Shown: piece by piece, positions 1-64,000 of the stretch | Layout: each line of letters starts with the position of its first letter | How positions within the stretch are numbered: the stretch's first letter is position 1 | IMG/VR virus record: IMGVR_UViG_3300005461_000343 | Source: an uncultured virus (IMG/VR IMGVR_UViG_3300005461_000343) | Taxonomy: Duplodnaviria; Heunggongvirae; Uroviricota; Caudoviricetes | Length of the DNA stretch: 64,000 nucleotides | Reading direction: 5' to 3' (one strand) | The notes under the pieces: generated by a model | Seen by the model: the letters and a program-made list of their open reading frames with translations, nothing else | Database searches by the model: none | Told to the model about the DNA's origin: nothing | Made by a program: the position numbers and the translations under genes

Positions 1-926
1 GCGTCACGTTTCACGTCAACTACGATACGCATACCGCTACGGTCGGACTCGTCATTGACATTGGAAATGCCATCGATACGCTTCTCGTTTACCAGGTCAG
101 CGATATACTTGATCAACTCAGCCTTATTTACCAAATAAGGAATCTCGGTAATAATAATCTTCTCATGATTATTCTCCACCTCAATCTCGGCTTTACCGCG
201 AAGGATGATACGTCCCCTACCCGTCTCGAAAGCGTCTTTCACGCCTGCGTAGCCATAAATTGTAGCGCCTGTAGGGAAGTCCGGAGCCTTGATATATTGC
301 ATTAAGCCCTCTACCTCGATATCTCCCTTGGCATCGATATAAGCGATACAACCATCTAATACCTCGCTCAAGTTATGAGTCGGCATATTCGTAGCCATAC
401 CAACGGCGATACCCGATCCACCATTTACAAGTAAGTTAGGAACACGAGTCGGCAATACGGTCGGCTCCTTCAACGTATCATCGAAGTTAAGCTGGAAATC
501 TACCGTGTCCTTATCGATATCTCGGAGCATTTCTTCGGCGAGTTTACTTAGTCGTGCCTCTGTATAACGCATAGCGGCAGGACTATCACCGTCCACTGAA
601 CCGAAGTTACCTTGTCCGTCTACTAACGGATAACGCATAGACCATGTCTGGGCCATACGAACCATGGCGAAATATACAGACGAGTCGCCATGTGGATGAT
701 ATTTACCTAAAACTTCACCAACTATTCTCGCAGATTTTTTATAAGGTTTGTCGGATGTGTTACCCAGTTCATTCATTCCAAATAAAATACGGCGGTGAAC
801 CGGCTTAAAGCCATCCCTAACATCAGGAAGAGCACGTGAAACAATGACAGACATTGAATAATCAATGTATGCCGATTTCATTTCCTCTTCGATGTTAATC
901 TTAATAATTCTGTCTTGATCAACCAT
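1..926 (-). CDS. gyrA: DNA gyrase subunit A, N-terminal part (runs off the window start)
   Basis: Reverse complement from ATG at 926 reads [46 protein letters not shown], then KYHPHGDS and [10 protein letters not shown], which are GyrA signatures. Confidence 0.95.
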
Positions 927-1070
927 TTAGTTTTATATTAATTACACTCAATATCTCACCTCTGAAAAATTGCACTAAGGTAAGGTTTTTCCGTATACTA
1001 CGAAAGAATTTGTCTTGAAATTTTGCGCCTCTGGGCTTTTCAAGGCTTATTAAGGAATAATGGCACGAAA

Positions 1071-1104
1071 TTTGATGATAGTTGGAATAGATTATGTAAC
1101 TTTG
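1071..1104 (+). promoter_or_regulatory. Bacteroidetes sigma-A type promoter for clpC
   Basis: TTTG at 1071-1074 and TAACTTTG (TAnnTTTG, -7 element) at 1097-1104, upstream of the ATG at 1131. Confidence 0.6.
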
Positions 1105-1130
1105 CGTAATCAGTACATATATAATATAGT

Positions 1131-3689
1131 ATGAAAAATTATTCGAAAAGATTGATTGACGTGATTGAGTATAGCCGTGAAGAAGCGGCTAGGCTCCAGA
1201 ATAGCTATATCGGGCCGGAACATTTGATGCTAGGCATCATTCGGGAAGGCGAAGGCGAGGCAATGCGTGTCTTGCGAGAGCTACATACCGATCCGATGGA
1301 TATTAAACGCAAGATTGAGCAAGAAATAAAGAACACATTCGATTCTGAGGATTCTGTCCAGCATGAGATCGCTATAAGTAAGACTACAGAACGTGTCTTG
1401 CGTATGAGTATGCTGGAATCTCGTTTATTCAAGGAAGATGAGACCGATACGGAACATCTCCTATTGGCGATATTGAAAGAGGAGTTTAATGTAGCCGCCA
1501 AGGTGTTGAACGATGCGGGTATTACTTATCGTTCCGCATATAATATATTAGTAAGCGGAACCGGTTTGAACAATATGGAGGAATTCGACGAGATCAGCGA
1601 CGGATATACGGATGATGACGAAGATGACGAGGACGAAGGTTTCTCCTCTCGTCGTGAGGCATCTCGCCCCTCTTCCGGTGCTGGAGCGGGAGCCGCTCAA
1701 CCGAAATCCCCTAATGATACACCTGTTCTGGATAACTTCGGAACGGATATGACACGTGCCGCCGCAGAAAACCGTCTAGACCCGATTGTGGGACGTGAGA
1801 AGGAGATCGAGCGTTTGGCCCAGATATTAAGCCGTAGGAAGAAAAATAATCCGGTATTGATTGGTGAGCCGGGTGTGGGTAAGTCGGCTATCGTAGAGGG
1901 ATTGGCTTTACGCATTATTCAGCGTAAGGTTTCCCGGGTGTTATTCGATAAGCGTGTGATTAGCTTGGATATGGCTTCTATTGTCGCCGGTACGAAATAC
2001 CGCGGACAATTCGAGGAACGTATTAAGGCTATCTTGAATGAGTTATCGAAGAACCCGAATATCATCCTCTTTATCGATGAGATTCATACGATTGTTGGCG
2101 CAGGTTCCGCTTCCGGGTCTATGGATGCGGCGAATATGCTGAAACCTGCGTTGGCTCGTGGTGAGATTCAATGCATTGGCGCTACTACTTTGGATGAATA
2201 TCGTAAGAATATTGAGAAAGACGGTGCGTTGGAACGTCGTTTCCAGAAAGTGATCGTTGATCCGACTACGGCGGAAGAAACTTTGCAGATCTTGCGTAAT
2301 ATCAAACCTCGTTATGAGGAGCACCATAACGTGATCTATACTGAAGATGCTTTACAAGCGTGTGTAAAATTGACAGAAAGATATATCAGTGACCGTAATT
2401 TCCCGGATAAGGCGATCGATGCTTTAGACGAGGCCGGTTCCCGTGTACATATATCTAATATCATTGTTCCGAAAAGTATCGAAGAGCTTGAGGCAAAGAT
2501 CGAGGATACGAAGAATGAGAAATTAGCGGCCGTGAAATCTCAGAACTTTGAATTAGCCGCAAGTTTCCGCGATAAGGAGCGTCAGTATTTATTGCAACTA
2601 GAGGCTGCGAAAGCTAAATGGGAACAAGAGCTTCAAGAACATCGGGAGACCGTTGATGAAGAGAAGGTCGCTGAAGTTGTTGCCATGATGTCCGGTGTAC
2701 CTGTTCAACGTATCGCTAAGGCAGAGAATGTCAAGCTTCTGGAAATGGCGGACGTATTGAAAAGTAAGGTGGTCGGGCAGGATGATGCTGTTCAAAAGAT
2801 CGTAAAGGCAATTCAACGTAACCGTGTTGGCTTGAAAGATCCGAATAAGCCGATCGGAACTTTTATGTTCCTAGGACCGACGGGTGTAGGTAAAACTCAC
2901 TTGGCCAAGAAGCTTGCTGAATATCTATTTGATTCGGCGGATTCTTTGGTACGTATCGATATGAGTGAATACTTGGAGAAATTCGCTGTTTCCCGTTTGA
3001 TCGGAGCGCCTCCCGGATACGTTGGTTACGAGGAAGGTGGCCAGTTAACAGAAAAAGTACGTCGCAAGCCCTATTCGGTGGTCTTATTGGACGAGATCGA
3101 GAAGGCGCATCCGGATGTATTTAACTTGCTGCTGCAAGTCTTGGATGAAGGCCGTTTGACGGATAGTCTGGGTAGACGTATTGATTTCAAGAATACGATC
3201 TTGATCATGACTTCCAATATTGGTACCCGGCAATTGAAAGATTTCGGCCGTGGCGTTGGTTTCAATACCCAGATGGCTGGTGAGCCGGATAAGGATTTCT
3301 CCCGTAGCGTGATCCAGAAAGCGTTGAATAAAGCATTTGCTCCAGAGTTCTTGAATCGTGTGGATGATATCATTATGTTCGATCAGCTTGATAAAGCCGC
3401 TATTCATAAGATTATTGATATTGAGTTACAGGGTCTGTATCAGCGTGTATCAAATCTGGGCTATGAGTTGTCGATCACAGACGAGGCAAAAGATTTCATT
3501 GCGACAAAAGGCTACGATATCCAATTCGGTGCCCGTCCGTTGAAGCGTGCGATCCAGAAGTATCTGGAAGATGAGATGGCGGAGATGATTATCCGTGCCT
3601 CAGTAGGTGAAGGCGATACGATTATCGTAGACTTTGATAAGGAAGAGCAGAAAATCACGACTTCGATAAAAAAGAAAGATGCTGAATAA
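1131..3689 (+). CDS. clpC: ATP-dependent Clp protease ATP-binding subunit ClpC
   Basis: Clp N-terminal repeats, two AAA+ modules (GEPGVGKS, GPTGVGKT, IDEIH, LDEIEKAH) and a UVR-like middle domain. Confidence 0.95.
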   Translation: MKNYSKRLIDVIEYSREEAARLQNSYIGPEHLMLGIIREGEGEAMRVLRELHTDPMDIKRKIEQEIKNTFDSEDSVQHEIAISKTTERVLRMSMLESRLFKEDETDTEHLLLAILKEEFNVAAKVLNDAGITYRSAYNILVSGTGLNNMEEFDEISDGYTDDDEDDEDEGFSSRREASRPSSGAGAGAAQPKSPNDTPVLDNFGTDMTRAAAENRLDPIVGREKEIERLAQILSRRKKNNPVLIGEPGVGKSAIVEGLALRIIQRKVSRVLFDKRVISLDMASIVAGTKYRGQFEERIKAILNELSKNPNIILFIDEIHTIVGAGSASGSMDAANMLKPALARGEIQCIGATTLDEYRKNIEKDGALERRFQKVIVDPTTAEETLQILRNIKPRYEEHHNVIYTEDALQACVKLTERYISDRNFPDKAIDALDEAGSRVHISNIIVPKSIEELEAKIEDTKNEKLAAVKSQNFELAASFRDKERQYLLQLEAAKAKWEQELQEHRETVDEEKVAEVVAMMSGVPVQRIAKAENVKLLEMADVLKSKVVGQDDAVQKIVKAIQRNRVGLKDPNKPIGTFMFLGPTGVGKTHLAKKLAEYLFDSADSLVRIDMSEYLEKFAVSRLIGAPPGYVGYEEGGQLTEKVRRKPYSVVLLDEIEKAHPDVFNLLLQVLDEGRLTDSLGRRIDFKNTILIMTSNIGTRQLKDFGRGVGFNTQMAGEPDKDFSRSVIQKALNKAFAPEFLNRVDDIIMFDQLDKAAIHKIIDIELQGLYQRVSNLGYELSITDEAKDFIATKGYDIQFGARPLKRAIQKYLEDEMAEMIIRASVGEGDTIIVDFDKEEQKITTSIKKKDAE

Positions 3690-3707
3690 GTTTGTCTATG
3701 AATATAG

Positions 3708-3734
3708 AAGCCGGGCGTGAGTCCGGCTTTTTTT
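3708..3734 (+). terminator. Intrinsic terminator of clpC
   Basis: AAGCCGG-GCGTGAGT-CCGGCTT followed by a T tract. Confidence 0.8.
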
Positions 3735-3772
3735 ATGTTCGTCCATCTTATTCGTCTGTCATTTTGACACAC

Positions 3773-3806
3773 AAAAAAAGCATGACCTAATTGAATAGAT
3801 CATGCT
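3773..3806 (-). terminator. Intrinsic terminator downstream of the tRNA 3' remnant
   Basis: Minus strand AGCATGATCTA-TTCAAT-TAGGTCATGCT followed by TTTTTT. Confidence 0.7.
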
Positions 3807-3827
3807 CTTATTTCTTTTTTTACTTAA

Positions 3828-3845
3828 GTACGCAGGATGAGATTC
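3828..3845 (-). repeat. Putative att core: 3' end of a tRNA gene (prophage left junction)
   Basis: Minus strand GAAT-CTCAT-CCTGCGT-A-C has the layout of T-loop end, T-stem 3' strand, acceptor 3' strand and discriminator. No tRNA 5' part precedes it and a terminator follows. Confidence 0.6.
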
Positions 3846-4115
3846 CGAAAATGATAAATTTAAAATTTTTCAATACTGATTCTCAAAACGTTACAAAATA
3901 CAGTTTTCCATATTTTATCCAAATAGTACACATTTATGTACTGTTTTGTGTACCGTGTTATTGTATTTTTTATTGTATCAAATAAAAGGGCTAATCATAT
4001 TCGATGATATCCGGCCCTTAATTACTTTAATGATTTCGAAAACGAAAATATCGATTCGTATTCGCAAATATATGCAACAAATTTTTAAGTCACAAACAAA
4101 ATGCTCTTGAATAAT

Positions 4116-4147
4116 AAAAAGGCCGTTTCTGGTGTCTGAAACGGTCT
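4116..4147 (-). terminator. Intrinsic terminator of the leftward (repressor) operon
   Basis: Minus strand GACCGTTTC-loop-GAAACGGCC followed by TTTTT. Confidence 0.65.
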
Positions 4148-4169
4148 CTCTTGTCTAAAGAAGGAATTT

Positions 4170-4355
4170 CTAACCTTCTCCTTTCTTGTTATTGGATGCG
4201 TTCCTCACAAAGGAAACATACAAGATTTTACCATCAGCCTTAGCTGATTTTGGCATTTTTTCATTTTTAGACCTTAGGTTGTTAATTACAATCCATAACT
4301 CCTTTATCTGGGAGGTGACAAAGGCTAACTGTTTTAGTGTTGCGTTATTATCCAT
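4170..4355 (-). CDS. Small hypothetical protein downstream of the repressor
   Basis: 61-aa ORF with an AT-rich start context, ending just before the terminator at 4116-4147. Confidence 0.5.
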   Translation of the reverse strand: MDNNATLKQLAFVTSQIKELWIVINNLRSKNEKMPKSAKADGKILYVSFVRNASNNKKGEG

Positions 4356-4562
4356 AGAATTAAAAATTTGTTCTTATAGAACAAATAGCCCAAAGACTTG
4401 GATTTCAAGAACGGTGTGTTTTATAACAGTTTTTTTTGCGTTATATTAATGTGATTTATTGTTTTTTTCTTATATCATGTGTACATTATATATAAATGAA
4501 ACGGCATGGATATACTTGTTTTTCCTTTAGCCATATATTATGTTCTTTTTTTGTTGCCCTAT

Positions 4563-4982
4563 TTAAGCGGGATTTGCGCTTGAGGACAGTTCCATGCTTC
4601 CGTTAGATTTAAGATTAAGTATCTCGGCCTCTAATTCTTTGATTCTAGCATTTAGGTCATCTACGTGCAAGGTCATGATCTCCATGTTTGAAAGAGCTAC
4701 ATGTTTCCAGTACTCCGCATCTTGATCGGTGTTCTTTTGCGAAGAATCTTCATCTTGAGAGATATTAGACCGTTTTAGCATCTCCCCTTCCCCACGTAGT
4801 AACCATTCGGCTGAAAGGTCGGTATATATACCGCTAATTTTATTAAGTATTTCAGAAGATGGATTTTTTGCTTTATTCCAATAACCTTTGGATAGATCTA
4901 AATCTTTCTCAAATCTATAATCACTAATATTCTTATAACTAAGATATTGTGAAATCCTTTCTCTAATAATTGAATCTGCCAT
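4563..4982 (-). CDS. cI-like XRE-family repressor (no S24 peptidase domain evident)
   Basis: N-terminal HTH (ISDYRFEKDLDLSKGYW...LSAEWLLRGEGEM), C-terminal coiled coil, divergent from a cro-like gene. Confidence 0.8.
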   Translation of the reverse strand: MADSIIRERISQYLSYKNISDYRFEKDLDLSKGYWNKAKNPSSEILNKISGIYTDLSAEWLLRGEGEMLKRSNISQDEDSSQKNTDQDAEYWKHVALSNMEIMTLHVDDLNARIKELEAEILNLKSNGSMELSSSANPA

Positions 4983-5001
4983 GATTAATATTTGTTAATT
5001 G

Positions 5002-5055
5002 ACTGAAAATATACCACTATTCATAATAATGGTGGTATATTTTCAGTTATATTTG
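5002..5055 (+). promoter_or_regulatory. 20-bp inverted-repeat operator abutting the rightward promoter
   Basis: ACTGAAAATATACCACTATT (5002-5021), 6-nt spacer, AATGGTGGTATATTTTCAGT (5028-5047; one mismatch), then TATATTTG at 5048-5055. Confidence 0.7.
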
Positions 5056-5146
5056 TAATCGAAATCAAGATCGAAACCACTTTCACAATCGAAAAAGTTG
5101 GTAGCGATTCGCAAATATAAGGACTAAATATTTAAAAGACAATAAG

Positions 5147-5338
5147 ATGGCAAGAAAAAGAGAAATTATCGTACCTCATGGAGCTATCAAGAAGATAGCC
5201 GCAGACACTGGGACATCTGTAGTATCCGTACGTTATGCGTTACGTGGTGTGTCCGACACGGAGAATGCGAATTTAATCAGATCAAAGGCTTTGAAATTTT
5301 ATGGCGGTGTCTTATCAAACGTGGAGGTTAGGCTATGA
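5147..5338 (+). CDS. Cro-like small HTH protein
   Basis: Basic 63-aa protein with HTH-like IKKIAADTGTSVVSVRYAL; first gene of the rightward operon. Confidence 0.7.
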   Translation: MARKREIIVPHGAIKKIAADTGTSVVSVRYALRGVSDTENANLIRSKALKFYGGVLSNVEVRL

Positions 5339-5574
5339 GTTTACTCGATGAAGTTTTAACGGATGCCAAGAGACACCATGTAAGCATAACCTACGCCGCT
5401 CAAATGGCTGGGGTACATAGGCGAAACATTTACAATGCCAAGCTGCACGGGAGGACTGACATAGACCAGATGCTTCCTGCGGAACGGAAACACTTGATCG
5501 CCATACAGCGATTATGCAAGGAGCAGGAAAAAGAAAATCAAAGAATAAAAAGGCGTTATGGAAGTAAACGATAA
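5335..5574 (+). CDS. Small putative HTH protein
   Basis: ITYAAQMAGVHRRNIYNA is HTH-like; ATGA overlap with the upstream gene. Confidence 0.55.
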   Translation: MSLLDEVLTDAKRHHVSITYAAQMAGVHRRNIYNAKLHGRTDIDQMLPAERKHLIAIQRLCKEQEKENQRIKRRYGSKR

Positions 5575-5755
5575 AAGATACCAGACATTGCTATCACGGG
5601 CAGAAGCTCTTTTATTGGAGGCTAGATCCATTTACGCAGAGATATATTCCTTGCGTCCAGAAGTGGAGGCCGTAAATAGAAAGAGGCAGAGACTGGACCT
5701 CGAGAGAGAAATGAGAGGCAGATTGATCAAGTCCGCTAAAATTAAAGTAAGATAA
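5558..5755 (+). CDS. Hypothetical protein
   Basis: 65-aa helical ORF overlapping the upstream stop. Confidence 0.5.
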   Translation: MEVNDKRYQTLLSRAEALLLEARSIYAEIYSLRPEVEAVNRKRQRLDLEREMRGRLIKSAKIKVR

Positions 5756-5811
5756 CTTTTGAATTATATATGAAAACTATCTCTCCCTCCTGTGAAGGCC
5801 GGAGAGAAAAA

Positions 5812-5885
5812 GGCCCTTTAGCTCAGCGGAACAGAGCGACGGTTTCCTAAACCGCAGGTCCCGGGTTTGAGTCCCGGAAGGGTTA
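5812..5885 (+). tRNA. tRNA-Arg(CCT), somewhat non-canonical
   Basis: Acceptor GGCCCTT/AAGGGTT, D stem GCTC/GAGC, anticodon loop TT-CCT-AA (CCT at 5846-5848), T arm CCGGG-TTTGAGT-CCCGG. It has T56 instead of C, an A-C mismatch at 27-43 and no encoded CCA. Confidence 0.8.
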
Positions 5886-6189
5886 CTAAAAAAAGAGTTC
5901 TTTGACTTAGTGAGAAAAATCCTTATGGCTATCAAAAGGTATACGAGATATAAACGGGATAAGCGTAAGGTGAAAATACAGGAAAGGACGATAGTCCTTG
6001 CTCCCGATGTAGTTTAATCGGTTCCGGTATTGGATTTATACATATAATTAATAGTATATATAATAAGTACGATCCCATTCGGGTATCCTTGCGGTGGTTG
6101 GTAAAGAAGACCGTATCGTACTAAATAATACGACTTTTCCTACGAGTCGTATCTAAGATATAGCAGGAGGTTAATACTGCCAAAAGTAT

Positions 6190-6239
6190 GACAGATTGGA
6201 CAGACAATCATAAGATAACGACAGCCCGGAAAGACGGGC
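6190..6239 (+). repeat. Two tandem GACA-stem-GA(C/A)AGA hairpins
   Basis: GACA-GATTG-GACAGA-CAATC (6190-6209) and GACA-GCCCG-GAAAGA-CGGGC (6220-6239). Confidence 0.7.
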
Positions 6240-6243
6240 AAAC

Positions 6244-6317
6244 GCTCCCTTATCTCAGTAGGTAAGAGAAGCCGCCTCATAAGCGGAAGGTCGCCGGTTC
6301 AAGCCCGGCAGGGAGCA
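6244..6317 (+). tRNA. tRNA with CAT anticodon, probably Ile2 (lysidine type) rather than Met
   Basis: Acceptor GCTCCCT/AGGGAGC with C4:G69 and C5:G68, D stem TCTC/GAGA, loop CT-CAT-AA (CAT at 6278-6280), T arm GCCGG-TTCAAGC-CCGGC, discriminator A. Confidence 0.85.
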
Positions 6318-6431
6318 CGTTTCATCCCTAGCGGATGCTATTCAATCAATTATTTCACTAAAGTGCAACGCAGGTCTCTGTCCGTGAGGATATGAGGCCT
6401 TTTCACATCAAGAAATTTAAATCAACAACAT

Positions 6432-6662
6432 ATGATAAAGAGAAACCAAGCATGGTTCTGGAAGATATTCCGGGCCATAAAGAGCATTTCCATCTTTACT
6501 TTTAGGATGGTCTTAGCTACAATATTGGGGCTGGCCTCAATAGTCGCAATTTTCGAATGGAATGAAAAACCTTCTCATATCCATTTACTGATATTTGGCA
6601 TAGTATCAGTATTTGTTGTGATAAATCAAATCGTAATAATGACTTATGATTCTGATAAATGA
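6432..6662 (+). CDS. Small two-TM membrane protein
   Basis: Two hydrophobic stretches and an A-rich start context. Confidence 0.6.
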   Translation: MIKRNQAWFWKIFRAIKSISIFTFRMVLATILGLASIVAIFEWNEKPSHIHLLIFGIVSVFVVINQIVIMTYDSDK

Positions 6663-6699
6663 ATACCAAGGAAATATTGTATAAACAAAAATATATCAC

Positions 6700-8619
6700 A
6701 TGAGACTTACAATCAAAGAATTATCCCTTGTCAATTTCAGGGGATTAACAATCAGCATTTCGTTCTCGGCAAACACGCTTATATTGGGAATGAACGGAAT
6801 TGGTAAGACTAGGGTTAACGACGCTTTCCTTTGGCTTTTATTCGGCAAGGACACGCAAGGACGGCAAGACTACGAGATCAAGCCCCGGGATCAAGACATG
6901 AGAAACTCAAAGGTTTCCGTGCGAGGAATGTTCAATATTAACGGGCAAGAATTAACGCTCGAACGTATCTACTCGGAGAAGTGGACAAAGAAAAAAGGAT
7001 CGGAAGAGGCCGAGTTCTCCGGCAACGTCACCGAGTATTCCATCAACGGAGTGGCATGTAACGCCACGAACTTCAAGACCAAGATAAACTCCATCCTAGA
7101 CGAGGACAGGTTCAAGCTTATCACTTCCTCCTCCTATTTCAACACCTTGAAATGGCAAGACAAGAGGAACCTTCTTATCCAAGCGGCCGGGGAACCGAGC
7201 GAGGAAGAGCTTATCGGGGACAACGAGGATTTCAAGAGGCTCCTATCCTATTGCACCGGCAAGACGATGGATGAGTACAGGAAAGAGATCGCCGCCAAGA
7301 AGAAGCCGATCAAGAAAGAGCTGGACGAGATCCCCGCCCGGATAGACGAGGCCAGACAAGGCATTATCGATAAGGACTGGACCGCCTTGGAAGGCATGAT
7401 CAAGGATCGGGAAACCATGACCGAGGAACTGGAGAGGAGGATAGCGGACGAGAACCTACGGGTGCAAGAGGAGAACAAGGATGTCAACTCCAAGATACAA
7501 GCCTTATATAATGAGATCGCTTCCTTGGAAAGAAGAAAGATGGATATCGAGAACCGATATAAGGCCTCCTATCAAAAGGAGTCCAACGATATCGAATCCG
7601 AAAAAGAGAGGACGAGGAGAGAGATAGCCGGCATAGAGGACGAGATCAATCGACTGGAAAAGGGTATAACGGACAATACCAAGGCCAAGGAAAGGGTATC
7701 CGACATATTGAGCAAATTGGGGGCGCAATACGAGGCGGTCCTTTCCGGTAAGGTGGAAGGCGATAATCGCATATGCCCGACATGCGGACAGGAGTTCACG
7801 GAGAAATTCCTGCATGACCGCAAGGCCCACCTTTTGGAGGATATAAACAAGAAGGGAGAGGAAAACGATGCCCTTCTAAGGTCATATGACCAAATGATAT
7901 CGGAGTACGAGAACAAGATAACCGCCCTTAATACCAGACGCACGGAGCTATCCTCCAATCTTGATATTCTTGACAGGAGAGTCATCAAGCACTTCGTATC
8001 AGCCTATACGGAAGACGAGGAGCATAAGGATGTCATCAAGGATATAGACCAGAAAAAAGAGGATATAGACCTATTATCCGGATCGGTGGTGACATCCAAT
8101 GACCTGTCTCCCGTGAAAGACCAGATATCCAAGATCAAGAAAGAGATAGAGGAAATAAAGGGTGAGCTTTCCGGAAAGATACACTCCGACAAGGCCAAGG
8201 CCCGTGTGGATGAGCTGGAGACGAGGCAAAAGGATCTAGCCGTATCCTTGGCCCGGTACGAGAAAACGGAAATGATAGCGGACAGGTTCATACATAAGAA
8301 GATGGACATGATGGAGGAAAGGATCAACTCCTTATTCCGCATGGTCAAGTGGAAGATGTACGAGCCGCAAATAAACGGCGGCGAGAAGGATTGTTGCGAG
8401 TGCTATATAAATGGCGTTCCATTCGGCGTGCAGAACACCGCCACCAAGGTAAACGCGGGATTGGACATAGCCTTGGCATTCTCTCGTATCTATGACGTTT
8501 ACGCCCCGGTATTCCTAGATAACCGAGAGTCCGTCACGGAACTTATAGATGCGGATACGCAAGTCGTATCATTAATTGTATCACCGGAGCATCAAGAATT
8601 AACGATTAAAAATCAATAA
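6700..8619 (+). CDS. SbcC/Rad50-like coiled-coil ATPase
   Basis: Walker A GMNGIGKT, long coiled coil with CPTC hook, Walker B-like PVFLDNRES. Confidence 0.85.
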   Translation: MRLTIKELSLVNFRGLTISISFSANTLILGMNGIGKTRVNDAFLWLLFGKDTQGRQDYEIKPRDQDMRNSKVSVRGMFNINGQELTLERIYSEKWTKKKGSEEAEFSGNVTEYSINGVACNATNFKTKINSILDEDRFKLITSSSYFNTLKWQDKRNLLIQAAGEPSEEELIGDNEDFKRLLSYCTGKTMDEYRKEIAAKKKPIKKELDEIPARIDEARQGIIDKDWTALEGMIKDRETMTEELERRIADENLRVQEENKDVNSKIQALYNEIASLERRKMDIENRYKASYQKESNDIESEKERTRREIAGIEDEINRLEKGITDNTKAKERVSDILSKLGAQYEAVLSGKVEGDNRICPTCGQEFTEKFLHDRKAHLLEDINKKGEENDALLRSYDQMISEYENKITALNTRRTELSSNLDILDRRVIKHFVSAYTEDEEHKDVIKDIDQKKEDIDLLSGSVVTSNDLSPVKDQISKIKKEIEEIKGELSGKIHSDKAKARVDELETRQKDLAVSLARYEKTEMIADRFIHKKMDMMEERINSLFRMVKWKMYEPQINGGEKDCCECYINGVPFGVQNTATKVNAGLDIALAFSRIYDVYAPVFLDNRESVTELIDADTQVVSLIVSPEHQELTIKNQ

Positions 8620-8621
8620 TC

Positions 8622-9467
8622 ATGGAAGAATTAGCAGTATTAGACTATGCCAAGTCAAAATTCGAAATGGCTTGCAAGGAAGCGTCCACGCTTCAGTTAG
8701 TGAACAATTTTACGGCGGCCTTCACGGCGGTGAACGTGATCGGCCTACTACGGGAGGCCATGACGGACGAGGTGATGGACAAGGTATTCATGCCTTTGAT
8801 GAACACTAAGGTGGGTTTCTTGACAGATCGTACAGGTAAACCTAACTCCCGGGGAGAGGTAAAACCTTTATATTCCCGGGATGTCGTAAGAGACGCTATC
8901 ATAGACGGGATATCCATAGGGTTGTTGCCAACCGGGAATCAGATGAACATCATCGCGGATCGAATGTATCCGACAAAAGAGGGTTATACGGCGCTATTGA
9001 GGAAACTCGGGGTCAAATATTTCATAGACACGTCCTACGACAAGGGGCAGACACCCGGTTTCGCCGAGATCCCGTGCAAGATATCCTATGAGCATAACGG
9101 GGATAAAAACTCGTTCTCCATCACGGCCACGGTCAAGAAGGACAGCTACAGCTCGCACGACCAATTACGGGGAAAGGCCGAGAGGAAAGCCAAGAAAACC
9201 CTATATGAGTATATCACCGGATGCGATCTGGGAGATGCGGACCCGGACGTGAGCGTGGTTGACATCCCTTATGCGGATGTCACGAATGACGAGAAATTAA
9301 AGGAGGATTTGAACAACTCGGCGAACAAGGAGGAATTTAGGGCAAAAAAAAGCGATCCGACTACGGCGAGTCAAGATCCCAGACCAAATCCCGGTAACCC
9401 CGAGCCACCCAAGGCACAATCATTTAATAACGCCTCTCAAGGCAAGCCTAACTGGATGAGAAGATGA
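8622..9467 (+). CDS. Putative single-strand annealing recombinase (RecT/Bet-like position)
   Basis: Lies between the ATPase and the MBL nuclease, as in phage recombination modules; low-complexity C-terminal tail. Confidence 0.55.
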   Translation: MEELAVLDYAKSKFEMACKEASTLQLVNNFTAAFTAVNVIGLLREAMTDEVMDKVFMPLMNTKVGFLTDRTGKPNSRGEVKPLYSRDVVRDAIIDGISIGLLPTGNQMNIIADRMYPTKEGYTALLRKLGVKYFIDTSYDKGQTPGFAEIPCKISYEHNGDKNSFSITATVKKDSYSSHDQLRGKAERKAKKTLYEYITGCDLGDADPDVSVVDIPYADVTNDEKLKEDLNNSANKEEFRAKKSDPTTASQDPRPNPGNPEPPKAQSFNNASQGKPNWMRR

Positions 9468-10207
9468 GACTATACGTAGCGGGCAGTTCCTCCTCGGGGA
9501 ACTGCTACCTATTATATGATGAGAGGGAGATTCTGATACTGGAATGCGGCGTACCTTTCAAGAACATCAACGGCCTCCCGTTCTTCGATCTGGAGAAGGT
9601 CGTTGGATGCGTGATATCGCATGAGCACGGCGATCACGCCGGAAGGATAAACGAGTTCCTTGATTACGGGGTAGATTGTTTGGCGTCCTCCGGCACGATA
9701 AGCTCGTTATCTTTTACGAGCAAGCGCCTGCCATTGATGATAGAGGAAGGCGTTACCGTAATGGCCGGGGCCTTCTCCATAGTCCCTTTCAAGATCGCCC
9801 ATGACGCCAAGGAGCCTCTGGGTTTTCTCATAGACCATCCGGATACGGGGCCTATCCTGTTCGTCACGGACACGTACATGCTCTATTATCGGTTCCCGAG
9901 TCTCAGGCACGTCATGATCGAGTGCAATTACGACAGGTCTATCCTAGACCGGAACGTGGCGGAAGGGAGGATAAACAAGTCCAGACGAGACCGGACATTG
10001 CTATCCCATATGGAGCTAGGAACATGCGTGACAACCTTGGAGGCTAACGACCTCTCGGGGGTTGACAACATAATCCTGCTCCATTTGTCCGATGACAATA
10101 GTGACGAGGTTTTATTCAAGGAGAAAGTAAGCGAGGCTACCCAACGACCGACTTTCGTGGCGACACCGGGCTTGGACATAAACCTTACACGGCCATGGTC
10201 AAGATAG
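9464..10207 (+). CDS. MBL-fold metallo-hydrolase (nuclease)
   Basis: GSSSSGNCY, SHEHGDH, HDA, TDT, IECNY and LLHLS motifs. Confidence 0.9.
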   Translation: MRLYVAGSSSSGNCYLLYDEREILILECGVPFKNINGLPFFDLEKVVGCVISHEHGDHAGRINEFLDYGVDCLASSGTISSLSFTSKRLPLMIEEGVTVMAGAFSIVPFKIAHDAKEPLGFLIDHPDTGPILFVTDTYMLYYRFPSLRHVMIECNYDRSILDRNVAEGRINKSRRDRTLLSHMELGTCVTTLEANDLSGVDNIILLHLSDDNSDEVLFKEKVSEATQRPTFVATPGLDINLTRPWSR

Positions 10208-10623
10208 AGAAGACAGGGACGGACACGGATTTAACGGAGTTCCTTTGCGAGTTGGCCGGATATCCACCCGGTACTTACCAAGTGACGATATATCCCGTCG
10301 GAGATCTAAGATCCGGAGAGCAAAACAGGTATCTGTGGGGAGTGGTCTACCCTCTCCTGCTCGAGGGACTCAAAGATATAGGCTACGCTTATACGACTAC
10401 CCAAGAAGTCCACGAGTTTTGCAAGAGGACGTTTTCTGATAGATACGTGAATTACCATTCCGGAGAGATCATAGACATCCCCGACTCCACCAAGGAAATG
10501 GACAGGAAGACTTTCGCCACATATTTACAGGTAATCAGGGAATGGTCGCTTGAATATCTAGGTATCGAGATACCAGACCCACAATACAAGAATAATGAAA
10601 GAACTGATATTATGCCTCAATGA
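10195..10623 (+). CDS. NinB/Orf-like recombination accessory protein
   Basis: RSGEQNRYLWGVVY and STKEMDRKTFATYLQVIREWS...GIEIPDP pattern. Confidence 0.6.
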   Translation: MVKIEKTGTDTDLTEFLCELAGYPPGTYQVTIYPVGDLRSGEQNRYLWGVVYPLLLEGLKDIGYAYTTTQEVHEFCKRTFSDRYVNYHSGEIIDIPDSTKEMDRKTFATYLQVIREWSLEYLGIEIPDPQYKNNERTDIMPQ

Positions 10624-10795
10624 GGCTTGCTCTAAAAGGCATTGCCTCTGTCATCAACGGCAAAAACATTGGAAAGACCCGTCTAAAAAAGATGGGGAAA
10701 CTGTAAGGCCGGAATCGGTCTTACTTGACGGGAACACCCCTTGTAAGGGGTATGTCCCACAATTTGAAAGGAGAAAATATAACATTAAATATTAA
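10595..10795 (+). CDS. Small Cys-rich hypothetical protein
   Basis: CLNEACSKRHCLC motif; overlaps the upstream gene. Confidence 0.55.
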   Translation: MKELILCLNEACSKRHCLCHQRQKHWKDPSKKDGETVRPESVLLDGNTPCKGYVPQFERRKYNIKY

Positions 10796-10800
10796 TGCAT

Positions 10801-11640
10801 ATGAGTATAGAGACTAAAAAAAATGAGATCAGGTATCAGACTTAGGATCCAAGGAGAATGTTGAATAAATATCTTACACGACATGTATGTAAGACGTGGA
10901 AAGAGGACTTTATTGACGAGGATACCCAAGAGGCAGTCACTATCGAACGAAACGAGATGTTGTTTCAGAGGGGAACACTAATAGATCAAGATGTATTGGC
11001 GAAGATCCGGTTTTGCTATGATGCGGGGGATATCAAAGGCGACATTGAGGTCAGTAATCAGAAACGCTTAGGTTTCGAGATTCTTAATGAGTGCCTGTAT
11101 CCTTATCTGGCACAGGTTTGCATCGATGAAAAGAGATACAAGTTCCTTTTTTACGCCACGGGTATAGAGCCAGCGAACGCATTACTGAAAGATTACATCG
11201 AGTTAAACTATAATTTCGGTTTCAGGATCACCATGATCAAGGAATTCGACAAATGCGTGATCCTCACTGATACGTTGAAAGAAAAGAAGACCGATGTGGA
11301 ACCGTTAGAGATACCAGAAAACGCCCCTGAGGATAATCCGGACACGATGGAGGACGAGGAGCCAAAAGATGATAATCGAAAATTCTATCAGATTGAGACG
11401 AAAATAATGTACGGAGAGGTCGAGTCATCTGGAACCTTCGTGGTAAACACTTATAATGTGGAGCGGGCCATGATGCTCATCAACGCCTATCTCAAGAAAC
11501 AGGAGGACGATCATGAAAGAGAGGCCAAGGAAAAGGGATGGACGTTCGAGAGAAAAGAGATTCATCCCACAATAGAGGCCGCCAAGCCAATATCCATAGG
11601 AAGATTTATTCCCAAGGAGTTCTCTTTGGCTTACAAATGA
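10801..11640 (+). CDS. Protein with an RpoB-like N-terminal segment; in-frame TAG at 10843-10845 (downstream ATG at 10858)
   Basis: ATG at 10801 gives MSIETKKNEIRYQT*DPRRMLNKYLTRHVCKTWKEDFIDEDTQEAVTIERNE. The latter part resembles Bacteroidetes RpoB. Confidence 0.7.
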
Positions 11641-11714
11641 TTCGTGTTTTTCATGGTATTAGATTTGGGTTAGAATGATTATCCCCGCCGTTCGCGAGGA
11701 TATGCGGGGATTTC

Positions 11715-11792
11715 GGGCGGTAAGTATTCCGGGATGAAACGTTACGGAGTGCGCATGACGTAAAGAGGCCGGTTCGATCCCGGCACCGTCCA
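11715..11792 (+). ncRNA. tRNA-like RNA lacking a D stem, with G3:U70
   Basis: Acceptor GGGCGGT/ACCGTCC plus discriminator A, perfect T arm GCCGG-TTCGATC-CCGGC, central stem ACGTTA/TGACGT with an 11-nt loop. Confidence 0.65.
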
Positions 11793-11812
11793 CGAATAAC
11801 AAACATCTAATT

Positions 11813-11965
11813 ATGGAAACAATACAGAATTTAGATCACTTGACAATGGCCATGTACCTTATCACCGCAATACTCGGACTTATAGCAGTGATCTTGGCCA
11901 TATTCTTACTAATAAACGATAAAGAAAGGAGGAATCCATGGGAAAGAAAAGATACGAATTGGTGA
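11813..11965 (+). CDS. 50-aa single-TM peptide (not in the ORF track)
   Basis: METIQNLDHLTMAMYLITAILGLIAVILAIFLLINDKERRNPWERKDTNW. Confidence 0.55.
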   Translation: METIQNLDHLTMAMYLITAILGLIAVILAIFLLINDKERRNPWERKDTNW

Positions 11966-12435
11966 TAGCCGTTGACCCAGACATAGATAAATCCGGCGTA
12001 TGCGTACTGTCTCCTTCGACGAGACAGTTAATTCTAAAGAGCCTCCCCTTCCCTGTGTTGGTCGATTTCATAAAGGAGGCGAGAGAGAGGTACAAGGGAG
12101 TAGACATAGTGGTCATTGTCGAGGCAGGATGGCTTAACGAAAAAAGCAACTTCCATAAATCGAGGGGTAAATCCGGCGAGAGGATAGCCAAGTATGTAGG
12201 TCGTAACCAGCAAACCGGGATATTGCTTCTCCAGATGTGCGAGCACATAGGTATTCCCTGCGAAGAGGTAAAGCCTTTGACCAAGCATTGGAAAGGGGAC
12301 GAGGGCAAGATAACCCATGAGGAACTCTCCTACATAGTCGGTCCCTTGCCTAAGAGAACGAACCAAGACCAACGTGACGCTACGATTCTGGCTTGGTGGT
12401 ACGCCGATCTACCAATAAAAATAAAGACTTGGTGA
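11938..12435 (+). CDS. RuvC-like (RNase H fold) Holliday junction resolvase
   Basis: IAVDPDIDKSGV, VIVEAGW and DQRDA acidic motifs. Confidence 0.65.
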   Translation: MGKKRYELVIAVDPDIDKSGVCVLSPSTRQLILKSLPFPVLVDFIKEARERYKGVDIVVIVEAGWLNEKSNFHKSRGKSGERIAKYVGRNQQTGILLLQMCEHIGIPCEEVKPLTKHWKGDEGKITHEELSYIVGPLPKRTNQDQRDATILAWWYADLPIKIKTW

Positions 12436-12436
12436 T

Positions 12437-12601
12437 ATGGCGAAGAAGAGAGACGAGCAAGAAAAGCAAGAAAAGGTGAAATGCGCCGATTGCGTGAACG
12501 GCAAGCCTCACAAGGGACTAGCTGTATGGTGCATAGTGCTAAATACCGGAAGAGTAGCTAATAGTCTTAGGTTTTGCGATGTATTCAAAAGGAAATTATG
12601 A
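12437..12601 (+). CDS. Small Cys-rich protein (not in the ORF track)
   Basis: MAKKRDEQEKQEKVKCADCVNG...WC...FCDVFKRKL. Confidence 0.5.
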   Translation: MAKKRDEQEKQEKVKCADCVNGKPHKGLAVWCIVLNTGRVANSLRFCDVFKRKL

Positions 12602-12640
12602 TTACATGATATAAAAAACATGCTTATGGAGAATTAGCGT

Positions 12641-13420
12641 ATGGATACAAGGAAAGAGCTGACAAGCTATTTTCCGCACGATAGCAATGCCAGAAACTCA
12701 GATAAGCTGATTCGTTTACGAATGAGGCATAAAGCCGCCGGATATGGTGTTTTCTTCATGATATTAGAACGTCTTAGAGAGGAGCCAAACTATATGAGTG
12801 TCAAAGATTATAACATGATAGCCTTTGACCTTCGTGAGGACGCATCCTTAATAAAATCCGTCATTGAGGATTTCGGGTTATTTGTCTTTACCGAGGACGG
12901 TAAGTACTTCTACTCCGAGAGTTTCAAGCAAAGGATGGGATTCAAGGACGAGAAATCAAGAAAACGATCAGAAGCCGGGAAGTTAGGCATGGCTAAAAGA
13001 TGGGGAAATAACAATGTTATAACAAATCCGCAAAGTAACGATAACAATGTTATAACAAAAACGGATGAAATTATAACAAGAAAAGAAAAAGAAAGAAAAG
13101 AAAAAGAAAGAAAAGAAAAAGAAATACCCCCTCTATCCCCCACGGGGGGAAGCGGAGGAGGAAGTTTTTTTAATCTTTCTAGGAATGACCCGCCGCCTTC
13201 GGACGGCGTGAAAAGGAATTATGAGGCTTTGACACGGGAACTCACCAATTTCAAGCTCTCTCCCGATGAGTTCAATACTATTTGCGAGTTATCGAACTAT
13301 GGAGAGATAGGAAATCCCGTGTGGAAACTATTGCAAAGGATACGGGATAGCCGGGAGGGGAAATACAAGATCGATCATCCCGGAAGATTTTTGATATCCA
13401 GATTAAAAAACAATGATTAA
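12641..13420 (+). CDS. Replication initiator (DUF4373/Lin1244-like N-terminus)
   Basis: YFPHDSNARNSDKLIRLRMRHKAAGYGVFFMILE, R...S.AGK.G..KRW, and internal iteron-like repeats. Confidence 0.75.
   Translation: MDTRKELTSYFPHDSNARNSDKLIRLRMRHKAAGYGVFFMILERLREEPNYMSVKDYNMIAFDLREDASLIKSVIEDFGLFVFTEDGKYFYSESFKQRMGFKDEKSRKRSEAGKLGMAKRWGNNNVITNPQSNDNNVITKTDEIITRKEKERKEKERKEKEIPPLSPTGGSGGGSFFNLSRNDPPPSDGVKRNYEALTRELTNFKLSPDEFNTICELSNYGEIGNPVWKLLQRIRDSREGKYKIDHPGRFLISRLKNND
13008..13123. repeat. Putative phage origin: iterons plus A-rich tract inside the initiator gene
   Basis: ATAACAATGTTATAACAAA at 13008 and 13041, partial copy at 13071, then about three AAAAGAAAAAGAAAG repeats. Confidence 0.65.
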
Positions 13421-13892
13421 GACCGTAACTCTCTATCCGGGCAGATACGCATATATCTGTCCTTGCGGCCATCCCTATCAGGTGATGACCTTATACAGGA
13501 AGACTAGTAACGTAGCGGTCTATTGCTTCGCTTGCAAGCAACAGACCGGAAAACACATAAGAATCATGGATCAGAACATAGATTTCGCCGTTAACTCGAA
13601 TAACAAGTTGAACGGCACGTATTTCACCGCATTGAGGTTGCACGATCCGATAAAGTATTGCGTGGGGAACGTACTCACGGTTTCGGTCAAGCAGCAACCA
13701 CGAGGTAAGGCCAAGATTATCAGGGTAAACAGTTTCACGATAGACAAGGTAAATGACTACATATCGTGCTTGGATTCCGGATTAAAGGCCGATGAGTATA
13801 AGACTATAATCAAGAAGACATATTCCGGCAAGGGGATAAACTGGGACAAACAGCTTTTAGACTTTTGCCTGTTTGAATACTTAAACAAGTGA
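13413..13892 (+). CDS. Zn-ribbon plus PUA/ASCH-like hypothetical protein
   Basis: CPCG...CFAC, then FTALRL...KYCVGNV. Confidence 0.5.
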   Translation: MIKTVTLYPGRYAYICPCGHPYQVMTLYRKTSNVAVYCFACKQQTGKHIRIMDQNIDFAVNSNNKLNGTYFTALRLHDPIKYCVGNVLTVSVKQQPRGKAKIIRVNSFTIDKVNDYISCLDSGLKADEYKTIIKKTYSGKGINWDKQLLDFCLFEYLNK

Positions 13893-14131
13893 AAATGGAA
13901 ATAATCAACAGACTGAAGAACACCCCTACCGGATTGATCGTGTTGGTAGGAGACATGAAAATTATCGTGGAAAAGTACAGGCCGTACTACAACGGGCAGA
14001 ACAAGATCCCGTGCAGGGGATGCGTCTTCCGGGACGAGGGAGCGAGATTCTGCGAATACTCATCTGCTTGCATGGCCCATCTGAGGCCGGATCATGAAAG
14101 CGTAGTTTTTGCTAAAACGAGAGAGACATGA
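13889..14131 (+). CDS. Small Cys-rich hypothetical protein
   Basis: CRGCVF...C...C..RPD.ESVVF pattern. Confidence 0.55.
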   Translation: MKMEIINRLKNTPTGLIVLVGDMKIIVEKYRPYYNGQNKIPCRGCVFRDEGARFCEYSSACMAHLRPDHESVVFAKTRET

Positions 14132-14547
14132 CACATGGATCATTATTTTCTGGCGTGGGCGGCTTTGACCTTGCCGCCGAATGGATGGGATGGGAGAACC
14201 TGTTCCATTGCGAGATTAACGAGTGGTGCCAAAAGGTACTGAGGTTCCATTTCCCAAAAAGCATTCAATATGACGATATTACAAGAACTGATTTCACTCC
14301 GTGGAGAGGGAAGGTTGACGTACTCACAGGAGGGTTTCCTTGCCAGCCATTTTCAGTCGCAGGACAACGAAAAGGACAGGAGGATGACCGTTACCTCTGG
14401 CCGGAAATGCTCCGTGCTATACGAGAGATACGACCCACTTGGGTCATTGGTGAGAACGTTGCTGGAATCCTATCGATGGTACAACCCGGCAGTGAGGTAC
14501 AGGAGGTGATTTGGATTAATTATGATTTAGAGAAAACATTGTTTTGA
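14128..14547 (+). pseudogene. Truncated C5 cytosine methyltransferase fused to a Dam-like C-terminal tail
   Basis: Motif I (SLFSGVGG), motif IV (GGFPCQPFS) and motif VI (ENV) are present; motifs VIII-X are absent. Ends in QEVIWINY. Confidence 0.75.
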
Positions 14548-14548
14548 T

Positions 14549-14905
14549 ATGAAAAAAGCAGGAGATATAGATATTCCAGAAAAAAACAAAATGGATAACA
14601 TATTCACGATTTGCTATTCAAGGCAGGAAGCCAATGAGATCGGACATTTCATTATGAGCAATGGATACGAAGGCGTTCAGAATGACAGCTATAGATATTG
14701 TGATCTAATGATTCGGGCAGCGTTAAAAGAAGCCGTGAGACATCATGAGAATTGTATATATGTCGGTGTTAGCGGATGCCAAATGATTGTATCCAGAACA
14801 AAAAGAGGGCTTAGAAGAAAGGGACTCAAATATATAGAGAAGAAACGGTTGTTTTACAATTTATTAAAGAATTATAGATTAACAATTAAATCCAAATTGA
14901 CATGA
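14549..14905 (+). CDS. Hypothetical protein
   Basis: Part of the tightly packed early operon. Confidence 0.55.
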   Translation: MKKAGDIDIPEKNKMDNIFTICYSRQEANEIGHFIMSNGYEGVQNDSYRYCDLMIRAALKEAVRHHENCIYVGVSGCQMIVSRTKRGLRRKGLKYIEKKRLFYNLLKNYRLTIKSKLT

Positions 14906-15246
14906 AAGCGAGAATAAGAAAGACTGGGGAAATCGTTGATGTTATCGCCTTCAAATCTTCCGAAGCCTGTCCTGAAAAGGATTGGGTGCGCTATGTGGAT
15001 TCCGAGGGGCTTGATCTCATACAGGAACTCAACGCTCTAGAGGATCTAGAGGTTATAGATAAGACGGAGGATAAAGCCGTTGATTGGAAACAACGCAGAT
15101 ATGATATTGCAAAAGAAATGATGGCAGCGTTTCTTAGTAATTCAAGCAGAGAAGTCTATGAAGGCACTTTTAAAACACAAGCAGAATATGCCGTAGCTTT
15201 TGCCGATGCGCTCATAGCGGAATTGAAGGAAGGAGGCAAGGAATGA
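14902..15246 (+). CDS. Hypothetical phage protein (DWxQRRYxIAK type)
   Basis: MKARIRKTGEIVDV...DWKQRRYDIAKEMM...AVAFADALIAELK. Confidence 0.65.
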   Translation: MKARIRKTGEIVDVIAFKSSEACPEKDWVRYVDSEGLDLIQELNALEDLEVIDKTEDKAVDWKQRRYDIAKEMMAAFLSNSSREVYEGTFKTQAEYAVAFADALIAELKEGGKE

Positions 15247-15428
15247 CATACCAGCAACTAATCGACAAATGGGAAGGTCAGCTCTCTCTCTGGAGAGATA
15301 CGGCCAAGGACAATCTGTTTCGCACGAAAGAAGATAGAGAAAAGGCTCTCTATTACGCATCCTCTATCTCTGCTTTCTTGATTGATTTGAAGGATATGGA
15401 TAAAAAGGAGGTAAACAATGAGAAATAA
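15243..15428 (+). CDS. Hypothetical protein
   Basis: ATGA overlap with the upstream gene. Confidence 0.5.
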   Translation: MTYQQLIDKWEGQLSLWRDTAKDNLFRTKEDREKALYYASSISAFLIDLKDMDKKEVNNEK

Positions 15429-15567
15429 AGAATTGATTGCTCTTCTCCAAGAGCAAGACCCGGAAGCGGAGGTAATGATCCGCACGTCCGATGGAGAGTA
15501 TGAGTACGATCCGGTGGATGTAACATGGGACGAAGAGATAGAATGCGTGATTATTCAGGAGGGATAG
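15418..15567 (+). CDS. 49-aa acidic hypothetical protein (not in the ORF track)
   Basis: MRNKELIALLQEQDPEAEVMI...CVIIQEG. Confidence 0.55.
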   Translation: MRNKELIALLQEQDPEAEVMIRTSDGEYEYDPVDVTWDEEIECVIIQEG

Positions 15568-15569
15568 AT

Positions 15570-16472
15570 ATGAACTTATTTAACGAGGAGATAGAACAGC
15601 AAGCTATAGAACGTATTCAAAAGTTCGCTAAAATAGCTAGAGCCATGGGTTTCGAGGTATGTCTTGGATTCTCCGGAGGGAAGGACAGCCAAGTATGCTA
15701 TGACTTGTGCAAACGTTCGGGAATAGATTTTAAGGCCTATTTTAACCATTGCTTCGAGAGTAATATCACGATTCGGTTCATAAGAGAAAATTATCCAGAT
15801 GTCATATATAGAAGGGTTGTTAAAGAAGGGTTCATCCGTAATATCAGAATAAATCATAGAGGTTTTTTCCCTTCTGTACAATCCGCTTATTGCTGCAAGG
15901 ATTACAAACATAACCCGGAATCGGCAGATGATTGTAGTATTGTAGGTGTACGGAAAGCTGAAAGCGCAAAACGAAGGGCAAGGACAACGTTTGAAGCGAA
16001 AAACAAAACCGTAATGAAGCGGAACAAATCACTGTTCAACGATTACTTCGAGGATCGGTGCCAGTCTATCGGAACGACCGGTATAATCCAATTGAAGCCA
16101 ATTATTGATTGGACGGACACGGATGTTTGGGATTACATTAAGAAGTATAATTTACCTGTAAATACTGAATATAAAACCTCGAAGCGTGTTGGGTGCATTG
16201 TGTGCCCTAAAGCAGATTTCGCATCAAACAGTATAGGATTGATGAGATACCCAAAACTGATAGACGCTTTCATATTGGCGAAGGAAAAAGGAGGATCTAA
16301 AATAGATTGGATGATTACATCAGAAAATCTCGATTGCGAAGACAACAAGCCTTACTATATCTGCCGTTGGCTTAATCACTCGTTCATGCCGTTCACTAAA
16401 AAGCAAGAGGTATTGTACGAGAAATTTAGAGAGAAGTATGACAATATAAAAAGGAATAAAGATGGAAAATAA
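15570..16472 (+). CDS. PAPS reductase-family (PP-loop) protein
   Basis: FSGGKDS, YCC, GVRKAES..R, PIIDWTDTDVW and RVGCIVCP motifs. Start placed at ATG 15570. Confidence 0.85.
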   Translation: MNLFNEEIEQQAIERIQKFAKIARAMGFEVCLGFSGGKDSQVCYDLCKRSGIDFKAYFNHCFESNITIRFIRENYPDVIYRRVVKEGFIRNIRINHRGFFPSVQSAYCCKDYKHNPESADDCSIVGVRKAESAKRRARTTFEAKNKTVMKRNKSLFNDYFEDRCQSIGTTGIIQLKPIIDWTDTDVWDYIKKYNLPVNTEYKTSKRVGCIVCPKADFASNSIGLMRYPKLIDAFILAKEKGGSKIDWMITSENLDCEDNKPYYICRWLNHSFMPFTKKQEVLYEKFREKYDNIKRNKDGK

Positions 16473-16761
16473 AGTAAAACAATGTCCCGAGTTCCCCTTT
16501 TTCGGCGCATCTTATCCAGACGCAATATGCTGTGACGGCTATCTATGGGATCTTGACTCATATGATAGCGAGGTTGGGGGATTGATCATAGGCGGGGATG
16601 TCCCCTGCCCTTTCTGCAAGACCGAGGAATTTATTGAGCATGATCCTTTTTCCAAGGAAGATGAGTTCTATGAAGGTATTGAGGATGAAGAAAAAGCCAA
16701 GGAAAAAGCTCGTGAATGGTACTTATCTTACATCGATAAATTGAGGGAAAGATATGGATAA
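16462..16761 (+). CDS. Hypothetical protein
   Basis: FGASYPDAICCDGYLWDLDS...PCPFC. Confidence 0.6.
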   Translation: MENKVKQCPEFPFFGASYPDAICCDGYLWDLDSYDSEVGGLIIGGDVPCPFCKTEEFIEHDPFSKEDEFYEGIEDEEKAKEKAREWYLSYIDKLRERYG

Positions 16762-17674
16762 TATAGGATTATTGGCCGTTGATAGCTCATATCCCAATCT
16801 AGCCTTGATGAAAATAAGCTCATACCACAAGGCTAGAGGCGACACCGTGGATTGGTACAACCCTTTCGATCATTACGATAAGGTCTATATGGCCAAGGTC
16901 TTCGGATTCACTCCGGATTACCGGCAATATATGACTAATTGTGATCAAGTTGAGAAGGGAGGAACCGGTTATGACATAACGAGGAACCTACCTGATGATA
17001 TAGATCGTACATACCCTGATTATAGCATATACGGCATAGAGAAAGAGGCATACGGTTTCTTGACCCGTGGATGCCCCAATAAATGCAAATGGTGTGTCGT
17101 TCCGGCCAAAGAAGGGAACATAACGCCGTATATGGATATAGAGGAAGTGGCCGGAGATCGGAGGCACGTGATCTTAATGGATAACAATATCCTAGCCTCC
17201 GATTATGGTTTACGGCAGATCGAGAAGATCGTATCCATGGGACTAAGGATTGACTTTAATCAGGGTTTGGACGCTAGGCTGATAACGGATGATATCGCCA
17301 GACTTCTAGCGCGGGTTAAATGGATAAAGCGGATACGATTTGGATGTGACACGCCCGGGCAGATAGCCGAGGTCGAGAGGGCGGCTAGGTTGATTGACAA
17401 GCATGGATTTAAAGGCGAGTATTTCCTTTATTGCATACTTATGGAGTTTAAGGAGTCATACCGTAGGGTAAATCACTGGAAAGGCGTAAGCCGTAGATTT
17501 GTACTACATTGCCAGCCATACAGGGATCTTAATAATCCAAACCAAGTCGTACCGCAATGGCAAAAGGACATGGCGCATTGGGCTGACAGGAAAGAGCTAT
17601 ACATGAGTTGCGACTTCAAGGACTTTACCCCGAGAAAAGGTTTTAAATGCAAAGAATATTTTAACAATCAATGA
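16754..17674 (+). CDS. Radical SAM protein
   Basis: TRGCPNKCKWC (CxxxCxxC), DNN and DFNQGLDAR motifs. Confidence 0.85.
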   Translation: MDNIGLLAVDSSYPNLALMKISSYHKARGDTVDWYNPFDHYDKVYMAKVFGFTPDYRQYMTNCDQVEKGGTGYDITRNLPDDIDRTYPDYSIYGIEKEAYGFLTRGCPNKCKWCVVPAKEGNITPYMDIEEVAGDRRHVILMDNNILASDYGLRQIEKIVSMGLRIDFNQGLDARLITDDIARLLARVKWIKRIRFGCDTPGQIAEVERAARLIDKHGFKGEYFLYCILMEFKESYRRVNHWKGVSRRFVLHCQPYRDLNNPNQVVPQWQKDMAHWADRKELYMSCDFKDFTPRKGFKCKEYFNNQ

Positions 17675-17678
17675 TTAT

Positions 17679-18008
17679 ATGAGTTGGGGAATGAACGTCA
17701 GGCAAACCAATGATAACGGAGAGAACACCGTTATTGAGGTCTGGTTCCATGATAATTTTATAGCCTTTCATTATCATGGATGGATAGACAAAAAGCAAAG
17801 GAAGATAGCGGAGAAATGTACACGTCACCGTTATATATGGGGTAAGTACTATGTCGCAATGGAGACAATACTACCCTTCTATGCGGTGAGAAAGTTTCTA
17901 ATGACACCGAAATGCTGGGTTAACTTTATTAAGTGGTTTTATAGGGCTTGGAAATACAATAGGAGGATAAAGTATGAAGAAAATAATGAAAACCATTCAT
18001 GTGTATAG
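17679..18008 (+). CDS. Hypothetical protein
   Basis: Operonic ORF. Confidence 0.45.
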   Translation: MSWGMNVRQTNDNGENTVIEVWFHDNFIAFHYHGWIDKKQRKIAEKCTRHRYIWGKYYVAMETILPFYAVRKFLMTPKCWVNFIKWFYRAWKYNRRIKYEENNENHSCV

Positions 18009-18141
18009 CGAAGGCAAATATATGGGGAATATAATGTACAACCATAGAATTCCCCTGTTCTCAGAGGAGGAACTTGAAGATGAGATATTAAGTTATTTTC
18101 CTAATCTTAAAGGGAAAAGATGGAATTTAAAATTTTGCTAA
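17974..18141 (+). CDS. 55-aa hypothetical protein (not in the ORF track)
   Basis: MKKIMKTIHVYSEGKYMG...YFPNLKGKRWNLKFC. Confidence 0.45.
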   Translation: MKKIMKTIHVYSEGKYMGNIMYNHRIPLFSEEELEDEILSYFPNLKGKRWNLKFC

Positions 18142-18289
18142 TAAATAGAAATCATGAATCAAATTTGCACAACCAAAGAACAATCATCCCGGCTATTAAA
18201 GGCCGGGGAAGCTTGGTATTCATTTCGCCAAAAGTCAGTAAGGTACAATAGTAGAGCTTGTGAAGATATATTGAGGAAAGGAGGATCAA

Positions 18290-18760
18290 ATGCGTGAGAT
18301 TAAATTCAGAGCGAAGCGTATTGATAATAATAAATGGGCGTATGGTGGATTGGTTCAAGCCGACGACTATTGCATTATAGACCAGCAGAATGAACTGTAT
18401 GTTGAGAGAGAGTATAATTTTAGAGGTGATACTCACTTCTTTCAATTGTCTGGAGTTATGTGCGATAAAACAACCGTAGGCCAGTTCACAGGCCGAAAAG
18501 ACAAGAGCAGAAAGGAGATTTACGAGGGGGATTTAATAAAAGCCCCAAGCGGACGTATTTATGCCGTTATATTTTCAACATGGAAACATGAAGAGAAAAG
18601 AGAATTTTTCAAAGTAATTGATTTATACGAACATACAGGATGGTGCATATCCCTAGATGGGGTTAATCCATGCGAACTGCTAGACTCGGAGGTGTGCCAA
18701 GGAAATGTTATAGGCTCAGTGTATGACAATCCCGAACTACTGAAAGGAGGTGAAAAATGA
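18290..18760 (+). CDS. YopX-family protein
   Basis: MREIKFRAK...TVGQFTG.KDK..KEIYEGD...VIGSVYDNPELL. Confidence 0.9.
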   Translation: MREIKFRAKRIDNNKWAYGGLVQADDYCIIDQQNELYVEREYNFRGDTHFFQLSGVMCDKTTVGQFTGRKDKSRKEIYEGDLIKAPSGRIYAVIFSTWKHEEKREFFKVIDLYEHTGWCISLDGVNPCELLDSEVCQGNVIGSVYDNPELLKGGEK

Positions 18761-19146
18761 AAGCAATAACTATTAAACAGCCTTGGGCAAGCCTTATCGT
18801 TTATGGACTGAAAGACATAGAAAATAGGAATTGGAAAACAAGCTACCGAGGGCGTGTCCTAATACACGCTGGAATGAAAGCCGATAATCATTGGTCTGCA
18901 TCTATGACCATATGTAATAAGGTAGATGAGTTTCTTAGAGAAATTTCAAAAAGTGGTACAGATTGGAGCAATTATCATTTTAGCGCAATCATTGGTAGCG
19001 TTGAGATTGTAGATTGTGTTCGTAACCACCCATCGCCATGGGCAGAAAAGGATGTTTGGAATTGGGTACTTGCAAACCCTGTAATGTTTGACAAGCCGAT
19101 AACAGGCGTGAAAGGCAAGCTTTCGTTTTGGGAATTTAAACAATAA
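18757..19146 (+). CDS. ASCH-domain protein
   Basis: KAITIKQPWASLI..GLKDIENR.W.TSYRGRVLIHAG. Confidence 0.9.
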   Translation: MKAITIKQPWASLIVYGLKDIENRNWKTSYRGRVLIHAGMKADNHWSASMTICNKVDEFLREISKSGTDWSNYHFSAIIGSVEIVDCVRNHPSPWAEKDVWNWVLANPVMFDKPITGVKGKLSFWEFKQ

Positions 19147-19191
19147 GTTTTCAATGGAAAGAGATATTGATATGGTAAATATATAAAAGTT

Positions 19192-19494
19192 ATGACAAAA
19201 CAAGAATACCAACAACGATTTCAAGATCTGAATAATCAGATTGAGAAACTAAAACTTGAATACGTAAATTCTCTACCATTCAAAAAGGGGGATTTCGTTC
19301 GGGTAAACAACAAAGGCAAGTATATTGAAGCATATATCGAAGATGTATTTATGCCGATATATGATTTGTCAGGGAATCGATTTAATCTTTTGGTGGAAGA
19401 TAATGAAAATAACGAATATTGCTATGTTATAGCGTATATACAGATTGAAGATATTGAAGTTATAAAAAGAGGAAAAGACAATGAGCAAGATTGA
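19192..19494 (+). CDS. Hypothetical protein
   Basis: ORF with an A-rich start context. Confidence 0.5.
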   Translation: MTKQEYQQRFQDLNNQIEKLKLEYVNSLPFKKGDFVRVNNKGKYIEAYIEDVFMPIYDLSGNRFNLLVEDNENNEYCYVIAYIQIEDIEVIKRGKDNEQD

Positions 19495-19825
19495 TACGGG
19501 GCAGACTGTAGAAGAAGCGGCTCTTGATGCCGCATTATTTGAAGATTATTGCTATAATGAGGATTTACAACCTTACTATATTGAGGGATTCAAGAAGGGT
19601 GCCGAATGGCAGGCAAAGCAATCCCCGTGGGTAAGCGTGAAGGATCGGCTACCGCCACCCGGAGAAGAGGTTCTGTTATTTGATATAAATTCTATAAGAC
19701 ATCTTGTCTTAGGCTGGTTAAGAGAGAATAAAGGATATAATAAAAGTATGTGGGCTTTGTCAAATGGTCATGTTGATGATGAAGACATTACACACTGGAT
19801 GATAATACCTGAAAATTATGGATAA
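19481..19825 (+). CDS. DUF551-like protein
   Basis: WVSVKDRLP...EVL...ITHWM.IPE. Confidence 0.8.
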   Translation: MSKIDTGQTVEEAALDAALFEDYCYNEDLQPYYIEGFKKGAEWQAKQSPWVSVKDRLPPPGEEVLLFDINSIRHLVLGWLRENKGYNKSMWALSNGHVDDEDITHWMIIPENYG

Positions 19826-19988
19826 TTCAATAAAATGCCCATTCTGTCATTCGACTAGATACATAAAGGGATCTTTTCTCTGTGGGTTATATAATTGCAA
19901 ATGTCTAAATTGCGATAAGTTATTTCTGGTCACGGTAAATGATGGTAAAAATATTTATATGATCGAGAAACGTAGCAAAAATGAATAG
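19818..19988 (+). CDS. Small Zn-ribbon protein (not in the ORF track)
   Basis: CPFC...CLNC. Confidence 0.5.
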   Translation: MDNSIKCPFCHSTRYIKGSFLCGLYNCKCLNCDKLFLVTVNDGKNIYMIEKRSKNE

Positions 19989-20029
19989 TATTAACCGAGC
20001 CTACTATGAAGGCTCATAATTTAAAAGAT

Positions 20030-20335
20030 ATGAAACAGATAGATGTAGAGGTCAGTGCTACCATTAGCATGAATTACGATCCGGAATCAGAAGAATTTAA
20101 GGATTCACTTGAAAGTTATCGGGATGCGATAGAGGACGGTGCCAGTGAAGAAGATATGCTCCGGCAGATAGCATGGTACATAACAGCATTCGGTACAGAA
20201 AACATGATAGAGGGTATCGGTTATGTATCTGTGGATGGTGAAAAGAATGGTGATCCAGAAGACTGGTGCGGAGTAGATATCGTGAATAGCCTCAATATAA
20301 ATGATACTCCGGATTTTCAAACAACTATAATTTAA
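20030..20335 (+). CDS. Acidic hypothetical protein
   Basis: ORF; likely start MKQIDVEV at 20030. Confidence 0.55.
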   Translation: MKQIDVEVSATISMNYDPESEEFKDSLESYRDAIEDGASEEDMLRQIAWYITAFGTENMIEGIGYVSVDGEKNGDPEDWCGVDIVNSLNINDTPDFQTTII

Positions 20336-20346
20336 CCTCTAATAAC

Positions 20347-20559
20347 ATGTGCGTACTTATTTACGACGGGGATGTAGAAATACAATCCCCTAAACAACTA
20401 GAGGATCATTTCCCGCAAATCACGAAAATGATCCCAGCGGAAGGGTATGACAATATCATACCAGAATCTTGCCTGTGCCAAGTGGACATAGAGAATACTC
20501 TTGATAGTGCCGGAATAAAGTATATTGAAGATTGCGGGGACTATATAATCATTAAATAA
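20347..20559 (+). CDS. Hypothetical protein
   Basis: Operonic 70-aa ORF. Confidence 0.5.
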   Translation: MCVLIYDGDVEIQSPKQLEDHFPQITKMIPAEGYDNIIPESCLCQVDIENTLDSAGIKYIEDCGDYIIIK

Positions 20560-20575
20560 TAAATAAATTGAAATC

Positions 20576-20646
20576 ATGAGATTAAGACAAGCCAGCATAT
20601 GTATTGGACGGAGGCCGGGAAGAAGTTCATCCTTGATTTGTTATAA
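20576..20646 (+). pseudogene. Deletion scar with an antirepressor (KilAC-like) C-terminal remnant
   Basis: An MRLRQA start is joined out of frame to QHMYWTEAGKKFILDLL* (20593-20646). Confidence 0.5.
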
Positions 20647-20664
20647 CCTTAAAATTTCAGCCTA

Positions 20665-21489
20665 ATGAGAGATAAACCTTTTTATGAGCTGTTATCACGC
20701 ATAGATGATGACAGTTTATTGGCCAACTTTTTCAATAAGGTGTTAGGGAATTTGGATATGGCGAGAATCATATCCGCACCCCGTACTTTTCGTCATAAAG
20801 ATGATGAAAATAGCCGATATTGCATTGATCTTTTTTATGATACATGCTTGTGGGAAATGTATCTTCATCAATTCATATACAAGCTGAATGGATGGATAAA
20901 AACACTGGATGAATACCTGACAGAGTTTAGTGGGAGCTGGAAATATTACGCTTCCTCGAAACGTATCGAGAGCGTTAATGAATATGGCGGCGATGACGAT
21001 GACTATAACGAGGATGGAAGCGTGAAAGTCATGGATATTCCCAATGACAGGCTTGAGCCTTACTCAGTCATAAGGGAGTTGGTCTGTGATGATTGGACAG
21101 ATATAGTTCAAGAGACCATCCCGAAAGATTTGGAGAGGCTATACGGATGCCTACAAGCAGAGGCTAATTTATCCATAGCGGATTTTTTCAAGGACAAAAT
21201 GGGAGTTGATATACCTATGTATCAAAAAGATGACAATGGCAATATGGTTAAGATGGGATTCGCAGACAAAGTATTGCATAAAGCCGCTGAACAAAACAAT
21301 TCAGAGGTCATGGGATCGTATGTATTGTTGGCATGCTATTGTATGCATGATCTTGTCTCCGCCATAAAATCGTTAAATCCATTTGAAGACAACGTGGAGG
21401 CATTGACTAGCGTAAGGAATGACTCAGTGCGGTTTCTATCCATGTCCTTTAGTAATATGGATGTCGTAAAAAAATACATGTCATCATAA
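20665..21489 (+). CDS. Hypothetical protein (274 aa)
   Basis: Long ORF with no recognised motif. Confidence 0.7.
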   Translation: MRDKPFYELLSRIDDDSLLANFFNKVLGNLDMARIISAPRTFRHKDDENSRYCIDLFYDTCLWEMYLHQFIYKLNGWIKTLDEYLTEFSGSWKYYASSKRIESVNEYGGDDDDYNEDGSVKVMDIPNDRLEPYSVIRELVCDDWTDIVQETIPKDLERLYGCLQAEANLSIADFFKDKMGVDIPMYQKDDNGNMVKMGFADKVLHKAAEQNNSEVMGSYVLLACYCMHDLVSAIKSLNPFEDNVEALTSVRNDSVRFLSMSFSNMDVVKKYMSS

Positions 21490-21576
21490 CAGGCACATCA
21501 AGGCCATCTAAATGCAATAGGTTTTGATCAATATGTCAAAACCTATTACTTATATCATATAATTTTATCGCAAAAA

Positions 21577-24123
21577 ATGGAACAGCAAGATATTTCATTA
21601 TCCTACGGGATACACCGTTCTCCATCTATCGGAAACGAGGGGGAATTATCAGAATGTGTAAATTTGATACCCAAGAATGGTGAGTTGGTGAATATACAGC
21701 CTCCGAAAGAATTAGGCATAACCCTTCCGGAAGGATCGGTACTTATGTACGTGCATCGGACAAAGGATTTCCTTCACTATATCTTTTTCCAGACGAATGT
21801 TTTACGTTATGCGGATACGGACGGAACGACCCATCTTATTGGAGCGAACCAATATGACAAAATACCCAAAGCTATCACGTCCATAGGAAACACCTTGATT
21901 GTAATAAGCGAAGATCCTATAAGATATTTACTTTGGGATGGAGAGTTTTATAAGGAATTAGGAGATAAGCCCCCCTTCCCTATCCTGTCATTCGGATTGG
22001 TAGGATCATTGGATAAGACCGAACAATTGTCCGTATCCGTTGATCCTCCCTATGATGGAGCCTTTACGGAAGATCAACTATCAACTATCAGTAATTCCGT
22101 GATGGGATATGTCTCAAAATTTATCAGGGAGAGAAGCGTGGATAGAGGCATGTTTATATATCCGTTCTTTATTCGTTACGCTTATAGACTATATGACGGA
22201 ACGTCTTACATGCAATCAGCCCCGATACTGATGATACCATCGTCCGGAGTAACTCCTCACGTTCCATTTACTATTGATGTGGACACAGACGATTTTGACG
22301 CAAAGATCATTGTAAACTTCATTATATCCTCAGTGGTATGCTCCATTAATTACAAAGTCAGCGGAATGGGGAATCAAAGGGAATGGTGGAAGGACATAGT
22401 TAAAAGCCTTGATATATTCATAACGCCGCCAATATACACCTTTGATTATTATGGGGAGATTAATGGGGCGCAAAAAATATCAGACGATAACGGTTTCGGG
22501 GTGTACTCTATAGGTGGAGGATATTACAATAGGCATACATTCGAGGGAGCCTTATCCATAGCCCTGCCGGGATCAGGTTATACCGATCAATTCGTCTTAC
22601 CCGGAAAGGCCATGGATAATAAGGTGCCGGATAATTCATTGTTTTACAAAGTAGCAAGCATAACGTATGAGGACTTGTGCGGTTATAACGGGGGTGAAAG
22701 ACACTCTCTCACTTTAGAGGATAATGTGCTGGAATCGTTGCAAAATCGAGAGCAACTTGTTGACGCGGACGGGTACCAGAATTTAGATTGGCTAATACCT
22801 GATTATTCCTATACTTATAACCAGCGGTTAAATTTAGCTAATATAAAAAGGATACTATTTGATGGTTATCCTCCGGAGTCCATGGTAACGTACAACGATG
22901 GTAGCAGCACGTTGAGCATAAAGGTTTTCATAAGAGAAGGAGAAAAGGATATCGTCGTTCAAACATCCTCCTCATATAACCTTGGTATCAATTTGCATTA
23001 CCTATATTACCCCAACGCTAACGCATACAAGATGGTGATAACACGGAATTCGGACGGATACCAAGCGATCGTTACCCTCTCTCCGCATAACACGCTGAAC
23101 GGGGCTTACTATTTCGACTCATACGCCCCGATCATATTTAAACCGGGCAGCGATAGCACACCAATATCAACGGACAAGTCGGTCAATATGCCAAACAAGA
23201 TATATACGTCCGAGGTCAATAACCCGTTTTATTTCCCGTTGGCGGGAATAAACACGGTGGGAACCGGTGAGATCGTAGGTATCCGATCCACCACGAAAGC
23301 GCTGTCCCAAGGGCAATTCGGGCAGTTTCCCTTATACGCTTTCTCTTCCGATGGGATATGGGCCTTGCAATTATCGGACGCGGGATTGTATTCCTCCATC
23401 CAACCTATAAGCAGGGATGTTTGCAATAATCCGGATAGTATCACGCAACTGGATTCCTCGATAGTATTCAGTACCGAGCGTGGCCTTAAATTATTGCAAG
23501 GCTCCGATATCAGCCTTTTATCGTCATCGTTGGAAGGAGTAAATATTGATGAGACATTCTTTAATGTCAACCCGGATTTTAGCGATCTTTTCATCCCGGA
23601 CACGGAAACTTTCGTAGAGACATTGCGAACTTGTAAAATTGCCTATGATTATACGAATTCCCTATTGCATATTTATCCCAAAGGGACTAGAAAGCATTAT
23701 GTATATTCTTTGGATACCGGGGAATTCTCCACTTTCGTAGGGGAAGAGGTCAAGGCCATGGCGCAAGATTATCCAAGCTCGGTAGTGCAAATAGGTAACG
23801 CCTTGTACTCACTGGAAAAATATGTCTCGGAAGATACCAGAAAAGGCATAGCGATCACACGTGCCTTGACGTTAGGAGATCCTTTCTCTTTGAAGGTACT
23901 AGTCGATCTTAGGACGTTGGGTTTACGAAAGGATGAGTCCTCAAAAATCAAGATAGCGGTATTCGTAAGCGCGGATAGGAAAAATTGGTCTCGGCTTAAA
24001 TCTCTTAGACAAAGGGCTTTTAAATACTATCGGCTCGTTTATTTCTCAAACCTATATGATTTAGATACATTATCAGGAACCAGAGTAAGATTCGAGACTA
24101 GAAGGGATTGGAGGATGCGTTAA
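21577..24123 (+). CDS. Putative tail nozzle/stabilization protein (beta-rich virion protein)
   Basis: 848 aa with ELSECVNLIP, S..NNPFYFP, GQFGQFPLY.F..DGIWAL and F.TERGL motifs; adjacent to the adaptor and portal genes. Confidence 0.6.
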   Translation: MEQQDISLSYGIHRSPSIGNEGELSECVNLIPKNGELVNIQPPKELGITLPEGSVLMYVHRTKDFLHYIFFQTNVLRYADTDGTTHLIGANQYDKIPKAITSIGNTLIVISEDPIRYLLWDGEFYKELGDKPPFPILSFGLVGSLDKTEQLSVSVDPPYDGAFTEDQLSTISNSVMGYVSKFIRERSVDRGMFIYPFFIRYAYRLYDGTSYMQSAPILMIPSSGVTPHVPFTIDVDTDDFDAKIIVNFIISSVVCSINYKVSGMGNQREWWKDIVKSLDIFITPPIYTFDYYGEINGAQKISDDNGFGVYSIGGGYYNRHTFEGALSIALPGSGYTDQFVLPGKAMDNKVPDNSLFYKVASITYEDLCGYNGGERHSLTLEDNVLESLQNREQLVDADGYQNLDWLIPDYSYTYNQRLNLANIKRILFDGYPPESMVTYNDGSSTLSIKVFIREGEKDIVVQTSSSYNLGINLHYLYYPNANAYKMVITRNSDGYQAIVTLSPHNTLNGAYYFDSYAPIIFKPGSDSTPISTDKSVNMPNKIYTSEVNNPFYFPLAGINTVGTGEIVGIRSTTKALSQGQFGQFPLYAFSSDGIWALQLSDAGLYSSIQPISRDVCNNPDSITQLDSSIVFSTERGLKLLQGSDISLLSSSLEGVNIDETFFNVNPDFSDLFIPDTETFVETLRTCKIAYDYTNSLLHIYPKGTRKHYVYSLDTGEFSTFVGEEVKAMAQDYPSSVVQIGNALYSLEKYVSEDTRKGIAITRALTLGDPFSLKVLVDLRTLGLRKDESSKIKIAVFVSADRKNWSRLKSLRQRAFKYYRLVYFSNLYDLDTLSGTRVRFETRRDWRMR

Positions 24124-24125
24124 AG

Positions 24126-24149
24126 TACCCCTCGGCCTAGCCGGGGGTA
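24126..24149. terminator. Hairpin between convergent genes
   Basis: TACCCCTCGGC-CTA-GCCGGGGGTA. Confidence 0.55.
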
Positions 24150-24153
24150 TATG

Positions 24154-24444
24154 TCATTTTTTTTGCTTGTAACTGGCCGCTACCTTCAACAACTCAATAG
24201 CGGAATTAGTGTTTTTAGCGTCCTCGAACTTTATAGAGGATACCTTTGGTACCACGAACTCACTAGCCTTTAAATAAACAGCGCATTTATCCTTATCCTT
24301 TAGCTTGAGGAAAGCTTTCTTGAACTCTTCCTGATTGTCGATTACGAAATCACGGAAAAAATTCTTTATCTCCGTGTTCTTATTCCGGGTTCCCTTCTCC
24401 CTTCCTCCCATCTTCATGTGACCATTCTCAAAACCTTTTCCCAT
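24154..24444 (-). CDS. Putative terminase small subunit
   Basis: F..GH.K.GGREKGTRNK N-terminus, typical of TerS-like proteins. Confidence 0.6.
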   Translation of the reverse strand: MGKGFENGHMKMGGREKGTRNKNTEIKNFFRDFVIDNQEEFKKAFLKLKDKDKCAVYLKASEFVVPKVSSIKFEDAKNTNSAIELLKVAASYKQKK

Positions 24445-24447
24445 GAT

Positions 24448-24963
24448 TTATAATCTGAAATAAACATCCTTAACCTGTGTCTCCCTTGCCTCGTTTATGA
24501 TATTTCTTCGATCCTCCTCCTTTTGAGAGGCGTACATCTGTACCCTAGATGGATCTACCATCCTATACCAAAAAGATAATACGCTATCAACCACGAAACG
24601 GTGGATATAAACGGCCAATCTCCTCGGATCTCCACGCCATCCTCTTTCCATCACCAAGTTTATGATCCATTCCCTATCATCCTTCACCTCGTCCGTTACG
24701 GCACGGCTCTGAACCCAAGGGGAAAACGCCCGTAAATGGCCGGTAGCCTCCGACAACGCGTCATTCACTTGACGAAACATCCAATCCGCCGTTTCCTCTG
24801 AGGTCTCCAGCCCAGCTCTTTCCTTTCCGGGAAGGCCTGATACATCCCCAACCTTCCATGTCTCGAAATTCACGTCATACTCGATCTCGCACCTCAATAG
24901 CGTTATCGTTAACTCAAATCCACGCATATCGACACGTGGCTGTATGATTTTCCTGTCTCTCAT
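24448..24963 (-). CDS. Putative head-tail adaptor/ring protein
   Basis: Helical protein, similar in pattern to the two upstream genes (IHRFVV...LSFW vs VHKYVV...LWNW vs ALVGY.MMSW). Confidence 0.5.
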   Translation of the reverse strand: MRDRKIIQPRVDMRGFELTITLLRCEIEYDVNFETWKVGDVSGLPGKERAGLETSEETADWMFRQVNDALSEATGHLRAFSPWVQSRAVTDEVKDDREWIINLVMERGWRGDPRRLAVYIHRFVVDSVLSFWYRMVDPSRVQMYASQKEEDRRNIINEARETQVKDVYFRL

Positions 24964-25487
24964 ATTTCTCCTGTTTCTATAATGACATCATCAACAATGA
25001 CATCATCGATATCCTTAAACGGCTTCCTCTTGCACTTTCGCGGGGCTTTCCTTGAATAGGCGGTTTCCTCTATCATGGACGCTATTCCCTTTAACTCCTC
25101 CTCTAGCTTTCCGGCTAGTTCCTCAAAGTAAATCAGGCACCAGTTCCAAAGGACGAACCACACCACGTATTTATGGACCAAGGTCGCCAACGACTCGCCA
25201 TCATATCCTCCACGACGATCCTTCATGCGCAACACCCAATTCACGGCATCGGTATCCAATGAGTCATCCGAATCGCCGGGTATATCCTCCAAGATACCGG
25301 ACAAGGATACCCTCAAGGTCGCCACCGCCTCCTCTATCTTGCGTCTTATAAAAGTATCATCGGCCTCGTTATCATCGGACTGCGAGGAGAATCTTTTACC
25401 GGGATCCTCCTTTCTCATATCTCCCAGCCTCCACGTCCACTGATCTATGTCATGCTTTAAATATGTCCAACCTAGATTTATGTCCAT
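24960..25487 (-). CDS. Putative head-tail adaptor/ring protein
   Basis: Paralog-like to its neighbours; ends with RKAP. Confidence 0.5.
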   Translation of the reverse strand: MDINLGWTYLKHDIDQWTWRLGDMRKEDPGKRFSSQSDDNEADDTFIRRKIEEAVATLRVSLSGILEDIPGDSDDSLDTDAVNWVLRMKDRRGGYDGESLATLVHKYVVWFVLWNWCLIYFEELAGKLEEELKGIASMIEETAYSRKAPRKCKRKPFKDIDDVIVDDVIIETGEI

Positions 25488-25488
25488 A

Positions 25489-25932
25489 TCATGCTTTTTT
25501 TAATAGCGGGGGATTCTTCCTGTATATGTTCTTCACGCACATGACGGACATATCCTCCCACAAAGATTTATAAACCCCTATCCTATCAGGCTTCCGATCG
25601 GAAAGCCAACTCATCATGGAATAACCTACCAGAGCGTCCAACAGGTTCTCGTCCAATTTCCTGTTGACATTCCAACGTGTATCCTCGGTCCTAACCTCCC
25701 ATACGAACCCTTCTTCCGAATAAGCGGAAGAGGTTATTATTTTGGCCATACCTTCTTCAAGAACCCTCGCCGCCTGTTCCAGATATGTTCTTATAAGAGG
25801 CCTGTCCTGTTCCGTTATCTTTATCTTTAGATATAGGCTTTCCCCGCTATCCCCGACGAGATCACGTCCCTCGAAGCTGGATAGCATCTCGCATTTATCT
25901 ATCGCCTTTATATATTCAAACTCATATGTCAT
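25489..25932 (-). CDS. Putative head-tail adaptor/ring protein
   Basis: Paralog-like to its neighbours; ends with YRKNPP. Confidence 0.5.
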   Translation of the reverse strand: MTYEFEYIKAIDKCEMLSSFEGRDLVGDSGESLYLKIKITEQDRPLIRTYLEQAARVLEEGMAKIITSSAYSEEGFVWEVRTEDTRWNVNRKLDENLLDALVGYSMMSWLSDRKPDRIGVYKSLWEDMSVMCVKNIYRKNPPLLKKA

Positions 25933-25947
25933 TTGTGATCCTTTTCT

Positions 25948-25994
25948 GGCAAAAATAGGGCTTTAGGTATGATTATTTTGTTATTTTGGTTATT
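25948..25994 (-). promoter_or_regulatory. Putative late promoter, copy 1
   Basis: GGCAAA...AGGTAT-N5-TTTTGTTATTTTGGTTATT on the plus strand, with the same spacing as the copy at 43412-43458. Confidence 0.6.
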
Positions 25995-26047
25995 CTGACA
26001 AAACCAAGTGCTTTTATTCGATTTATTTGCGATTAAAAAGATCAATC

Positions 26048-28009
26048 ATGAAACGACTTATTCCTAAATCACGGTTTTCCCGACGCCCCACGACGGTTGA
26101 TAGCGTCAAGCACCGCATCAAGATATCAGGCACGGACAAGACCAACATACCTTTACTGTCTAGGTGCCAAAACGCTTGGGAAAACCTTAGCGATTTCAGG
26201 GCCACCCGTCTTCGTAATTTCCGTTACGTGTTCGGTGACCAATGGGGTGATATCGTGGTGGACAAGGACGGGGAAAGGGTGAAGGAACGCGATAGGATAG
26301 CGAGGCGTACGGGAGGGGTCGCTTTGCAGAACAATCATCTTTTCAAGATCGTAAATACTTTGGCGGGGTTATACGCAAAGACCGCTACCCTTCCCGTATG
26401 TTTCGCCCGGCAGAAAGACGCGGATACCAAGTCACAGATGATGACGGACGCTTTACAGACCAACTGGGAAAATAACCTTATGAAAGATGTCCTCACCTCT
26501 GAGATGATAGAGTTTATTTGCGGTGGATGCGCCGTGGTAACGGAAGAATGGTCTAGCCATGACGATATAGAGGACAGCTACACCTACGTGGTCAACCCTT
26601 CCTATTTCTTCTATGAGTCGAAAGCCAATGATCCAAGGCACTGGGATGATTCCTTGATCGGGGAGATCCGTGACTATACATTAGGCGAGCTGGCCTCGGT
26701 ATTAGCGGAGTCCGAGTATGATTACAGGCAATTGGAGGAGATTTACTCATCTTGGCTCAATCGTATGGAAAATCTGGGAACCCAGCAGACGGATCGTTTC
26801 ATGGACGAGTCTTTTGACACGCCTCCCGCCGCCGACCTGTGCCGGACCTACCATGTTTGGACACTGGAGAACAAGCCTAGATACCGTTGCGTGGATATCA
26901 TGGACACCGATGATCCTATATACAGGATAGAGCTTAGCGATCTTCCTGTTATCAAGAGAGAGAACGAGGATCGTATGCGTATGGGAATATCTCAGGGATT
27001 ACCACCGGAGGAGATTCCATTGATAGAATACACCTATATAATAGATCAATATTGGCATTTCCAAATGCTATCACCGGACGGACGTGTACTTACCGAGTAT
27101 GACACGCCTTATGAATATAAGTCTCACCCCTATATTTACAAGCTACACTATTTGGTGAATGGACGGACAGTTCCTTTTATTTCCGTTATCATAGATCAGC
27201 AACGATACATCAACCGGCTGATCATGCTTAACGACTTGGCTATCCAATCAGCGGTAAAGGGAGTAAAGATGATCCCTAAAGACTCCGTTCCGGACGGGAT
27301 GTCCAATCGTGAGTTCGCCGAGCAATTCGTTGAGATCGGATCATTTATTTTTTACGAGCCGTCCAAGAGCGGGAACAAACCGGAAGTCATAACATCGAAC
27401 TCTACCAATATCGGTACCACGGAGCTATTGCAATTACAATTGAGTTTCATAAACGATATAACGTCCGTGTCGGAAGCCTTGCAAGGGAAAACCCCGTCGG
27501 GATCAACAGCGGCAAGCAGATATGCCATGGAAACACAGAACTCCACTACATCTATCGCTACGTTACTAACCAAGTTCTCCACGTTCGAGGCCGAGATCGC
27601 TCGCAAGAAGATGAAAACGATCCATCAATATTATCAATCCCCAAGGAATATATCGATGGAGAGATCCGCGGGTTATGCCACTTATAATGAGTATGACCCG
27701 AAGACAGTCCAAGATATAGATTTCAAGGTCAACATCAAGGAATCCGCTGAATCTCCGGTAGCGAGAATGATGTTAAACGACTTGGTGAAGGAATTATGGA
27801 TGGCCGGAGCCATTTCCGCGGAGCAAATGTTATCACTATCATATTACCCCGGATCAGACCAGATACTTCAGTCCATTCAATCCAACAAACAAGCCGTTGA
27901 GCAAGGTGGAAATATCCAAGGTATCCCATCGGATCAAATGAACGCGATCAACGGACAGGTTGATCAAGACGCGCTCAATAAGACACGACAAGCCTTGATG
28001 TCAGCATAG
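26048..28009 (+). CDS. Portal protein (P22 gp1-like)
   Basis: About 650 aa with RYVFGDQW, N.L.KIV..LAG, IIDQQRYINRL and ITSVSEALQG...STAASR; Q-rich tail. Start placed at ATG 26048. Confidence 0.8.
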   Translation: MKRLIPKSRFSRRPTTVDSVKHRIKISGTDKTNIPLLSRCQNAWENLSDFRATRLRNFRYVFGDQWGDIVVDKDGERVKERDRIARRTGGVALQNNHLFKIVNTLAGLYAKTATLPVCFARQKDADTKSQMMTDALQTNWENNLMKDVLTSEMIEFICGGCAVVTEEWSSHDDIEDSYTYVVNPSYFFYESKANDPRHWDDSLIGEIRDYTLGELASVLAESEYDYRQLEEIYSSWLNRMENLGTQQTDRFMDESFDTPPAADLCRTYHVWTLENKPRYRCVDIMDTDDPIYRIELSDLPVIKRENEDRMRMGISQGLPPEEIPLIEYTYIIDQYWHFQMLSPDGRVLTEYDTPYEYKSHPYIYKLHYLVNGRTVPFISVIIDQQRYINRLIMLNDLAIQSAVKGVKMIPKDSVPDGMSNREFAEQFVEIGSFIFYEPSKSGNKPEVITSNSTNIGTTELLQLQLSFINDITSVSEALQGKTPSGSTAASRYAMETQNSTTSIATLLTKFSTFEAEIARKKMKTIHQYYQSPRNISMERSAGYATYNEYDPKTVQDIDFKVNIKESAESPVARMMLNDLVKELWMAGAISAEQMLSLSYYPGSDQILQSIQSNKQAVEQGGNIQGIPSDQMNAINGQVDQDALNKTRQALMSA

Positions 28010-28179
28010 AGGATAAAGTGTAATGTGAATGTCACTTTCTTTTCCCTTCTATGCTCATCAAGTACCTGATCCTAGACTTAATCTCGTGAAAGTTTATAGG
28101 CTCAAACGACAACGATTCTATAAGGCGATCTATCTCCCGTCTTACAGAATCGTTTCTTTTCTTGTTATGTGATCGTGTT

Positions 28180-28671
28180 CTAATCATCCATGGCACACAT
28201 ATAAATCCAGACCTTGCCTTCAGGAGCATCATCGTCAAGGAAATAGAAATTTATAGCGTCCTCGATGATCCTCTTATCCGCATCCGGACCGAACCATTCC
28301 GTGAATTTAATCTCCTTGTCATGCCAGTTCGCGTTAAGAGCAACGTACACGTCCCATATGTTGGTATTTCCCGGTATGCTCATGCCTTTTATAGCGGTAG
28401 CCACCTGCTCCATATTCCAGTGCTCGCCTTTATGCTCTCCCGCCTTGCCTTTATGACGCATTGCCGCCACGTCCATCCTAGCAAAGCACTCATTATAATG
28501 AGGCCCGCAAAAAACCTCATGTATATCACGTATGGCCTCGTCATACTTCTCGGGATCTTTTTCCTTTAGACACTCCATCGCCTCGTCCAGTTCTCCTATG
28601 GCCTCCCACATCTTTTTTTCGGATACCATCCCTTTTGAGTGGTAATCCTTCATCAGTTCTTTGTAACGCAT
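28180..28671 (-). CDS. Conserved gut-phage hypothetical protein (GPHY/GEHW motifs)
   Basis: GPHYNECFA...GEHWNMEQ...WDVYVALN...WHD...FLDDDAPEGKVWIY. Confidence 0.7.
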   Translation of the reverse strand: MRYKELMKDYHSKGMVSEKKMWEAIGELDEAMECLKEKDPEKYDEAIRDIHEVFCGPHYNECFARMDVAAMRHKGKAGEHKGEHWNMEQVATAIKGMSIPGNTNIWDVYVALNANWHDKEIKFTEWFGPDADKRIIEDAINFYFLDDDAPEGKVWIYMCAMDD

Positions 28672-28697
28672 GATCTTGCTTTTTAAACATTAATGAA

Positions 28698-29114
28698 TCA
28701 AGCGCCGGGAGCCGCTGGAAAGGTAGCGGAAATAGTCAATGGGGTAGCCAAACTTACACCGTAGGCACGGTTACAACACTTGACCTTCTCGGGCGTGACT
28801 TGGGTGACGAGAGGGGTAAGAGATATCGTGGGAACAGCGCCAGCGGCCCCGATAAAAGCTACCTTGAATTGCTCGACCCATTGCTTGGTAACTGTCCTGC
28901 AGGATCCCTTGGGCGTATAAGCCACAAGTACGGCGGCATTGATCGTAACCGTCGTTTGCGTATTCACCGTACTCTGCTCGGCGACGGTGAAATTGACTAT
29001 GCCGGTAGGCTGTACGCCATTGTCTGCGCAATAGGCCTGACACAAATTCTCCACTACATTAGTCAAGTATTGTTGGCTGGTAGCGGCGATCGCAATTGGT
29101 GTTAATTGAATCAT
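28698..29114 (-). CDS. Beta-rich hypothetical protein
   Basis: T/V/A-rich protein with LCQAYC and CC motifs. Confidence 0.65.
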   Translation of the reverse strand: MIQLTPIAIAATSQQYLTNVVENLCQAYCADNGVQPTGIVNFTVAEQSTVNTQTTVTINAAVLVAYTPKGSCRTVTKQWVEQFKVAFIGAAGAVPTISLTPLVTQVTPEKVKCCNRAYGVSLATPLTISATFPAAPGA

Positions 29115-29136
29115 GATCGTAATTATTATTGATTAT

Positions 29137-29607
29137 TTATTTATCCACATCATCACCTTGTGGAATAGGTTCCTCTGTCAATACCTCGTATGAGCCGGTC
29201 TTTTCCGGGACCGGAAGATTGTAACGCAACAACGTCCTTAGTTCCTCCAAGTCATCGGTCTCGAACTCGACCTTTCCCTCAAACAGGGAAAGCCCGCCGT
29301 TTCTTATAGCGTCCTCCACCACCTTGTGCGCCAACTCCGGGATAGCCTCATCGGGGATGCCTTGAAGGTACCGAGCCAACATCGGCTCAACTAATGAGGA
29401 TGACAATCCGTCTAGCAATGGGGATATCTCCTTGGATATGCTCCACATGGGACTTACCCAACCCGTGGAGCGTAACTTAGCGTCTATGTTCGCTATAAAA
29501 GGAAGTTGTCCCAACCGGGTTCCCAAGAGACCTTGGATAGCGGGCTGTGCCCACTTATTGAGCACAGCCGCCAGTTTTTGAGCGTTAGAGTACATGGCCA
29601 TCATCAA
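29137..29607 (-). CDS. Hypothetical protein
   Basis: Operonic; overlaps the upstream stop. Confidence 0.65.
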   Translation of the reverse strand: MMMAMYSNAQKLAAVLNKWAQPAIQGLLGTRLGQLPFIANIDAKLRSTGWVSPMWSISKEISPLLDGLSSSLVEPMLARYLQGIPDEAIPELAHKVVEDAIRNGGLSLFEGKVEFETDDLEELRTLLRYNLPVPEKTGSYEVLTEEPIPQGDDVDK

Positions 29608-30104
29608 TTACATCCGCAACATCCCGTATCGCAAACCTTACGCTGCGGGATCACCAACTCGCTCAATGCCGCTAGATCCGCGATCTGCTGTTGCATGCAC
29701 TTCAATGTAGCGGTGTTAGTCCCATTGTAAACGGCTTGGTTCATGTTAATTGAGGCTTGTTCCTCCTTGTTCCTGTTGATGATTGTCAACAAGCGGTCAT
29801 AAACATCCGCCAACTTTTGATCAGTGTAAGTGTTGGCTTTCAACAAGGCGATCTCCGAGTCCTTAGCGGAAATCTTATCCATCATCCCTGCCTCATAGCG
29901 GGAAATAGGCCTGTCTTCGGATGTGATTACCTCGACCGGACCGCCATATCCAGCGTTCCTTACGTTGCCACAACCACCCAAAAGATTCCCGGCGTTCAAT
30001 CCCAAGAAAGAAGCGATACCTGCAGAAGCTCCCACGGTGTTGTAATTACCTTGGCCTTGCCCGGTGACACTGTACTCCTCACCATTCATTCCTTTAATTC
30101 TCAT
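29604..30104 (-). CDS. Gly-rich hydrophobic, coiled-coil protein with CCGCN tail
   Basis: TVGASAGIASFLGL hydrophobic segment, KDSEIALLKANTYTDQKL coiled coil, C-terminal VCDTGCCGCN. Confidence 0.7.
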   Translation of the reverse strand: MRIKGMNGEEYSVTGQGQGNYNTVGASAGIASFLGLNAGNLLGGCGNVRNAGYGGPVEVITSEDRPISRYEAGMMDKISAKDSEIALLKANTYTDQKLADVYDRLLTIINRNKEEQASINMNQAVYNGTNTATLKCMQQQIADLAALSELVIPQRKVCDTGCCGCN

Positions 30105-30195
30105 AACCTAGATTTTTTAATGATCATGTCCGGGTATCCCGGACACCACAAAAATCCAGAGAAGTCCATACCATGGGAAATATCTTGTTCCTAGC

Positions 30196-30495
30196 TTATT
30201 CCTTATTCATTCCTAGTTTGTTCCTGACCTCCCGGTCAAGCATATGTATCATCCAATTACGCCTTATCCTATCTGGGAAATCATTCTTGATCCTATTAAC
30301 GCCCCGTCTGGTAAGCCCTGTAAGATCGGCCACAACTTTCTCCGAGTACCCCTTATCCAAGAGTATTATAATGAGAATACCACGGGCGTTAACGCATTCC
30401 TCACGGTTAAATGACATCATGTCTACGGGATCAACCCCGCATACCTCACCAGCGATACAAATCACTCGCTTGTAAAACTCCTCGACCTTGTTCAT
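30196..30495 (-). CDS. DnaA C-terminal-like HTH regulator
   Basis: EVCGVDP.DMMS.NREECVNARGILI..L..KGYSEKVVADLTGLTRRGVNRI. Confidence 0.65.
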   Translation of the reverse strand: MNKVEEFYKRVICIAGEVCGVDPVDMMSFNREECVNARGILIIILLDKGYSEKVVADLTGLTRRGVNRIKNDFPDRIRRNWMIHMLDREVRNKLGMNKE

Positions 30496-30650
30496 TTTTT
30501 TGTAGATTTCATTAACAAAATAACGCCACGCATGTTATATAAGGGAAGCCCCGAATAACATACATGGCTAGTTATGTCTTTCCTCCGGAAGGTCGAAGAG
30601 TCGGAGGAATAGGGGCTTTATTCAATACCCGCCCCTATGGGTATTACTCA

Positions 30651-31118
30651 TTACCAGATCCTATAGAATCCTCCTATACCTACATAAGGTGATAGTCCAT
30701 GCTTTCCGATCCCATAACCGGCTATCGCGCCGATTCCCCATCTACGTGGGGTGATCGTCTTGGTTATATACTCAGTCTTGCGATATACATCGATGTAATC
30801 AAGATTAGGCTTGTAACCCGAAATTGAAAGTCGGTAATCATCCGTCTTGTACTCCTTTTGAGTTATCGGTAAAGGAACATATACAGGTTCCTTTACCGTG
30901 TCACCGTCCAACGTGATATAAACAGGGAACGGCTCAGGTATTGTTCGTACCAGTGTCTCATAAACCGGGTACGGGATGCTGTCGTGTATCGTATCGACAA
31001 GAGTGACCGTGTCTGTATTTGATATCGAATCACCGGCCACATCCCCCCGGATATGGTAGCCAGCCGTGAAACTGGCTACCAAGCACACTAGTATTAATAT
31101 TGCTTGCCACGGTTTCAT
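30651..31118 (-). CDS. Putative spanin-like lysis accessory protein
   Basis: N-terminal TM, T/D/V-rich stalk, C-terminal amphipathic beta hairpin ending in W; located in the lysis cassette. Confidence 0.55.
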   Translation of the reverse strand: MKPWQAILILVCLVASFTAGYHIRGDVAGDSISNTDTVTLVDTIHDSIPYPVYETLVRTIPEPFPVYITLDGDTVKEPVYVPLPITQKEYKTDDYRLSISGYKPNLDYIDVYRKTEYITKTITPRRWGIGAIAGYGIGKHGLSPYVGIGGFYRIW

Positions 31119-31513
31119 TTTGCGATTCCCTCAATACGGATGCGCTCAATAAGGATTTGCCTATAAGCTTCCATCGCTCCGAATTGTGCACGTAGCAATA
31201 CTTGCTTTTGCGTTGACAATCCTTTGAACATATCCGTACCAAAAAACTTACCTAGCTTTTCTTGTTTATCGGATAATTCGGACAATTCTATTTGGAGACG
31301 ATCCGTAAACGTATCACAGACCTTATAAGCCTTCTCGAATGGCCCTGCTGGACTCCATGACTCGTAACCGTCTTGATACTTCACATGATAGCCAGCATTT
31401 GACTTCTCGCTTTCGTTAGGTACTCTTCCTGCTTGTAGCAATCCTTTATCAAACGCTTCGCTCATTGTCATAGGTTCTGCTTCAATCTGTTTTGTTCCAA
31501 TATATTTTTTCAT
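31115..31513 (-). CDS. Two-domain small phage protein (KYIGTK...YESWSP...FEKAY plus crAss001_48-like helical domain)
   Basis: MKKYIGTKQIEAEPM...GYHVKYQDGYESWSP..FEKAY followed by DRLQIELSEL...LLRAQ..AM.AY..IL.ERI. Confidence 0.7.
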   Translation of the reverse strand: MKKYIGTKQIEAEPMTMSEAFDKGLLQAGRVPNESEKSNAGYHVKYQDGYESWSPAGPFEKAYKVCDTFTDRLQIELSELSDKQEKLGKFFGTDMFKGLSTQKQVLLRAQFGAMEAYRQILIERIRIEGIAK

Positions 31514-31555
31514 CTTATTTTACGCTAACCTCTACAGCATTAGGTCTTGTTATTG

Positions 31556-31966
31556 TTAAAGTAAATTCCATCCAGCTATAACGTCCGACATTTCGGCCTC
31601 CCTACCGTTCTCGACCTTGCTCATCCCCGCTACTATCCGAGTCATTTGCTCACGATCGTTTATATCTACAGGATCATCAGCCGGGATGCCGGCGTAATTG
31701 GACACGGCTTTAATGTAAACCTCCGTATCATTCTCGTTTTCCGGCGCCCAGCGACCGATCATCTTGCGGATCGTATCCAGTCCGTAGTTCTTGCGATAAT
31801 TAGATAGGATACGGAATACCGCCCTGTATCCATAGGCCATCGTCTCGAACTGCTTAAATGATTTATCTCGGCTAGGTCTAACCTCTCCTTGGAACAAGTC
31901 TCCGTTGATCCGGATGTTTCCCGGGTTGTTGTTTCTCAAACCTCTAGGTAAATAGTTTTCTTCCAT
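31556..31966 (-). CDS. Putative endolysin (RNNNPGNIR lysozyme-like family)
   Basis: PRGLRNNNPGNIR...F...AYGYRA...RWAPENENDT..Y...VENG; directly downstream of the holin. Confidence 0.75.
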   Translation of the reverse strand: MEENYLPRGLRNNNPGNIRINGDLFQGEVRPSRDKSFKQFETMAYGYRAVFRILSNYRKNYGLDTIRKMIGRWAPENENDTEVYIKAVSNYAGIPADDPVDINDREQMTRIVAGMSKVENGREAEMSDVIAGWNLL

Positions 31967-31985
31967 TTCTATTTGATTTTATTTG

Positions 31986-32089
31986 TATATTTGTGACGCT
32001 TTGTTAACCTTGCTATCCTCCCTTGCGAAAGACAGGAAGCTAAAATTTATCCGGCTCCCCTATCCTTTTGGATCTGGGGAGCCTTTTTT
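31986..32089 (+). ncRNA. Putative antisense small RNA in the lysis cassette
   Basis: TATATTTG promoter element at 31986-31993 and terminator GGCTCCCC...GGGGAGCC-TTTTTT at 32053-32089. Confidence 0.5.
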
Positions 32090-32551
32090 ATTCTTTGTCT
32101 TGTTATACTCATCCAAGAAATTGACTTTGCTTATAAATTTTACGGCGGCAACCCAATACAAGAAGGCTATCACCTTGTTATCCGGGAATACCTTGCCCAT
32201 GTTCTTCAAGACATTGGTCCCGTAAAACCATATCATCGCCCACGTGATCCAAGACACGAAAGCCTTGGCGTTATCCTCCGATATATCCATCATCACGCCT
32301 ATCCAGAATGAGATAATTATGATCAGGAAATAGACTAGCATGTACACCCAGCTACGGATGAACTTGCTTTTCCGGAAATCCCCGTGATCCGCAGCCAACC
32401 CCCAGAACGTATCGATGAAGGCCAGCGACAGGATCACCACCAAGAAGTTCTCGATAGGCGAAACAAAGTCCATCGCCGTGACAACGGCGGCTATGGCGAT
32501 GGACTTGGCCCAGTTAGCGAGGTCGGATATGTAGGAGAGATAACGGTACAT
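32060..32551 (-). CDS. Holin (phage holin 4-like)
   Basis: Three to four TM segments, D..WGL.A motif, upstream of the endolysin. Confidence 0.75.
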   Translation of the reverse strand: MYRYLSYISDLANWAKSIAIAAVVTAMDFVSPIENFLVVILSLAFIDTFWGLAADHGDFRKSKFIRSWVYMLVYFLIIIISFWIGVMMDISEDNAKAFVSWITWAMIWFYGTNVLKNMGKVFPDNKVIAFLYWVAAVKFISKVNFLDEYNKTKNKKGSPDPKG

Positions 32552-32575
32552 ACCTTTATATACTTATAGTAATAT

Positions 32576-35500
32576 TTACAAAGTCAATCTATATACACCT
32601 AGGCCATTGTTTATAGCAACCCATAACGCCCCTTCGTAGATAGTACAATCTTCAGGCTCTTCTATTATAACGTTATTTAGGTTTATCTGATTAGTAAGTT
32701 CATGACTAGTTGTATCATAAACTTTTATTTGCCTATTTGATGATTCTGTTCCGAAAACAAAATAAATCTTTCCGTCATTTACACAGCAACCTTGAGATAC
32801 ACTTTCCTCATAATTGTATCCATCTTCTATCCATTGGTCAATGATATCATGTTCGGATAAAATAATATCACCATCATTAGGATTAGGCATATTAAACTTA
32901 TAAAAACGCAAGCTATCTACAGGTGTAGACGCATCACCTGTTCTTCCAATCCCAATAGCCCACAAATACCCATCATCTCCAGCTATTACATTAAGAGTGT
33001 GTTTATCAAAATAAGAACTGAAACTAATACTTTGAACTGTTACCGATCCATTCAAAGTCAATTGTTCAACTCTACATATATTTTTTAATAATGTACTTAC
33101 ATACAATAGAGGAAATTCTTCTCCTTCTCTTTTGCTAGGGGCAAAAGAAGCCGAATTACAATGGTTTTTTACAGTTTCAGAGTAAGATCCTAGTGGAAAT
33201 TTAGCTAATTCAAACATGTTATAATTATTTGACACATCAAATATTTGGCAATATCCTTTGTCATACAATCTCACAAGATAATTATTATAAATATCACAAC
33301 CCTGTGAAGATAATGTGGCACCTTCATAGGTTATATTGTTCTTCATACAATACATCCCTAACCTTTGTATGTTACCTTTATTGACCGAAGGAAGTACTAT
33401 TTTATCCCCAGTATAGGTTATACCCCTGTATCCCTCGTTTAATACATAAGACGTTACGTCCTGCAAACTAACTGTAAGTTCAATACCTTCTGCACCTTCA
33501 TGTAACAGGATGTATACTCTAGCTGATGGATATGAATTTCTTGCCTTATAAATACTGCTAAAAGGATGTTTCACATACTCTTTGTCTAATAAGCTTATGT
33601 TATAATTATAACCTAGCCCTAATGTAAAACGAGTACCACCTATAACACTCGGGCTGCTAATAGTTATTCTGTAATATCTACCAGCCTTGACTTGGATATT
33701 TGGTATCACTGTCCAAGCATTTGTATTATTCGTAGGTCTGTTTTTAGTAACCCATTTAGTTGTAATAACATCAGATTCTAAATCTTGAGAAAAATAATGG
33801 TAATAAACAGGAGATTCACATTCAACTCCATCCGCATAACTATCTCTTTCAATGACTTTTGATCTAACACCAAATCGACTACCAACTGAACCTAATTGAT
33901 GATAACTCCTATTCGAAGTATCATCATTACCAAAAATATAAAAATCATAATATCCTCTATGGGTATTTCTTTTACGCAAGTTATATTTTCCTGCTGGATA
34001 ATTTTTCATATCCTCTACTGCCTTATCAAAAGTGGCATTTGCATCTCTATATACCCCATAGCTATCATTAGCTGTTCCTAACCATTGTATAGTAAAATGC
34101 AAATCATTTACATCTACCGTATCATCACTTTTTCTAATTCTAAAGTGCCTATAGAATTTGGTTGCTTGACCAAAGAAACTTACACCTTCATACAGTTCTT
34201 CAGGAGTAAAAGTCTCACCAAAATCAGGAAGAGATATTGAGCATCCTATTAGACTGTCTGTTTTTAATGTTATTTCATATGTGTTTCCATCATATATTGG
34301 GTAGAACCCAAGACCTGTAGTATCTGTCGGATCAGTATTTGAAACCCATTTCCCACTCATCTTTGCCATTGACAAGTATAGTGGTTCCCATGACTCAAAA
34401 GTAATATTACCATCTTCTCCTATTGTTCCGTTTCTAAACTTTATATAAGGATTTGATGTACCATGCACAATCTGAGAAACAACCTGAGTTACAGTCTTAG
34501 TGACATTGTTATAAGATACTTGCATAAGTGCTGAGTCTCTATAACTTGCGTTATCATTCCTAACATAAACCCCAGGTTTAAGATACTCATCTTCATGATT
34601 TAGTTCAAATGTAGGAATCACTGTATAATCAGTACTAATATCCCTTATGTTTACTGTAACATTTGCCCCAGAAGTACAGTTCTCCATATACACTCTAGCA
34701 TTGTTTGTGTCAACTGTAGCTTTCTTATATACCGTAGCTTCGGTAACATTTCCTATAATAATAGACCCATTACCCCCTAACCCAACAGAAGCCTTGTCTG
34801 ATAAAGGAATATCAGAATGTACCGATATCTTATAGATACGTCCTGCTTTTACTGGTAAAATTCTAGGGATAACAGAATCACCTGTTGGGTCATTGGTAAG
34901 AGTTGCCGAATATGTTATACCACCACTTGACTCTAAAAGAAGTTGGCTTATTTTAGGCAATAAAGCTTCCTTAAGACTTATAGGCTTCGCATCTGTTCCA
35001 ACCCATGGTGCTTTAGTATGACTTTTCGTGAACACATATAAAAGACCTTCATGACGGACAACTTCCCCTTCAGCATATTCATAGTCCTCTCCAAAAGTCG
35101 TGAAATCATTAAACCCTACTATTTCACTAATAGCCTTTTGGCTCATGACCTCCGTCTCACTATTCCCGATCGTCTGCACCACCCCGGCGGCTATGCTTTG
35201 GAAAACCCCGTTATCTCTCCATCCTGAATCGTTATACACGTACATCCGGTATATAGGATTCTTATGTTCCGTGTCCTCCGCTGCGTACGTAGGACCTACC
35301 ATGTAGATATCACCCTGTTTCACGCCCGTAGAGGGAAGGGCTGACGATGTAGCGACATACCCTTTTATATACAGGTCTTGCGTGAACGGCTTTGACAGGT
35401 CTGACCATGTTTTCTGATCCCTTGATATCTGGATCTTATTGTCTTGATAGCGGAACCAAGCGGCGATATACTCAGAGATCTCATTCCATACCTCTCCATC

Positions 35501-36019
35501 ATACGAGTATCGCAGCTTGTTATTAACCGTGCGAAGCATGGGAGTAAGCCCGTTGTCCCCTTTAGGCCCCTGTGCCTTGAAGCCGGTATCAACGCCATCT
35601 TGAAACCAATTTCCGTTAGAGCCTATGGTTATGTTACCCCCGACCGGAAGGGCGTCCGTTATCCTAGTCCAAGAGGAGTCAAGACGGAAGAAATCATCGG
35701 CGATACAAAGATCATAGGTGAGTTTCTCCGTTATCGTCTCCTCGTCAAGGTTCTTGTAAGTGATTATGATACCCTTCCTTCTCATCCAGAAAGGCAATTG
35801 TATACGGGTATCCCCCGCCGATCCCATCCAAGGCAAATACACGTTGTTGCATTTCCACAATATGGAATCAAGCCTCTCTTTCGTCCTAGCGTCATATACG
35901 GCCTGAATGTATGTCAACGGATAGATAGGAAAACGCTCGTTCTTATCCTTGGCCAGCTTGTCTAGCTGCTGTACGCTATCCCTCTCGTAACCCTCGCAAA
36001 TATCTTTTCGCTCTTCCAT
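32576..36019 (-). CDS. Tail fibre / receptor-binding protein 2
   Basis: Anchor-type N-terminus (IYPLTYIQAV, GNWFQDGVDTG.KAQGPKGD) and an AT-rich C-terminal part ending in a beta-propeller-like domain (SQGC, HCNSASF, EPED). Confidence 0.7.
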   Translation of the reverse strand: MEERKDICEGYERDSVQQLDKLAKDKNERFPIYPLTYIQAVYDARTKERLDSILWKCNNVYLPWMGSAGDTRIQLPFWMRRKGIIITYKNLDEETITEKLTYDLCIADDFFRLDSSWTRITDALPVGGNITIGSNGNWFQDGVDTGFKAQGPKGDNGLTPMLRTVNNKLRYSYDGEVWNEISEYIAAWFRYQDNKIQISRDQKTWSDLSKPFTQDLYIKGYVATSSALPSTGVKQGDIYMVGPTYAAEDTEHKNPIYRMYVYNDSGWRDNGVFQSIAAGVVQTIGNSETEVMSQKAISEIVGFNDFTTFGEDYEYAEGEVVRHEGLLYVFTKSHTKAPWVGTDAKPISLKEALLPKISQLLLESSGGITYSATLTNDPTGDSVIPRILPVKAGRIYKISVHSDIPLSDKASVGLGGNGSIIIGNVTEATVYKKATVDTNNARVYMENCTSGANVTVNIRDISTDYTVIPTFELNHEDEYLKPGVYVRNDNASYRDSALMQVSYNNVTKTVTQVVSQIVHGTSNPYIKFRNGTIGEDGNITFESWEPLYLSMAKMSGKWVSNTDPTDTTGLGFYPIYDGNTYEITLKTDSLIGCSISLPDFGETFTPEELYEGVSFFGQATKFYRHFRIRKSDDTVDVNDLHFTIQWLGTANDSYGVYRDANATFDKAVEDMKNYPAGKYNLRKRNTHRGYYDFYIFGNDDTSNRSYHQLGSVGSRFGVRSKVIERDSYADGVECESPVYYHYFSQDLESDVITTKWVTKNRPTNNTNAWTVIPNIQVKAGRYYRITISSPSVIGGTRFTLGLGYNYNISLLDKEYVKHPFSSIYKARNSYPSARVYILLHEGAEGIELTVSLQDVTSYVLNEGYRGITYTGDKIVLPSVNKGNIQRLGMYCMKNNITYEGATLSSQGCDIYNNYLVRLYDKGYCQIFDVSNNYNMFELAKFPLGSYSETVKNHCNSASFAPSKREGEEFPLLYVSTLLKNICRVEQLTLNGSVTVQSISFSSYFDKHTLNVIAGDDGYLWAIGIGRTGDASTPVDSLRFYKFNMPNPNDGDIILSEHDIIDQWIEDGYNYEESVSQGCCVNDGKIYFVFGTESSNRQIKVYDTTSHELTNQINLNNVIIEEPEDCTIYEGALWVAINNGLGVYRLTL

Positions 36020-36040
36020 GATGTATCGTGCTTTAGTTCG

Positions 36041-36346
36041 TTATACGTAAAATATGTTGTAGCCGGCGTTAAGTCTCAAGATCAAATCAAGGTCGTTAGC
36101 CTTTGACCAATCCTCGCCTTCCTTCTTATAAAGGGCTAGCTTGAATACGCTCGTATTATCCAACTGATCTAATTTGTAGATGTTCCCGGCCAGATAGAAA
36201 GGCTTACCTACCCTTATGCGCTGATCGCCGTTCTCCGTAAGATCGATGTTCTTACGGCCTTTGTACAATGTCCTTACCTTCGGCTTGTAAACAGAAAATA
36301 CAAGCTTGAATATCTTTCTGATGATCGTGTATATGAATTGTCTCAT
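36041..36346 (-). CDS. Hypothetical protein
   Basis: 101-aa ORF in the tail operon. Confidence 0.55.
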   Translation of the reverse strand: MRQFIYTIIRKIFKLVFSVYKPKVRTLYKGRKNIDLTENGDQRIRVGKPFYLAGNIYKLDQLDNTSVFKLALYKKEGEDWSKANDLDLILRLNAGYNIFYV

Positions 36347-36365
36347 GATTATAATGTTTTAATGG

Positions 36366-36680
36366 TTATACGGTAGCTCCGGTAGCGTCGACCCAGTTTG
36401 ATCCATTCCACCATTTCGGTTTATTCAATGTTGTGTCATAGAGGCATTGACCTTTTGCGTATGTACCCTGAATTTCAGCTGTGATATAATCGGATATGAT
36501 ACATCCATTCGGTAAGATTTTTGTGGCATCTAAAACTATAGTACCATTACTAAACTTACCGCCTTGAAAATCTAATATGCAATTAGATAACAATTTAAGT
36601 ACACTTCCATTTAAGTCGATATCTTCCGTGACCTTATAAATCACATTAGATCTATTAAATATATCTTTTTTTAAATCCAT
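36366..36680 (-). CDS. Tail fibre C-terminal remnant or mini-paralog
   Basis: Repeats the NCxLDFQGG motif of the upstream fibre and ends KPKWWNGSNWVDATGATV. Confidence 0.55.
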   Translation of the reverse strand: MDLKKDIFNRSNVIYKVTEDIDLNGSVLKLLSNCILDFQGGKFSNGTIVLDATKILPNGCIISDYITAEIQGTYAKGQCLYDTTLNKPKWWNGSNWVDATGATV

Positions 36681-36728
36681 TTTATTACAGCTATTTATAT
36701 TTAAATCGATAACACCTATCCTATAGTA

Positions 36729-39700
36729 TTACACAATGACAGCTTTATCAGTCAAAGTCCCATCCATGTTTATAAATTTTGTTCCATCCCAAGTAACTTT
36801 TGTTTCATGAGAAAATAGCCAAAATGTTATTCCAGAATCATCACTAGTAAGAATTTCTTTAAGTGCTTCAAGATTTTCATAATTAACTCTTCTATTTCTG
36901 AATACGTATCCGTCTGAAGTTCTAAATGTTTTTGTATAAGAATCCCAAAATACCGGAAACTTGTTATCAAGCAGAAAAAAATATTCTCCACTTCTATACG
37001 AATCCAATGAAAGAGGAAGATCTTTACTCATCATAGTCTTAAATATATCATATCTTGGGAATGATACTATATCCTTTATGCTCTCGTAAGGAACTTCTTC
37101 TACATTTATATTAAGAGGTTTAGTGTATTCACCTCCACTAATAGGAGGATAACCTATACCCGGACCAGTACTTTCACCTTCCTTTAATATACTATATTTA
37201 GATTTAACAACGTAATATACTGCAATATTCACATTAGAAGACAAAGGGGTTTCAAGTATATTTGCTCCCATTGATAAATAAATATCATAAGTATTTCTTT
37301 TATTATCAACAATGATATTTGAGAATATTGGTGAGTTTTTATAAGCTGATTCATAAGGAGTAGAATCTTTATTATAGGATATATTTATATCTCTAATAGC
37401 ATTATTATGAATATTTCCTGTAGTATATTTTGTTGTATTTATAGAAAGCTGATTGCCATTTGCAAATGCAGTTAACTCTATCTCACTAAATTGATATCTT
37501 GAAATAGAAATTTTATAAGCATTATTAGGTTTTAAAGTCCCTAAAAACTTGATTGTACCTTCTGAATCTTCAGGACTATGGCAATTAACAAATTTATTTC
37601 CTTCTGAAAATCCTGCCCAAACTAAATAAGGGTGTAATTCTCTAAAATTACAATTATCAAATAATAAATACTGACTAGCTGTATAATAATTTATGCTGTT
37701 ACCAACATTGCTGATATAATCGATATTACAATTAGAAAATTTCAGCCAAAATGTCGTGTTTAATCTAAGAGGTGCAGTAAATAAACAATCATATATACAC
37801 ACCGCATAATCCCTTGCATCTTTTGAGGTAGCATTAGTAGAAGAAATATCATAAGCGTTCCCCTCAAACTTGCAGTTTGACATTATTACATTTTTACATA
37901 CATATTCATCCCCATATTTTATATGGTCGCTTTCAAAATCAATACCGCATTTAGGTGCAGTTCCTTGTATTTCCTCAACGCCACATCCCATAAAACAGCA
38001 ATTCAAAATCGAAACGTCATGTCCAGAAACAGTAATCCCATTTCTTCTTGCGTATTGGATTTTGACATTGTCAATAACCACTCTTTTAGATGGATCGTTC
38101 ATAGATCCCTGTTTGTCGGTTGCTAATTCTATAATATGAGGTCCAATATACACACAATCACCAAAAGCATCAGACAACGTTATATCCCTTATAATAACGT
38201 TTTCACAGCTTGCTATTAGCAGAAGATGCCCAAGTTCCCCATAATAAGAACTATCGGAAACAAACGGATCGCTATAAATATGGTCATGCGCATCCCCACA
38301 AATACTTCCATTCCCACTAATTATAACATTTGACTTATCTATAATAGAAAACACAAAATAAACTCCTTGATTTTGTGGAATCATTTTTATATGCGAAGAT
38401 AGAACAATATGAGAGTTGGACGTTATTCCTTCAAATATTCTAAGAAATGAATACTCATCGGATATAAGTTTTTGGTATAATGGTCTAACATCGTCACCTA
38501 TATTTGCTTTACCTTTATATGTATTTTCAAACCAATAAGTTCTACCAGAAACAAAATGTATTGTATTAAAGCAATTATCATTAGAAAGCTTCAATATTGA
38601 ATTGATGATATCATTACTTACGAATTGATAAGTTTCTTCCAAGAAAAACCATTTATCATAAATATCTGGAACAAGCCAATCTCCTTCAATATTTATATCT
38701 TTAAATATCACTTTCGATGGTTCCGCTAATATTGAGCTTCCTTTCCCTGCTAATACTCCATTCCTTAAAGATCCCCCTTGGAAATCCAGCACGCAATTCT
38801 CCGGCACCTCGATCGTCTGCCCGGCTAGGCAGTAGTCGTACTGGATGATGTAGATGGTGTTCGGTTTTCTCATCATGTGCTGCGTGAGCGTGTTCACGCC
38901 GTCCACGTAATGCTTCCGGAGGTACACCCGTCCCATGCCAGAGTAATCCTTCGGGGCGTATTCCTTGTCTTTTAATTTTAAGGTCTGGTTATCCGTAACG
39001 GTTATATCCTCCTCGTCCGGAAGATTGGTGATGCTCTTGTTACCGATCAATTGCTTCGTAGCCTCGGAAAGATCATCCGGATCGACAGAGCCGGGCTTCA
39101 AGTCCGTTACCTGCTGGTTGGTGATGTCGATTATCTCGTTCCGCAATCCTCTCCGGGTAATGTACGTATCACGGATAACGTTACCCTCATGGTCTCTCCA
39201 AGCACGGTCTACCGTGATCTCCGGGGTAAGGTCGATGTCCGGCTTGAAACCGGCGGGACGGGCTGATACCGGGGCGTGGCTCTTGATCTCATCAACGACA
39301 TCCCCCATATTATTAACCTTTTCCTCCGCTTCCTCCACACGATCACCAAGTTTTTCCGTATCTTTCCGAATATCCTCTATGGCATTGTCTTGTGTCTCCA
39401 GTTCATCAGTAATGGTCTTTTGGCTCATGGTATCAACCTCGCTATCACCACGGGAATCGAGTACGCTTACGTAACGCTCATGCTTCAGCCACTCTCCTTC
39501 CGTACCGTTCCAGTCCCCACGTAATACGGCCAGCTCGTATGAGGACAAACCATCATAGCCATAAGTGGCGGTAGAGGTCTTTACTTTCAGTACGACGACA
39601 CCTTCTCCGATATTCGTAGCCTCGTCCTCAAATTCGGTAATAGAGAAAAGATCCTCTTTCTTGGAGCGGCATACGCTTCGTGTATCAAAGACATGGTCCA

Positions 39701-39929
39701 TATTCTTGACCCATATCGCCTCGATAGAGTAAGTTCCTTCTTCCAACCCTGAAGGAATGTCTACATAAAGCGTACCTTTGTCCGCTCTCGCTTGAAGTAG
39801 ATATTTCTCCCGGTTGCCTAATAGAAAAACCTTTACATTAGATCGGGAGAAATCCTCTTTCACCGGGCTTATCCCCTTGTAAATAGTCCACTCTACCCGA
39901 ATTAACCTGTCCTTGAATATGTATACCAT
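36729..39929 (-). CDS. Tail spike/fibre 1 with a parallel beta-helix (putative depolymerase)
   Basis: N-terminal GLSSYELAV..GD..GTE.EWL; beta-helix rungs (CENVIIRDITLSDAFGDCVYIG, ARRNGITV, APKCGIDFE). Confidence 0.75.
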   Translation of the reverse strand: MVYIFKDRLIRVEWTIYKGISPVKEDFSRSNVKVFLLGNREKYLLQARADKGTLYVDIPSGLEEGTYSIEAIWVKNMDHVFDTRSVCRSKKEDLFSITEFEDEATNIGEGVVVLKVKTSTATYGYDGLSSYELAVLRGDWNGTEGEWLKHERYVSVLDSRGDSEVDTMSQKTITDELETQDNAIEDIRKDTEKLGDRVEEAEEKVNNMGDVVDEIKSHAPVSARPAGFKPDIDLTPEITVDRAWRDHEGNVIRDTYITRRGLRNEIIDITNQQVTDLKPGSVDPDDLSEATKQLIGNKSITNLPDEEDITVTDNQTLKLKDKEYAPKDYSGMGRVYLRKHYVDGVNTLTQHMMRKPNTIYIIQYDYCLAGQTIEVPENCVLDFQGGSLRNGVLAGKGSSILAEPSKVIFKDINIEGDWLVPDIYDKWFFLEETYQFVSNDIINSILKLSNDNCFNTIHFVSGRTYWFENTYKGKANIGDDVRPLYQKLISDEYSFLRIFEGITSNSHIVLSSHIKMIPQNQGVYFVFSIIDKSNVIISGNGSICGDAHDHIYSDPFVSDSSYYGELGHLLLIASCENVIIRDITLSDAFGDCVYIGPHIIELATDKQGSMNDPSKRVVIDNVKIQYARRNGITVSGHDVSILNCCFMGCGVEEIQGTAPKCGIDFESDHIKYGDEYVCKNVIMSNCKFEGNAYDISSTNATSKDARDYAVCIYDCLFTAPLRLNTTFWLKFSNCNIDYISNVGNSINYYTASQYLLFDNCNFRELHPYLVWAGFSEGNKFVNCHSPEDSEGTIKFLGTLKPNNAYKISISRYQFSEIELTAFANGNQLSINTTKYTTGNIHNNAIRDINISYNKDSTPYESAYKNSPIFSNIIVDNKRNTYDIYLSMGANILETPLSSNVNIAVYYVVKSKYSILKEGESTGPGIGYPPISGGEYTKPLNINVEEVPYESIKDIVSFPRYDIFKTMMSKDLPLSLDSYRSGEYFFLLDNKFPVFWDSYTKTFRTSDGYVFRNRRVNYENLEALKEILTSDDSGITFWLFSHETKVTWDGTKFINMDGTLTDKAVIV

Positions 39930-39944
39930 GATTCTATAGTCTTG

Positions 39945-40583
39945 TTATTGATTGGAGTTGGCCCCGGATGGATTGACACCCATAAGAACCAACGCTTGAT
40001 TAAACATGCTGTCTGCGTGCTGATCCCTGTAAGTAAGCAACGTGAGGCCGGATATATAATAGATCAGCGCCTTTTTCAGCTTGGGGCTTACCTCCAAGCT
40101 ATCCGTTATATCCTCGTCCGTTATGATCCCGATCTCGAACGTGTCGGATTTATCCTTCGCCTTATATAGCTCCAATGTCTTACCCGGCCTCATGGTCAAC
40201 GCCAGTTTAGGTCTTTCCCATGTCCCCGTTGCGTATGGATCCGACAGCGTGGCGTATTCCTTATCGTTCCAATAGATAGGATCTGAAATAAATAAAGGCC
40301 ATGATGATAGCCTAGCGTAACAAATCCGAGAGTAGTTCTCCGGCAAACTTACATGAGCGACAAGATCGTCCTTTATGGTTCCGTCCGTTATTATCTTGTT
40401 CGGTTCCAGCAGGCCCCAGTCCGCGTTACCGTTCACGAAGCGCAACGCCTCCGATATCTTGGACTTGATAATCGTGTCCATTTCCTCGTTATCCTGCGTT
40501 CCTAGGAACTCAGCGTCATTAAGCCCGATCTCGTCTATACAGATCTTGACCTCACTCACTATGTCGCTCACGCTAATTTCCAT
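39945..40583 (-). CDS. Putative head-tail connector protein
   Basis: Downstream of the capsid gene; helical ends with LPENY.RI and ALIYYISGL.L motifs. Confidence 0.55.
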   Translation of the reverse strand: MEISVSDIVSEVKICIDEIGLNDAEFLGTQDNEEMDTIIKSKISEALRFVNGNADWGLLEPNKIITDGTIKDDLVAHVSLPENYSRICYARLSSWPLFISDPIYWNDKEYATLSDPYATGTWERPKLALTMRPGKTLELYKAKDKSDTFEIGIITDEDITDSLEVSPKLKKALIYYISGLTLLTYRDQHADSMFNQALVLMGVNPSGANSNQ

Positions 40584-40584
40584 A

Positions 40585-40989
40585 TCATTTCATGTTCGGG
40601 AACGAGACACTTAATTTATCCTTTAACTCCTCAAGCATATCATCGTTCTCCACCTTATAGCCCATCTTGGCGAAATAGTCGATAGCGTCATTCACGTTCT
40701 TTACGGTCTTGACCTCTTTCACTTGTTTTTCCCGGTCTCTCGAGTTCCTCATGACCGAGACACCAGACACATCATCGTCTTTTAACGTAGAGACGAGCCG
40801 GATAGACGTACCAAATCGGCAATCATTCTCGATAGCGTCTTGTACGAAAGGGTTGCTAGTCCGTAGTAAGGCGTTCTTGCCATTGATGAAATTACCGCCC
40901 TTGAACTCCATACTAACCCTTGTGCCGCAATATATAGTACGGAGCATGCAATTGTCCTTACCTACCAACTCATATGTTTTCGTGATCAT
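40585..40989 (-). CDS. Hypothetical virion-module protein
   Basis: T.NPFVQDAIEN..RF motif; located in the capsid operon. Confidence 0.6.
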   Translation of the reverse strand: MITKTYELVGKDNCMLRTIYCGTRVSMEFKGGNFINGKNALLRTSNPFVQDAIENDCRFGTSIRLVSTLKDDDVSGVSVMRNSRDREKQVKEVKTVKNVNDAIDYFAKMGYKVENDDMLEELKDKLSVSFPNMK

Positions 40990-41004
40990 TCGATTGATTT
41001 TATT

Positions 41005-41035
41005 AGACCCACCGTGAGTTTGCTCCGGTGGGTCT
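41005..41035. terminator. Hairpin downstream of the capsid gene
   Basis: AGACCCACCG...CGGTGGGTCT. Confidence 0.55.
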
Positions 41036-41054
41036 TGTTTGACAATATTACAGT

Positions 41055-42656
41055 TTACACGTTAATCTCTCCCTTGTATGGTTTCCATGCGGTACCGTCA
41101 TATACATACAATCCGACGGCGTGCGTATCGTCCGCTACGGTCAAATAAACCACATCGTCCTTTTTCGGTGTAGATACGGAACTCAGGGAAGCCACGCTGG
41201 AAACGACTGTGTCAAGCATAGACAGCTTATATCCGCTCACTGTCACGTCCGGACCGATCAGCATCGAGTTATAACCCGTAAGCATCAAGCAGTCATCCTG
41301 AATATAATATTGGGATTTGGCCTCCCGTACCTCACCGCCTTCTCCCTTGGAATGATCCACGGTAAGAGTCTTTCCTTTCTGGTAGTAATAACGCTTGGCC
41401 TCGGACATCGGGAAAGCGACGGCGCATTCCTCATATCCAAGATCGTCAAGGGCGTGCTCGACCTTGAAGTTCAACTTTCCGAAAGTGGTCTCGAAAGAGG
41501 AGATATCAATACCGATATTCTGTTTCTTGACGAATGAGATATCCTTATGTTTCGTAAAGTCGATGTTCAGCAACTTCTCGATGAACTTGGTACCGCAATA
41601 CACGTCCATCTCGTTCGTGTTCGAGTACTTTCCGAAAAGCATACGAGTGATACCGATAAGATCGGCGAACTCCAATGTCGAACCGATCTGGTAACCCAGC
41701 CGTAATTGTCTCAACACGCCTTTCTGGGCATACACGTATTCGGTACCTGTTTTCTTGGAGCCATACTTCACGAACTTCGTACCTACGCCGATCAACATCG
41801 TGCGTGTACATTTCTTGCGGAAATTAGACAAAGTCCAATCCTTCAAGTCTTGTACGTTCCACTTAGCCTTCTTATTGATACGCTCGAAGAATTCCGTCCA
41901 CGTGATTGGACATACCTTCTTCTGCAAGTAGGCGATCTCTTTCTTGGGATAAGCGGAATCCGGGGCGATCTCCACCTCACTCTCACTCATGGCCGGTGCC
42001 ATGATGTGCAATCCGGTACCCGCTTTCAAATCCGGCACATACATGTTTTTTCCTTCATCCAACGGGCCATTAAGAGCGGAAACCATAATACCGTTAGCCT
42101 TATCCGCGGATATGACATAGAGGACTAACGGACTACCGTCAGAATTTCCGTTCTCATCATATCCGGTTACGCCGTCTACCAAGACAGTGTTGCACTCGGC
42201 AAATAACTTCTCGTCATTCTTATACAAGCTTAGTTTTACCTCAGCGTCCTTTTCCGTGTTGGTCACCGCCGCCTTGGTAACGCAATCCATTATAGCCTCG
42301 CCAATATTGTAATGCTCCGGTTCCTTCGTGTTGACATGGACTTGCTTGGCGAGCTTGAGGAAATCCGTGTGCATGGGATATTTGTACGCTTGAAATTTAC
42401 TGACGTAATCCTCTACCTTGTTCTCGGCCAGATCAGCGTCGGTGACCGCAGATCCGGTAGCCCCCTGCCCCTGCTGGTCAATACCCTTACCGGCGGCGTC
42501 CGGGGTCGCATTCTCCAACGGCTTGTCATTATTGGGATCCGTATCACTTCCATTCTCCCCGATCTCCACGGCCATAGCCGCTCCACCAGTCAATACCGCC
42601 AAGACAAAGAACAAAGCCTTGACCCAAAACATCTTGTCTTTAAATAATTTATTCAT
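41055..42656 (-). CDS. Putative major capsid protein with an N-terminal hydrophobic (TM or signal-like) segment
   Basis: 533 aa downstream of a scaffold-like gene; HK97-like pattern (YLQK, RTMLIG, KGVL, G.DISSFETTFGKL); N-terminus FWVKALFFVLAVLTGGAAMA. Confidence 0.7.
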   Translation of the reverse strand: MNKLFKDKMFWVKALFFVLAVLTGGAAMAVEIGENGSDTDPNNDKPLENATPDAAGKGIDQQGQGATGSAVTDADLAENKVEDYVSKFQAYKYPMHTDFLKLAKQVHVNTKEPEHYNIGEAIMDCVTKAAVTNTEKDAEVKLSLYKNDEKLFAECNTVLVDGVTGYDENGNSDGSPLVLYVISADKANGIMVSALNGPLDEGKNMYVPDLKAGTGLHIMAPAMSESEVEIAPDSAYPKKEIAYLQKKVCPITWTEFFERINKKAKWNVQDLKDWTLSNFRKKCTRTMLIGVGTKFVKYGSKKTGTEYVYAQKGVLRQLRLGYQIGSTLEFADLIGITRMLFGKYSNTNEMDVYCGTKFIEKLLNIDFTKHKDISFVKKQNIGIDISSFETTFGKLNFKVEHALDDLGYEECAVAFPMSEAKRYYYQKGKTLTVDHSKGEGGEVREAKSQYYIQDDCLMLTGYNSMLIGPDVTVSGYKLSMLDTVVSSVASLSSVSTPKKDDVVYLTVADDTHAVGLYVYDGTAWKPYKGEINV

Positions 42657-42685
42657 CGCAAAAGTATTAATTGTTATTATTCTTA

Positions 42686-43390
42686 TTATAAAAAAGGATT
42701 GTTCACGTCTTGCGTAACCGGCTTCTCCTGCCGTGCTCCTTGTCTTCCTCTCGGCCTTTCCTGCTTACCGCTAAGATCCTTTAACTTGTCGGTAACTTTC
42801 TTGTTGATCCCTTCCGCCACGCCTTCCTCCCGAGCGGCCTCCACGTCTTGGTTATAATTCATTCCCTTGGCCATCATCTCGAAAATAGACGGGTCCAATT
42901 TACCGACGATCAAGTCATCCATGACTTGATACATCTTGCCTATAACCTCCTCCGCTTGATCATCGGAAAGGCCCATCTCCGAGGCTTTCGCCCTAATCGC
43001 TTCCACGCTAGCCGGCATATTCTCCGACATTTGTTTCTCGATCTCGTCCTGTTTCGCCAGTTTCTCCAAGTAAGCGTTATGAGCGTCGGCCAGCTTTTGC
43101 GAATAATCGGGATCATCGGCCAAGGCTTTTAAGTCAAGCCCCTTATTCTGTACCATCCACACCACGGGATCGAAATCATCCTGATCCCTAGCGGCTACCA
43201 TCAACTCGGCGAAAGCTGGACTCTTCGATAGGTTCTCCCGCATTTTCTTAGAGTTTCCCTCATAACCCTCATACTCGTCCATGAACAGGTTGACCGAGCC
43301 GTAGTAAGCCTCCTCGTCATCCATGTTAAGATCCGGATTCCGTTTGGCGTATCTCTGTCTGAATCTCTCTTTGTTAGATATATCTGCCAT
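42686..43390 (-). CDS. Putative capsid scaffolding protein
   Basis: Acidic helical protein of 234 aa with a basic C-terminal tail, directly upstream of the capsid gene. Confidence 0.6.
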   Translation of the reverse strand: MADISNKERFRQRYAKRNPDLNMDDEEAYYGSVNLFMDEYEGYEGNSKKMRENLSKSPAFAELMVAARDQDDFDPVVWMVQNKGLDLKALADDPDYSQKLADAHNAYLEKLAKQDEIEKQMSENMPASVEAIRAKASEMGLSDDQAEEVIGKMYQVMDDLIVGKLDPSIFEMMAKGMNYNQDVEAAREEGVAEGINKKVTDKLKDLSGKQERPRGRQGARQEKPVTQDVNNPFL

Positions 43391-43411
43391 ACCTTAATCG
43401 ATTTTGTTTTA

Positions 43412-43458
43412 GGCAAAGGAAAATAATAAGGTATATCCGTTTTGTTATTTTGATTATT
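43412..43458 (-). promoter_or_regulatory. Putative late promoter, copy 2
   Basis: GGCAAA...AGGTAT-N5-TTTTGTTATTTTGATTATT, matching 25948-25994. Confidence 0.6.
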
Positions 43459-43543
43459 TTATTTAACCCATGAACCCTAAGAATAATCAAACATGTGAAT
43501 CTATTTTTTATCTTTGTGATGTTCACCAAAACAAGCGTTCTTT

Positions 43544-43951
43544 ATGGTTAATGGCGTAGATTTCATCCCAGAGCGGGACATGGAGCTTTACGAAGCTTAT
43601 AGACGTGCTTTGAAGATGAGGGAAGTGAAATCCCACCGAGAGGCGGTAATGAGGGCTATATCCTCCCATGCCTCTAGGTTCTGGATCTCCACCCTTCAAG
43701 CGTATAGGGGGATCCTGCTGATCAGGAAAGGGAAGACCAAGGAAAAGGGTCGATCGATCAGGAACAAGATGATCGATGACATTTATGAGATTTACAAAGA
43801 GCTGGAGAAAAAGAGAGAATTCAAGGGAAGCTCCGTTTATTTCATCACCTCTTTCGCGGTCTATCAAACGGCCCCCTGTTTTTACATATCCTATTCACGG
43901 GCGTTGGCGATAATACAACGCATCAACCGGGAAAGGAAAAATGGAAGGTAA
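43544..43951 (+). CDS. Basic hypothetical protein with an internal duplication; possible late regulator
   Basis: Repeated motif ASRFWIS / APCFYIS; upstream TATCTTTG at 43509-43516. Confidence 0.6.
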   Translation: MVNGVDFIPERDMELYEAYRRALKMREVKSHREAVMRAISSHASRFWISTLQAYRGILLIRKGKTKEKGRSIRNKMIDDIYEIYKELEKKREFKGSSVYFITSFAVYQTAPCFYISYSRALAIIQRINRERKNGR

Positions 43952-44414
43952 GCTAAAAAGACTGATTCCTTCATTAATAATCGCCTTGACAAGCGTCATA
44001 CTCCAACTCGCAGGTAAACATTTCTATTTCGATACCAATTCCATACCATACGACCATTTCCTTTACACGTTCACCCACGCAAACATCTTTCATTTATCAT
44101 TAAATCTTATCGCCTTATTCCAGTTTAAGCCTCGTGTGAAAACATGCCTGATCGGTTACGTGTCTTGCGTCTTGGCCTCGTTCGTACCACTAGCCTCATT
44201 GTCGGTTCCTACATGCGGCATGTCCGGATTTATCATGGGATGTTACGCCCGCAGATATCACGCCTATAAACTAAGCCTTTGGAGAATAATATTGAGCAAT
44301 ATCGTCATGGCGTTTATCCCCTTATTCAACTGGAGGATACACTTGCTGTCATTCCTAATAGCCTATATCATCTATGGAGTCATACAGAAAATTAGCGTTC
44401 ACGGAAGAGGTTGA
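43941..44414 (+). CDS. Rhomboid-family intramembrane serine protease
   Basis: HANIFHLSLN (HxxxxHxxxN), GMSG (GxSG catalytic Ser), His in the last TM (WRIHLLSF), about six hydrophobic segments. Confidence 0.8.
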   Translation: MEGKLKRLIPSLIIALTSVILQLAGKHFYFDTNSIPYDHFLYTFTHANIFHLSLNLIALFQFKPRVKTCLIGYVSCVLASFVPLASLSVPTCGMSGFIMGCYARRYHAYKLSLWRIILSNIVMAFIPLFNWRIHLLSFLIAYIIYGVIQKISVHGRG

Positions 44415-46488
44415 GTCTATATTGGCCGAGAATAACAAGAGGCTGAAAAATATATTCGGCACGCACGACCAATTCACGGGGCGTGGAATGGAGGGGCATA
44501 GCCATAGGGTTGTCATAGATGATTACCCCATAAGGGTGCAGTGGCTTACCGAGGAGGTTTTCAAGAACGATCTGTATCAAGATGTTCTGAAAGCTGGTTC
44601 CATAAAGGACTACACGATAAGGTTCAACGAGCTGTACCCGGATTCAGATGGGATAAATGAGGAGGACGTGGCCAACATGCTATTTTGGGCCCGTTGCTCG
44701 AGAGACCCGTCCTTCGCCTTTTTCTCGTTATTTAAGATCAAGTCGAAAGAGGCGGGAGAAATGATCCCCTTCGAGCTTAATTACGCCCAACGTTACGTGC
44801 TATCCGTTCTGGAAGAAATGAGGCATAAGGGAGTCCCGATCCGTATAATATTATTGAAAGCCCGGCAATGGGGAGGTTCCACCTTGGTACAGCTCTATAT
44901 GGCGTGGATACAGCTATTCGTCATGGAAGGATGGTATTCCGTAATTATAGCCCAGACGAAAGATACCGCCAAACGTATCAAGGCCATGTATAAAAAGGTT
45001 CTCGATAATATCCCGGGATTTATATATGGTGTTGACAAGTTACAATTCGCCCCTTACGAGCATTCGGCGTCCGACTCCATAATCACCGACCCGTCCGGGA
45101 ACAAGGTACGTGATAACGTGATAACCGTGGCATCTTATGAGAATTTCGAGTCAACACGTGGTATGGACTATGCCATGGCCCACTTCTCGGAGGTAGCCTA
45201 CTGGAAAACAACGGATGGCAAATCGGCGGAGCAGGTTATAACAAACATAGACTCGAATATATTGGAGAGACCGTTGACCATGGAGATCTCCGAGTCTACG
45301 GCTAACGGCATGGCCGGTTATTTCTATGATGAGTACCAAATGGCCAAGGAGGGCACGTCATCCCGTAAGGCGCTATTCATACCGTTCTTCTTTATCGAGA
45401 ACGACATGATAAGATTCAAGGACAAGAAAGAGACCCGGCTTTTCATATTGGATCTATTAGAGGGAAGGGATGTCACGACCTCCCCTAATGACAATAGCGA
45501 ACCGGGACAGTATCTATGGTCTCTATGGGAAAAAGGAGCTACGCTGGAGCACATCAAATGGTATATCAAGAAAAGGGCCTCGTTCCATGATCACGCATCG
45601 ATGGCATCCGAGGCACCATCCGATGATGTCGAGTGTTTCAAGTATTCCGGTAATCTCGTGTTCAATATCTATACGATCGAGGTGATGCGGGAAAGATACG
45701 TATCACCCCCGGAGTTCATTGGCGACATATCCCAATCAGAGAAGACCAAGAGGATAATTCTCTCCAAGAATCCGAACGGCCTGTTGAGAATCTGGAAGAG
45801 GCCCGATGATACAAGGACATCCAACGAGTATCTTGTTATCGTCGATGTCGGTGGACGTAGCAAGAACTCTGACCCGTCATGCATAACGGTTATAAACAGG
45901 TGGAATTTACGATTCAGCGGAGGAAAGCCGGAGGTGGTAGCCAGATGGCACGGTCATATACGATACGATTGGCTCGCCTACAAAGCCGTCAAGATCGCCA
46001 GATACTATAAGAACGCCCTTCTCGCCTTCGAGAGCAATACGTTTGATAAGAAAAAATCAGAGGCGTCAGAGTTCGTGGAGGAAGGCGATCATATTCGTGG
46101 CATACTGAAAAAGATAGAGGATATCTACCCTAATCTTTACATGCGAGCGGCGACGGATCCCGAGGACATAAGGAACGGCATATACAAGAAGATAGGCTTC
46201 CAGACCAACAAGAAGACCAAGCAGGACATGGTGGATAATTTCATAGTGGCGTTCGAGGACGATATGTTTATAGACCCGGATGAGCGTATGTACAAGGAAG
46301 CGTCAAAATACGAGCAACGTCCGGACGGTAGTTACGGTAATATTCCCGGTCGTGGCAATCACGACGATATATTGATGACAGACATGATAGGAGCGCTCAT
46401 ATCAGAGGATATGCCTAAGCCTTCTATAATCAAAGAAGAATCAACGGGATATCTTGATTCATATCCCAAAAATGAGTCGAGTTTATAG
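44374..46488 (+). CDS. Terminase large subunit
   Basis: PFELNYAQ, LKARQWGGST (Walker A), HFSEVAYW, ESTANG, IVDVGG and HDD motifs. Confidence 0.92.
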   Translation: MESYRKLAFTEEVESILAENNKRLKNIFGTHDQFTGRGMEGHSHRVVIDDYPIRVQWLTEEVFKNDLYQDVLKAGSIKDYTIRFNELYPDSDGINEEDVANMLFWARCSRDPSFAFFSLFKIKSKEAGEMIPFELNYAQRYVLSVLEEMRHKGVPIRIILLKARQWGGSTLVQLYMAWIQLFVMEGWYSVIIAQTKDTAKRIKAMYKKVLDNIPGFIYGVDKLQFAPYEHSASDSIITDPSGNKVRDNVITVASYENFESTRGMDYAMAHFSEVAYWKTTDGKSAEQVITNIDSNILERPLTMEISESTANGMAGYFYDEYQMAKEGTSSRKALFIPFFFIENDMIRFKDKKETRLFILDLLEGRDVTTSPNDNSEPGQYLWSLWEKGATLEHIKWYIKKRASFHDHASMASEAPSDDVECFKYSGNLVFNIYTIEVMRERYVSPPEFIGDISQSEKTKRIILSKNPNGLLRIWKRPDDTRTSNEYLVIVDVGGRSKNSDPSCITVINRWNLRFSGGKPEVVARWHGHIRYDWLAYKAVKIARYYKNALLAFESNTFDKKKSEASEFVEEGDHIRGILKKIEDIYPNLYMRAATDPEDIRNGIYKKIGFQTNKKTKQDMVDNFIVAFEDDMFIDPDERMYKEASKYEQRPDGSYGNIPGRGNHDDILMTDMIGALISEDMPKPSIIKEESTGYLDSYPKNESSL

Positions 46489-46573
46489 CGTGCGCATGAA
46501 CGTTTCCCCTGTAAAAATCAATATTAGATAAATAAAATACGACTTATTTTTTACTAATATAAAATAAATAGAG

Positions 46574-47280
46574 TATATTTGCGTAGTCACTGATTAGAAT
46601 ATAAGACGTGACACACATTGTGGCGTTAAAGATATCGTCTCCTATAAAGACCTAAATTCCCCAAATTTATAAACATAACAGGGAGCCGATAGCAACAATA
46701 CGCCCACGTTATTTGTATATATAATCTATATATAAGACGTGGGCCGTTGCTTACTACCTGTTATGTTGGCGTGGGGACGCCGGGTCTTGGTAGTTGCGAC
46801 GGCGCCACGTTTTTTTATGCGTATATGGTATGTTATATATTTATAACCCCTTATGGCTCTCATCCGTGATGGACCGGAGTCATTACTTAAAGATATTACA
46901 CTAGGTTGTATTCATAAAATATTTTATCAATGTCATACCGCTCTTTCGTGAGAACCAGAGGTATATTTATGTCAAGGGGATAGCTTTGGAGGATGGGGGC
47001 ACACTCCCTTCCTTATGGCATAAAATATAGTTTGAATAAATATTTCCCGCTTCCCTTGGGTAGTATTGGGAAGCATTTTAAGACGGATATACCCACCGTT
47101 GCTATTCCGGGAGGATCGGCAATGATGATTAAGTATGTCTTTGTTTAGATATGGATTTAGATATTACAAACGCTCTCGTTCGTGAGGATAGGACCGTTTA
47201 AGGTTGTCTGAAAACCATTCATATAGATTATAGTTAAATAATAAAAACTCCCTTATCCGTGAGGATTTGGGGAGTTTTTT
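46574..47280 (+). ncRNA. Putative long structured non-coding transcript / small-RNA array
   Basis: TATATTTG at 46574-46581, no credible ORF, a long hairpin (46672-46767), a terminator-like hairpin (46769-46816), five GNRA-type hairpins, and a final hairpin with a T tract at 47243-47280. Confidence 0.6.
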
Positions 47281-47389
47281 ATTTTTTACTATTCCTCGGG
47301 ATAAAACTAAAAGTAAAATATGCCGTAAAACATGCCTCCTACGGAATAACGGATGTGAAGATTGGGTAATTTTGCAAAAAACACAAAAC

Positions 47390-48382
47390 ATGTCTATAAA
47401 TACATACTATACTATTCTTGGAATTACTGAATGTGCTACTTTTGAAGAAATACAAAAAGCATACAGGCAAAAGGCATTATTATATCATCCTGATAAAAAC
47501 AAAAGCGACAATGCACATGATATATTTATAAAAATACAAAAGGCATATGAAGTATTATCTGACCCAGAACGAAGATCAAAGTATGATAATGACTTAAATT
47601 CCTATAGGCAAAATATTTTCAATTCAATAAACACAGACAAAACAAATAGAGGTAAGTCTGATATAGAGAATATACAAAAACAAAAAAAGAGTCCAATCAA
47701 TAAACGATCATATAAAAGGGAAAAGACAAGCATTAATTCTAAAAATATATTAATATTTATTTGCATATCAATAATAACTATATATATAGCTTACCATGCT
47801 AATTTATTCAATATTAATAACCATAATACAGACACAATAAATCCTACACAAAAGATTGATGATTATGTTGAAGAGGTTGCGCCTATAGTTGAAGAAGTTG
47901 AAGATTCAAATATATATAAGAATAATCATCTTATGAATGGAGATTCTCCATTTACTGAATACTTTGGAATTAATTCGTATGATGATAGCCAAGATAATTA
48001 TATAACGGTAAATAATGGAAGTGATCAAGACGCTGTTGTTATATTAAAAAATATAACTAGTAAAAAGATAATTAGGAATGTATATATTAACAAACACACA
48101 TCTTATGATATAAGAAATATTCCAGAAGGTATTTATGAGATGAAATGTGTTTATGGTAATGACTGGAATCCTAATTTATTATTCAATGGAATGAAGTTAG
48201 GAATGTTTCAATCAAATGTACATTACTCTTCACAAGCCAACTATAAAGACTATTTTAATATGTTTTCAGAGAGAACAGAAAATGGAATTTCTATTCCATA
48301 CTATGAAGTAACTCTTCATAAAGTGTCTAATGGCAACATGAGAACAAAAAAAATTAACCAATCTGACTTTTTTGAAAAATAA
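47390..48382 (+). CDS. J-domain (DnaJ-like) single-TM protein, AT-rich moron
   Basis: YYTILG...AYRQKALLYHPDKN...F.KIQKAYEVLSDPERRSKYD, TM ILIFICISIITIYIAY, own promoter TAATTTTG at 47367-47374. Start moved to ATG 47390. Confidence 0.85.
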   Translation: MSINTYYTILGITECATFEEIQKAYRQKALLYHPDKNKSDNAHDIFIKIQKAYEVLSDPERRSKYDNDLNSYRQNIFNSINTDKTNRGKSDIENIQKQKKSPINKRSYKREKTSINSKNILIFICISIITIYIAYHANLFNINNHNTDTINPTQKIDDYVEEVAPIVEEVEDSNIYKNNHLMNGDSPFTEYFGINSYDDSQDNYITVNNGSDQDAVVILKNITSKKIIRNVYINKHTSYDIRNIPEGIYEMKCVYGNDWNPNLLFNGMKLGMFQSNVHYSSQANYKDYFNMFSERTENGISIPYYEVTLHKVSNGNMRTKKINQSDFFEK

Positions 48383-48384
48383 AT

Positions 48385-48861
48385 ATGGAAGATTTTTTAA
48401 ACAGCATGACTATCCTTTCATCGGCGATATTAGTCTATATATTCAATCGAGATATTATTTTAAAAAAGATATTATGGAAAGAAAAATTCGAGCCTAGGAA
48501 ACCTAATGGAAAAGGGAAAAACATCTATTTGTATGACGCAAGGATTTTAGGAGTAATTCTTGAAGGGATTAGATTCAGAGAATCAACAACAGCATACGGC
48601 ATATCAGAAGTAAGATACCGTTTTCTAATGTTCCTTGGTATTTTCTTAATTCCTATTGGATGTTATCGTGTTATAGAGAAAAAAACCATAAAAACCGGAT
48701 ATAAAGAATATACGACACAGTTTATGATACTAGGTACAGAATCATGGAATTTACTTGAAATTATATCCATATATATTTTTAGGTTAAGCACTTTGATAAT
48801 ATTCATATTCTCTATTATATCGATAGTAGCATTTATTGGCTTGATCAGTGAATATATTTAA
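48385..48861 (+). CDS. Membrane protein co-transcribed with the J-domain gene
   Basis: Three hydrophobic segments, FLGIFLIPIGCYRV; starts 2 nt after the upstream stop. Confidence 0.7.
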   Translation: MEDFLNSMTILSSAILVYIFNRDIILKKILWKEKFEPRKPNGKGKNIYLYDARILGVILEGIRFRESTTAYGISEVRYRFLMFLGIFLIPIGCYRVIEKKTIKTGYKEYTTQFMILGTESWNLLEIISIYIFRLSTLIIFIFSIISIVAFIGLISEYI

Positions 48862-48907
48862 AATGTAAAAAGATAGCGGGTGACACCAACGCCACCCGCC
48901 ACTTTAC

Positions 48908-51900
48908 CTATTCACCATTAGCTATCTCATTCATCATAGCTTTCAAATCGTATAACTCCATTTCCAATCTTTCATCATCTACCTTCTTCAAATACTCACC
49001 CATTGATTGATACAATTTGTTAAGATTATTAAACTCTACATATCCACGATATTCATCGCTCATCATAAGATCATTCAATTTTTTCTGATACTCTGCTATA
49101 TCAAAACTATCGTTCTGTGGATTAGACAATTCTTTACGATATCCTCTCAATCTTTGTCCGATCTTATCCATTTCTTCCAAATTCTCATAATAAGCGTTAT
49201 CTATGGCTTTCTTTTTCGTCCGCTCATCACCACTTTTTATAAGACGGTTCCCTACAGGGATATTCCTCCAGTCAAAATCACGACTACCCCAAGCGGTTTC
49301 AGCGGATTTGACCATCTGGGAACGCGTAGCCTCAATACCTCCGAAATAGCCGTCCAATATATGTTCTATAATGGCAGGGTTTAGGTTAACGGTACCTGTA
49401 GTGTATTTATCTCCTCCGGTTAGTTCATTGGCATATTTAGTCATTGCCAATATAGCGGGATCCACGCTCTTAAAAGCCTTTGTCCATTCCGGCATACCCT
49501 TGTTGAAGTCGTTATCCTTATATAAAGGCAAACCTGTCCAATCCTTGTTATCTCCGGCCTCAATCAATGGCTTTACCGAGCTTGGGACGAAAGCGGAGAA
49601 TCCTCCACCTCCCTCCATCATGTCCAAAGGAAGAACCTGTGACATTTGCTCCGCTATCTTCATGGCCATCTTTTTATCGGTATACTTCTCCTTTCCGGAA
49701 ACTATTCCAGAAGACATTTCTCCTAGTCCATATATAGCCCTTAACTCTATGGGCATAGGAATTGTAATCCAATTTCCTCCACCGTTACGGAAACAGATAT
49801 TATTACGTCTCACGTATTCCGGAAGATCGTAGTAATCATCATCTTCATCATCCCCAAAAGCGGCAGCGATCATAGGCATGATAGTGCCAAGTAAATAGAA
49901 AGAGGACGCTAACCCCAAGAATTTCTTGGGATTATCCTTGGCCAGCCTTCCGAAATTATACATACCTTGTACACCAGCGTTCCAAAACACATACATGGAT
50001 CTTGACAATCCAGACGTGAAAGCGCTAGCGTTACCTATCTTGGTTTGCCCCTCAGTATTCAATAATTTCGAACCCGCCCCTTTCTTATTGAAGTTTACGG
50101 ATATCTCCTTAGCGTCATAAATGGATTTATCCATGCTTCGCCCCATTTCTCTAGAAGTAAGGAACGCAGCGAACCTAGCGCAATTCTCCACGCTCTTATT
50201 GAACAAGTCCATCCATTCGCCTAGTATTTTCAAAGCCTTTCCTATAGATACCTTTTGCTTGGAGTATTGAAGTTCTTTTTGGATCGCCTTCTTCTTGGCT
50301 TCCACGTCTCTCAAATTGGTGTATCCGGTCTCTCCTCCTCTCATTACAAAATCATGGTATGCCTTATTCAAGGGATCGATCATATCCAACGTACCGTTCT
50401 CATACCCCTTGACCAGACGATACATATTGATCGGGTTTACCTTAGCGAAATTCTTATTGAACTTCCAAGCGTAAACAGGACTTTCCTTGACCCATACGGT
50501 AGTATTCGAATAAAGCGCGTCACGAAGGAAATTACTTACCATGAAATTAGGGTTACGTGTCGTGAAGTTAGCCGCCAAGTTACGGTTCAGCCATCCGGCG
50601 TATCTCTCCACGGTACCGAACCATCCTTTCGTATTATCCGGGTTTGTAAGCCCGTTCAACGCTTGAGCGGCCCTTGGATTTCCGTTTATGGTAAGCACGT
50701 ATTCTTTGCCGGCTCTCTTTACGATCACTTGATGCTCCTTCAAGTCCTTTGGCAATATCTTGTAAGGTATCCCTATAGCATCCCTTGAACGCCTGACATT
50801 AGATCCTTTTTCATTGGATAGCTCCTCCATGCGTTTGTTGAAAGATTCCACGATAGACTCCACCTGTTCCGGATTGGCGTTAGATGGTATATCCGGGAAA
50901 ACGGCAATCCACTCACCGGAAGCCTCGTCAAGACGAACCCACATTTCGCTTACGCTCACGAGATCCGTCTTATGATTTTGTACCATTGTCAAAAACTTTT
51001 GCTTCATCAAGTTCCTATTCCCTTGCATGATTCCACTCTCTGCCATATTAGCGATCGTCGCTATAGGATCGTCAGCCTTGCTCTTTCGCCCAACGACAGT
51101 CTTTATAGGGGCGTTGAACGTCTGGCTTTCGGATGTAAGATAAGCGTAAACCTCATCTGCCGTAGTTTCCTCCCATCCACGCAAAGGCACATAGAACTGA
51201 TACATATCGCTGATCGACTCAAACGTATTTTGGCTCATAAGCCCGCTATCCCGTTGCTTTGCCAATATAGCGTCAGTGGCTCTTTTGACAGAGGCCGATA
51301 ATTCCGATGTATCATATCTTGACTCGTAATCCAATACGTATCTCCTTGCGGAATCCAGATCATACCCCGTGTTATTCTCGTTAGGATACATGGACGTGAA
51401 TCCGCTGAAATCATCAGAAAGATTAGCTCCGTATTCCTCGGCAAGCCTATCCATTTCTGATTGCTGCTCTTCCCAAGACCTACCGTTCTCACGTATCTCA
51501 TTCCTTCTCCCGATATACTCGTCAAGCAGGGATTTATATGTTTCCGAGTTTTGTGACAACGCTCGTTTAACGGCCATTTCCCTGTTACGCTCAATACCAT
51601 GCTTGGTTATAAGGTAATCCCTTATCTCATCAATGGTGGATCCCATCTTTTCCAATCGTGACATCGCTTTTAAGATAGGCTCGAAAGCCGCTTTTCTATA
51701 AGCGTTGAACTCCGCTTCATTAACAGAGGAAAGGGCATTCTCGGCCATATAAGCGTTCTCATAATCCAATAGACGACTCCTCGTTGCCTTTGCCACGGCA
51801 TCCTGCAATGTTTTAAGCCCTAGCATAGAATCCTGAAACGCCTCCTGAAATTGATAGGACGATGTAGATAGGGTACGCTCATATTGATCTTTGGCGGAAC

Positions 51901-54900
51901 CTACCTGTTTCTCTACTACTTGGATATCATTATCAGCGAACAATACCGACTCATTCCGCGCGTTCTCCCTAAAACGGATTGTTTTCTCTGCGAAAGCGAA
52001 ATCATCCGTCTTTTCCCTTACGCTTTCTCCAACGCCTCTACCCTTGTTTTCAGATTCTGCACGTCCGATGACAGTCCGATCACCGCCGATTCCATCCCGG
52101 ACACTTCCGCTCCTATCGCCTGTATCTCCTCCGTCAAGTTGGTCTCCATCGTTGTCAACTTTTCCATCAATCTCCCTTCCATTTCGGTCAATTGCGTTTT
52201 CAGTTCCGTCAATAGCGTTTTCAACTCCCCTTGGTTTGTCGATATGGTCTCGTTCACTTTCGTTTCCGTTCTCATCAACGCCATCGATTGTCTCGAGTTC
52301 CCTTCCAGTACCTTTTGTTTCAGAAGGTTGTTTTCCTTTTTCAGGTTCAATATCTCTTGCGATTGATCCATTTTCGTTCAAATTTATATTGTTAAGACTT
52401 AATCTATTTCTCATCACGATATCCTCGGCTACATCCATCAAGTTTCCTTGCTCCAAGTTCTTATAGCTTCTCCAGAGAATATAACGGAGGTCATTATCCG
52501 ATAACTTGAAATCAAGACTAATACCTGCCTTTCTCAACATATCAAGAAAAGCGTCCTTGATCTTTTCCCATAACGAACGCTCGGCCTTGTTATCGAAACC
52601 ACGTTCCGCTAATTCAGCGAGGTATTCCTCTGTAGCCTCACGCAAGTTAAGAGGATTGCCTTTAGTCCGGTCAATGATATTTTTCCGGATATCCTCGTTG
52701 GCGTTCCGATACACGTTATCAAGGAAAGTATCGAAATCGTCCCCGAATAGCTCACGTAACCCGTGATGCCCTACCACCTCATGAAGGAAAGTCCTTTGAG
52801 CGTCACCTACGGACGTGGAATTAGGTGATACTATGACTATCTCCCCGGTAGAAGTATCATACCAGCCTTTGGAATCTCTCTTACGGGCCAACATATTCTC
52901 ATCCGTATCGGTTATATCGTCCACGTCATGGATTACCCTGACAGGGATATTAAACTTGTTTGACCAATCGTTGATTGAGGATTCAATAGAACTTACATTA
53001 TCCTGATTATTAGTTGTATCTACTCCCATGAATCGAAATCGAGTCTCTCCTTCCTCTTTTACCAACGTACCATCAACGTCAAGAGTTGATTCTAACTGAA
53101 TATCCTCAGCTTTAGCTTTTTCAACTAATTGTCTCTGCAGATCATTAACCTCTGCCTGAGCCGCATTAAGTTCATCCTCTTTTCCCCACGGTTTCTTAAC
53201 GGCTTCCTCTAATCCCGCTATCTTGTTTTCCTCTGCCTTTATTTTAGTGGCTATATCTGAGACGGATTTAGCGGGAATCCCCAACTGCCTGTCAATGCTA
53301 GCCATCAAACCCCTGCCGCCGCTAAAATCACGATTCTCAACCAGTTTTTCCTTTCCTAAATATAAACTATAGACCATCATTCCTTCATTGAAATGCACGA
53401 TTGCCTCGCCTTTTCCTCCATTGAGACTGATTTTCAGAGGAGGGGTGTTTCTGTCAAGCGTATATCTATCATAGTAATCATCAATAATGGGCGTAAGCTC
53501 ATTCGATATACCATCGCTGAAAGTATTGCCTTTAACAGTCACGGACTCAACCCCATCAGGGAAGTTCTCTTTTACGATATTGGCGTTCCTTTCCATGATA
53601 TCCTTCCGGCTGTTGTATTCTTGTATCCTAAGTTTGGAGTTAGATATAGAGCCACGCATGGAAGACTTACTGTTAAGATCGCTCCTCTTGGAGTTTTGCA
53701 ATTTCTTTAACTTGTTCTGTGCCACAAACAGCAGTTGGGCGGTCTTATCTCCTGATAACGTCGCCGCCATCTCACTAAATGTCATTCCAGACGGATCACT
53801 ATCGTCTTGCTCCTCCATTACACGAGACGATATATCGCCTTTCATCATTTGGTTGATGAAGTTTTGTTTTATACGAAGCCTGTCATAGGCGGTAGCGTCA
53901 AGGGTACCTTTAACGCCATATGTGACGATGTTCACCGGTTTATCCCATGTGGCGTATAAGTTTCCTTGTCGTAAGATACGACCGTTGCGTTGCTCAAAAT
54001 CCATAGGCCTGATTGGAGCGTCAATATGATGCAGGGCGAATAGACGATCTTGCACGTTGACACCCACTCCCATTTTCTCCGTGCTTCCAATAAGAATGCG
54101 CACATCCCCATTACGGACCTTATCGAACAAGGCGTTTCTCCTTTCTCCCTCATAATTGCCAACGATAGCTATCTGATTAGATGGAATACCTCCCTTGATA
54201 AGCTTTTCCTTTATATCATTGTACAAATTAAACTGAGGAACAGATAAATCGACATCGAATAAATCCATTTTTGGAGTCTCAGAAGGGGATTGATAACTAT
54301 CGCAGAATATAAGTTGCGTGCCCTTGTCCTTATCGCTCTCCTTATATAATCTCAACACGTTATCGACCACCTTGTTTGTCTTGCTATCAGGATTGTCGGG
54401 AAATGTAGGATTAAGCAAGCGAAGGTCAATCGCAGCCTGTTTAGCCTTGCTGAACACGACCAAGGGTAGTGCGCTCTTATCCTTCTTCTCTTTTCCTGTC
54501 AATTTGTTATAATCCTCTAATTCCTTGATAAGGGTTTGCATGATATCCTCCAAGTCCTCGTTCTTCTCGACAACGACATTGGTCATCTTATTGTCTTTCA
54601 ACTTAGGGATATTCTTGTCTTCCTTGAACTCCTTGACATCCTCAGTCAAGACAACGTCCGTATGGCTCCTGAACGCCTTTATAAGCTCCGGGACATTCGT
54701 ATAGCTCTTGAACCTCTCGGCTATCTTAAAGTTACCGGTAGCGGTAAACTCCAATGACGGCTCAACCGTTCCAAAAGTGGTAGCGAACTCGTCAAAGCTA
54801 TTGATATTATATGCGTCTAGGATATCGGGTGCCACGAAATTCATCATAGTCCAGACCTCTGCCATTGTATTAGTGATAGGGGTACCGGTTGCCAGAACCA

Positions 54901-57900
54901 CGTTTCGACCACCATTATTCTCAGATATCCATTGGGCTTTTAGCAACATACTATTAGCTCTTTGTGACGCGCTCGTATCGATACCTTTAACGTTCGACAT
55001 CTTGCTTGGAAACCCGATCTTCTTATAATTATGCGCCTCGTCAATAAACAAAGCGTCAACACCCATTTGCTCAAACGTCATGACATTATCAGTCCGCCTG
55101 TCAAGAATACGCTCCGTCTTGGCCGTGATAGTCTCCGCAGTCTTTGCCTTGCCCTTTACGTTTTTCCCTTTCTTTATACCTTCCAGAGAATCACGCATAC
55201 TTTTGGCCTCCCTTTTCAATCTCTCCTGTAAAGCCTTGTCTTCTATGCGATCGATAGCTTCCTCAAAATCATCTATACGCTTTTGGATATATGCCTTTTT
55301 CCTTTCCTCGCTATCCGGGATAAATGCCATAAATGACTGTGGGACAACGATAGCGTCAAAATCTCCGGTAGCTATAAGATTGAACAGCCTTGTCCTATTA
55401 TCGGCATTACGCTCCTCCTTTGTCGGAGATAGAATCTTAGCGGAAGGATACAGTTTATAAAAGTCACGGACGAAATCCTCTAGGGTAGCGTTTTGGACAA
55501 CGATCATGGGTTTCTTCGCTATACCTAGCCGTCTCATTTCCATAGCGGACGTAATCATGGTAAAGGTCTTTCCCGTACCGACTTGGTGAGCGAGTAACGT
55601 GCTCTCGGATAGACAACGTTGCACCGCCTTGCTCTGGTGATCCCTAAGCGTTATATTCTTATTAGCGTTAGGATAATGCTCAAAAACCGGTTTGTCATAC
55701 TTTTTTAGTACATAGTTGTTGTATTTATCATTATACACGTCCTCAATACGACCATGGAACATCGTTTTAGAATCAATATACTCCACGAACTTATCGGACA
55801 TGTCGGATATTTTCTCGGCAACGGCCTGTGTCTCCTGCTCGTTTACGACCCTTCTCGTTTTCTGCTTACCGTCCTCATAATATTTAATCTCGTCATAAAC
55901 CTTGGGTTTACGTTGGTTAAGAGCGGCCTTGAACACGTCTATAGCGTCCATTCTCTCAGTCTTGAATTGACCGGCTTTAGCGTAATCGGTTATGAACGCC
56001 CTCTTATCAAGAATATACTCACCGATCTCTGGGATAAAATTAGCGTTAGCGTAAGATATACCCAGTACATTATCAGCGAAATTATTTATAAACTCAGACG
56101 GGATCCATGTAGTCCCCAGTCGATAACTTATCTCACCATAGGGTATACGTTCTGGCTGTACGGCTTCCAAGTCATCCACGTTTTTTTGAAACTCCGGATG
56201 ATCTTCCAAGGCCGCCTTAGCCTCTACCAACTTATCTTTTACGTTTCCAGAGAGATATTCGCTCTTATCTATTATATTGCCGGTAACAGGATCCCTATAA
56301 GCAATTCCCTTCTCTAGTATCTCGTTTGTCACGTTCACCTCATCCATACCCGTTATCTCCGAGATATAAGGTATATCAATATTACCTTTATATGACTTGC
56401 TTATATTGACGGCATCCAAGACATTATCCGCTTTTGTCGGTAGCTCGAATGGATAACTTACACGCTTATTCAAGATACCATCCGCTTTCGAGACTTCCCA
56501 TACCATAGATTTTCCGGTCGTGGAAGGTACCCTTCTAACGGTTTCCAAAGAGAAGGGTAATCCATGCTCAACATCCTCGGCGAAAATATCGTCCAAAGCC
56601 TTGTTCCTGTTAAGTGTCCCATATTTGGACACGAAAGCATCATATACTTTGTTTAGCCTTTTCCTCGCGGGCTCGGGGTCCACACCCTTTGTTTGCTCAT
56701 CATGGATAAGATCGTATAGATTTTTCTTTATATCATTGTAATCATTTACCGCATCCGCTATTTTCCGGGTCTTACCATTATGAACGAACGTAGGATTTGC
56801 CTTAATCGGTTTTAACGACTCTCCATCTAAAACAAAGACATTGCCATTCTGGACGGTAATAGTACCATCTTTCAAAGTGGAGTCACCCACAACCTCCGGC
56901 CCTTTAGTCTCTACAACACCTGATAGGATATTCTTTGGTAAGTTATCAATAGCGTTAAATAGCTCCTTGCTTAAATCGGCCCCGGGTTTGGCTTTCAATG
57001 TCTGGGACGCTCCACTATATAGACCTCCGCTACCAGCGTCATAAGCAGTCATCATATCACCTAACATCATATCGGGATGATTGGAGAAATACTCGTTAAC
57101 CATGATAGGCTTGCTCCTTTTATCCCCGTCCTCCATATAAGTTCCTTCACCTATTTGCGTTGTAGTAGCGAACCCTATCCCATTCGAAGGTTCCCCATAC
57201 TTTCTTTTACGGAATATAACGATGTCGGCCGTGACACTCGTGCCGGCCCCTTTCTGGAAAGCGTCATTAGGCAATCGAATAGCTCCGACCAGATCATAAC
57301 CGTTTCCACTCACGTACTCACGGAACTTACTATCGGCCCCATCCATCGTAGCCGAGGACGTGACGAATACGCCGAGACCACCTTCTTTCAATTCCAGAAG
57401 CCCCTTTAGGATAAAATAATTATGGAGATTATAAGAGGAACCAAGTTTCTTCCTGAATTGCTTATCTAAAACCTTATCATATGGAGCGTTTTTCCCGAAT
57501 GGGACGTTGGTGATAACTAAGTCTTTCGAGTTTGGAGAAAACGCTTTCTCATATCCCTGCACCTTTATATTAGCGTCAGGATATAAGGCCTTTGCCATAC
57601 GACCGGACAAACTATCTATCTCGAACCCACTTATACTTGAGTTTTCAGATATAGACCTAGGCATCATACCGATTATGTTACCTATACCCATGGCGGGTTC
57701 ACTGATATTGCCGCCCTTGAATCCAAGTTTCTCCGTTATTCCCCATAAGCTTTCCACGACCTCGGACGGGGTATAATGAGAGGTTGTCGTGGAACGGACG
57801 GCACTGTCGAACTCTTCTTTACTTAATAAGGATTTTAGTTTCTCGTAATAACGTAGATACTTATCATTCCAATTTCGATCCTTAGTCCAATTGTTGTCAC

Positions 57901-60900
57901 GTGCGTTGTATTTGCCTTCGTTCAAGGCTTCGGCTAAACCTCCCCATCCAACGTACCTTGACATCTTGGCTTGTTGTTCCGGGGTAGGTTTTCCTTGGCC
58001 GTCCTCTACGTCTTTCAGCGTTTCTATCGCCTCAATATTGGCTTTTAACTTGGATATATCACCGGAAGGAAGCTCAATCCCTTTCTCCGGGAAGCTGAAA
58101 TTGTTTTGATTTCTTACAACAGGCCGCTTGTCGCTGTCGCTGATAGGTATTCCTCGGCCTCGCTCCGTGTCAAGCACATCACTTCCATGCACGCCTCCAC
58201 GGTCTCCTCCGCGTTCAGATCCTCGATCCTCTTCCCGTGCTTTTCTTCCCACGCCTTGATCCGCTCTTGAATTTCCTTGCTCATTGTCTTTAATATTATT
58301 AGGAGTGAATAAATCGTTACCATACAAAGGTAATGGTTTGTCCTTGTTGTCCGTTCGCTTTTTCCGGCTATTTTTTATTTTTTTCTCCGCGGCACTCGCT
58401 TGTCTGGCAATCTCAGTCTCTTTAACCACGGTCTCAGCGGAATCCATTATATCCGGGACAGGCTTGTCAAAATTAGCTACATCAAACGAACGGACATCCT
58501 CATAAGTGGTCATATCCTTATCCCATCCGTTATCTCCTACTTCCGGCAAATCCCTCGCTCCATTGTAGAATGCTTTAAGATACGGTCGTATAGCGTCACC
58601 TAGATCATCGATCATAGCCTTTGAGTAATCTGAGAACTTACGCAATCCTTTCTCTATATGATAAACCGCCATTTCAGTACCTATCGCCAGTATCTCAGGA
58701 TCAATACCCATATTCATTTGACCGCCTAGTTTCTTGCGCATGCGCTCACGGAGTTCCGCATACCGTTCATCGGTAACAAGGCGGTTACCGCTAGGGGTAA
58801 CGGTACGATCGCTCAATTTGGCTTTGCCCTTATCGTTGATATCACCAATAAGGTTTTCTACATTTACCTTTTGAGGCTCTACGACCCTGCGTGTGTCTTC
58901 AAGAGAAATAGGTTGCGCATCGCTTACGGCATCGGTATCGCCAAGAATGGTATCGGCCAACCGCCTTGCGCTTTCATCGCTACGCATCATGAAACCTCGC
59001 TGTTCCCTGTCATACCAACCCTTTTCAGCCTTGGCTAGCTCTTTGGCGGCACGTTGCTGTTCCTTCGATAATTCATTACCGAACTTCAATAGCCACATAT
59101 CAAGAACTTTTCCTTTCTTGGTAGTATATTGGGAGGAAACAATGCTATAATTATCAGAATCATTATTTTTAGAAATATCGCTTTCCTCCTGTTTAATTCC
59201 CTTATACTCATAGAAGGGCTTTGTTTTGCGAGTCGAGGAATCAATCCATTTCTTGAACCCATCCAACGTGACCCCGGTAATGTTGCCTAACCCTTGCCAA
59301 CCCTCCTCATAGTTTGACAAGTAAGCGGACCTAGCGTCTTCTAAGGAAGGGAATCCCATCATAACCTTATGCTCATCGAATGAGCCATCAGTATTCACCT
59401 GATCCACGACATACACCATGTCACTATTCATATCCGGGCCTAGGAATACGTCTATATGATCACCATCCACACTTTCAGTACCTCGAATGTAACCGTAAGT
59501 GTTGTTCATGGTAACAGACCACTCTTTTCCATTAGCGTCCTTACCGGAACGGACGGAACCGGCGGGCTGCTCTATGGTGACATCGAAACCGTTTATCTTT
59601 ATATGGCCTTTCTTGTAATTGCCGGCCTCTTTTTGCGCCTCTGTTGGATTGGTATCAACCTTTAGCTCCTCTTCGTGCAATCTCTTAGCCTCAACTATGC
59701 GCTCGGCATAGTCCAATGGGGTCTCATTCTCCTTTGGAGAAGGAGCGACAAATGGAACTAGTCCCCTTGATGAGCCTTCTTGTGTAGCTCCATCCGTGCG
59801 ATCAATGTCGGGGCCAGCCGATTCTCTTCCCTCAACCTCTCCAGTTCCCCCGGTCTGATCAAGTTGTTCTCTTGGCAGTACCTCGCCGCCTCCCTTGCGT
59901 AAGCCATCGCCTCCGCTTTCGTCATTTCCTTCAATGTTTTCATTTTCTATCGGTTTATTTTGCGCTAAGATAGCGTCTATTTCATTTTGTTCGTCAATTA
60001 TGGCCTGTATTTCATCCGCAATTTGCGAATCAAGCTCGCCTCGCTCCTCATCAGTCAATTGTTTCTCCGAGAAATCACGTACCATGCTTTCCTCATACGC
60101 CTCGTATTCTTCCGGGGACATATGATAATTCTCCTCGCACCACTCAGCGTAAGCGTTGTACTCGGCCTGTCTCTCACGCTCAGCGATCGCCTCACGATTC
60201 CTCTTGACATAATCGATCAAGTCTCCACGTGTACGAGCGGAAGACAAGACCTCTATGATCGCGTCCCTTCCAGCGTTCGTATCGTTCTCATCGAAGAAGT
60301 TCGTACCATTCTCCTTATCGGCAAGCTCCAATATCTCACCCGCCCTCTCTATATTAACACCGCCTTTCTCCGGAGAGGCGAACAAGCCGAACATCCTCGC
60401 TGTCTCATTATTCCCGGCACCCGTCTCTTTCTTGTATGTGTCACGTGTCAATTTGATCGCCCCATTAGCCAGCATCATGGCCGCAAGCTCCTCTCCGCTC
60501 ATAGGATCACCCATCACGGAGATCTCCTTCGCTATGACATCACCCGGCTTCTTGCTGGCCTCCTTGATATCATCATCAAGATTAGCCCAGAAATCAGCCT
60601 CGACCTTGATCGCCTCATATTCTTGTCGGGCTTTTATCAATGCGGCCTCGGCCTTATCCTCTTTTCCGATAGGGGCGTCATCGTATACCTCTTGCGCCTT
60701 TTCCAAGGCATCGGACGCTTTTTTAAGGCTTTCATCGAAAGATTTTCTCGTCACCTCGATCTTCCTTGGCATCTTATCGCCATATTTATCATAAAGGAAA
60801 TCCAAGGTCATATCCGTACCTGACGATACGAAATCAGGCGTACCATCTTCTCGCATGACCATGGAAGGATTCTCTACATTGCTAGGTTGTGCTATCTGAT

Positions 60901-63127
60901 CAATGGTTCCTTCCGCCTCAATCTCGCTCGTTGGCTTGGTGATCGCATCTTCCACAGGAGGTGCAGAGGTTATCTCGGCATCAGCACTTGCAACACTATC
61001 ATCCTCTGGCGACACCTCATTAGCTTGTTGAGAATCGTACATGGCATCTTGAAGAGCAAGAATATCCCTCTCCGTAATAGGCATAGCCGGAACTGATCCC
61101 GCCTTCGGCGCTACCTGTCCCGTCTCCTTGTCCAAAGCGGCCGGTTGAGCGATCCAATCACCGTTCTCGTCCTGTTCTTGAAGGATAAACGCATTATCCC
61201 CGTTCCATATGACCAATCCCGGCTTGGGTAATTGCGTCTTAGGATTATGATTCATGGTCATGTCAAGCTCGGACTGGCGGGTAGCCAATAATTGATCCTC
61301 ATAGGTCCGTCTCATATGACCGGCATCTTGCTCTACTATATCGCTCAACCTTTTCACCGAGACCATCCGATCCTGTCCGTTATCGGAAATAACGGCCTTA
61401 TCTCCCTCTATACTCCTAACGTACACAGGTCTTTCCACATTTCCCTCGCTAAGCGTAGCCGTGGTAACGATAGACTGACCATCAGGATTCGTGGTAACAT
61501 AAGGAGTAATATTAGTGGCAACGTAAGTTTCAACCTCATTGTCTATTTCCTCGCCTATACGATCCTGCAAACCGGATATCCTGAGATAATCAGCGTAGAA
61601 ATCCTCGGCTAACGGACGGGCATCCGCATTAACCCCATCAAGAAGGCTCATCACTTGGGCCTCGCTAGCTTTATCATCCACATAGCTTTCTATCGTACTA
61701 GCCAAACCCGGAACCATTCCAGATAGGGAAAGCCTTGTCTCTTCCATCTTTTTGCTCGCCGTCCGTATATCGCCCGGATCAGTCATATTTCGACCTTCTT
61801 CCTCTGCCTCGGCAAACCTAGACTTAGTTAATTGAGGAGGGGTGTCAATGCCTTGATCTGCTACATTGGAATCGGTGATAGGCTGCTGAGCCTGTTTGCC
61901 TCCTATTTTATCCGCTACGTATTGCGCACCTTTAGCCAACGCTCCGGCCCCAGTAAAATAAGCGCCGCCTCCCATACCATAGACAAAACTCTGCAATACA
62001 CCATCGGTCAAATCCCTTTCCGGATCCGCGCCTGTTATCTTATCCGTTATATTCTCCGCTAGCGTGGAAGATACCTCTTCGATACCTTCATTTACAGGCT
62101 CGAAAAACATACCGAATTTTTTATAGAACTCTTGCATCTTACCCATTATGCCACGTTTGATAGCCTCTTGCGCCTTTTCCTTTCCTAGCGTCTTGAATAA
62201 GGTTGACATCCAAGCCTTGGATACGCCAGCGCCCAGCATCTCAGACAAGGATTCTGCCGTACCAGTAAGAATAGCGTTAGATACCTTTGCGAACTCTCCC
62301 ATGTTTGGGTTATTCTGATCGAGATCATCATATTTCTGGCTAGCCACTATTGACCCTATACCAGCGAGTCCGGCCGCTGGAGCTCCGGCCATTGTAGCGG
62401 CCATGGCCCCGATTGACATCGGAAGCGACTCTACGCCTTGCAAGGCTATATCACCTATGGCACCCATATAATTCCCTTCTTTCCAAAGATCGGTGAAATC
62501 CTTGCCATTGTATCTGTTTGACCTTGCCCGGGAAAACTCCGCATCAGCCTTGAATCTATCTGAGATATCCTTGAATGCCCCGCCACGTGAGATCAATCCT
62601 CCAGTTGCGGATTCCAGTCCTTTGGACACCTTATCCAAGACCCCAAAGATACCGGCACCAAGATCGGCACCTCCTGCGTTAAGTTTCTGTATGGCGTCTC
62701 CAGCCCAAGTATTCATTAAAGAAGAATCCTTCTCATACTCCGTAGGAGGTGGAGGAGTCGCGGTCTCAATCTTTCCTTTTTTACGCAAGGACTCAAAATT
62801 GTAATCAGGTGAGTTCGTCCACGGATTAACGTATTCCGATTGATCCTTCATAGGCACGTCAACCTCTTGTCTTAAAGCGATAGGTGCAGGATTAACGCTT
62901 GATTGAGAAACGTAATCTTTCCTCTCTGCGGGCGAATAGCCTAGGGCACTCTCGAATTTGGAGAAATCGCCTATCTCGGAGAAATAATCATCTTGTATCA
63001 AATAATCATAAACCATTCTCCTCTTTCCAGAGTCTTTCATCTTACCCTCAAAATTAGAGAAATCGCCAAGTCCCGTATATCCTTGGCTAATCATAGCATC
63101 ATATAAATGTTTTACATTAGAATCCAT
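48908..63127 (-). CDS. Giant polyvalent protein: ejection-protein-like N-terminus, InPase domain, DarB-like N6-MTase and SNF2 helicase, zincin metallopeptidase, LPD38-like C-terminus
   Basis: NPTEAQKEAGNYKKGH/DGDHIDV/DEHKVM; EPAMGIG and NVPF; AHQVGTGKT, DEAH, QRNGRILRQGN; HEVVGHHGL. Likely start ATG 63127 (M16 of the track ORF). Confidence 0.85.
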   Translation of the reverse strand: MDSNVKHLYDAMISQGYTGLGDFSNFEGKMKDSGKRRMVYDYLIQDDYFSEIGDFSKFESALGYSPAERKDYVSQSSVNPAPIALRQEVDVPMKDQSEYVNPWTNSPDYNFESLRKKGKIETATPPPPTEYEKDSSLMNTWAGDAIQKLNAGGADLGAGIFGVLDKVSKGLESATGGLISRGGAFKDISDRFKADAEFSRARSNRYNGKDFTDLWKEGNYMGAIGDIALQGVESLPMSIGAMAATMAGAPAAGLAGIGSIVASQKYDDLDQNNPNMGEFAKVSNAILTGTAESLSEMLGAGVSKAWMSTLFKTLGKEKAQEAIKRGIMGKMQEFYKKFGMFFEPVNEGIEEVSSTLAENITDKITGADPERDLTDGVLQSFVYGMGGGAYFTGAGALAKGAQYVADKIGGKQAQQPITDSNVADQGIDTPPQLTKSRFAEAEEEGRNMTDPGDIRTASKKMEETRLSLSGMVPGLASTIESYVDDKASEAQVMSLLDGVNADARPLAEDFYADYLRISGLQDRIGEEIDNEVETYVATNITPYVTTNPDGQSIVTTATLSEGNVERPVYVRSIEGDKAVISDNGQDRMVSVKRLSDIVEQDAGHMRRTYEDQLLATRQSELDMTMNHNPKTQLPKPGLVIWNGDNAFILQEQDENGDWIAQPAALDKETGQVAPKAGSVPAMPITERDILALQDAMYDSQQANEVSPEDDSVASADAEITSAPPVEDAITKPTSEIEAEGTIDQIAQPSNVENPSMVMREDGTPDFVSSGTDMTLDFLYDKYGDKMPRKIEVTRKSFDESLKKASDALEKAQEVYDDAPIGKEDKAEAALIKARQEYEAIKVEADFWANLDDDIKEASKKPGDVIAKEISVMGDPMSGEELAAMMLANGAIKLTRDTYKKETGAGNNETARMFGLFASPEKGGVNIERAGEILELADKENGTNFFDENDTNAGRDAIIEVLSSARTRGDLIDYVKRNREAIAERERQAEYNAYAEWCEENYHMSPEEYEAYEESMVRDFSEKQLTDEERGELDSQIADEIQAIIDEQNEIDAILAQNKPIENENIEGNDESGGDGLRKGGGEVLPREQLDQTGGTGEVEGRESAGPDIDRTDGATQEGSSRGLVPFVAPSPKENETPLDYAERIVEAKRLHEEELKVDTNPTEAQKEAGNYKKGHIKINGFDVTIEQPAGSVRSGKDANGKEWSVTMNNTYGYIRGTESVDGDHIDVFLGPDMNSDMVYVVDQVNTDGSFDEHKVMMGFPSLEDARSAYLSNYEEGWQGLGNITGVTLDGFKKWIDSSTRKTKPFYEYKGIKQEESDISKNNDSDNYSIVSSQYTTKKGKVLDMWLLKFGNELSKEQQRAAKELAKAEKGWYDREQRGFMMRSDESARRLADTILGDTDAVSDAQPISLEDTRRVVEPQKVNVENLIGDINDKGKAKLSDRTVTPSGNRLVTDERYAELRERMRKKLGGQMNMGIDPEILAIGTEMAVYHIEKGLRKFSDYSKAMIDDLGDAIRPYLKAFYNGARDLPEVGDNGWDKDMTTYEDVRSFDVANFDKPVPDIMDSAETVVKETEIARQASAAEKKIKNSRKKRTDNKDKPLPLYGNDLFTPNNIKDNEQGNSRADQGVGRKAREEDRGSERGGDRGGVHGSDVLDTERGRGIPISDSDKRPVVRNQNNFSFPEKGIELPSGDISKLKANIEAIETLKDVEDGQGKPTPEQQAKMSRYVGWGGLAEALNEGKYNARDNNWTKDRNWNDKYLRYYEKLKSLLSKEEFDSAVRSTTTSHYTPSEVVESLWGITEKLGFKGGNISEPAMGIGNIIGMMPRSISENSSISGFEIDSLSGRMAKALYPDANIKVQGYEKAFSPNSKDLVITNVPFGKNAPYDKVLDKQFRKKLGSSYNLHNYFILKGLLELKEGGLGVFVTSSATMDGADSKFREYVSGNGYDLVGAIRLPNDAFQKGAGTSVTADIVIFRKRKYGEPSNGIGFATTTQIGEGTYMEDGDKRSKPIMVNEYFSNHPDMMLGDMMTAYDAGSGGLYSGASQTLKAKPGADLSKELFNAIDNLPKNILSGVVETKGPEVVGDSTLKDGTITVQNGNVFVLDGESLKPIKANPTFVHNGKTRKIADAVNDYNDIKKNLYDLIHDEQTKGVDPEPARKRLNKVYDAFVSKYGTLNRNKALDDIFAEDVEHGLPFSLETVRRVPSTTGKSMVWEVSKADGILNKRVSYPFELPTKADNVLDAVNISKSYKGNIDIPYISEITGMDEVNVTNEILEKGIAYRDPVTGNIIDKSEYLSGNVKDKLVEAKAALEDHPEFQKNVDDLEAVQPERIPYGEISYRLGTTWIPSEFINNFADNVLGISYANANFIPEIGEYILDKRAFITDYAKAGQFKTERMDAIDVFKAALNQRKPKVYDEIKYYEDGKQKTRRVVNEQETQAVAEKISDMSDKFVEYIDSKTMFHGRIEDVYNDKYNNYVLKKYDKPVFEHYPNANKNITLRDHQSKAVQRCLSESTLLAHQVGTGKTFTMITSAMEMRRLGIAKKPMIVVQNATLEDFVRDFYKLYPSAKILSPTKEERNADNRTRLFNLIATGDFDAIVVPQSFMAFIPDSEERKKAYIQKRIDDFEEAIDRIEDKALQERLKREAKSMRDSLEGIKKGKNVKGKAKTAETITAKTERILDRRTDNVMTFEQMGVDALFIDEAHNYKKIGFPSKMSNVKGIDTSASQRANSMLLKAQWISENNGGRNVVLATGTPITNTMAEVWTMMNFVAPDILDAYNINSFDEFATTFGTVEPSLEFTATGNFKIAERFKSYTNVPELIKAFRSHTDVVLTEDVKEFKEDKNIPKLKDNKMTNVVVEKNEDLEDIMQTLIKELEDYNKLTGKEKKDKSALPLVVFSKAKQAAIDLRLLNPTFPDNPDSKTNKVVDNVLRLYKESDKDKGTQLIFCDSYQSPSETPKMDLFDVDLSVPQFNLYNDIKEKLIKGGIPSNQIAIVGNYEGERRNALFDKVRNGDVRILIGSTEKMGVGVNVQDRLFALHHIDAPIRPMDFEQRNGRILRQGNLYATWDKPVNIVTYGVKGTLDATAYDRLRIKQNFINQMMKGDISSRVMEEQDDSDPSGMTFSEMAATLSGDKTAQLLFVAQNKLKKLQNSKRSDLNSKSSMRGSISNSKLRIQEYNSRKDIMERNANIVKENFPDGVESVTVKGNTFSDGISNELTPIIDDYYDRYTLDRNTPPLKISLNGGKGEAIVHFNEGMMVYSLYLGKEKLVENRDFSGGRGLMASIDRQLGIPAKSVSDIATKIKAEENKIAGLEEAVKKPWGKEDELNAAQAEVNDLQRQLVEKAKAEDIQLESTLDVDGTLVKEEGETRFRFMGVDTTNNQDNVSSIESSINDWSNKFNIPVRVIHDVDDITDTDENMLARKRDSKGWYDTSTGEIVIVSPNSTSVGDAQRTFLHEVVGHHGLRELFGDDFDTFLDNVYRNANEDIRKNIIDRTKGNPLNLREATEEYLAELAERGFDNKAERSLWEKIKDAFLDMLRKAGISLDFKLSDNDLRYILWRSYKNLEQGNLMDVAEDIVMRNRLSLNNINLNENGSIARDIEPEKGKQPSETKGTGRELETIDGVDENGNESERDHIDKPRGVENAIDGTENAIDRNGREIDGKVDNDGDQLDGGDTGDRSGSVRDGIGGDRTVIGRAESENKGRGVGESVREKTDDFAFAEKTIRFRENARNESVLFADNDIQVVEKQVGSAKDQYERTLSTSSYQFQEAFQDSMLGLKTLQDAVAKATRSRLLDYENAYMAENALSSVNEAEFNAYRKAAFEPILKAMSRLEKMGSTIDEIRDYLITKHGIERNREMAVKRALSQNSETYKSLLDEYIGRRNEIRENGRSWEEQQSEMDRLAEEYGANLSDDFSGFTSMYPNENNTGYDLDSARRYVLDYESRYDTSELSASVKRATDAILAKQRDSGLMSQNTFESISDMYQFYVPLRGWEETTADEVYAYLTSESQTFNAPIKTVVGRKSKADDPIATIANMAESGIMQGNRNLMKQKFLTMVQNHKTDLVSVSEMWVRLDEASGEWIAVFPDIPSNANPEQVESIVESFNKRMEELSNEKGSNVRRSRDAIGIPYKILPKDLKEHQVIVKRAGKEYVLTINGNPRAAQALNGLTNPDNTKGWFGTVERYAGWLNRNLAANFTTRNPNFMVSNFLRDALYSNTTVWVKESPVYAWKFNKNFAKVNPINMYRLVKGYENGTLDMIDPLNKAYHDFVMRGGETGYTNLRDVEAKKKAIQKELQYSKQKVSIGKALKILGEWMDLFNKSVENCARFAAFLTSREMGRSMDKSIYDAKEISVNFNKKGAGSKLLNTEGQTKIGNASAFTSGLSRSMYVFWNAGVQGMYNFGRLAKDNPKKFLGLASSFYLLGTIMPMIAAAFGDDEDDDYYDLPEYVRRNNICFRNGGGNWITIPMPIELRAIYGLGEMSSGIVSGKEKYTDKKMAMKIAEQMSQVLPLDMMEGGGGFSAFVPSSVKPLIEAGDNKDWTGLPLYKDNDFNKGMPEWTKAFKSVDPAILAMTKYANELTGGDKYTTGTVNLNPAIIEHILDGYFGGIEATRSQMVKSAETAWGSRDFDWRNIPVGNRLIKSGDERTKKKAIDNAYYENLEEMDKIGQRLRGYRKELSNPQNDSFDIAEYQKKLNDLMMSDEYRGYVEFNNLNKLYQSMGEYLKKVDDERLEMELYDLKAMMNEIANGE
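52018..52371 (-). CDS. Nested +1-frame coiled-coil protein (117 aa) inside the giant gene
   Basis: Clean heptad pattern, A-rich start context (AATTTGAACGAAA-ATG); the host frame here is a low-complexity G/D/E/R linker. Confidence 0.65.
   Translation of the reverse strand: MDQSQEILNLKKENNLLKQKVLEGNSRQSMALMRTETKVNETISTNQGELKTLLTELKTQLTEMEGRLMEKLTTMETNLTEEIQAIGAEVSGMESAVIGLSSDVQNLKTRVEALEKA
58114..58284 (-). CDS. Nested +1-frame small protein (56 aa) inside the giant gene
   Basis: MSKEIQERIKAWEEKHGKRIEDL...; start context AATAATATTAAAGACA-ATG; host frame is a linker before the DarB MTase. Confidence 0.6.
   Translation of the reverse strand: MSKEIQERIKAWEEKHGKRIEDLNAEETVEACMEVMCLTRSEAEEYLSATATSGLL
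59758..59943 (-). CDS. Nested +1-frame small protein (61 aa) inside the giant gene
   Basis: MKTLKEMTKAEAMAYAREAARYC...; start context AAAATAAACCGATAGAAA-ATG; host frame is a linker before the InPase domain. Confidence 0.6.
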   Translation of the reverse strand: MKTLKEMTKAEAMAYAREAARYCQENNLIRPGELERLREENRLAPTLIARMELHKKAHQGD

Positions 63128-64000
63128 GAATCCAACTGTATTTTTCGTTTGTATTTTCTGTTCCTCCTTCATCGTTTAAAGGGATATGCCTGCCCTTACT
63201 AGAAGAACCTCCCGATCCGATCACCCTATCAAACTCATCGTATAATTCCGGGAAATTCTGAATATTACTCATGACAATAGCGGCTTGTTTGGTCTTTTGG
63301 TCTCCACCTTCACCAAGCTGCCACGTTACATCCGATACGCTCTTGTTTTTATCTTTATTTTCCTCCGCATACTCCAACATCCTCTTATACATATAAGCGA
63401 TAACCCCATCTTTATCCTTACCGGACAAAGTGAAACGTTTACCGTTTCTGCCGATGATGTCAATAGACTTATCCGCCCCAGATCCATTAGCTTTAGCGGT
63501 ACGATATTGCTCAAGACTACGGAGATTGGATTGCCTTATACCCAACTCTCTCTCTTTATATGCGGCATCCTGTTTCATCTTCCGCTCCTCCCTGTCATTC
63601 TTTATTGCGAATTGAGCGGCACTTTGCGCTATCTTGGCTTTTGCCAAATCATTCTGGGCTTTTCTAGCTTGATCCTGTCTATACAGAGATAACGCCCTTT
63701 GATAATTATTCATATCGTTTTGCCTTGCGGCCAGATATCCGGCCCCATATCTTTGCCTGATAGCCTCCAACCTGTCAGAATAAGATTGTAGTTTAGGATC
63801 AGCTACGGTAGGTAGTTTCTGCGAAGGTGCCTCTCCCGCAAATGCCAAATTGGAGAAGGAAGACAACACATTGCCTAGATGCCCGATTCCAGTAGCTACG
63901 GAAGCGGCCCTTTTTCTCCTCTCCTCCTCCTCTTGGCTTATCGGCTTTTGAAAAAGCGTCTCATATAACCTTTGGTTCCATTGGTAATCGTTCATTTGAG
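63117..64000 (-). CDS. Putative DNA ejection/internal virion protein (5' end probably outside the window)
   Basis: A/G-rich amphipathic segment followed by a Q/R/A-rich coiled coil; frame open to the window edge; overlaps the start of the giant gene. Confidence 0.55.
   Translation of the reverse strand, partial: QMNDYQWNQRLYETLFQKPISQEEEERRKRAASVATGIGHLGNVLSSFSNLAFAGEAPSQKLPTVADPKLQSYSDRLEAIRQRYGAGYLAARQNDMNNYQRALSLYRQDQARKAQNDLAKAKIAQSAAQFAIKNDREERKMKQDAAYKERELGIRQSNLRSLEQYRTAKANGSGADKSIDIIGRNGKRFTLSGKDKDGVIAYMYKRMLEYAEENKDKNKSVSDVTWQLGEGGDQKTKQAAIVMSNIQNFPELYDEFDRVIGSGGSSSKGRHIPLNDEGGTENTNEKYSWIHGF

Follow-up and report, generated by a model that had tools for sequence, protein, structure and literature searches.

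Capsid proteins of tailed phages are regarded as soluble, cytoplasmic proteins that are matured by soluble proteases. The prohead proteases HK97 gp4 and T4 gp21 remove N-terminal propeptides of HK97-fold capsid proteins, and the N-arms of HK97 face the inside of the shell. In hepatitis C virus a signal sequence anchors the core, a capsid protein, which is freed by signal peptide peptidase, an intramembrane protease. Predicted signal peptides have been published for the capsid proteins of the 'Nixviridae' phages of Porphyromonas gingivalis (PMC10367356). Among bacterial rhomboid substrates, TatA (PMC3712462, in excerpt) and VesB (PMC11389362, in excerpt) are cut N-terminal to a membrane helix. 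Our literature search, in which subscription journals were thinly covered, returned no paper in which capsid maturation is connected with a phage rhomboid.

Here we analysed a stretch of 64,000 nucleotides (the window) from an uncultured virus, IMGVR_UViG_3300005461_000343. Its source is a temperate phage of a gut bacterium. Our results suggest that a widespread Bacteroidales tailed-phage family probably produces its capsid protein as a precursor in the inner membrane, from which a phage-encoded rhomboid, as the maturation enzyme, would free it.

The initial annotation had taken the gene at 41055..42656 (minus strand) for that of the major capsid protein and expected an HK97 fold; structural comparison bears this out. 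As judged from its AlphaFold model (pLDDT 80), the 533-aa product is a capsid protein (precursor) with the HK97 fold (SU10_MCP/DUF5309-like). Foldseek gave 310 PDB matches at E<=0.001, phage capsids foremost, the best being the phage VP1 capsid 9in6 (E 7e-19) and the crAss001 capsid 7qof (E 9e-13). The Pfam match to SU10_MCP (PF17236; E 6e-4, 19.8 bits) lies under the gathering cut-off of 24.1, and some homologues carry the same domain. A tblastn search with the capsid protein against cultured phages yielded no match; cultured relatives (BF1-TP2, BS-TP4 and BKO1-TP3), which have their gene order in common with the window phage, were reached via tblastn using the large terminase subunit (TerL).

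The capsid protein begins with MNKLFKDKMFWVKALFFVLAVLTGGAAMA, followed by a flexible acidic linker of low model confidence (about residues 24–80). The basic, hydrophobic and GGAA-containing start and the acidic linker described at first are seen in this ORF. The leader (residues 1–29; 42570..42656, minus strand) consists of a basic n-region, a hydrophobic helix at residues 8–22 and a GGAAMA c-region, with a predicted cut at or near A29. Among the long late-gene ORFs, an N-terminal hydrophobic segment occurs only in the capsid ORF: the portal (26027..28009, plus strand; phrog_156, E 9e-49), scaffold-like and terminase ORFs have none, and the capsid protein has no second strongly hydrophobic segment beyond the leader. 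A hydrophobicity cut of 2.0 was passed by 92 of 120 close capsid homologues and a cut of 1.6 by 103 of 124 full-length representatives (50%-identity set); conservation of the leader is more than chance. Leaderless capsid proteins begin at about the predicted mature position of the leader-bearing ones.

Other readings of this N-terminus were rejected. A dual start at the internal Met of AMA is contradicted by the frequency of A at −3 (18% of 79 internal Mets vs 62% of 98 true starts) and by the upstream A+T content (0.38 vs 0.81). An in-plane amphipathic helix does not agree with the low hydrophobic moment of residues 14–26 (0.07–0.14). The apparent lack of a leader in P0121 and P0103 comes from short start calls, as their clusters include 546- and 544-aa members.

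The second element of the locus is a compact protein of 157 aa (43941..44414, plus strand), which sequence and model identify as a GlpG-fold rhomboid with intact and conserved catalytic residues. The HxxxxHxxxN, GxSG and TM6 His motifs reported earlier are all intact (H46-x4-H51-x3-N55, G93-M-S95-G96 and H134; the codons of S95 and H134 lie at 44223–44225 and 44340–44342, plus strand), and all 32 aligned relatives (mean identity 29%) have H46, H51, N55, G93, S95 and H134 unchanged. The Pfam Rhomboid match (PF01694; E 2.4e-4) reaches 21.8 bits vs a cut-off of 22.6. The six-helix model (pLDDT 94) retrieved GlpG in all of the top 22 Foldseek rows, with a best E of 2.6e-3 that does not reach the tool's 0.001 line, a probability of 1.00 and TM-scores of 0.53–0.68 to GlpG chains. 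The charge pattern of the 32 sequences predicts an active site facing the periplasm and led us to reject the inverted orientation. Scanned with the rhombosortase model TIGR03902, the window rhomboid gave no match; this is the nearest NCBIfam model for two of three rhomboid relatives (E 1e-7 and 2e-7), at 31–32 bits vs a cut-off of 84.

The capsid and rhomboid genes had been placed across a divergent promoter from each other. They do lie on either side of an AT-rich divergent gap of 153 nt with putative promoters (43391..43543), but they are not neighbours, since a scaffold-like gene (42686..43390, minus strand; 234 aa) and a TerS-like gene (43544..43951, plus strand; 135 aa) stand between them. 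The putative scaffold is named from its position and acidic helical make-up and the putative TerS from its position only. The former, kept beside the capsid gene in relatives, matches phrog_22323 and the latter phrog_27246, both of unknown function; atlas searches returned no named family for either. The rhomboid ORF shares 41 nt with that of TerL (44374..46488, plus strand; 704 aa; phrog_5989 and phrog_24361, with tblastn matches to annotated TerL). In line with the earlier reading, no prohead-protease family was found among the 47 ORFs of the window compared with PHROGs, about a third of which had no match at all; the short ORFs of the window were covered in part.

Among 304 phage loci, 178 carry both leader and rhomboid, 71 neither, one the rhomboid only and 54 a leader without a nearby rhomboid. 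In 16 of the 17 records of the last class searched whole (the 37 others were searched at the locus only) the rhomboid lies elsewhere and its absence is a flank artefact; of these 17, the 15 with a completeness of 90% or more all have it. Leaderless records contained a rhomboid in 0 of 16 near-complete cases and in 1 of 24 of all searched; in leaderless relatives the TerS-like gene directly abuts TerL. A survey that started from rhomboids (117 examined, 64 set aside for having no full capsid gene or not being rhomboids) found a leader in all 53 loci where the capsid gene is full, and in 18 of 18 further capsid N-termini, that is, in 71 of 71 overall. Thus, leader and rhomboid are present or absent together, which suggests that the rhomboid likely cuts the leader.

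The co-occurrence, for which the initial annotation had proposed a survey, also holds after capsid-gene swaps. The leader-bearing and leaderless capsid types form one clade each and are about 30% identical, while the scaffold, TerS-like and TerL genes of the two types interleave on trees (all built with FastTree). In one leaderless phage (L132) these three proteins are 66, 63 and 77% identical, respectively, to those of leader phages. The TerL tree contains 8 independent pairs with a difference in the leader, of which 7.9 show the matching difference in the rhomboid (p about 0.008); a wider TerL tree gave 6 pairs (p 0.06), and the TerS and scaffold trees 3 pairs each (p 0.25). Because the leaderless phages share a single capsid clade, these pairs represent re-assortments and not separate origins. 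The rhomboid follows the capsid type across the swaps despite the two genes between them. Near the window capsid lies a second clade without leaders (P0027–P0036, 7 proteins), which is real at the protein level; a search for its DNA found none.

Some observations run the other way. One locus (L150) has an intact rhomboid alongside a leaderless capsid gene, and a 13.9-kb environmental contig (L455) has a leader and no rhomboid. In 13 of 16 genomes, copies scattered along the chromosome and apparently domesticated have retained the leader and show no rhomboid at the TerS slot; these leader-only copies count against strict coupling. Together with the rhomboid of Stenotrophomonas phage DLP3, reported as unlinked to capsid genes (PMC7326821, in excerpt), L150 and the domesticated copies would suit a rhomboid that has a different target (a host receptor or other phage membrane protein) and co-occurs by shared history, the leader being an uncleaved anchor or handled by host GlpG. 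We consider this very unlikely, given that the rhomboid tracks the capsid type without being adjacent and that all 71 capsid N-termini reached from rhomboids bear leaders.

The balance tips slightly towards the rhomboid as the enzyme dedicated to removing the leader, by which the capsid protein would be freed for head building. Met-Ala/Ser occurs in 58 of 97 leaders; with Ala taken as P1 of the predicted site, 66% show Val, Leu or Phe at P4, which would match the rhomboid preference for a small P1 and bulky P4 given in the available part of PMC11389362. The window leader's own P4, at its predicted site, is Ala and not bulky.

The same c-region also reads as a good Ala-X-Ala site for signal peptidase I, which counts against cleavage by the rhomboid. 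The leaders have the Sec/SPI-type layout (basic n-region, hydrophobic h-region, small-X-Ala c-region); about 74% carry a small residue at −3, the −1 position is Ala, and Ala-X-Ala-like ends persist in the domesticated copies that have no rhomboid. Host signal peptidase I might therefore cut at Ala-Met-Ala while the rhomboid clears freed leaders or mis-inserted precursor in a quality-control or signal-peptide-peptidase role. Both enzymes act on the periplasmic side, and co-occurrence is accounted for equally well. However, the leaders are Gly-rich, enriched in Met at −2 and of greater length (median 29 residues; 19 in host-like signal peptides, crude regex), and they seldom obey the Bacteroidetes rule of Q at +1 (available part of PMC5837995), which 4 of 97 leaders follow vs 11 of 28 host-like signal peptides (crude regex). 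Normal export would, in addition, leave the capsid protein in the periplasm. We regard processing by signal peptidase I as unlikely.

The topology limits how a rhomboid could act. Of 97 leaders, 95 are net positive on the N side and 95 net negative on the C side, charges which predict an N-in/C-out leader. Canonical rhomboid substrates are cut N-terminal to an N-out helix; here the motif follows a helix that the charges predict to be N-in. The chain would be presented in reverse compared with TatA and VesB, which counts against our preferred explanation. Of the proposal in the initial annotation that capsid subunits assemble on the membrane and are released by the rhomboid, the capsid, the rhomboid and their co-occurrence stand, while the geometry with a cytoplasmic body is opposed by the charges: with an N-in/C-out leader and a periplasm-facing site, plain tethering in the cytoplasm followed by release does not agree, and a cut after GGAAMA would need a cytoplasm-facing site or an N-out leader.

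An N-out leader that tethers proheads with cytoplasmic bodies until the rhomboid cuts within the helix would restore the chain direction canonical for rhomboids, and the marginal hydrophobicity of the leader and the membrane-bound prohead assembly of T4 agree with it. Apart from the N-in bias in 95 of 97 leaders, cleavage close to the outer face would leave the capsid protein with the greater part of the helix, and since HK97 N-arms face the shell interior, a closed shell tethered by all subunits would have to enclose membrane. This arrangement seems decidedly improbable. Bolder still, the shell might assemble on the periplasmic face around a budded membrane patch, the only reading that fits leader topology, active-site side and inward N-arms without a loop. 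We found no precedent for it, and both capsid types were exchanged on near-identical scaffold and terminase backgrounds, which is hard to reconcile with different assembly compartments; it can be given very little credence.

In the mechanism that we prefer, cleavage of the leader by the rhomboid, the leader would enter the inner membrane like a signal anchor with its basic end in the cytoplasm. The Gly-rich c-region and the flexible acidic linker would loop up to reach the active site on the periplasmic side, and the folded capsid body would remain cytoplasmic. A cut at or near GGAAMA would let the linker slip back, and the freed protein would assemble with the cytoplasmic scaffold and portal, as in leaderless relatives. 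The likely purpose would be to park the capsid protein at the membrane and time its release with the terminase operon.

One cultured relative, BS-TP4, is reported in 31.3% of 930 viromes (PMC12694917, in excerpt). If our explanation is true, head assembly in common gut phages includes a membrane step, and the known maturation proteases are joined by a new class. Rhomboid biology would gain a natural, abundant substrate, apparently reverse-oriented, with a minimal 157-residue enzyme. Cultured relatives allow direct testing, and the leaderless sister phages are built-in controls.

HK97 gp4 and T4 gp21 resemble the proposed system in pairing a phage protease with an N-terminal capsid extension, and T4 proheads form on the membrane. 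Those enzymes are, however, soluble and act inside the shell, the T4 prohead is anchored by the portal and not by the capsid protein, and the window phage has a separate scaffold-like gene. Hepatitis C virus differs in being a eukaryotic enveloped RNA virus whose core has a C-terminal anchor and is cut by a host aspartyl protease. The 'Nixviridae' capsid protein (PMC10367356) likewise bears a signal-peptide-like leader in a Bacteroidota phage, but it belongs to an unrelated family (phrog_21862; 668 aa) in which an S49 prohead protease is encoded next to it, and no rhomboid appears among the annotation entries listed. The available part of the 'Quimbyviridae' account (PMC8008677) does not mention a rhomboid.

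With GlpG and AarA/TatA (PF01694; PMC3712462, in excerpt) the window rhomboid shares the six-helix fold, HxxxxHxxxN, GxSG, the TM6 His and the predicted periplasm-facing site, while being phage-encoded, 157 aa long and without a soluble domain. In AarA/TatA an N-terminal extension is removed to activate an oligomer-forming protein, as proposed here for the capsid protein; TatA is N-out, whereas the capsid leader is predicted to be N-in. Rhombosortase and GlyGly-CTERM (TIGR03902; PMC3237569; PMC11389362, in excerpt) offer a further parallel, a compact and dedicated rhomboid whose distribution goes with that of a Gly-rich motif, membrane helix and basic end, except that the signal is C-terminal there and N-terminal, in mirror order, in the capsid protein.

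The initial annotation had taken the 533-residue protein encoded at 41055–42656 (minus strand) to be the putative major capsid protein. Its AlphaFold model, built from 71 sequences (pLDDT 80), matches the phage capsids VP1 (9in6, E 7e-19), crAss001 (7qof, E 9e-13), SU10 and HK97, which supports an HK97-fold capsid; it contains a helix at residues 8–22 and is of low confidence at 24–29, 44–47 and 63–79. For the 157-residue rhomboid (43941–44414, plus strand; pLDDT 94), GlpG structures fill the first 22 Foldseek rows (best E 2.6e-3, probability 1.00). Its catalytic motifs are intact, as first read: H46, H51, N55, G93, S95 and H134 are the sole invariant columns across 32 relatives (29% mean identity).

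In the head block, the capsid and scaffold-like genes lie on the minus strand, followed by the TerS-like, rhomboid and TerL genes on the plus strand; the names scaffold-like and TerS-like were assigned from gene position only. The first genes of the window are gyrA and clpC-like ones of host type; it also carries portal and terminase genes, a repressor-like gene and one for a polyvalent DarB-like protein of 4754 residues with methylase/helicase regions (48908–63172). The whole record has 67,786 bases, of which the window covers 1–64000, and an integrase gene lies in the part beyond. From the closest named relatives we infer a Parabacteroides host, and the lack of a recognisable tape-measure gene in the window suggests a short-tailed phage. 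Two membrane proteins, one with a DnaJ domain and one small, are encoded in an insertion 3′ of TerL (47267–48861); the annotation of the cultured phage BF1-TP2 likewise includes a DnaJ gene. Four small minus-strand ORFs at 28180–30104 have no PHROG match, and similar-looking genes occur in loci L294 and L427.

The membrane leader (capsid residues 1–29) recurs among relatives: 92 of 120 close homologues reach a 15-residue hydrophobicity of 2.0, and 103 of 124 full-length representatives among the matches listed (150 of 582) reach 1.6. In the tree of representatives, leaders are spread throughout with leaderless forms nested within, and the predicted mature start lies near the N-terminus of leaderless relatives. 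The cultured phages BF1-TP2, BS-TP4 and BKO1-TP3 share the gene order, rhomboid and leader; their capsid proteins were too distant to be matched by tblastn with that of the window. A second leaderless clade (P0027–P0036, about 60% identical to the window capsid protein) has a polar N-terminus, and a search for its DNA context found none. Environmental relatives (L455:9103–10527, P0231, P0244, P0250, P0259, P0266) carry a longer, two-segment leader, which could form a hairpin.

After removal of 37 loci without a full capsid gene or TerL from the 341 collected, the remaining 304, a redundant and query-driven set, comprised 178 with leader and rhomboid, 71 with neither, 54 with the leader only and 1 with the rhomboid only, in keeping with the expected co-occurrence across phages. 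Clustering at 70% capsid identity gave 31, 10, 3 and 1 of 45 clusters, respectively. All leader-only loci fall in one subclade; in 16 of the 17 searched as whole records the rhomboid lay just beyond the flank, and near-complete leader-only records had it in 15 of 15 cases. Leaderless records had it in 1 of 24 searched (L150, where the rhomboid is intact), and near-complete ones in 0 of 16. A rhomboid-first scan, whose motif represents the window phage's own rhomboid family and not all phage rhomboids, yielded 117 new loci. All 53 with a full capsid gene had a leader; 60 lacked a capsid gene in the locus, 2 were partial and 2 were not rhomboid. Among 23 of their records searched, 19 gave a capsid match, with a leader in 18 of the 18 that had an N-terminus. 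The pairing is real and family-wide.

Because two genes separate capsid and rhomboid, the comparisons favour selection for the pair rather than passive linkage. The leaderless capsid proteins form a single clade, whose identity to the BS-TP4-type clade with leaders is about 30%, and the scaffold, TerS-like and TerL genes of both kinds of phage interleave. In these three genes, leaderless L132 shares 66, 63 and 77% identity, respectively, with phages that carry the leader, and the TerS-like gene of L177 is 64% identical. On FastTree phylogenies, where the pairs are re-assortments of one leaderless clade, a 37-row TerL tree had 12 changes in each trait, and 8 independent pairs contrasted in leader, 7.9 likewise in rhomboid (p about 0.008). 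The trees of TerS and of the scaffold yielded 3 pairs apiece (p 0.25) and a 59-row TerL tree 6 pairs, 5.3 alike (p 0.06). The occurrence of both capsid types (L132–L211 and L212–L291) on closely related scaffold/terminase backgrounds suggests repeated capsid-gene swaps, possibly driven by defence.

One 13.9-kb environmental contig (L455) has its longer leader without a rhomboid. A capsid profile matched 28 of 401 Bacteroidales genomes, many of which hold scattered, apparently domesticated sets (L300–L317, L329–L340, L464–L480; G065, G138, G307, G362, G107 and others). Their frames are open, with a scaffold–capsid–adaptor block and with TerL and TerS-like units at separate sites; several adjoin fumarate hydratase, which in G138, G307 and G362 is class I and next to the block. 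Such a set is possibly a gene-transfer-agent-like element. Among 16 such genomes with leader and TerS-like locus, mutually related and not independent cases, the rhomboid is kept in 3 and absent in 13, one of the latter a single 3.4-Mb contig. Leaders in the domesticated sets exceed those of phages in hydrophobicity and contain fewer small residues (a median of 4, against 7 across 34 leaders from phages), as if drifting toward stable anchors. No phage-type rhomboid was found in the five leaderless domesticated sets examined. Leaderless domesticated capsid genes (L316, L320, L321, L323, L296) mostly lack a full scaffold-like gene, and that of L296 derives separately, from the window's own clade. 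In two domesticated copies (L330:14935–15927, L331:1143–2159) the rhomboid and a lipoprotein-like (spanin-like) protein form one in-frame fusion, and sister genomes retain only the lipoprotein part.

We found no published description of a capsid leader paired with a phage rhomboid; supplementary tables might annotate one. In passages of PMC12694917, PMC8008677 and bioRxiv 10.64898/2026.06.25.734096 'rhomboid' is not mentioned, and in those of PMC11965321 it appears in a geometric sense only. Stenotrophomonas phage DLP3 encodes a rhomboid, gp93 (PMC7326821). 'Nixviridae' capsid proteins bear predicted signal peptides, attributed to prohead proteases (PMC10367356), and the gene 3′ of the capsid gene also begins with a similar long leader (supplement 3, rows 1105–1106).

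Of 97 leaders, 95 have a net positive charge on the N side, and in 95 the 35 residues that come next are net negative. In the rhomboid, both termini are basic, as are loops 2 and 4, while loops 1, 3 and 5 are not. With GlpG and AarA as reference for a periplasm-facing active site (PMC3712462), these charge patterns place both the Gly-rich leader end and the active site on the predicted periplasmic side. The scaffold, portal and terminase of the window carry no leader. This speaks against the simple picture of subunits assembling while tethered to the inner membrane until the rhomboid frees them. Rather, the leader would enter the membrane as a loop and, after the cut, the flexible linker would slide back. 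Capsids would assemble in the cytoplasm, as ordinary heads do, since leaderless relatives begin near the predicted mature position and have closely related scaffolds and terminases.

The main rival to cleavage by the rhomboid is cleavage by signal peptidase I, against which leader length speaks, as does the rarity of Q-rule sites (PMC5837995) in the leaders, judged by a crude regular expression against 28 host-like proteins. On the comparative evidence, leader and rhomboid are functionally coupled. It is very probable that the rhomboid acts in some way on the leader and reasonably likely that it performs the maturation cut; that this cut proceeds through loop insertion is a reading we favour by a little.

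T4, the HK97 protease and HCV core serve as comparison systems. Rhombosortase offers another (PMC3237569). Set beside TatA (PMC3712462) and the rhomboid substrate VesB (PMC11389362), loop insertion has its weak step in chain direction, which in both is opposite to that predicted for the capsid leader.

What the first reader, a model, noticed from the sequence alone, without database searches (positions are those of the whole stretch)
46817..47280. Array of GNRA hairpins separated by segments antisense to translation-start-like sequences (candidate guide/sRNA array)
Seen: related hairpins at 46853-46883 (TCC-GTGAT-GGA), 46935-46964 (TTC-GTGA-GAA), 47094-47127 (TCC-GGGA-GGA), 47168-47199 (GTTC-GTGA-GGAT) and 47243-47280 (ATCC-GTGA-GGAT plus T tract). 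Two other hairpins are present, and unique AT-rich spacers separate them all. In three spacers a CAT lies 20-28 nt before a hairpin (46913, 47019, 47220). Their reverse complements read like Bacteroidetes start regions (GATAAAATATTTT-ATG-AATACA, CAAACTATATTTT-ATG-CCA, AACTATAATCTAT-ATG-AATGGT) but open only 2-21 codon ORFs. The same layout occurs at 11652. Inference: a polycistronic array of modular antisense RNAs (variable seed plus conserved handle) that silence host or rival-element mRNAs. It is not CRISPR, since structure rather than sequence is repeated. Caveat: CAT in AT-rich DNA can occur by chance, and not all spacers have it.
Basis: partly seen in the sequence, partly recalled or inferred. 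Interest (0 to 1): 0.8.

Follow-up and report, generated by a model that had tools for sequence, protein, structure and literature searches.

The report
Abundant multi-hairpin noncoding RNA of Bacteroides phage
The flagged hairpins are real and belong to a conserved, highly transcribed noncoding RNA gene of about 0.7 kb carried by a group of Bacteroides phages, but the idea that it is an array of exchangeable antisense guides is not borne out.

Summary
The hairpins exist as described. They form the 3' two-thirds of a discrete noncoding module (46574-47285, + strand) in the gap between the phage terminase gene and a DnaJ-domain gene. The module has a promoter-like box, a 190-nt extended hairpin, seven further hairpins and a strong terminator. 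It is 84-100% identical in Bacteroides phage BF1-TP2 and over 60 IMG/VR contigs, with different flanks. RNA-library contigs from four studies cover 46598-47278, leave the terminase gene uncovered and lie deeper than on DnaJ.

Five hairpins share a cap (pyrimidine-rich arm, GUYC-GNGA-GRAU, purine-rich arm). That cap also ends a FopS-like sRNA unit at 11644, flanks the phage tRNAs and forms similar arrays in other gut-phage contigs.

The guide-array reading fails its own tests:
- CAT is at chance level (8 seen, 7.3 expected).
- Spacers vary less than hairpins (9/212 against 18/174 columns).
- Some "seeds" are paired in cis.
- No excess complementarity to the phage's own start regions; host targets could not be tested.

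Rfam has no family for it; BTnc231, GibS and BTnc049 match only weakly.

Best reading: a phage-borne regulatory RNA, or sRNA precursor, of the Bacteroides seed-plus-hairpin kind. Mechanism and targets are inferred.

The parts
46574..46581 (+). Promoter-like -7 box. It reads TATATTTG in the window (Bacteroides TAnnTTTG type) and TATATTCG in the relatives. It marks the left edge of the conserved module.
   Evidence: Motif scan. Conservation starts here while upstream flanks differ. RNA contigs start 17-32 nt downstream. The consensus motif is named in the legend of PMC11697453; its letters are from my own knowledge.
46588..47285 (+). Inferred transcript of about 0.69 kb. Its ends are inferred from the promoter box and terminator, not mapped.
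   Evidence: RNA-library contigs span 46602-47238 (X1), 46602-47247 (X10), 46613-47278 (X8), and 46598-46803 plus 46857-47147 (X11). Depth is zero over 45000-46473 in all four runs.
46621..46817 (+). Extended imperfect hairpin of about 190 nt (72 pairs, 8 of them G.U), followed by T7. It could be an internal terminator or a separate 5' domain.
   Evidence: Fold and pair ladder (-81.4 kcal/mol on +, -74.9 on -). 10 of 190 columns vary. Contigs of 3 of the 4 runs laid read through it.
46853..46883 (+). H1: 8-bp stem, 2x2 internal loop, UCC/GGA, pentaloop GUGAU.
   Evidence: model R1 15.1 bits, E = 0.014.
46936..46963 (+). H2: CUCU / UUC-GUGA-GAA / CC bulge / AGAG.
   Evidence: R1 24.2 bits. 0 of 20 columns of its core (46941-46960) vary.
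46965..47025 (+). Stem 46965-46973 with 47017-47025, carrying an optional 41-nt insert hairpin (46976-47016). The insert is absent in 4 of 12 aligned variants. The CAT at 47019 lies in this stem.
   Evidence: Indel. Pairs at columns 398-406/448-456, with U.G to C-G in the 4 deletion variants.
47050..47075 (+). Hairpin with a 7-bp stem and a 12-nt loop. The loop (UGGGUA) could pair with UACCCA at 47091-47096. This pairing is untested.
   Evidence: the loop complementarity is read.
47097..47124 (+). H3: 7-bp stem, 2x2 internal loop, UCC-GGGA-GGA.
   Evidence: R1 25.2 bits. 0 of 28 columns vary among the 12 variants.
47152..47219 (+). Long irregular hairpin tipped by H4 (47168-47199, GUUC-GUGA-GGAU). 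Its 3' half (47195-47218) is the only piece kept in relatives that lack the module.
   Evidence: 47157-47211 U-A to C-G in 2 of 45 variants; R1 31.8 bits.
47243..47285 (+). H7: terminator hairpin (AUCC-GUGA-GGAU cap) followed by T6-A-T6. This is the right edge of the module.
   Evidence: Downstream flanks diverge right after it.
11644..11714 (+). Related unit elsewhere in the window: a FopS-like sRNA (23-nt R1-type seed plus a hairpin with the same cap, GCGA loop).
   Evidence: RF04319, 33 bits against a gathering score of 56, E = 0.0026; R1 24.1 bits.

Best explanation
What it is: a self-contained noncoding RNA gene, a 'moron', of a group of Bacteroides fragilis phages. It lies on the + strand, from a promoter-like box at 46574 to an intrinsic terminator at 47243-47285. 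It gives an abundant RNA of about 0.69 kb.

Anatomy: a 190-nt extended hairpin comes first. A row of seven hairpins separated by AU-rich linkers follows. Five of the seven carry one cap type: a pyrimidine-rich 5' arm, a small mismatch, GUYC-GNGA-GRAU, and a purine-rich 3' arm.

Where else the cap occurs: in this and other gut phages the same cap closes sRNA-like units, including FopS-like ones. It also sits beside tRNAs and ends some genes.

Most likely mechanism: a trans-acting regulatory RNA of the Bacteroides seed-plus-hairpin kind (GibS, FopS, BTnc231). It could act whole, or after cleavage in the AU-rich linkers into pieces whose 3' ends the capped hairpins protect. The strongly conserved linkers would pair with fixed host transcripts.

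Shown: the locus, its boundaries of conservation, cover by RNA-library contigs, the hairpin motif and its wider distribution.

Inferred: promoter use, exact ends, processing, base-pairing function and targets.
For: 1. Noncoding.
- The longest + strand ORF (51 aa, 46993-47148) loses its start in 4 of 12 variants through the 41-nt indel.
- A 40-aa ORF is hit by a 5-nt indel.

2. Discrete, mobile module.
- It is 95.9% identical in phage BF1-TP2, where nothing is annotated under it. There it follows Rha/Ant/gp66 rather than the terminase gene.
- It is present in 13 of 15 IMG/VR loci found through the DnaJ gene. Four of these have a 1.8-kb antirepressor/HTH insert right after the terminator.
- It is present whole in 61 of 63 contigs found with a 22-mer; the other two are cut by contig ends.

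3. Transcribed and abundant.
- Contigs of 4 RNA libraries from 4 studies cover 46598-47278 at depth 10-20 in three runs and 3.4-11.3 in the fourth.
- Depth is 0 over the upstream terminase gene. It is about 3 on DnaJ and the ORF after it in 2 of the 4 runs, and nothing there in the other 2.

4. Strand.
- GNRA loops, G.U pairs and the better fold are on the + strand.
- 20 variable predicted pairs keep pairing, nearly all through a G-C/G-U/A-U change on one side. Such changes would be mismatches on the other strand.

5. Kinship of design with host sRNAs.
- 47138-47278 aligns end to end with Rfam BTnc231. That sRNA has a 5' seed and two C-GUGA-G hairpins, the second a terminator. The score is 21.4 bits, E = 0.016-0.08.
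- The same phage carries a FopS-like unit with the same cap.
- Another phage contig (L209) has a unit that opens with the first 13 letters of that seed and ends in the cap.

6. Linkers under stronger constraint than stems: 9/212 against 18/174 variable columns, as expected for sequence-specific pairing regions.

7. From the literature: GibS and FopS pair through long unstructured 5' regions at start codons, and a FopS sequence has been seen in a phage (PMC7366714 and PMC11697453, passages read).
Against: - Similarity to BTnc231, GibS, BTnc049 and FopS is far below the gathering scores. It rests largely on the hairpins.
- The linkers are not significantly like the FopS-type seed of this phage: 33 of 500 shuffles score as well.
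- CAT is at chance level.
- Several linkers are predicted to pair in cis, with some support from variation. They may therefore not be free seeds.
- No target was found among 63 phage start regions or among neighbouring regulator genes.
- All but the window's version carry TATATTCG instead of the consensus -7 box.
- Contigs cannot show ends, strand or processing.
- Covariation is nearly absent because all copies are at least 94% alike. There were 0 double changes on 12 sequences and 1 clear double change on 45.
Confidence: 0.45

Rival explanations
1. A large structured RNA that works as a scaffold or decoy rather than by antisense pairing. The repeated capped hairpins would be multiple binding sites for one host or phage RNA-binding factor, for example an RRM protein such as RbpB, or a nuclease. 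The model is CsrB-type sponges. Alternatively, the GNRA loops make tertiary contacts in a compact fold.
For: - Five near-identical caps on variable stems within 430 nt, and the same cap conserved across unrelated phage contigs.
- Strong fold z-score.
- Linkers partly paired in cis, with one compensatory pair and one structure-preserving indel.
- High abundance.
- RbpB binds BTnc231, BTnc049, GibS and FopS in B. thetaiotaomicron (bioRxiv 10.1101/2023.12.22.572801, passages read).
Against: - No protein partner is identified.
- The cap also occurs singly after genes and next to tRNAs, where it looks like an ordinary terminator or 3' stabiliser.
- There is no Rfam large-RNA match.
- Covariation is too sparse to establish a global fold.
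Confidence: 0.25
2. A stack of intrinsic-terminator or 3'-stabiliser hairpins with no function of its own as an RNA. It would act as a transcriptional insulator between gene modules, and the RNA seen would be a stable by-product.
For: - The cap type ends genes and units in other phages, often followed by short U runs.
- H7 and the 5' long hairpin have real U tracts.
- The locus sits between modules whose neighbours change.
Against: - The module brings its own upstream boundary with a promoter-like box.
- It is far deeper in RNA contigs than the upstream gene: 10-20 against 0. It is therefore not read-through.
- AU-rich linkers are more conserved than stems, which an insulator does not need.
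- H1-H4 lack U tracts.
Confidence: 0.12
3. One reading: a guide array with exchangeable seeds on a constant handle, diversifying against host or rival-element mRNAs.
For: - Across unrelated phage contigs the cap is conserved while the sequences between caps differ completely.
- Units can be gained or lost: a 41-nt hairpin indel, and a remnant of the module in L010/L011.
Against: - Within the family the spacers do not turn over. 61 full-length copies are at least 94% alike, and spacers are the most conserved part.
- CAT is at chance.
- No complementarity signal was found.
- There is no acquisition machinery or repeated unit.
Confidence: 0.08
4. A DNA-level element, such as a packaging site, replication origin or recombination hotspot, whose hairpins matter as DNA.
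For: - It lies directly after the terminase gene in the window.
- It is AT-rich with many inverted repeats.
- Module borders coincide with mosaic junctions.
Against: - In BF1-TP2 it is not next to the terminase gene.
- The loops are GNRA on one strand only, and G.U pairs favour the + strand RNA.
- RNA contigs are strong and sharply bounded.
- The replication initiator gene lies 33 kb away.
Confidence: 0.05

Closest known systems
Bacteroides sRNA BTnc231 (Rfam RF04180), with BTnc049 and GibS (RF04179, RF04182)
   Same: An AU/U-rich 5' segment is followed by an internal hairpin and a terminator hairpin, both capped C-GUGA-G. 47138-47278 aligns over the whole 154-position BTnc231 model. These are Bacteroides intergenic sRNAs with their own promoter and terminator (PMC7366714, passages read).
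   Different: - Scores are 21.4, 19.8 and 19.3 bits against gathering scores of 80.4, 81.9 and 115.
- Only the last 150 nt of a roughly 690-nt RNA align.
- This RNA is phage-borne.
- It has five capped hairpins plus a 190-nt 5' hairpin.
FopS family of paralogous sRNAs (Rfam RF04319)
   Same: The same phage has a FopS-like unit at 11644-11714 whose hairpin carries the same cap. FopS act at start codons of susC-like mRNAs, and a FopS sequence was noted in one phage (PMC11697453, passages read).
   Different: - The flagged locus gives no FopS match at E <= 10.
- Its linkers are not significantly like the R1-type seed.
- FopS are single units of about 70 nt, not a 0.7-kb composite.
Prophage-encoded regulatory and sponge RNAs of enterobacteria (DicF, AgvB/AsxR type; named from my own knowledge)
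   Same: A noncoding 'moron' with its own promoter and terminator, carried by a phage and expressed far above neighbouring phage genes.
   Different: The host phylum is different, there is no sequence relation, the RNA is much longer and multi-hairpin, and no target is known.
Large ornate phage-associated RNAs (GOLLD, ROOL; Rfam)
   Same: A phage-borne, tRNA-associated, highly structured RNA of several hundred nucleotides with many GNRA loops.
   Different: There is no match to any Rfam model at gathering score or at E <= 10. No covariation-supported global fold exists, and the host range is narrow.

Membership tests
FopS (RF04319) | Match to the covariance model at or above the gathering score of 56 bits, including the R1 seed at the 5' end | tested here: not met
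   No FopS match in 46400-47450, 46815-47135 or 47100-47300 at E <= 10. The unit at 11644 reaches 33 bits with a perfect 23-nt seed but is outside the flagged locus.
FopS (RF04319) | Linker sequence similar to the R1-type seed | tested here: not met
   The best local alignment to the window's own FopS-like seed scores 26 against 19.8 +/- 3.1 in shuffles; 33 of 500 shuffles score as high.
BTnc231 (RF04180) | Gathering score of 80.4 bits | tested here: not met
   21.4 bits, E = 0.081 (1-kb search) and 0.016 (200-nt search). The alignment is full length but rests mainly on the two C-GUGA-G hairpins.
GibS (RF04182) | Gathering score of 115 bits | tested here: not met
   19.3 bits, E = 1.1.
CRISPR array | Near-identical direct repeats at regular spacing with unrelated spacers | tested here: not met
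   Only 12-14-nt partial repeats at 75-86% identity and irregular spacing. No tandem array in the hairpin region; the only repeat found is a 12-nt doublet at 47313-47336.
Base-pairing antisense sRNA acting at start codons | Excess complementarity of single-stranded segments to translation start regions | tested here: inconclusive
   No excess against 63 start regions of the phage itself: the best energies are matched by 4-15 of 30 shuffled linkers. None against Ant, Rha, HTH, gp66 or DnaJ starts of relatives.
Intrinsic terminator | GC-rich hairpin directly followed by a U tract | tested here: met
   Met for H7 (47243-47279 plus T6-A-T6) and for the 5' long hairpin (T7 at 46811-46817). Not met for H1, H2, H3 and H4, which are followed by at most 3 T.
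Large Rfam ncRNAs (GOLLD, ROOL, OLE, HEARO, 6S and others) | Match to any of 4227 Rfam models | tested here: not met
   At gathering score there are only two tRNAs in the window. At E <= 10 there is nothing but weak sRNA or terminator-like hits.

The most novel reading that the evidence does not exclude
Gut Bacteroides phages carry 'sRNA operons'. These would be single abundant transcripts that string several regulatory RNA modules together. Each module is closed by one shared hairpin cap (pyrimidine arm, GUYC-GNGA-GRAU, purine arm). The cap would serve as a common handle for a host or phage factor and as the 3' end of the pieces released by processing. In tRNA-linked units, the nuclease that trims tRNA 5' ends would do the cutting. 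The flagged locus would be the largest such operon. The cap would define a new, widespread class of phage ncRNA islands that retune host translation during infection.
Probability: 0.2. Interest if true: 0.8.

Novelty: new variant of a known kind. Interest (0 to 1): 0.58.

Why it matters
Regulatory RNAs of Bacteroides are only beginning to be charted. Those of their phages are essentially uncharted: my searches found one remark that a FopS sequence occurs in a phage and nothing on this locus or on phage BF1-TP2.

This is a conserved phage RNA of about 0.7 kb. In RNA libraries from four studies it lies far deeper than the phage genes beside it, and it belongs to a cultivated phage-host pair. That makes it directly testable.

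If it retunes host translation or soaks up a host RNA-binding protein, it would be a new way for gut phages to manipulate a dominant commensal. The shared hairpin cap would be a practical search key for more such RNAs.

Tried and rejected
1. Coding reading. Small ORFs in the gap are broken by indels in relatives. Alternative genetic codes were considered but not run, because all large genes, including a 4754-aa ORF, are open under table 11.

2. Homology searches.
- Rfam at gathering score and at permissive thresholds gave no family.
- The INPHARED phage collection gave only BF1-TP2.
- Genome contigs searched with the DnaJ protein gave only unrelated J-domain hits.

3. Host genome access. The window's own assembly is not held, and relatives cannot be drawn for a virus record. 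The start-codon complementarity test against the host was therefore not run.

4. Complementarity tests against the phage's own 63 start regions and against neighbours' start regions: no signal. One search timed out and was rerun with fewer shuffles.

5. FopS-seed similarity of the linkers: not significant.

6. Loose two-cap pattern scan of IMG/VR.
Most of the 86 matches printed from the 80 loci fetched lie in protein-coding sequence and look like chance; one is a true CRISPR array (L087/L088).
- Only L041, L062/L071, L101, L089 and this family were informative.

7. Hammerhead-like letters seen by eye in L208 and L210 got no Rfam match at E <= 0.05. This idea was dropped.

8. RNA anti-CRISPR mimicry was rejected because the hairpin stems differ from one another.

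9. Contig breaks.
- The X11 contigs break at 46803/46857 and at 47147.
- The first gap spans the polymorphic 46804-46829 stretch, and X11 is a wastewater sample. The break at 47147 lies in a conserved stretch, about 26 nt before the polymorphic H4 stem.
- Contigs cannot show RNA ends, so I do not read these breaks as RNA ends.

10. Resemblances recalled from memory (ribosomal and signal-recognition-particle RNA hairpins, phage nut sites, packaging RNA) were not tested and are not claimed.

11. Earlier findings of this scan: three look-ups, nothing held.
Full report
**Setting**

The window is a Bacteroides phage genome, or most of one. It encodes:
- topoisomerase II, a ClpB-type ATPase, SbcC-like and recombination proteins, and a replication initiator;
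- a P22-type portal and a terminase large subunit (44374-46488);
- a DnaJ-domain protein (47390-48382);
- a 4754-aa polyvalent protein on the minus strand.

The finding lies in the 900-nt gap between the terminase and DnaJ genes. The window's own assembly is not held. The nearest held record is an IMG/VR virus contig.

**Observation**

- The + strand of 46560-47300 folds at -229.8 kcal/mol, z = -7.5, with 0 of 20 shuffles as good. The - strand gives -198.3.
- The three CATs are at the stated positions, but CAT is not enriched. There are 8 in 464 nt against 7.26 +/- 2.5 in shuffles, P = 0.44. ATG occurs 13 times on the same strand.
- Two 'unique' spacers are in fact 79% alike (family D6).

**The real unit is larger than the finding**

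Alignment with relatives shows a sharply bounded conserved module from about 46570 to 47285.
- Bacteroides phage BF1-TP2 (PQ571263) has it at 95.9% identity, with nothing annotated under it. There it follows Rha-like, Ant and a hypothetical gene instead of the terminase gene.
- 13 of 15 IMG/VR loci fetched through the DnaJ protein have it.
- In 4 of those, a 1.8-kb block follows directly after the terminator. It encodes an AntA/KilAC antirepressor and an HTH_3 protein.
- Two more distant loci (DnaJ 77% and 69% identical) lack it and keep only 24 nt, 47195-47218.
- A 22-mer from the 5' part finds 63 IMG/VR contigs. All 61 that are not cut by a contig end carry the whole module at 94% identity or more.
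- So the 5' hairpin and the hairpin row travel together.

**Boundaries of the module**

The left edge carries a promoter-like box at 46574-46581. It reads TATATTTG in the window, which is the Bacteroides -7 type. In every relative inspected it reads TATATTCG, a caveat for the promoter call. The right edge is a hairpin followed by T6-A-T6.

**Transcription**

RNA-library contigs from four runs of four studies were laid on 45000-49000.

| Run | Contig span | Depth |
|---|---|---|
| X1 | 46602-47238 | 19.8 |
| X10 | 46602-47247 | 15.8 |
| X8 | 46613-47278 | 10.2 |
| X11 | 46598-46803 and 46857-47147 | 3.4 and 11.3 |

- No run has any cover of 45000-46473, the terminase gene.
- Two of the four runs (X1, X8) have short contigs at depth about 3 on DnaJ and the ORF after it; the other two have none.
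- Contigs cannot give ends, strand or processing. Still, four studies that stop within about 15 nt of each other on the left, just downstream of the promoter-like box, argue for a discrete abundant RNA of roughly 0.69 kb. The silent upstream gene argues the same way.
- The right ends reach 47238-47278, just before the terminator tract.
- The first X11 gap spans a polymorphic stretch and the second break lies about 26 nt before another. I do not read them as RNA ends.
- The strand is inferred from the GNRA loops, the G.U pairs and the better fold.

**It is not coding**

The 51-aa ORF loses its start in 4 of 12 variants, and a 40-aa ORF is hit by a 5-nt indel.

**Anatomy**

1. 46621-46810: an extended imperfect hairpin of 72 pairs, 8 of them G.U, followed by T7.
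2. H1, H2, H3, H4 and the terminator H7. All share one cap: a pyrimidine-rich 5' arm, a 0-3-nt mismatch or loop, a 3-4-bp GUYC/GRAU helix, a GNGA loop (GUGAU in H1), and a purine-rich 3' arm.
3. A stem, 46965-46973 with 47017-47025, encloses an optional 41-nt hairpin. In the four variants without the insert, one U.G pair becomes C-G. The CAT at 47019 is part of this stem.
4. H4 tips a longer irregular hairpin, 47152-47219. One of its pairs (47157-47211) changes from U-A to C-G in 2 of 45 distinct variants.

Otherwise covariation is almost absent, because the copies are so alike.
- There were 0 double changes in 210 predicted pairs on 12 sequences.
- On 45 sequences, 39 predicted pairs vary. 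Of these, 20 keep pairing, nearly all through a change on one side only, and 19 are broken or gapped in 1-2 sequences each.

**The cap is a wider motif**

A covariance model (R1) was built from 18 instances.
- It finds 8 sites at E < 0.02 in the window, all on the + strand.
- Five are in this locus.
- One ends 4 nt before tRNA-Arg (5780-5807). This is the only hit that was not in the training set.
- One lies after tRNA-Met (6372-6399).
- One closes the FopS-like unit (11682-11709), 3 nt before a tRNA-like element.
- None follows any of the 60-odd protein genes.

The same cap occurs elsewhere, often with identical letters on wholly different stems.
- It forms same-strand arrays in other IMG/VR contigs: 6-7 sites within 1.3 kb in L041/L204, 4 in L209, 3 each in L210 and L208, and 2 each in L206 and L207. 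It also occurs in L062, L101 and L089.
- These regions hold tRNAs, one of them with a 95-nt insert.
- L209 holds a unit that opens with the first 13 letters of the FopS-type seed and ends in the cap plus a U run.
- In L210 the cap with a U run follows a gene. So the cap also serves as an ordinary terminator or 3' stabiliser.

The pair counts on the 18 instances look strong: 86.7% of cells paired, 10 of 14 pairs with double changes, and 0 of 500 shuffles as high. However, the instances were picked by a hairpin-finding script, so the pairing itself is partly by construction. What was not imposed is the conserved identity of the cap.

**Relation to known RNAs**

- Rfam has no family for the locus.
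- The last 150 nt align over the full BTnc231 model. BTnc231 is a validated B. thetaiotaomicron sRNA with a U-rich 5' segment and two C-GUGA-G hairpins. The score is only 21.4 bits against a gathering score of 80.4.
- BTnc049 and GibS are weaker still.
It scores 33 bits against 56, and its 23-nt seed matches the family consensus exactly.
- FopS and GibS pair with start-codon regions through long unstructured 5' segments. FopS are bound by RbpB, and a FopS sequence was noted in one phage (passages of PMC11697453, PMC7366714 and bioRxiv 10.1101/2023.12.22.572801).
- The linkers of the flagged locus are not significantly similar to that seed: 33 of 500 shuffles score as well.

**Tests of the guide-array idea**

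- Among 12 variants, with the 41-nt indel excluded, 18 of 174 hairpin columns vary against 9 of 212 spacer columns (Fisher p = 0.026). Spacers are the more conserved part.
- Duplex energies of the six linkers against 63 start regions of the phage's own genes are no better than for shuffled linkers: 4-15 of 30 shuffles are as good.
- There is no signal against the start regions of Ant, Rha, HTH, gp66 or DnaJ in relatives.
- The decisive test against host start regions could not be run.

**Conclusion**

The locus is a genuine, conserved, highly expressed phage noncoding RNA gene with a composite multi-hairpin build. It shares design features and a hairpin cap with Bacteroides sRNAs and with FopS-like units of phages.

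- I favour a trans-acting regulatory RNA or sRNA precursor (0.45).
- Next comes a protein-binding or scaffold RNA (0.25).
- Then a terminator stack (0.12), the exchangeable-guide array (0.08) and a DNA-level element (0.05).

That it is a transcribed noncoding RNA gene I hold at about 0.85.

**Literature**

Searches found no description of this RNA or of phage BF1-TP2. I saw only listings and the quoted passages. Supplementary figures of the RbpB papers, which show the phage FopS hit, were not seen.

Noticed in passing
window 11644-11797: A FopS-like sRNA unit (RF04319, 33 bits; the seed matches the consensus over 23 nt) lacks a U tract. It is followed after 3 nt by a tRNA-like element at 11715-11797: a 7-bp acceptor stem, a T arm with a TTCGATC loop, and an over-long middle part. 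Neither ARAGORN nor the Rfam tRNA model calls it. The 3' end of the sRNA may be made by tRNA 5' processing. L062 carries a near-identical T-arm/acceptor 3' half.
   Followed up: partly
window 5780-5812 and L206 1113-1222: A capped hairpin ends 4 nt (window) or 8 nt (L206) before the 5' end of a tRNA-Arg(CCT) gene in two different phage contigs. This is a conserved hairpin-tRNA arrangement.
   Followed up: partly
L041/L204 (IMG/VR contig, tRNA at L204 1789-1943, minus strand): A tRNA gene with a 95-nt insert in the anticodon region sits inside a 1.3-kb noncoding island with six to seven capped hairpins and a second tRNA-like element.
   Followed up: no
L008 1590-2840 (also L007, L014, L015): A 1.8-kb block with an AntA/KilAC antirepressor gene (minus strand) and an HTH_3 regulator is inserted exactly between the RNA terminator and the DnaJ promoter. 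L010 and L011, which lack the RNA, have a Bro-N/KilAC gene there. The RNA module therefore borders a regulatory switch region in relatives, but not in the window.
   Followed up: partly
window 48908-63172 (minus strand): A 4754-aa polyvalent protein with InPase, Eco57I-type methylase, SNF2/helicase and LPD38 domains lies next to the DnaJ-domain gene.
   Followed up: no
L087/L088 (IMG/VR contig 3300029204_000120): A true CRISPR array on a 92.8-kb viral contig. It has at least 12 repeats at a period of about 68 nt and was picked up by chance because the repeat holds a CGTGAG hairpin.
   Followed up: no
window 47313-47336: A 12-nt tandem doublet (GTAAAACATGCC, 2 copies) lies between the RNA terminator and the DnaJ promoter box at 47367.
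   Followed up: no
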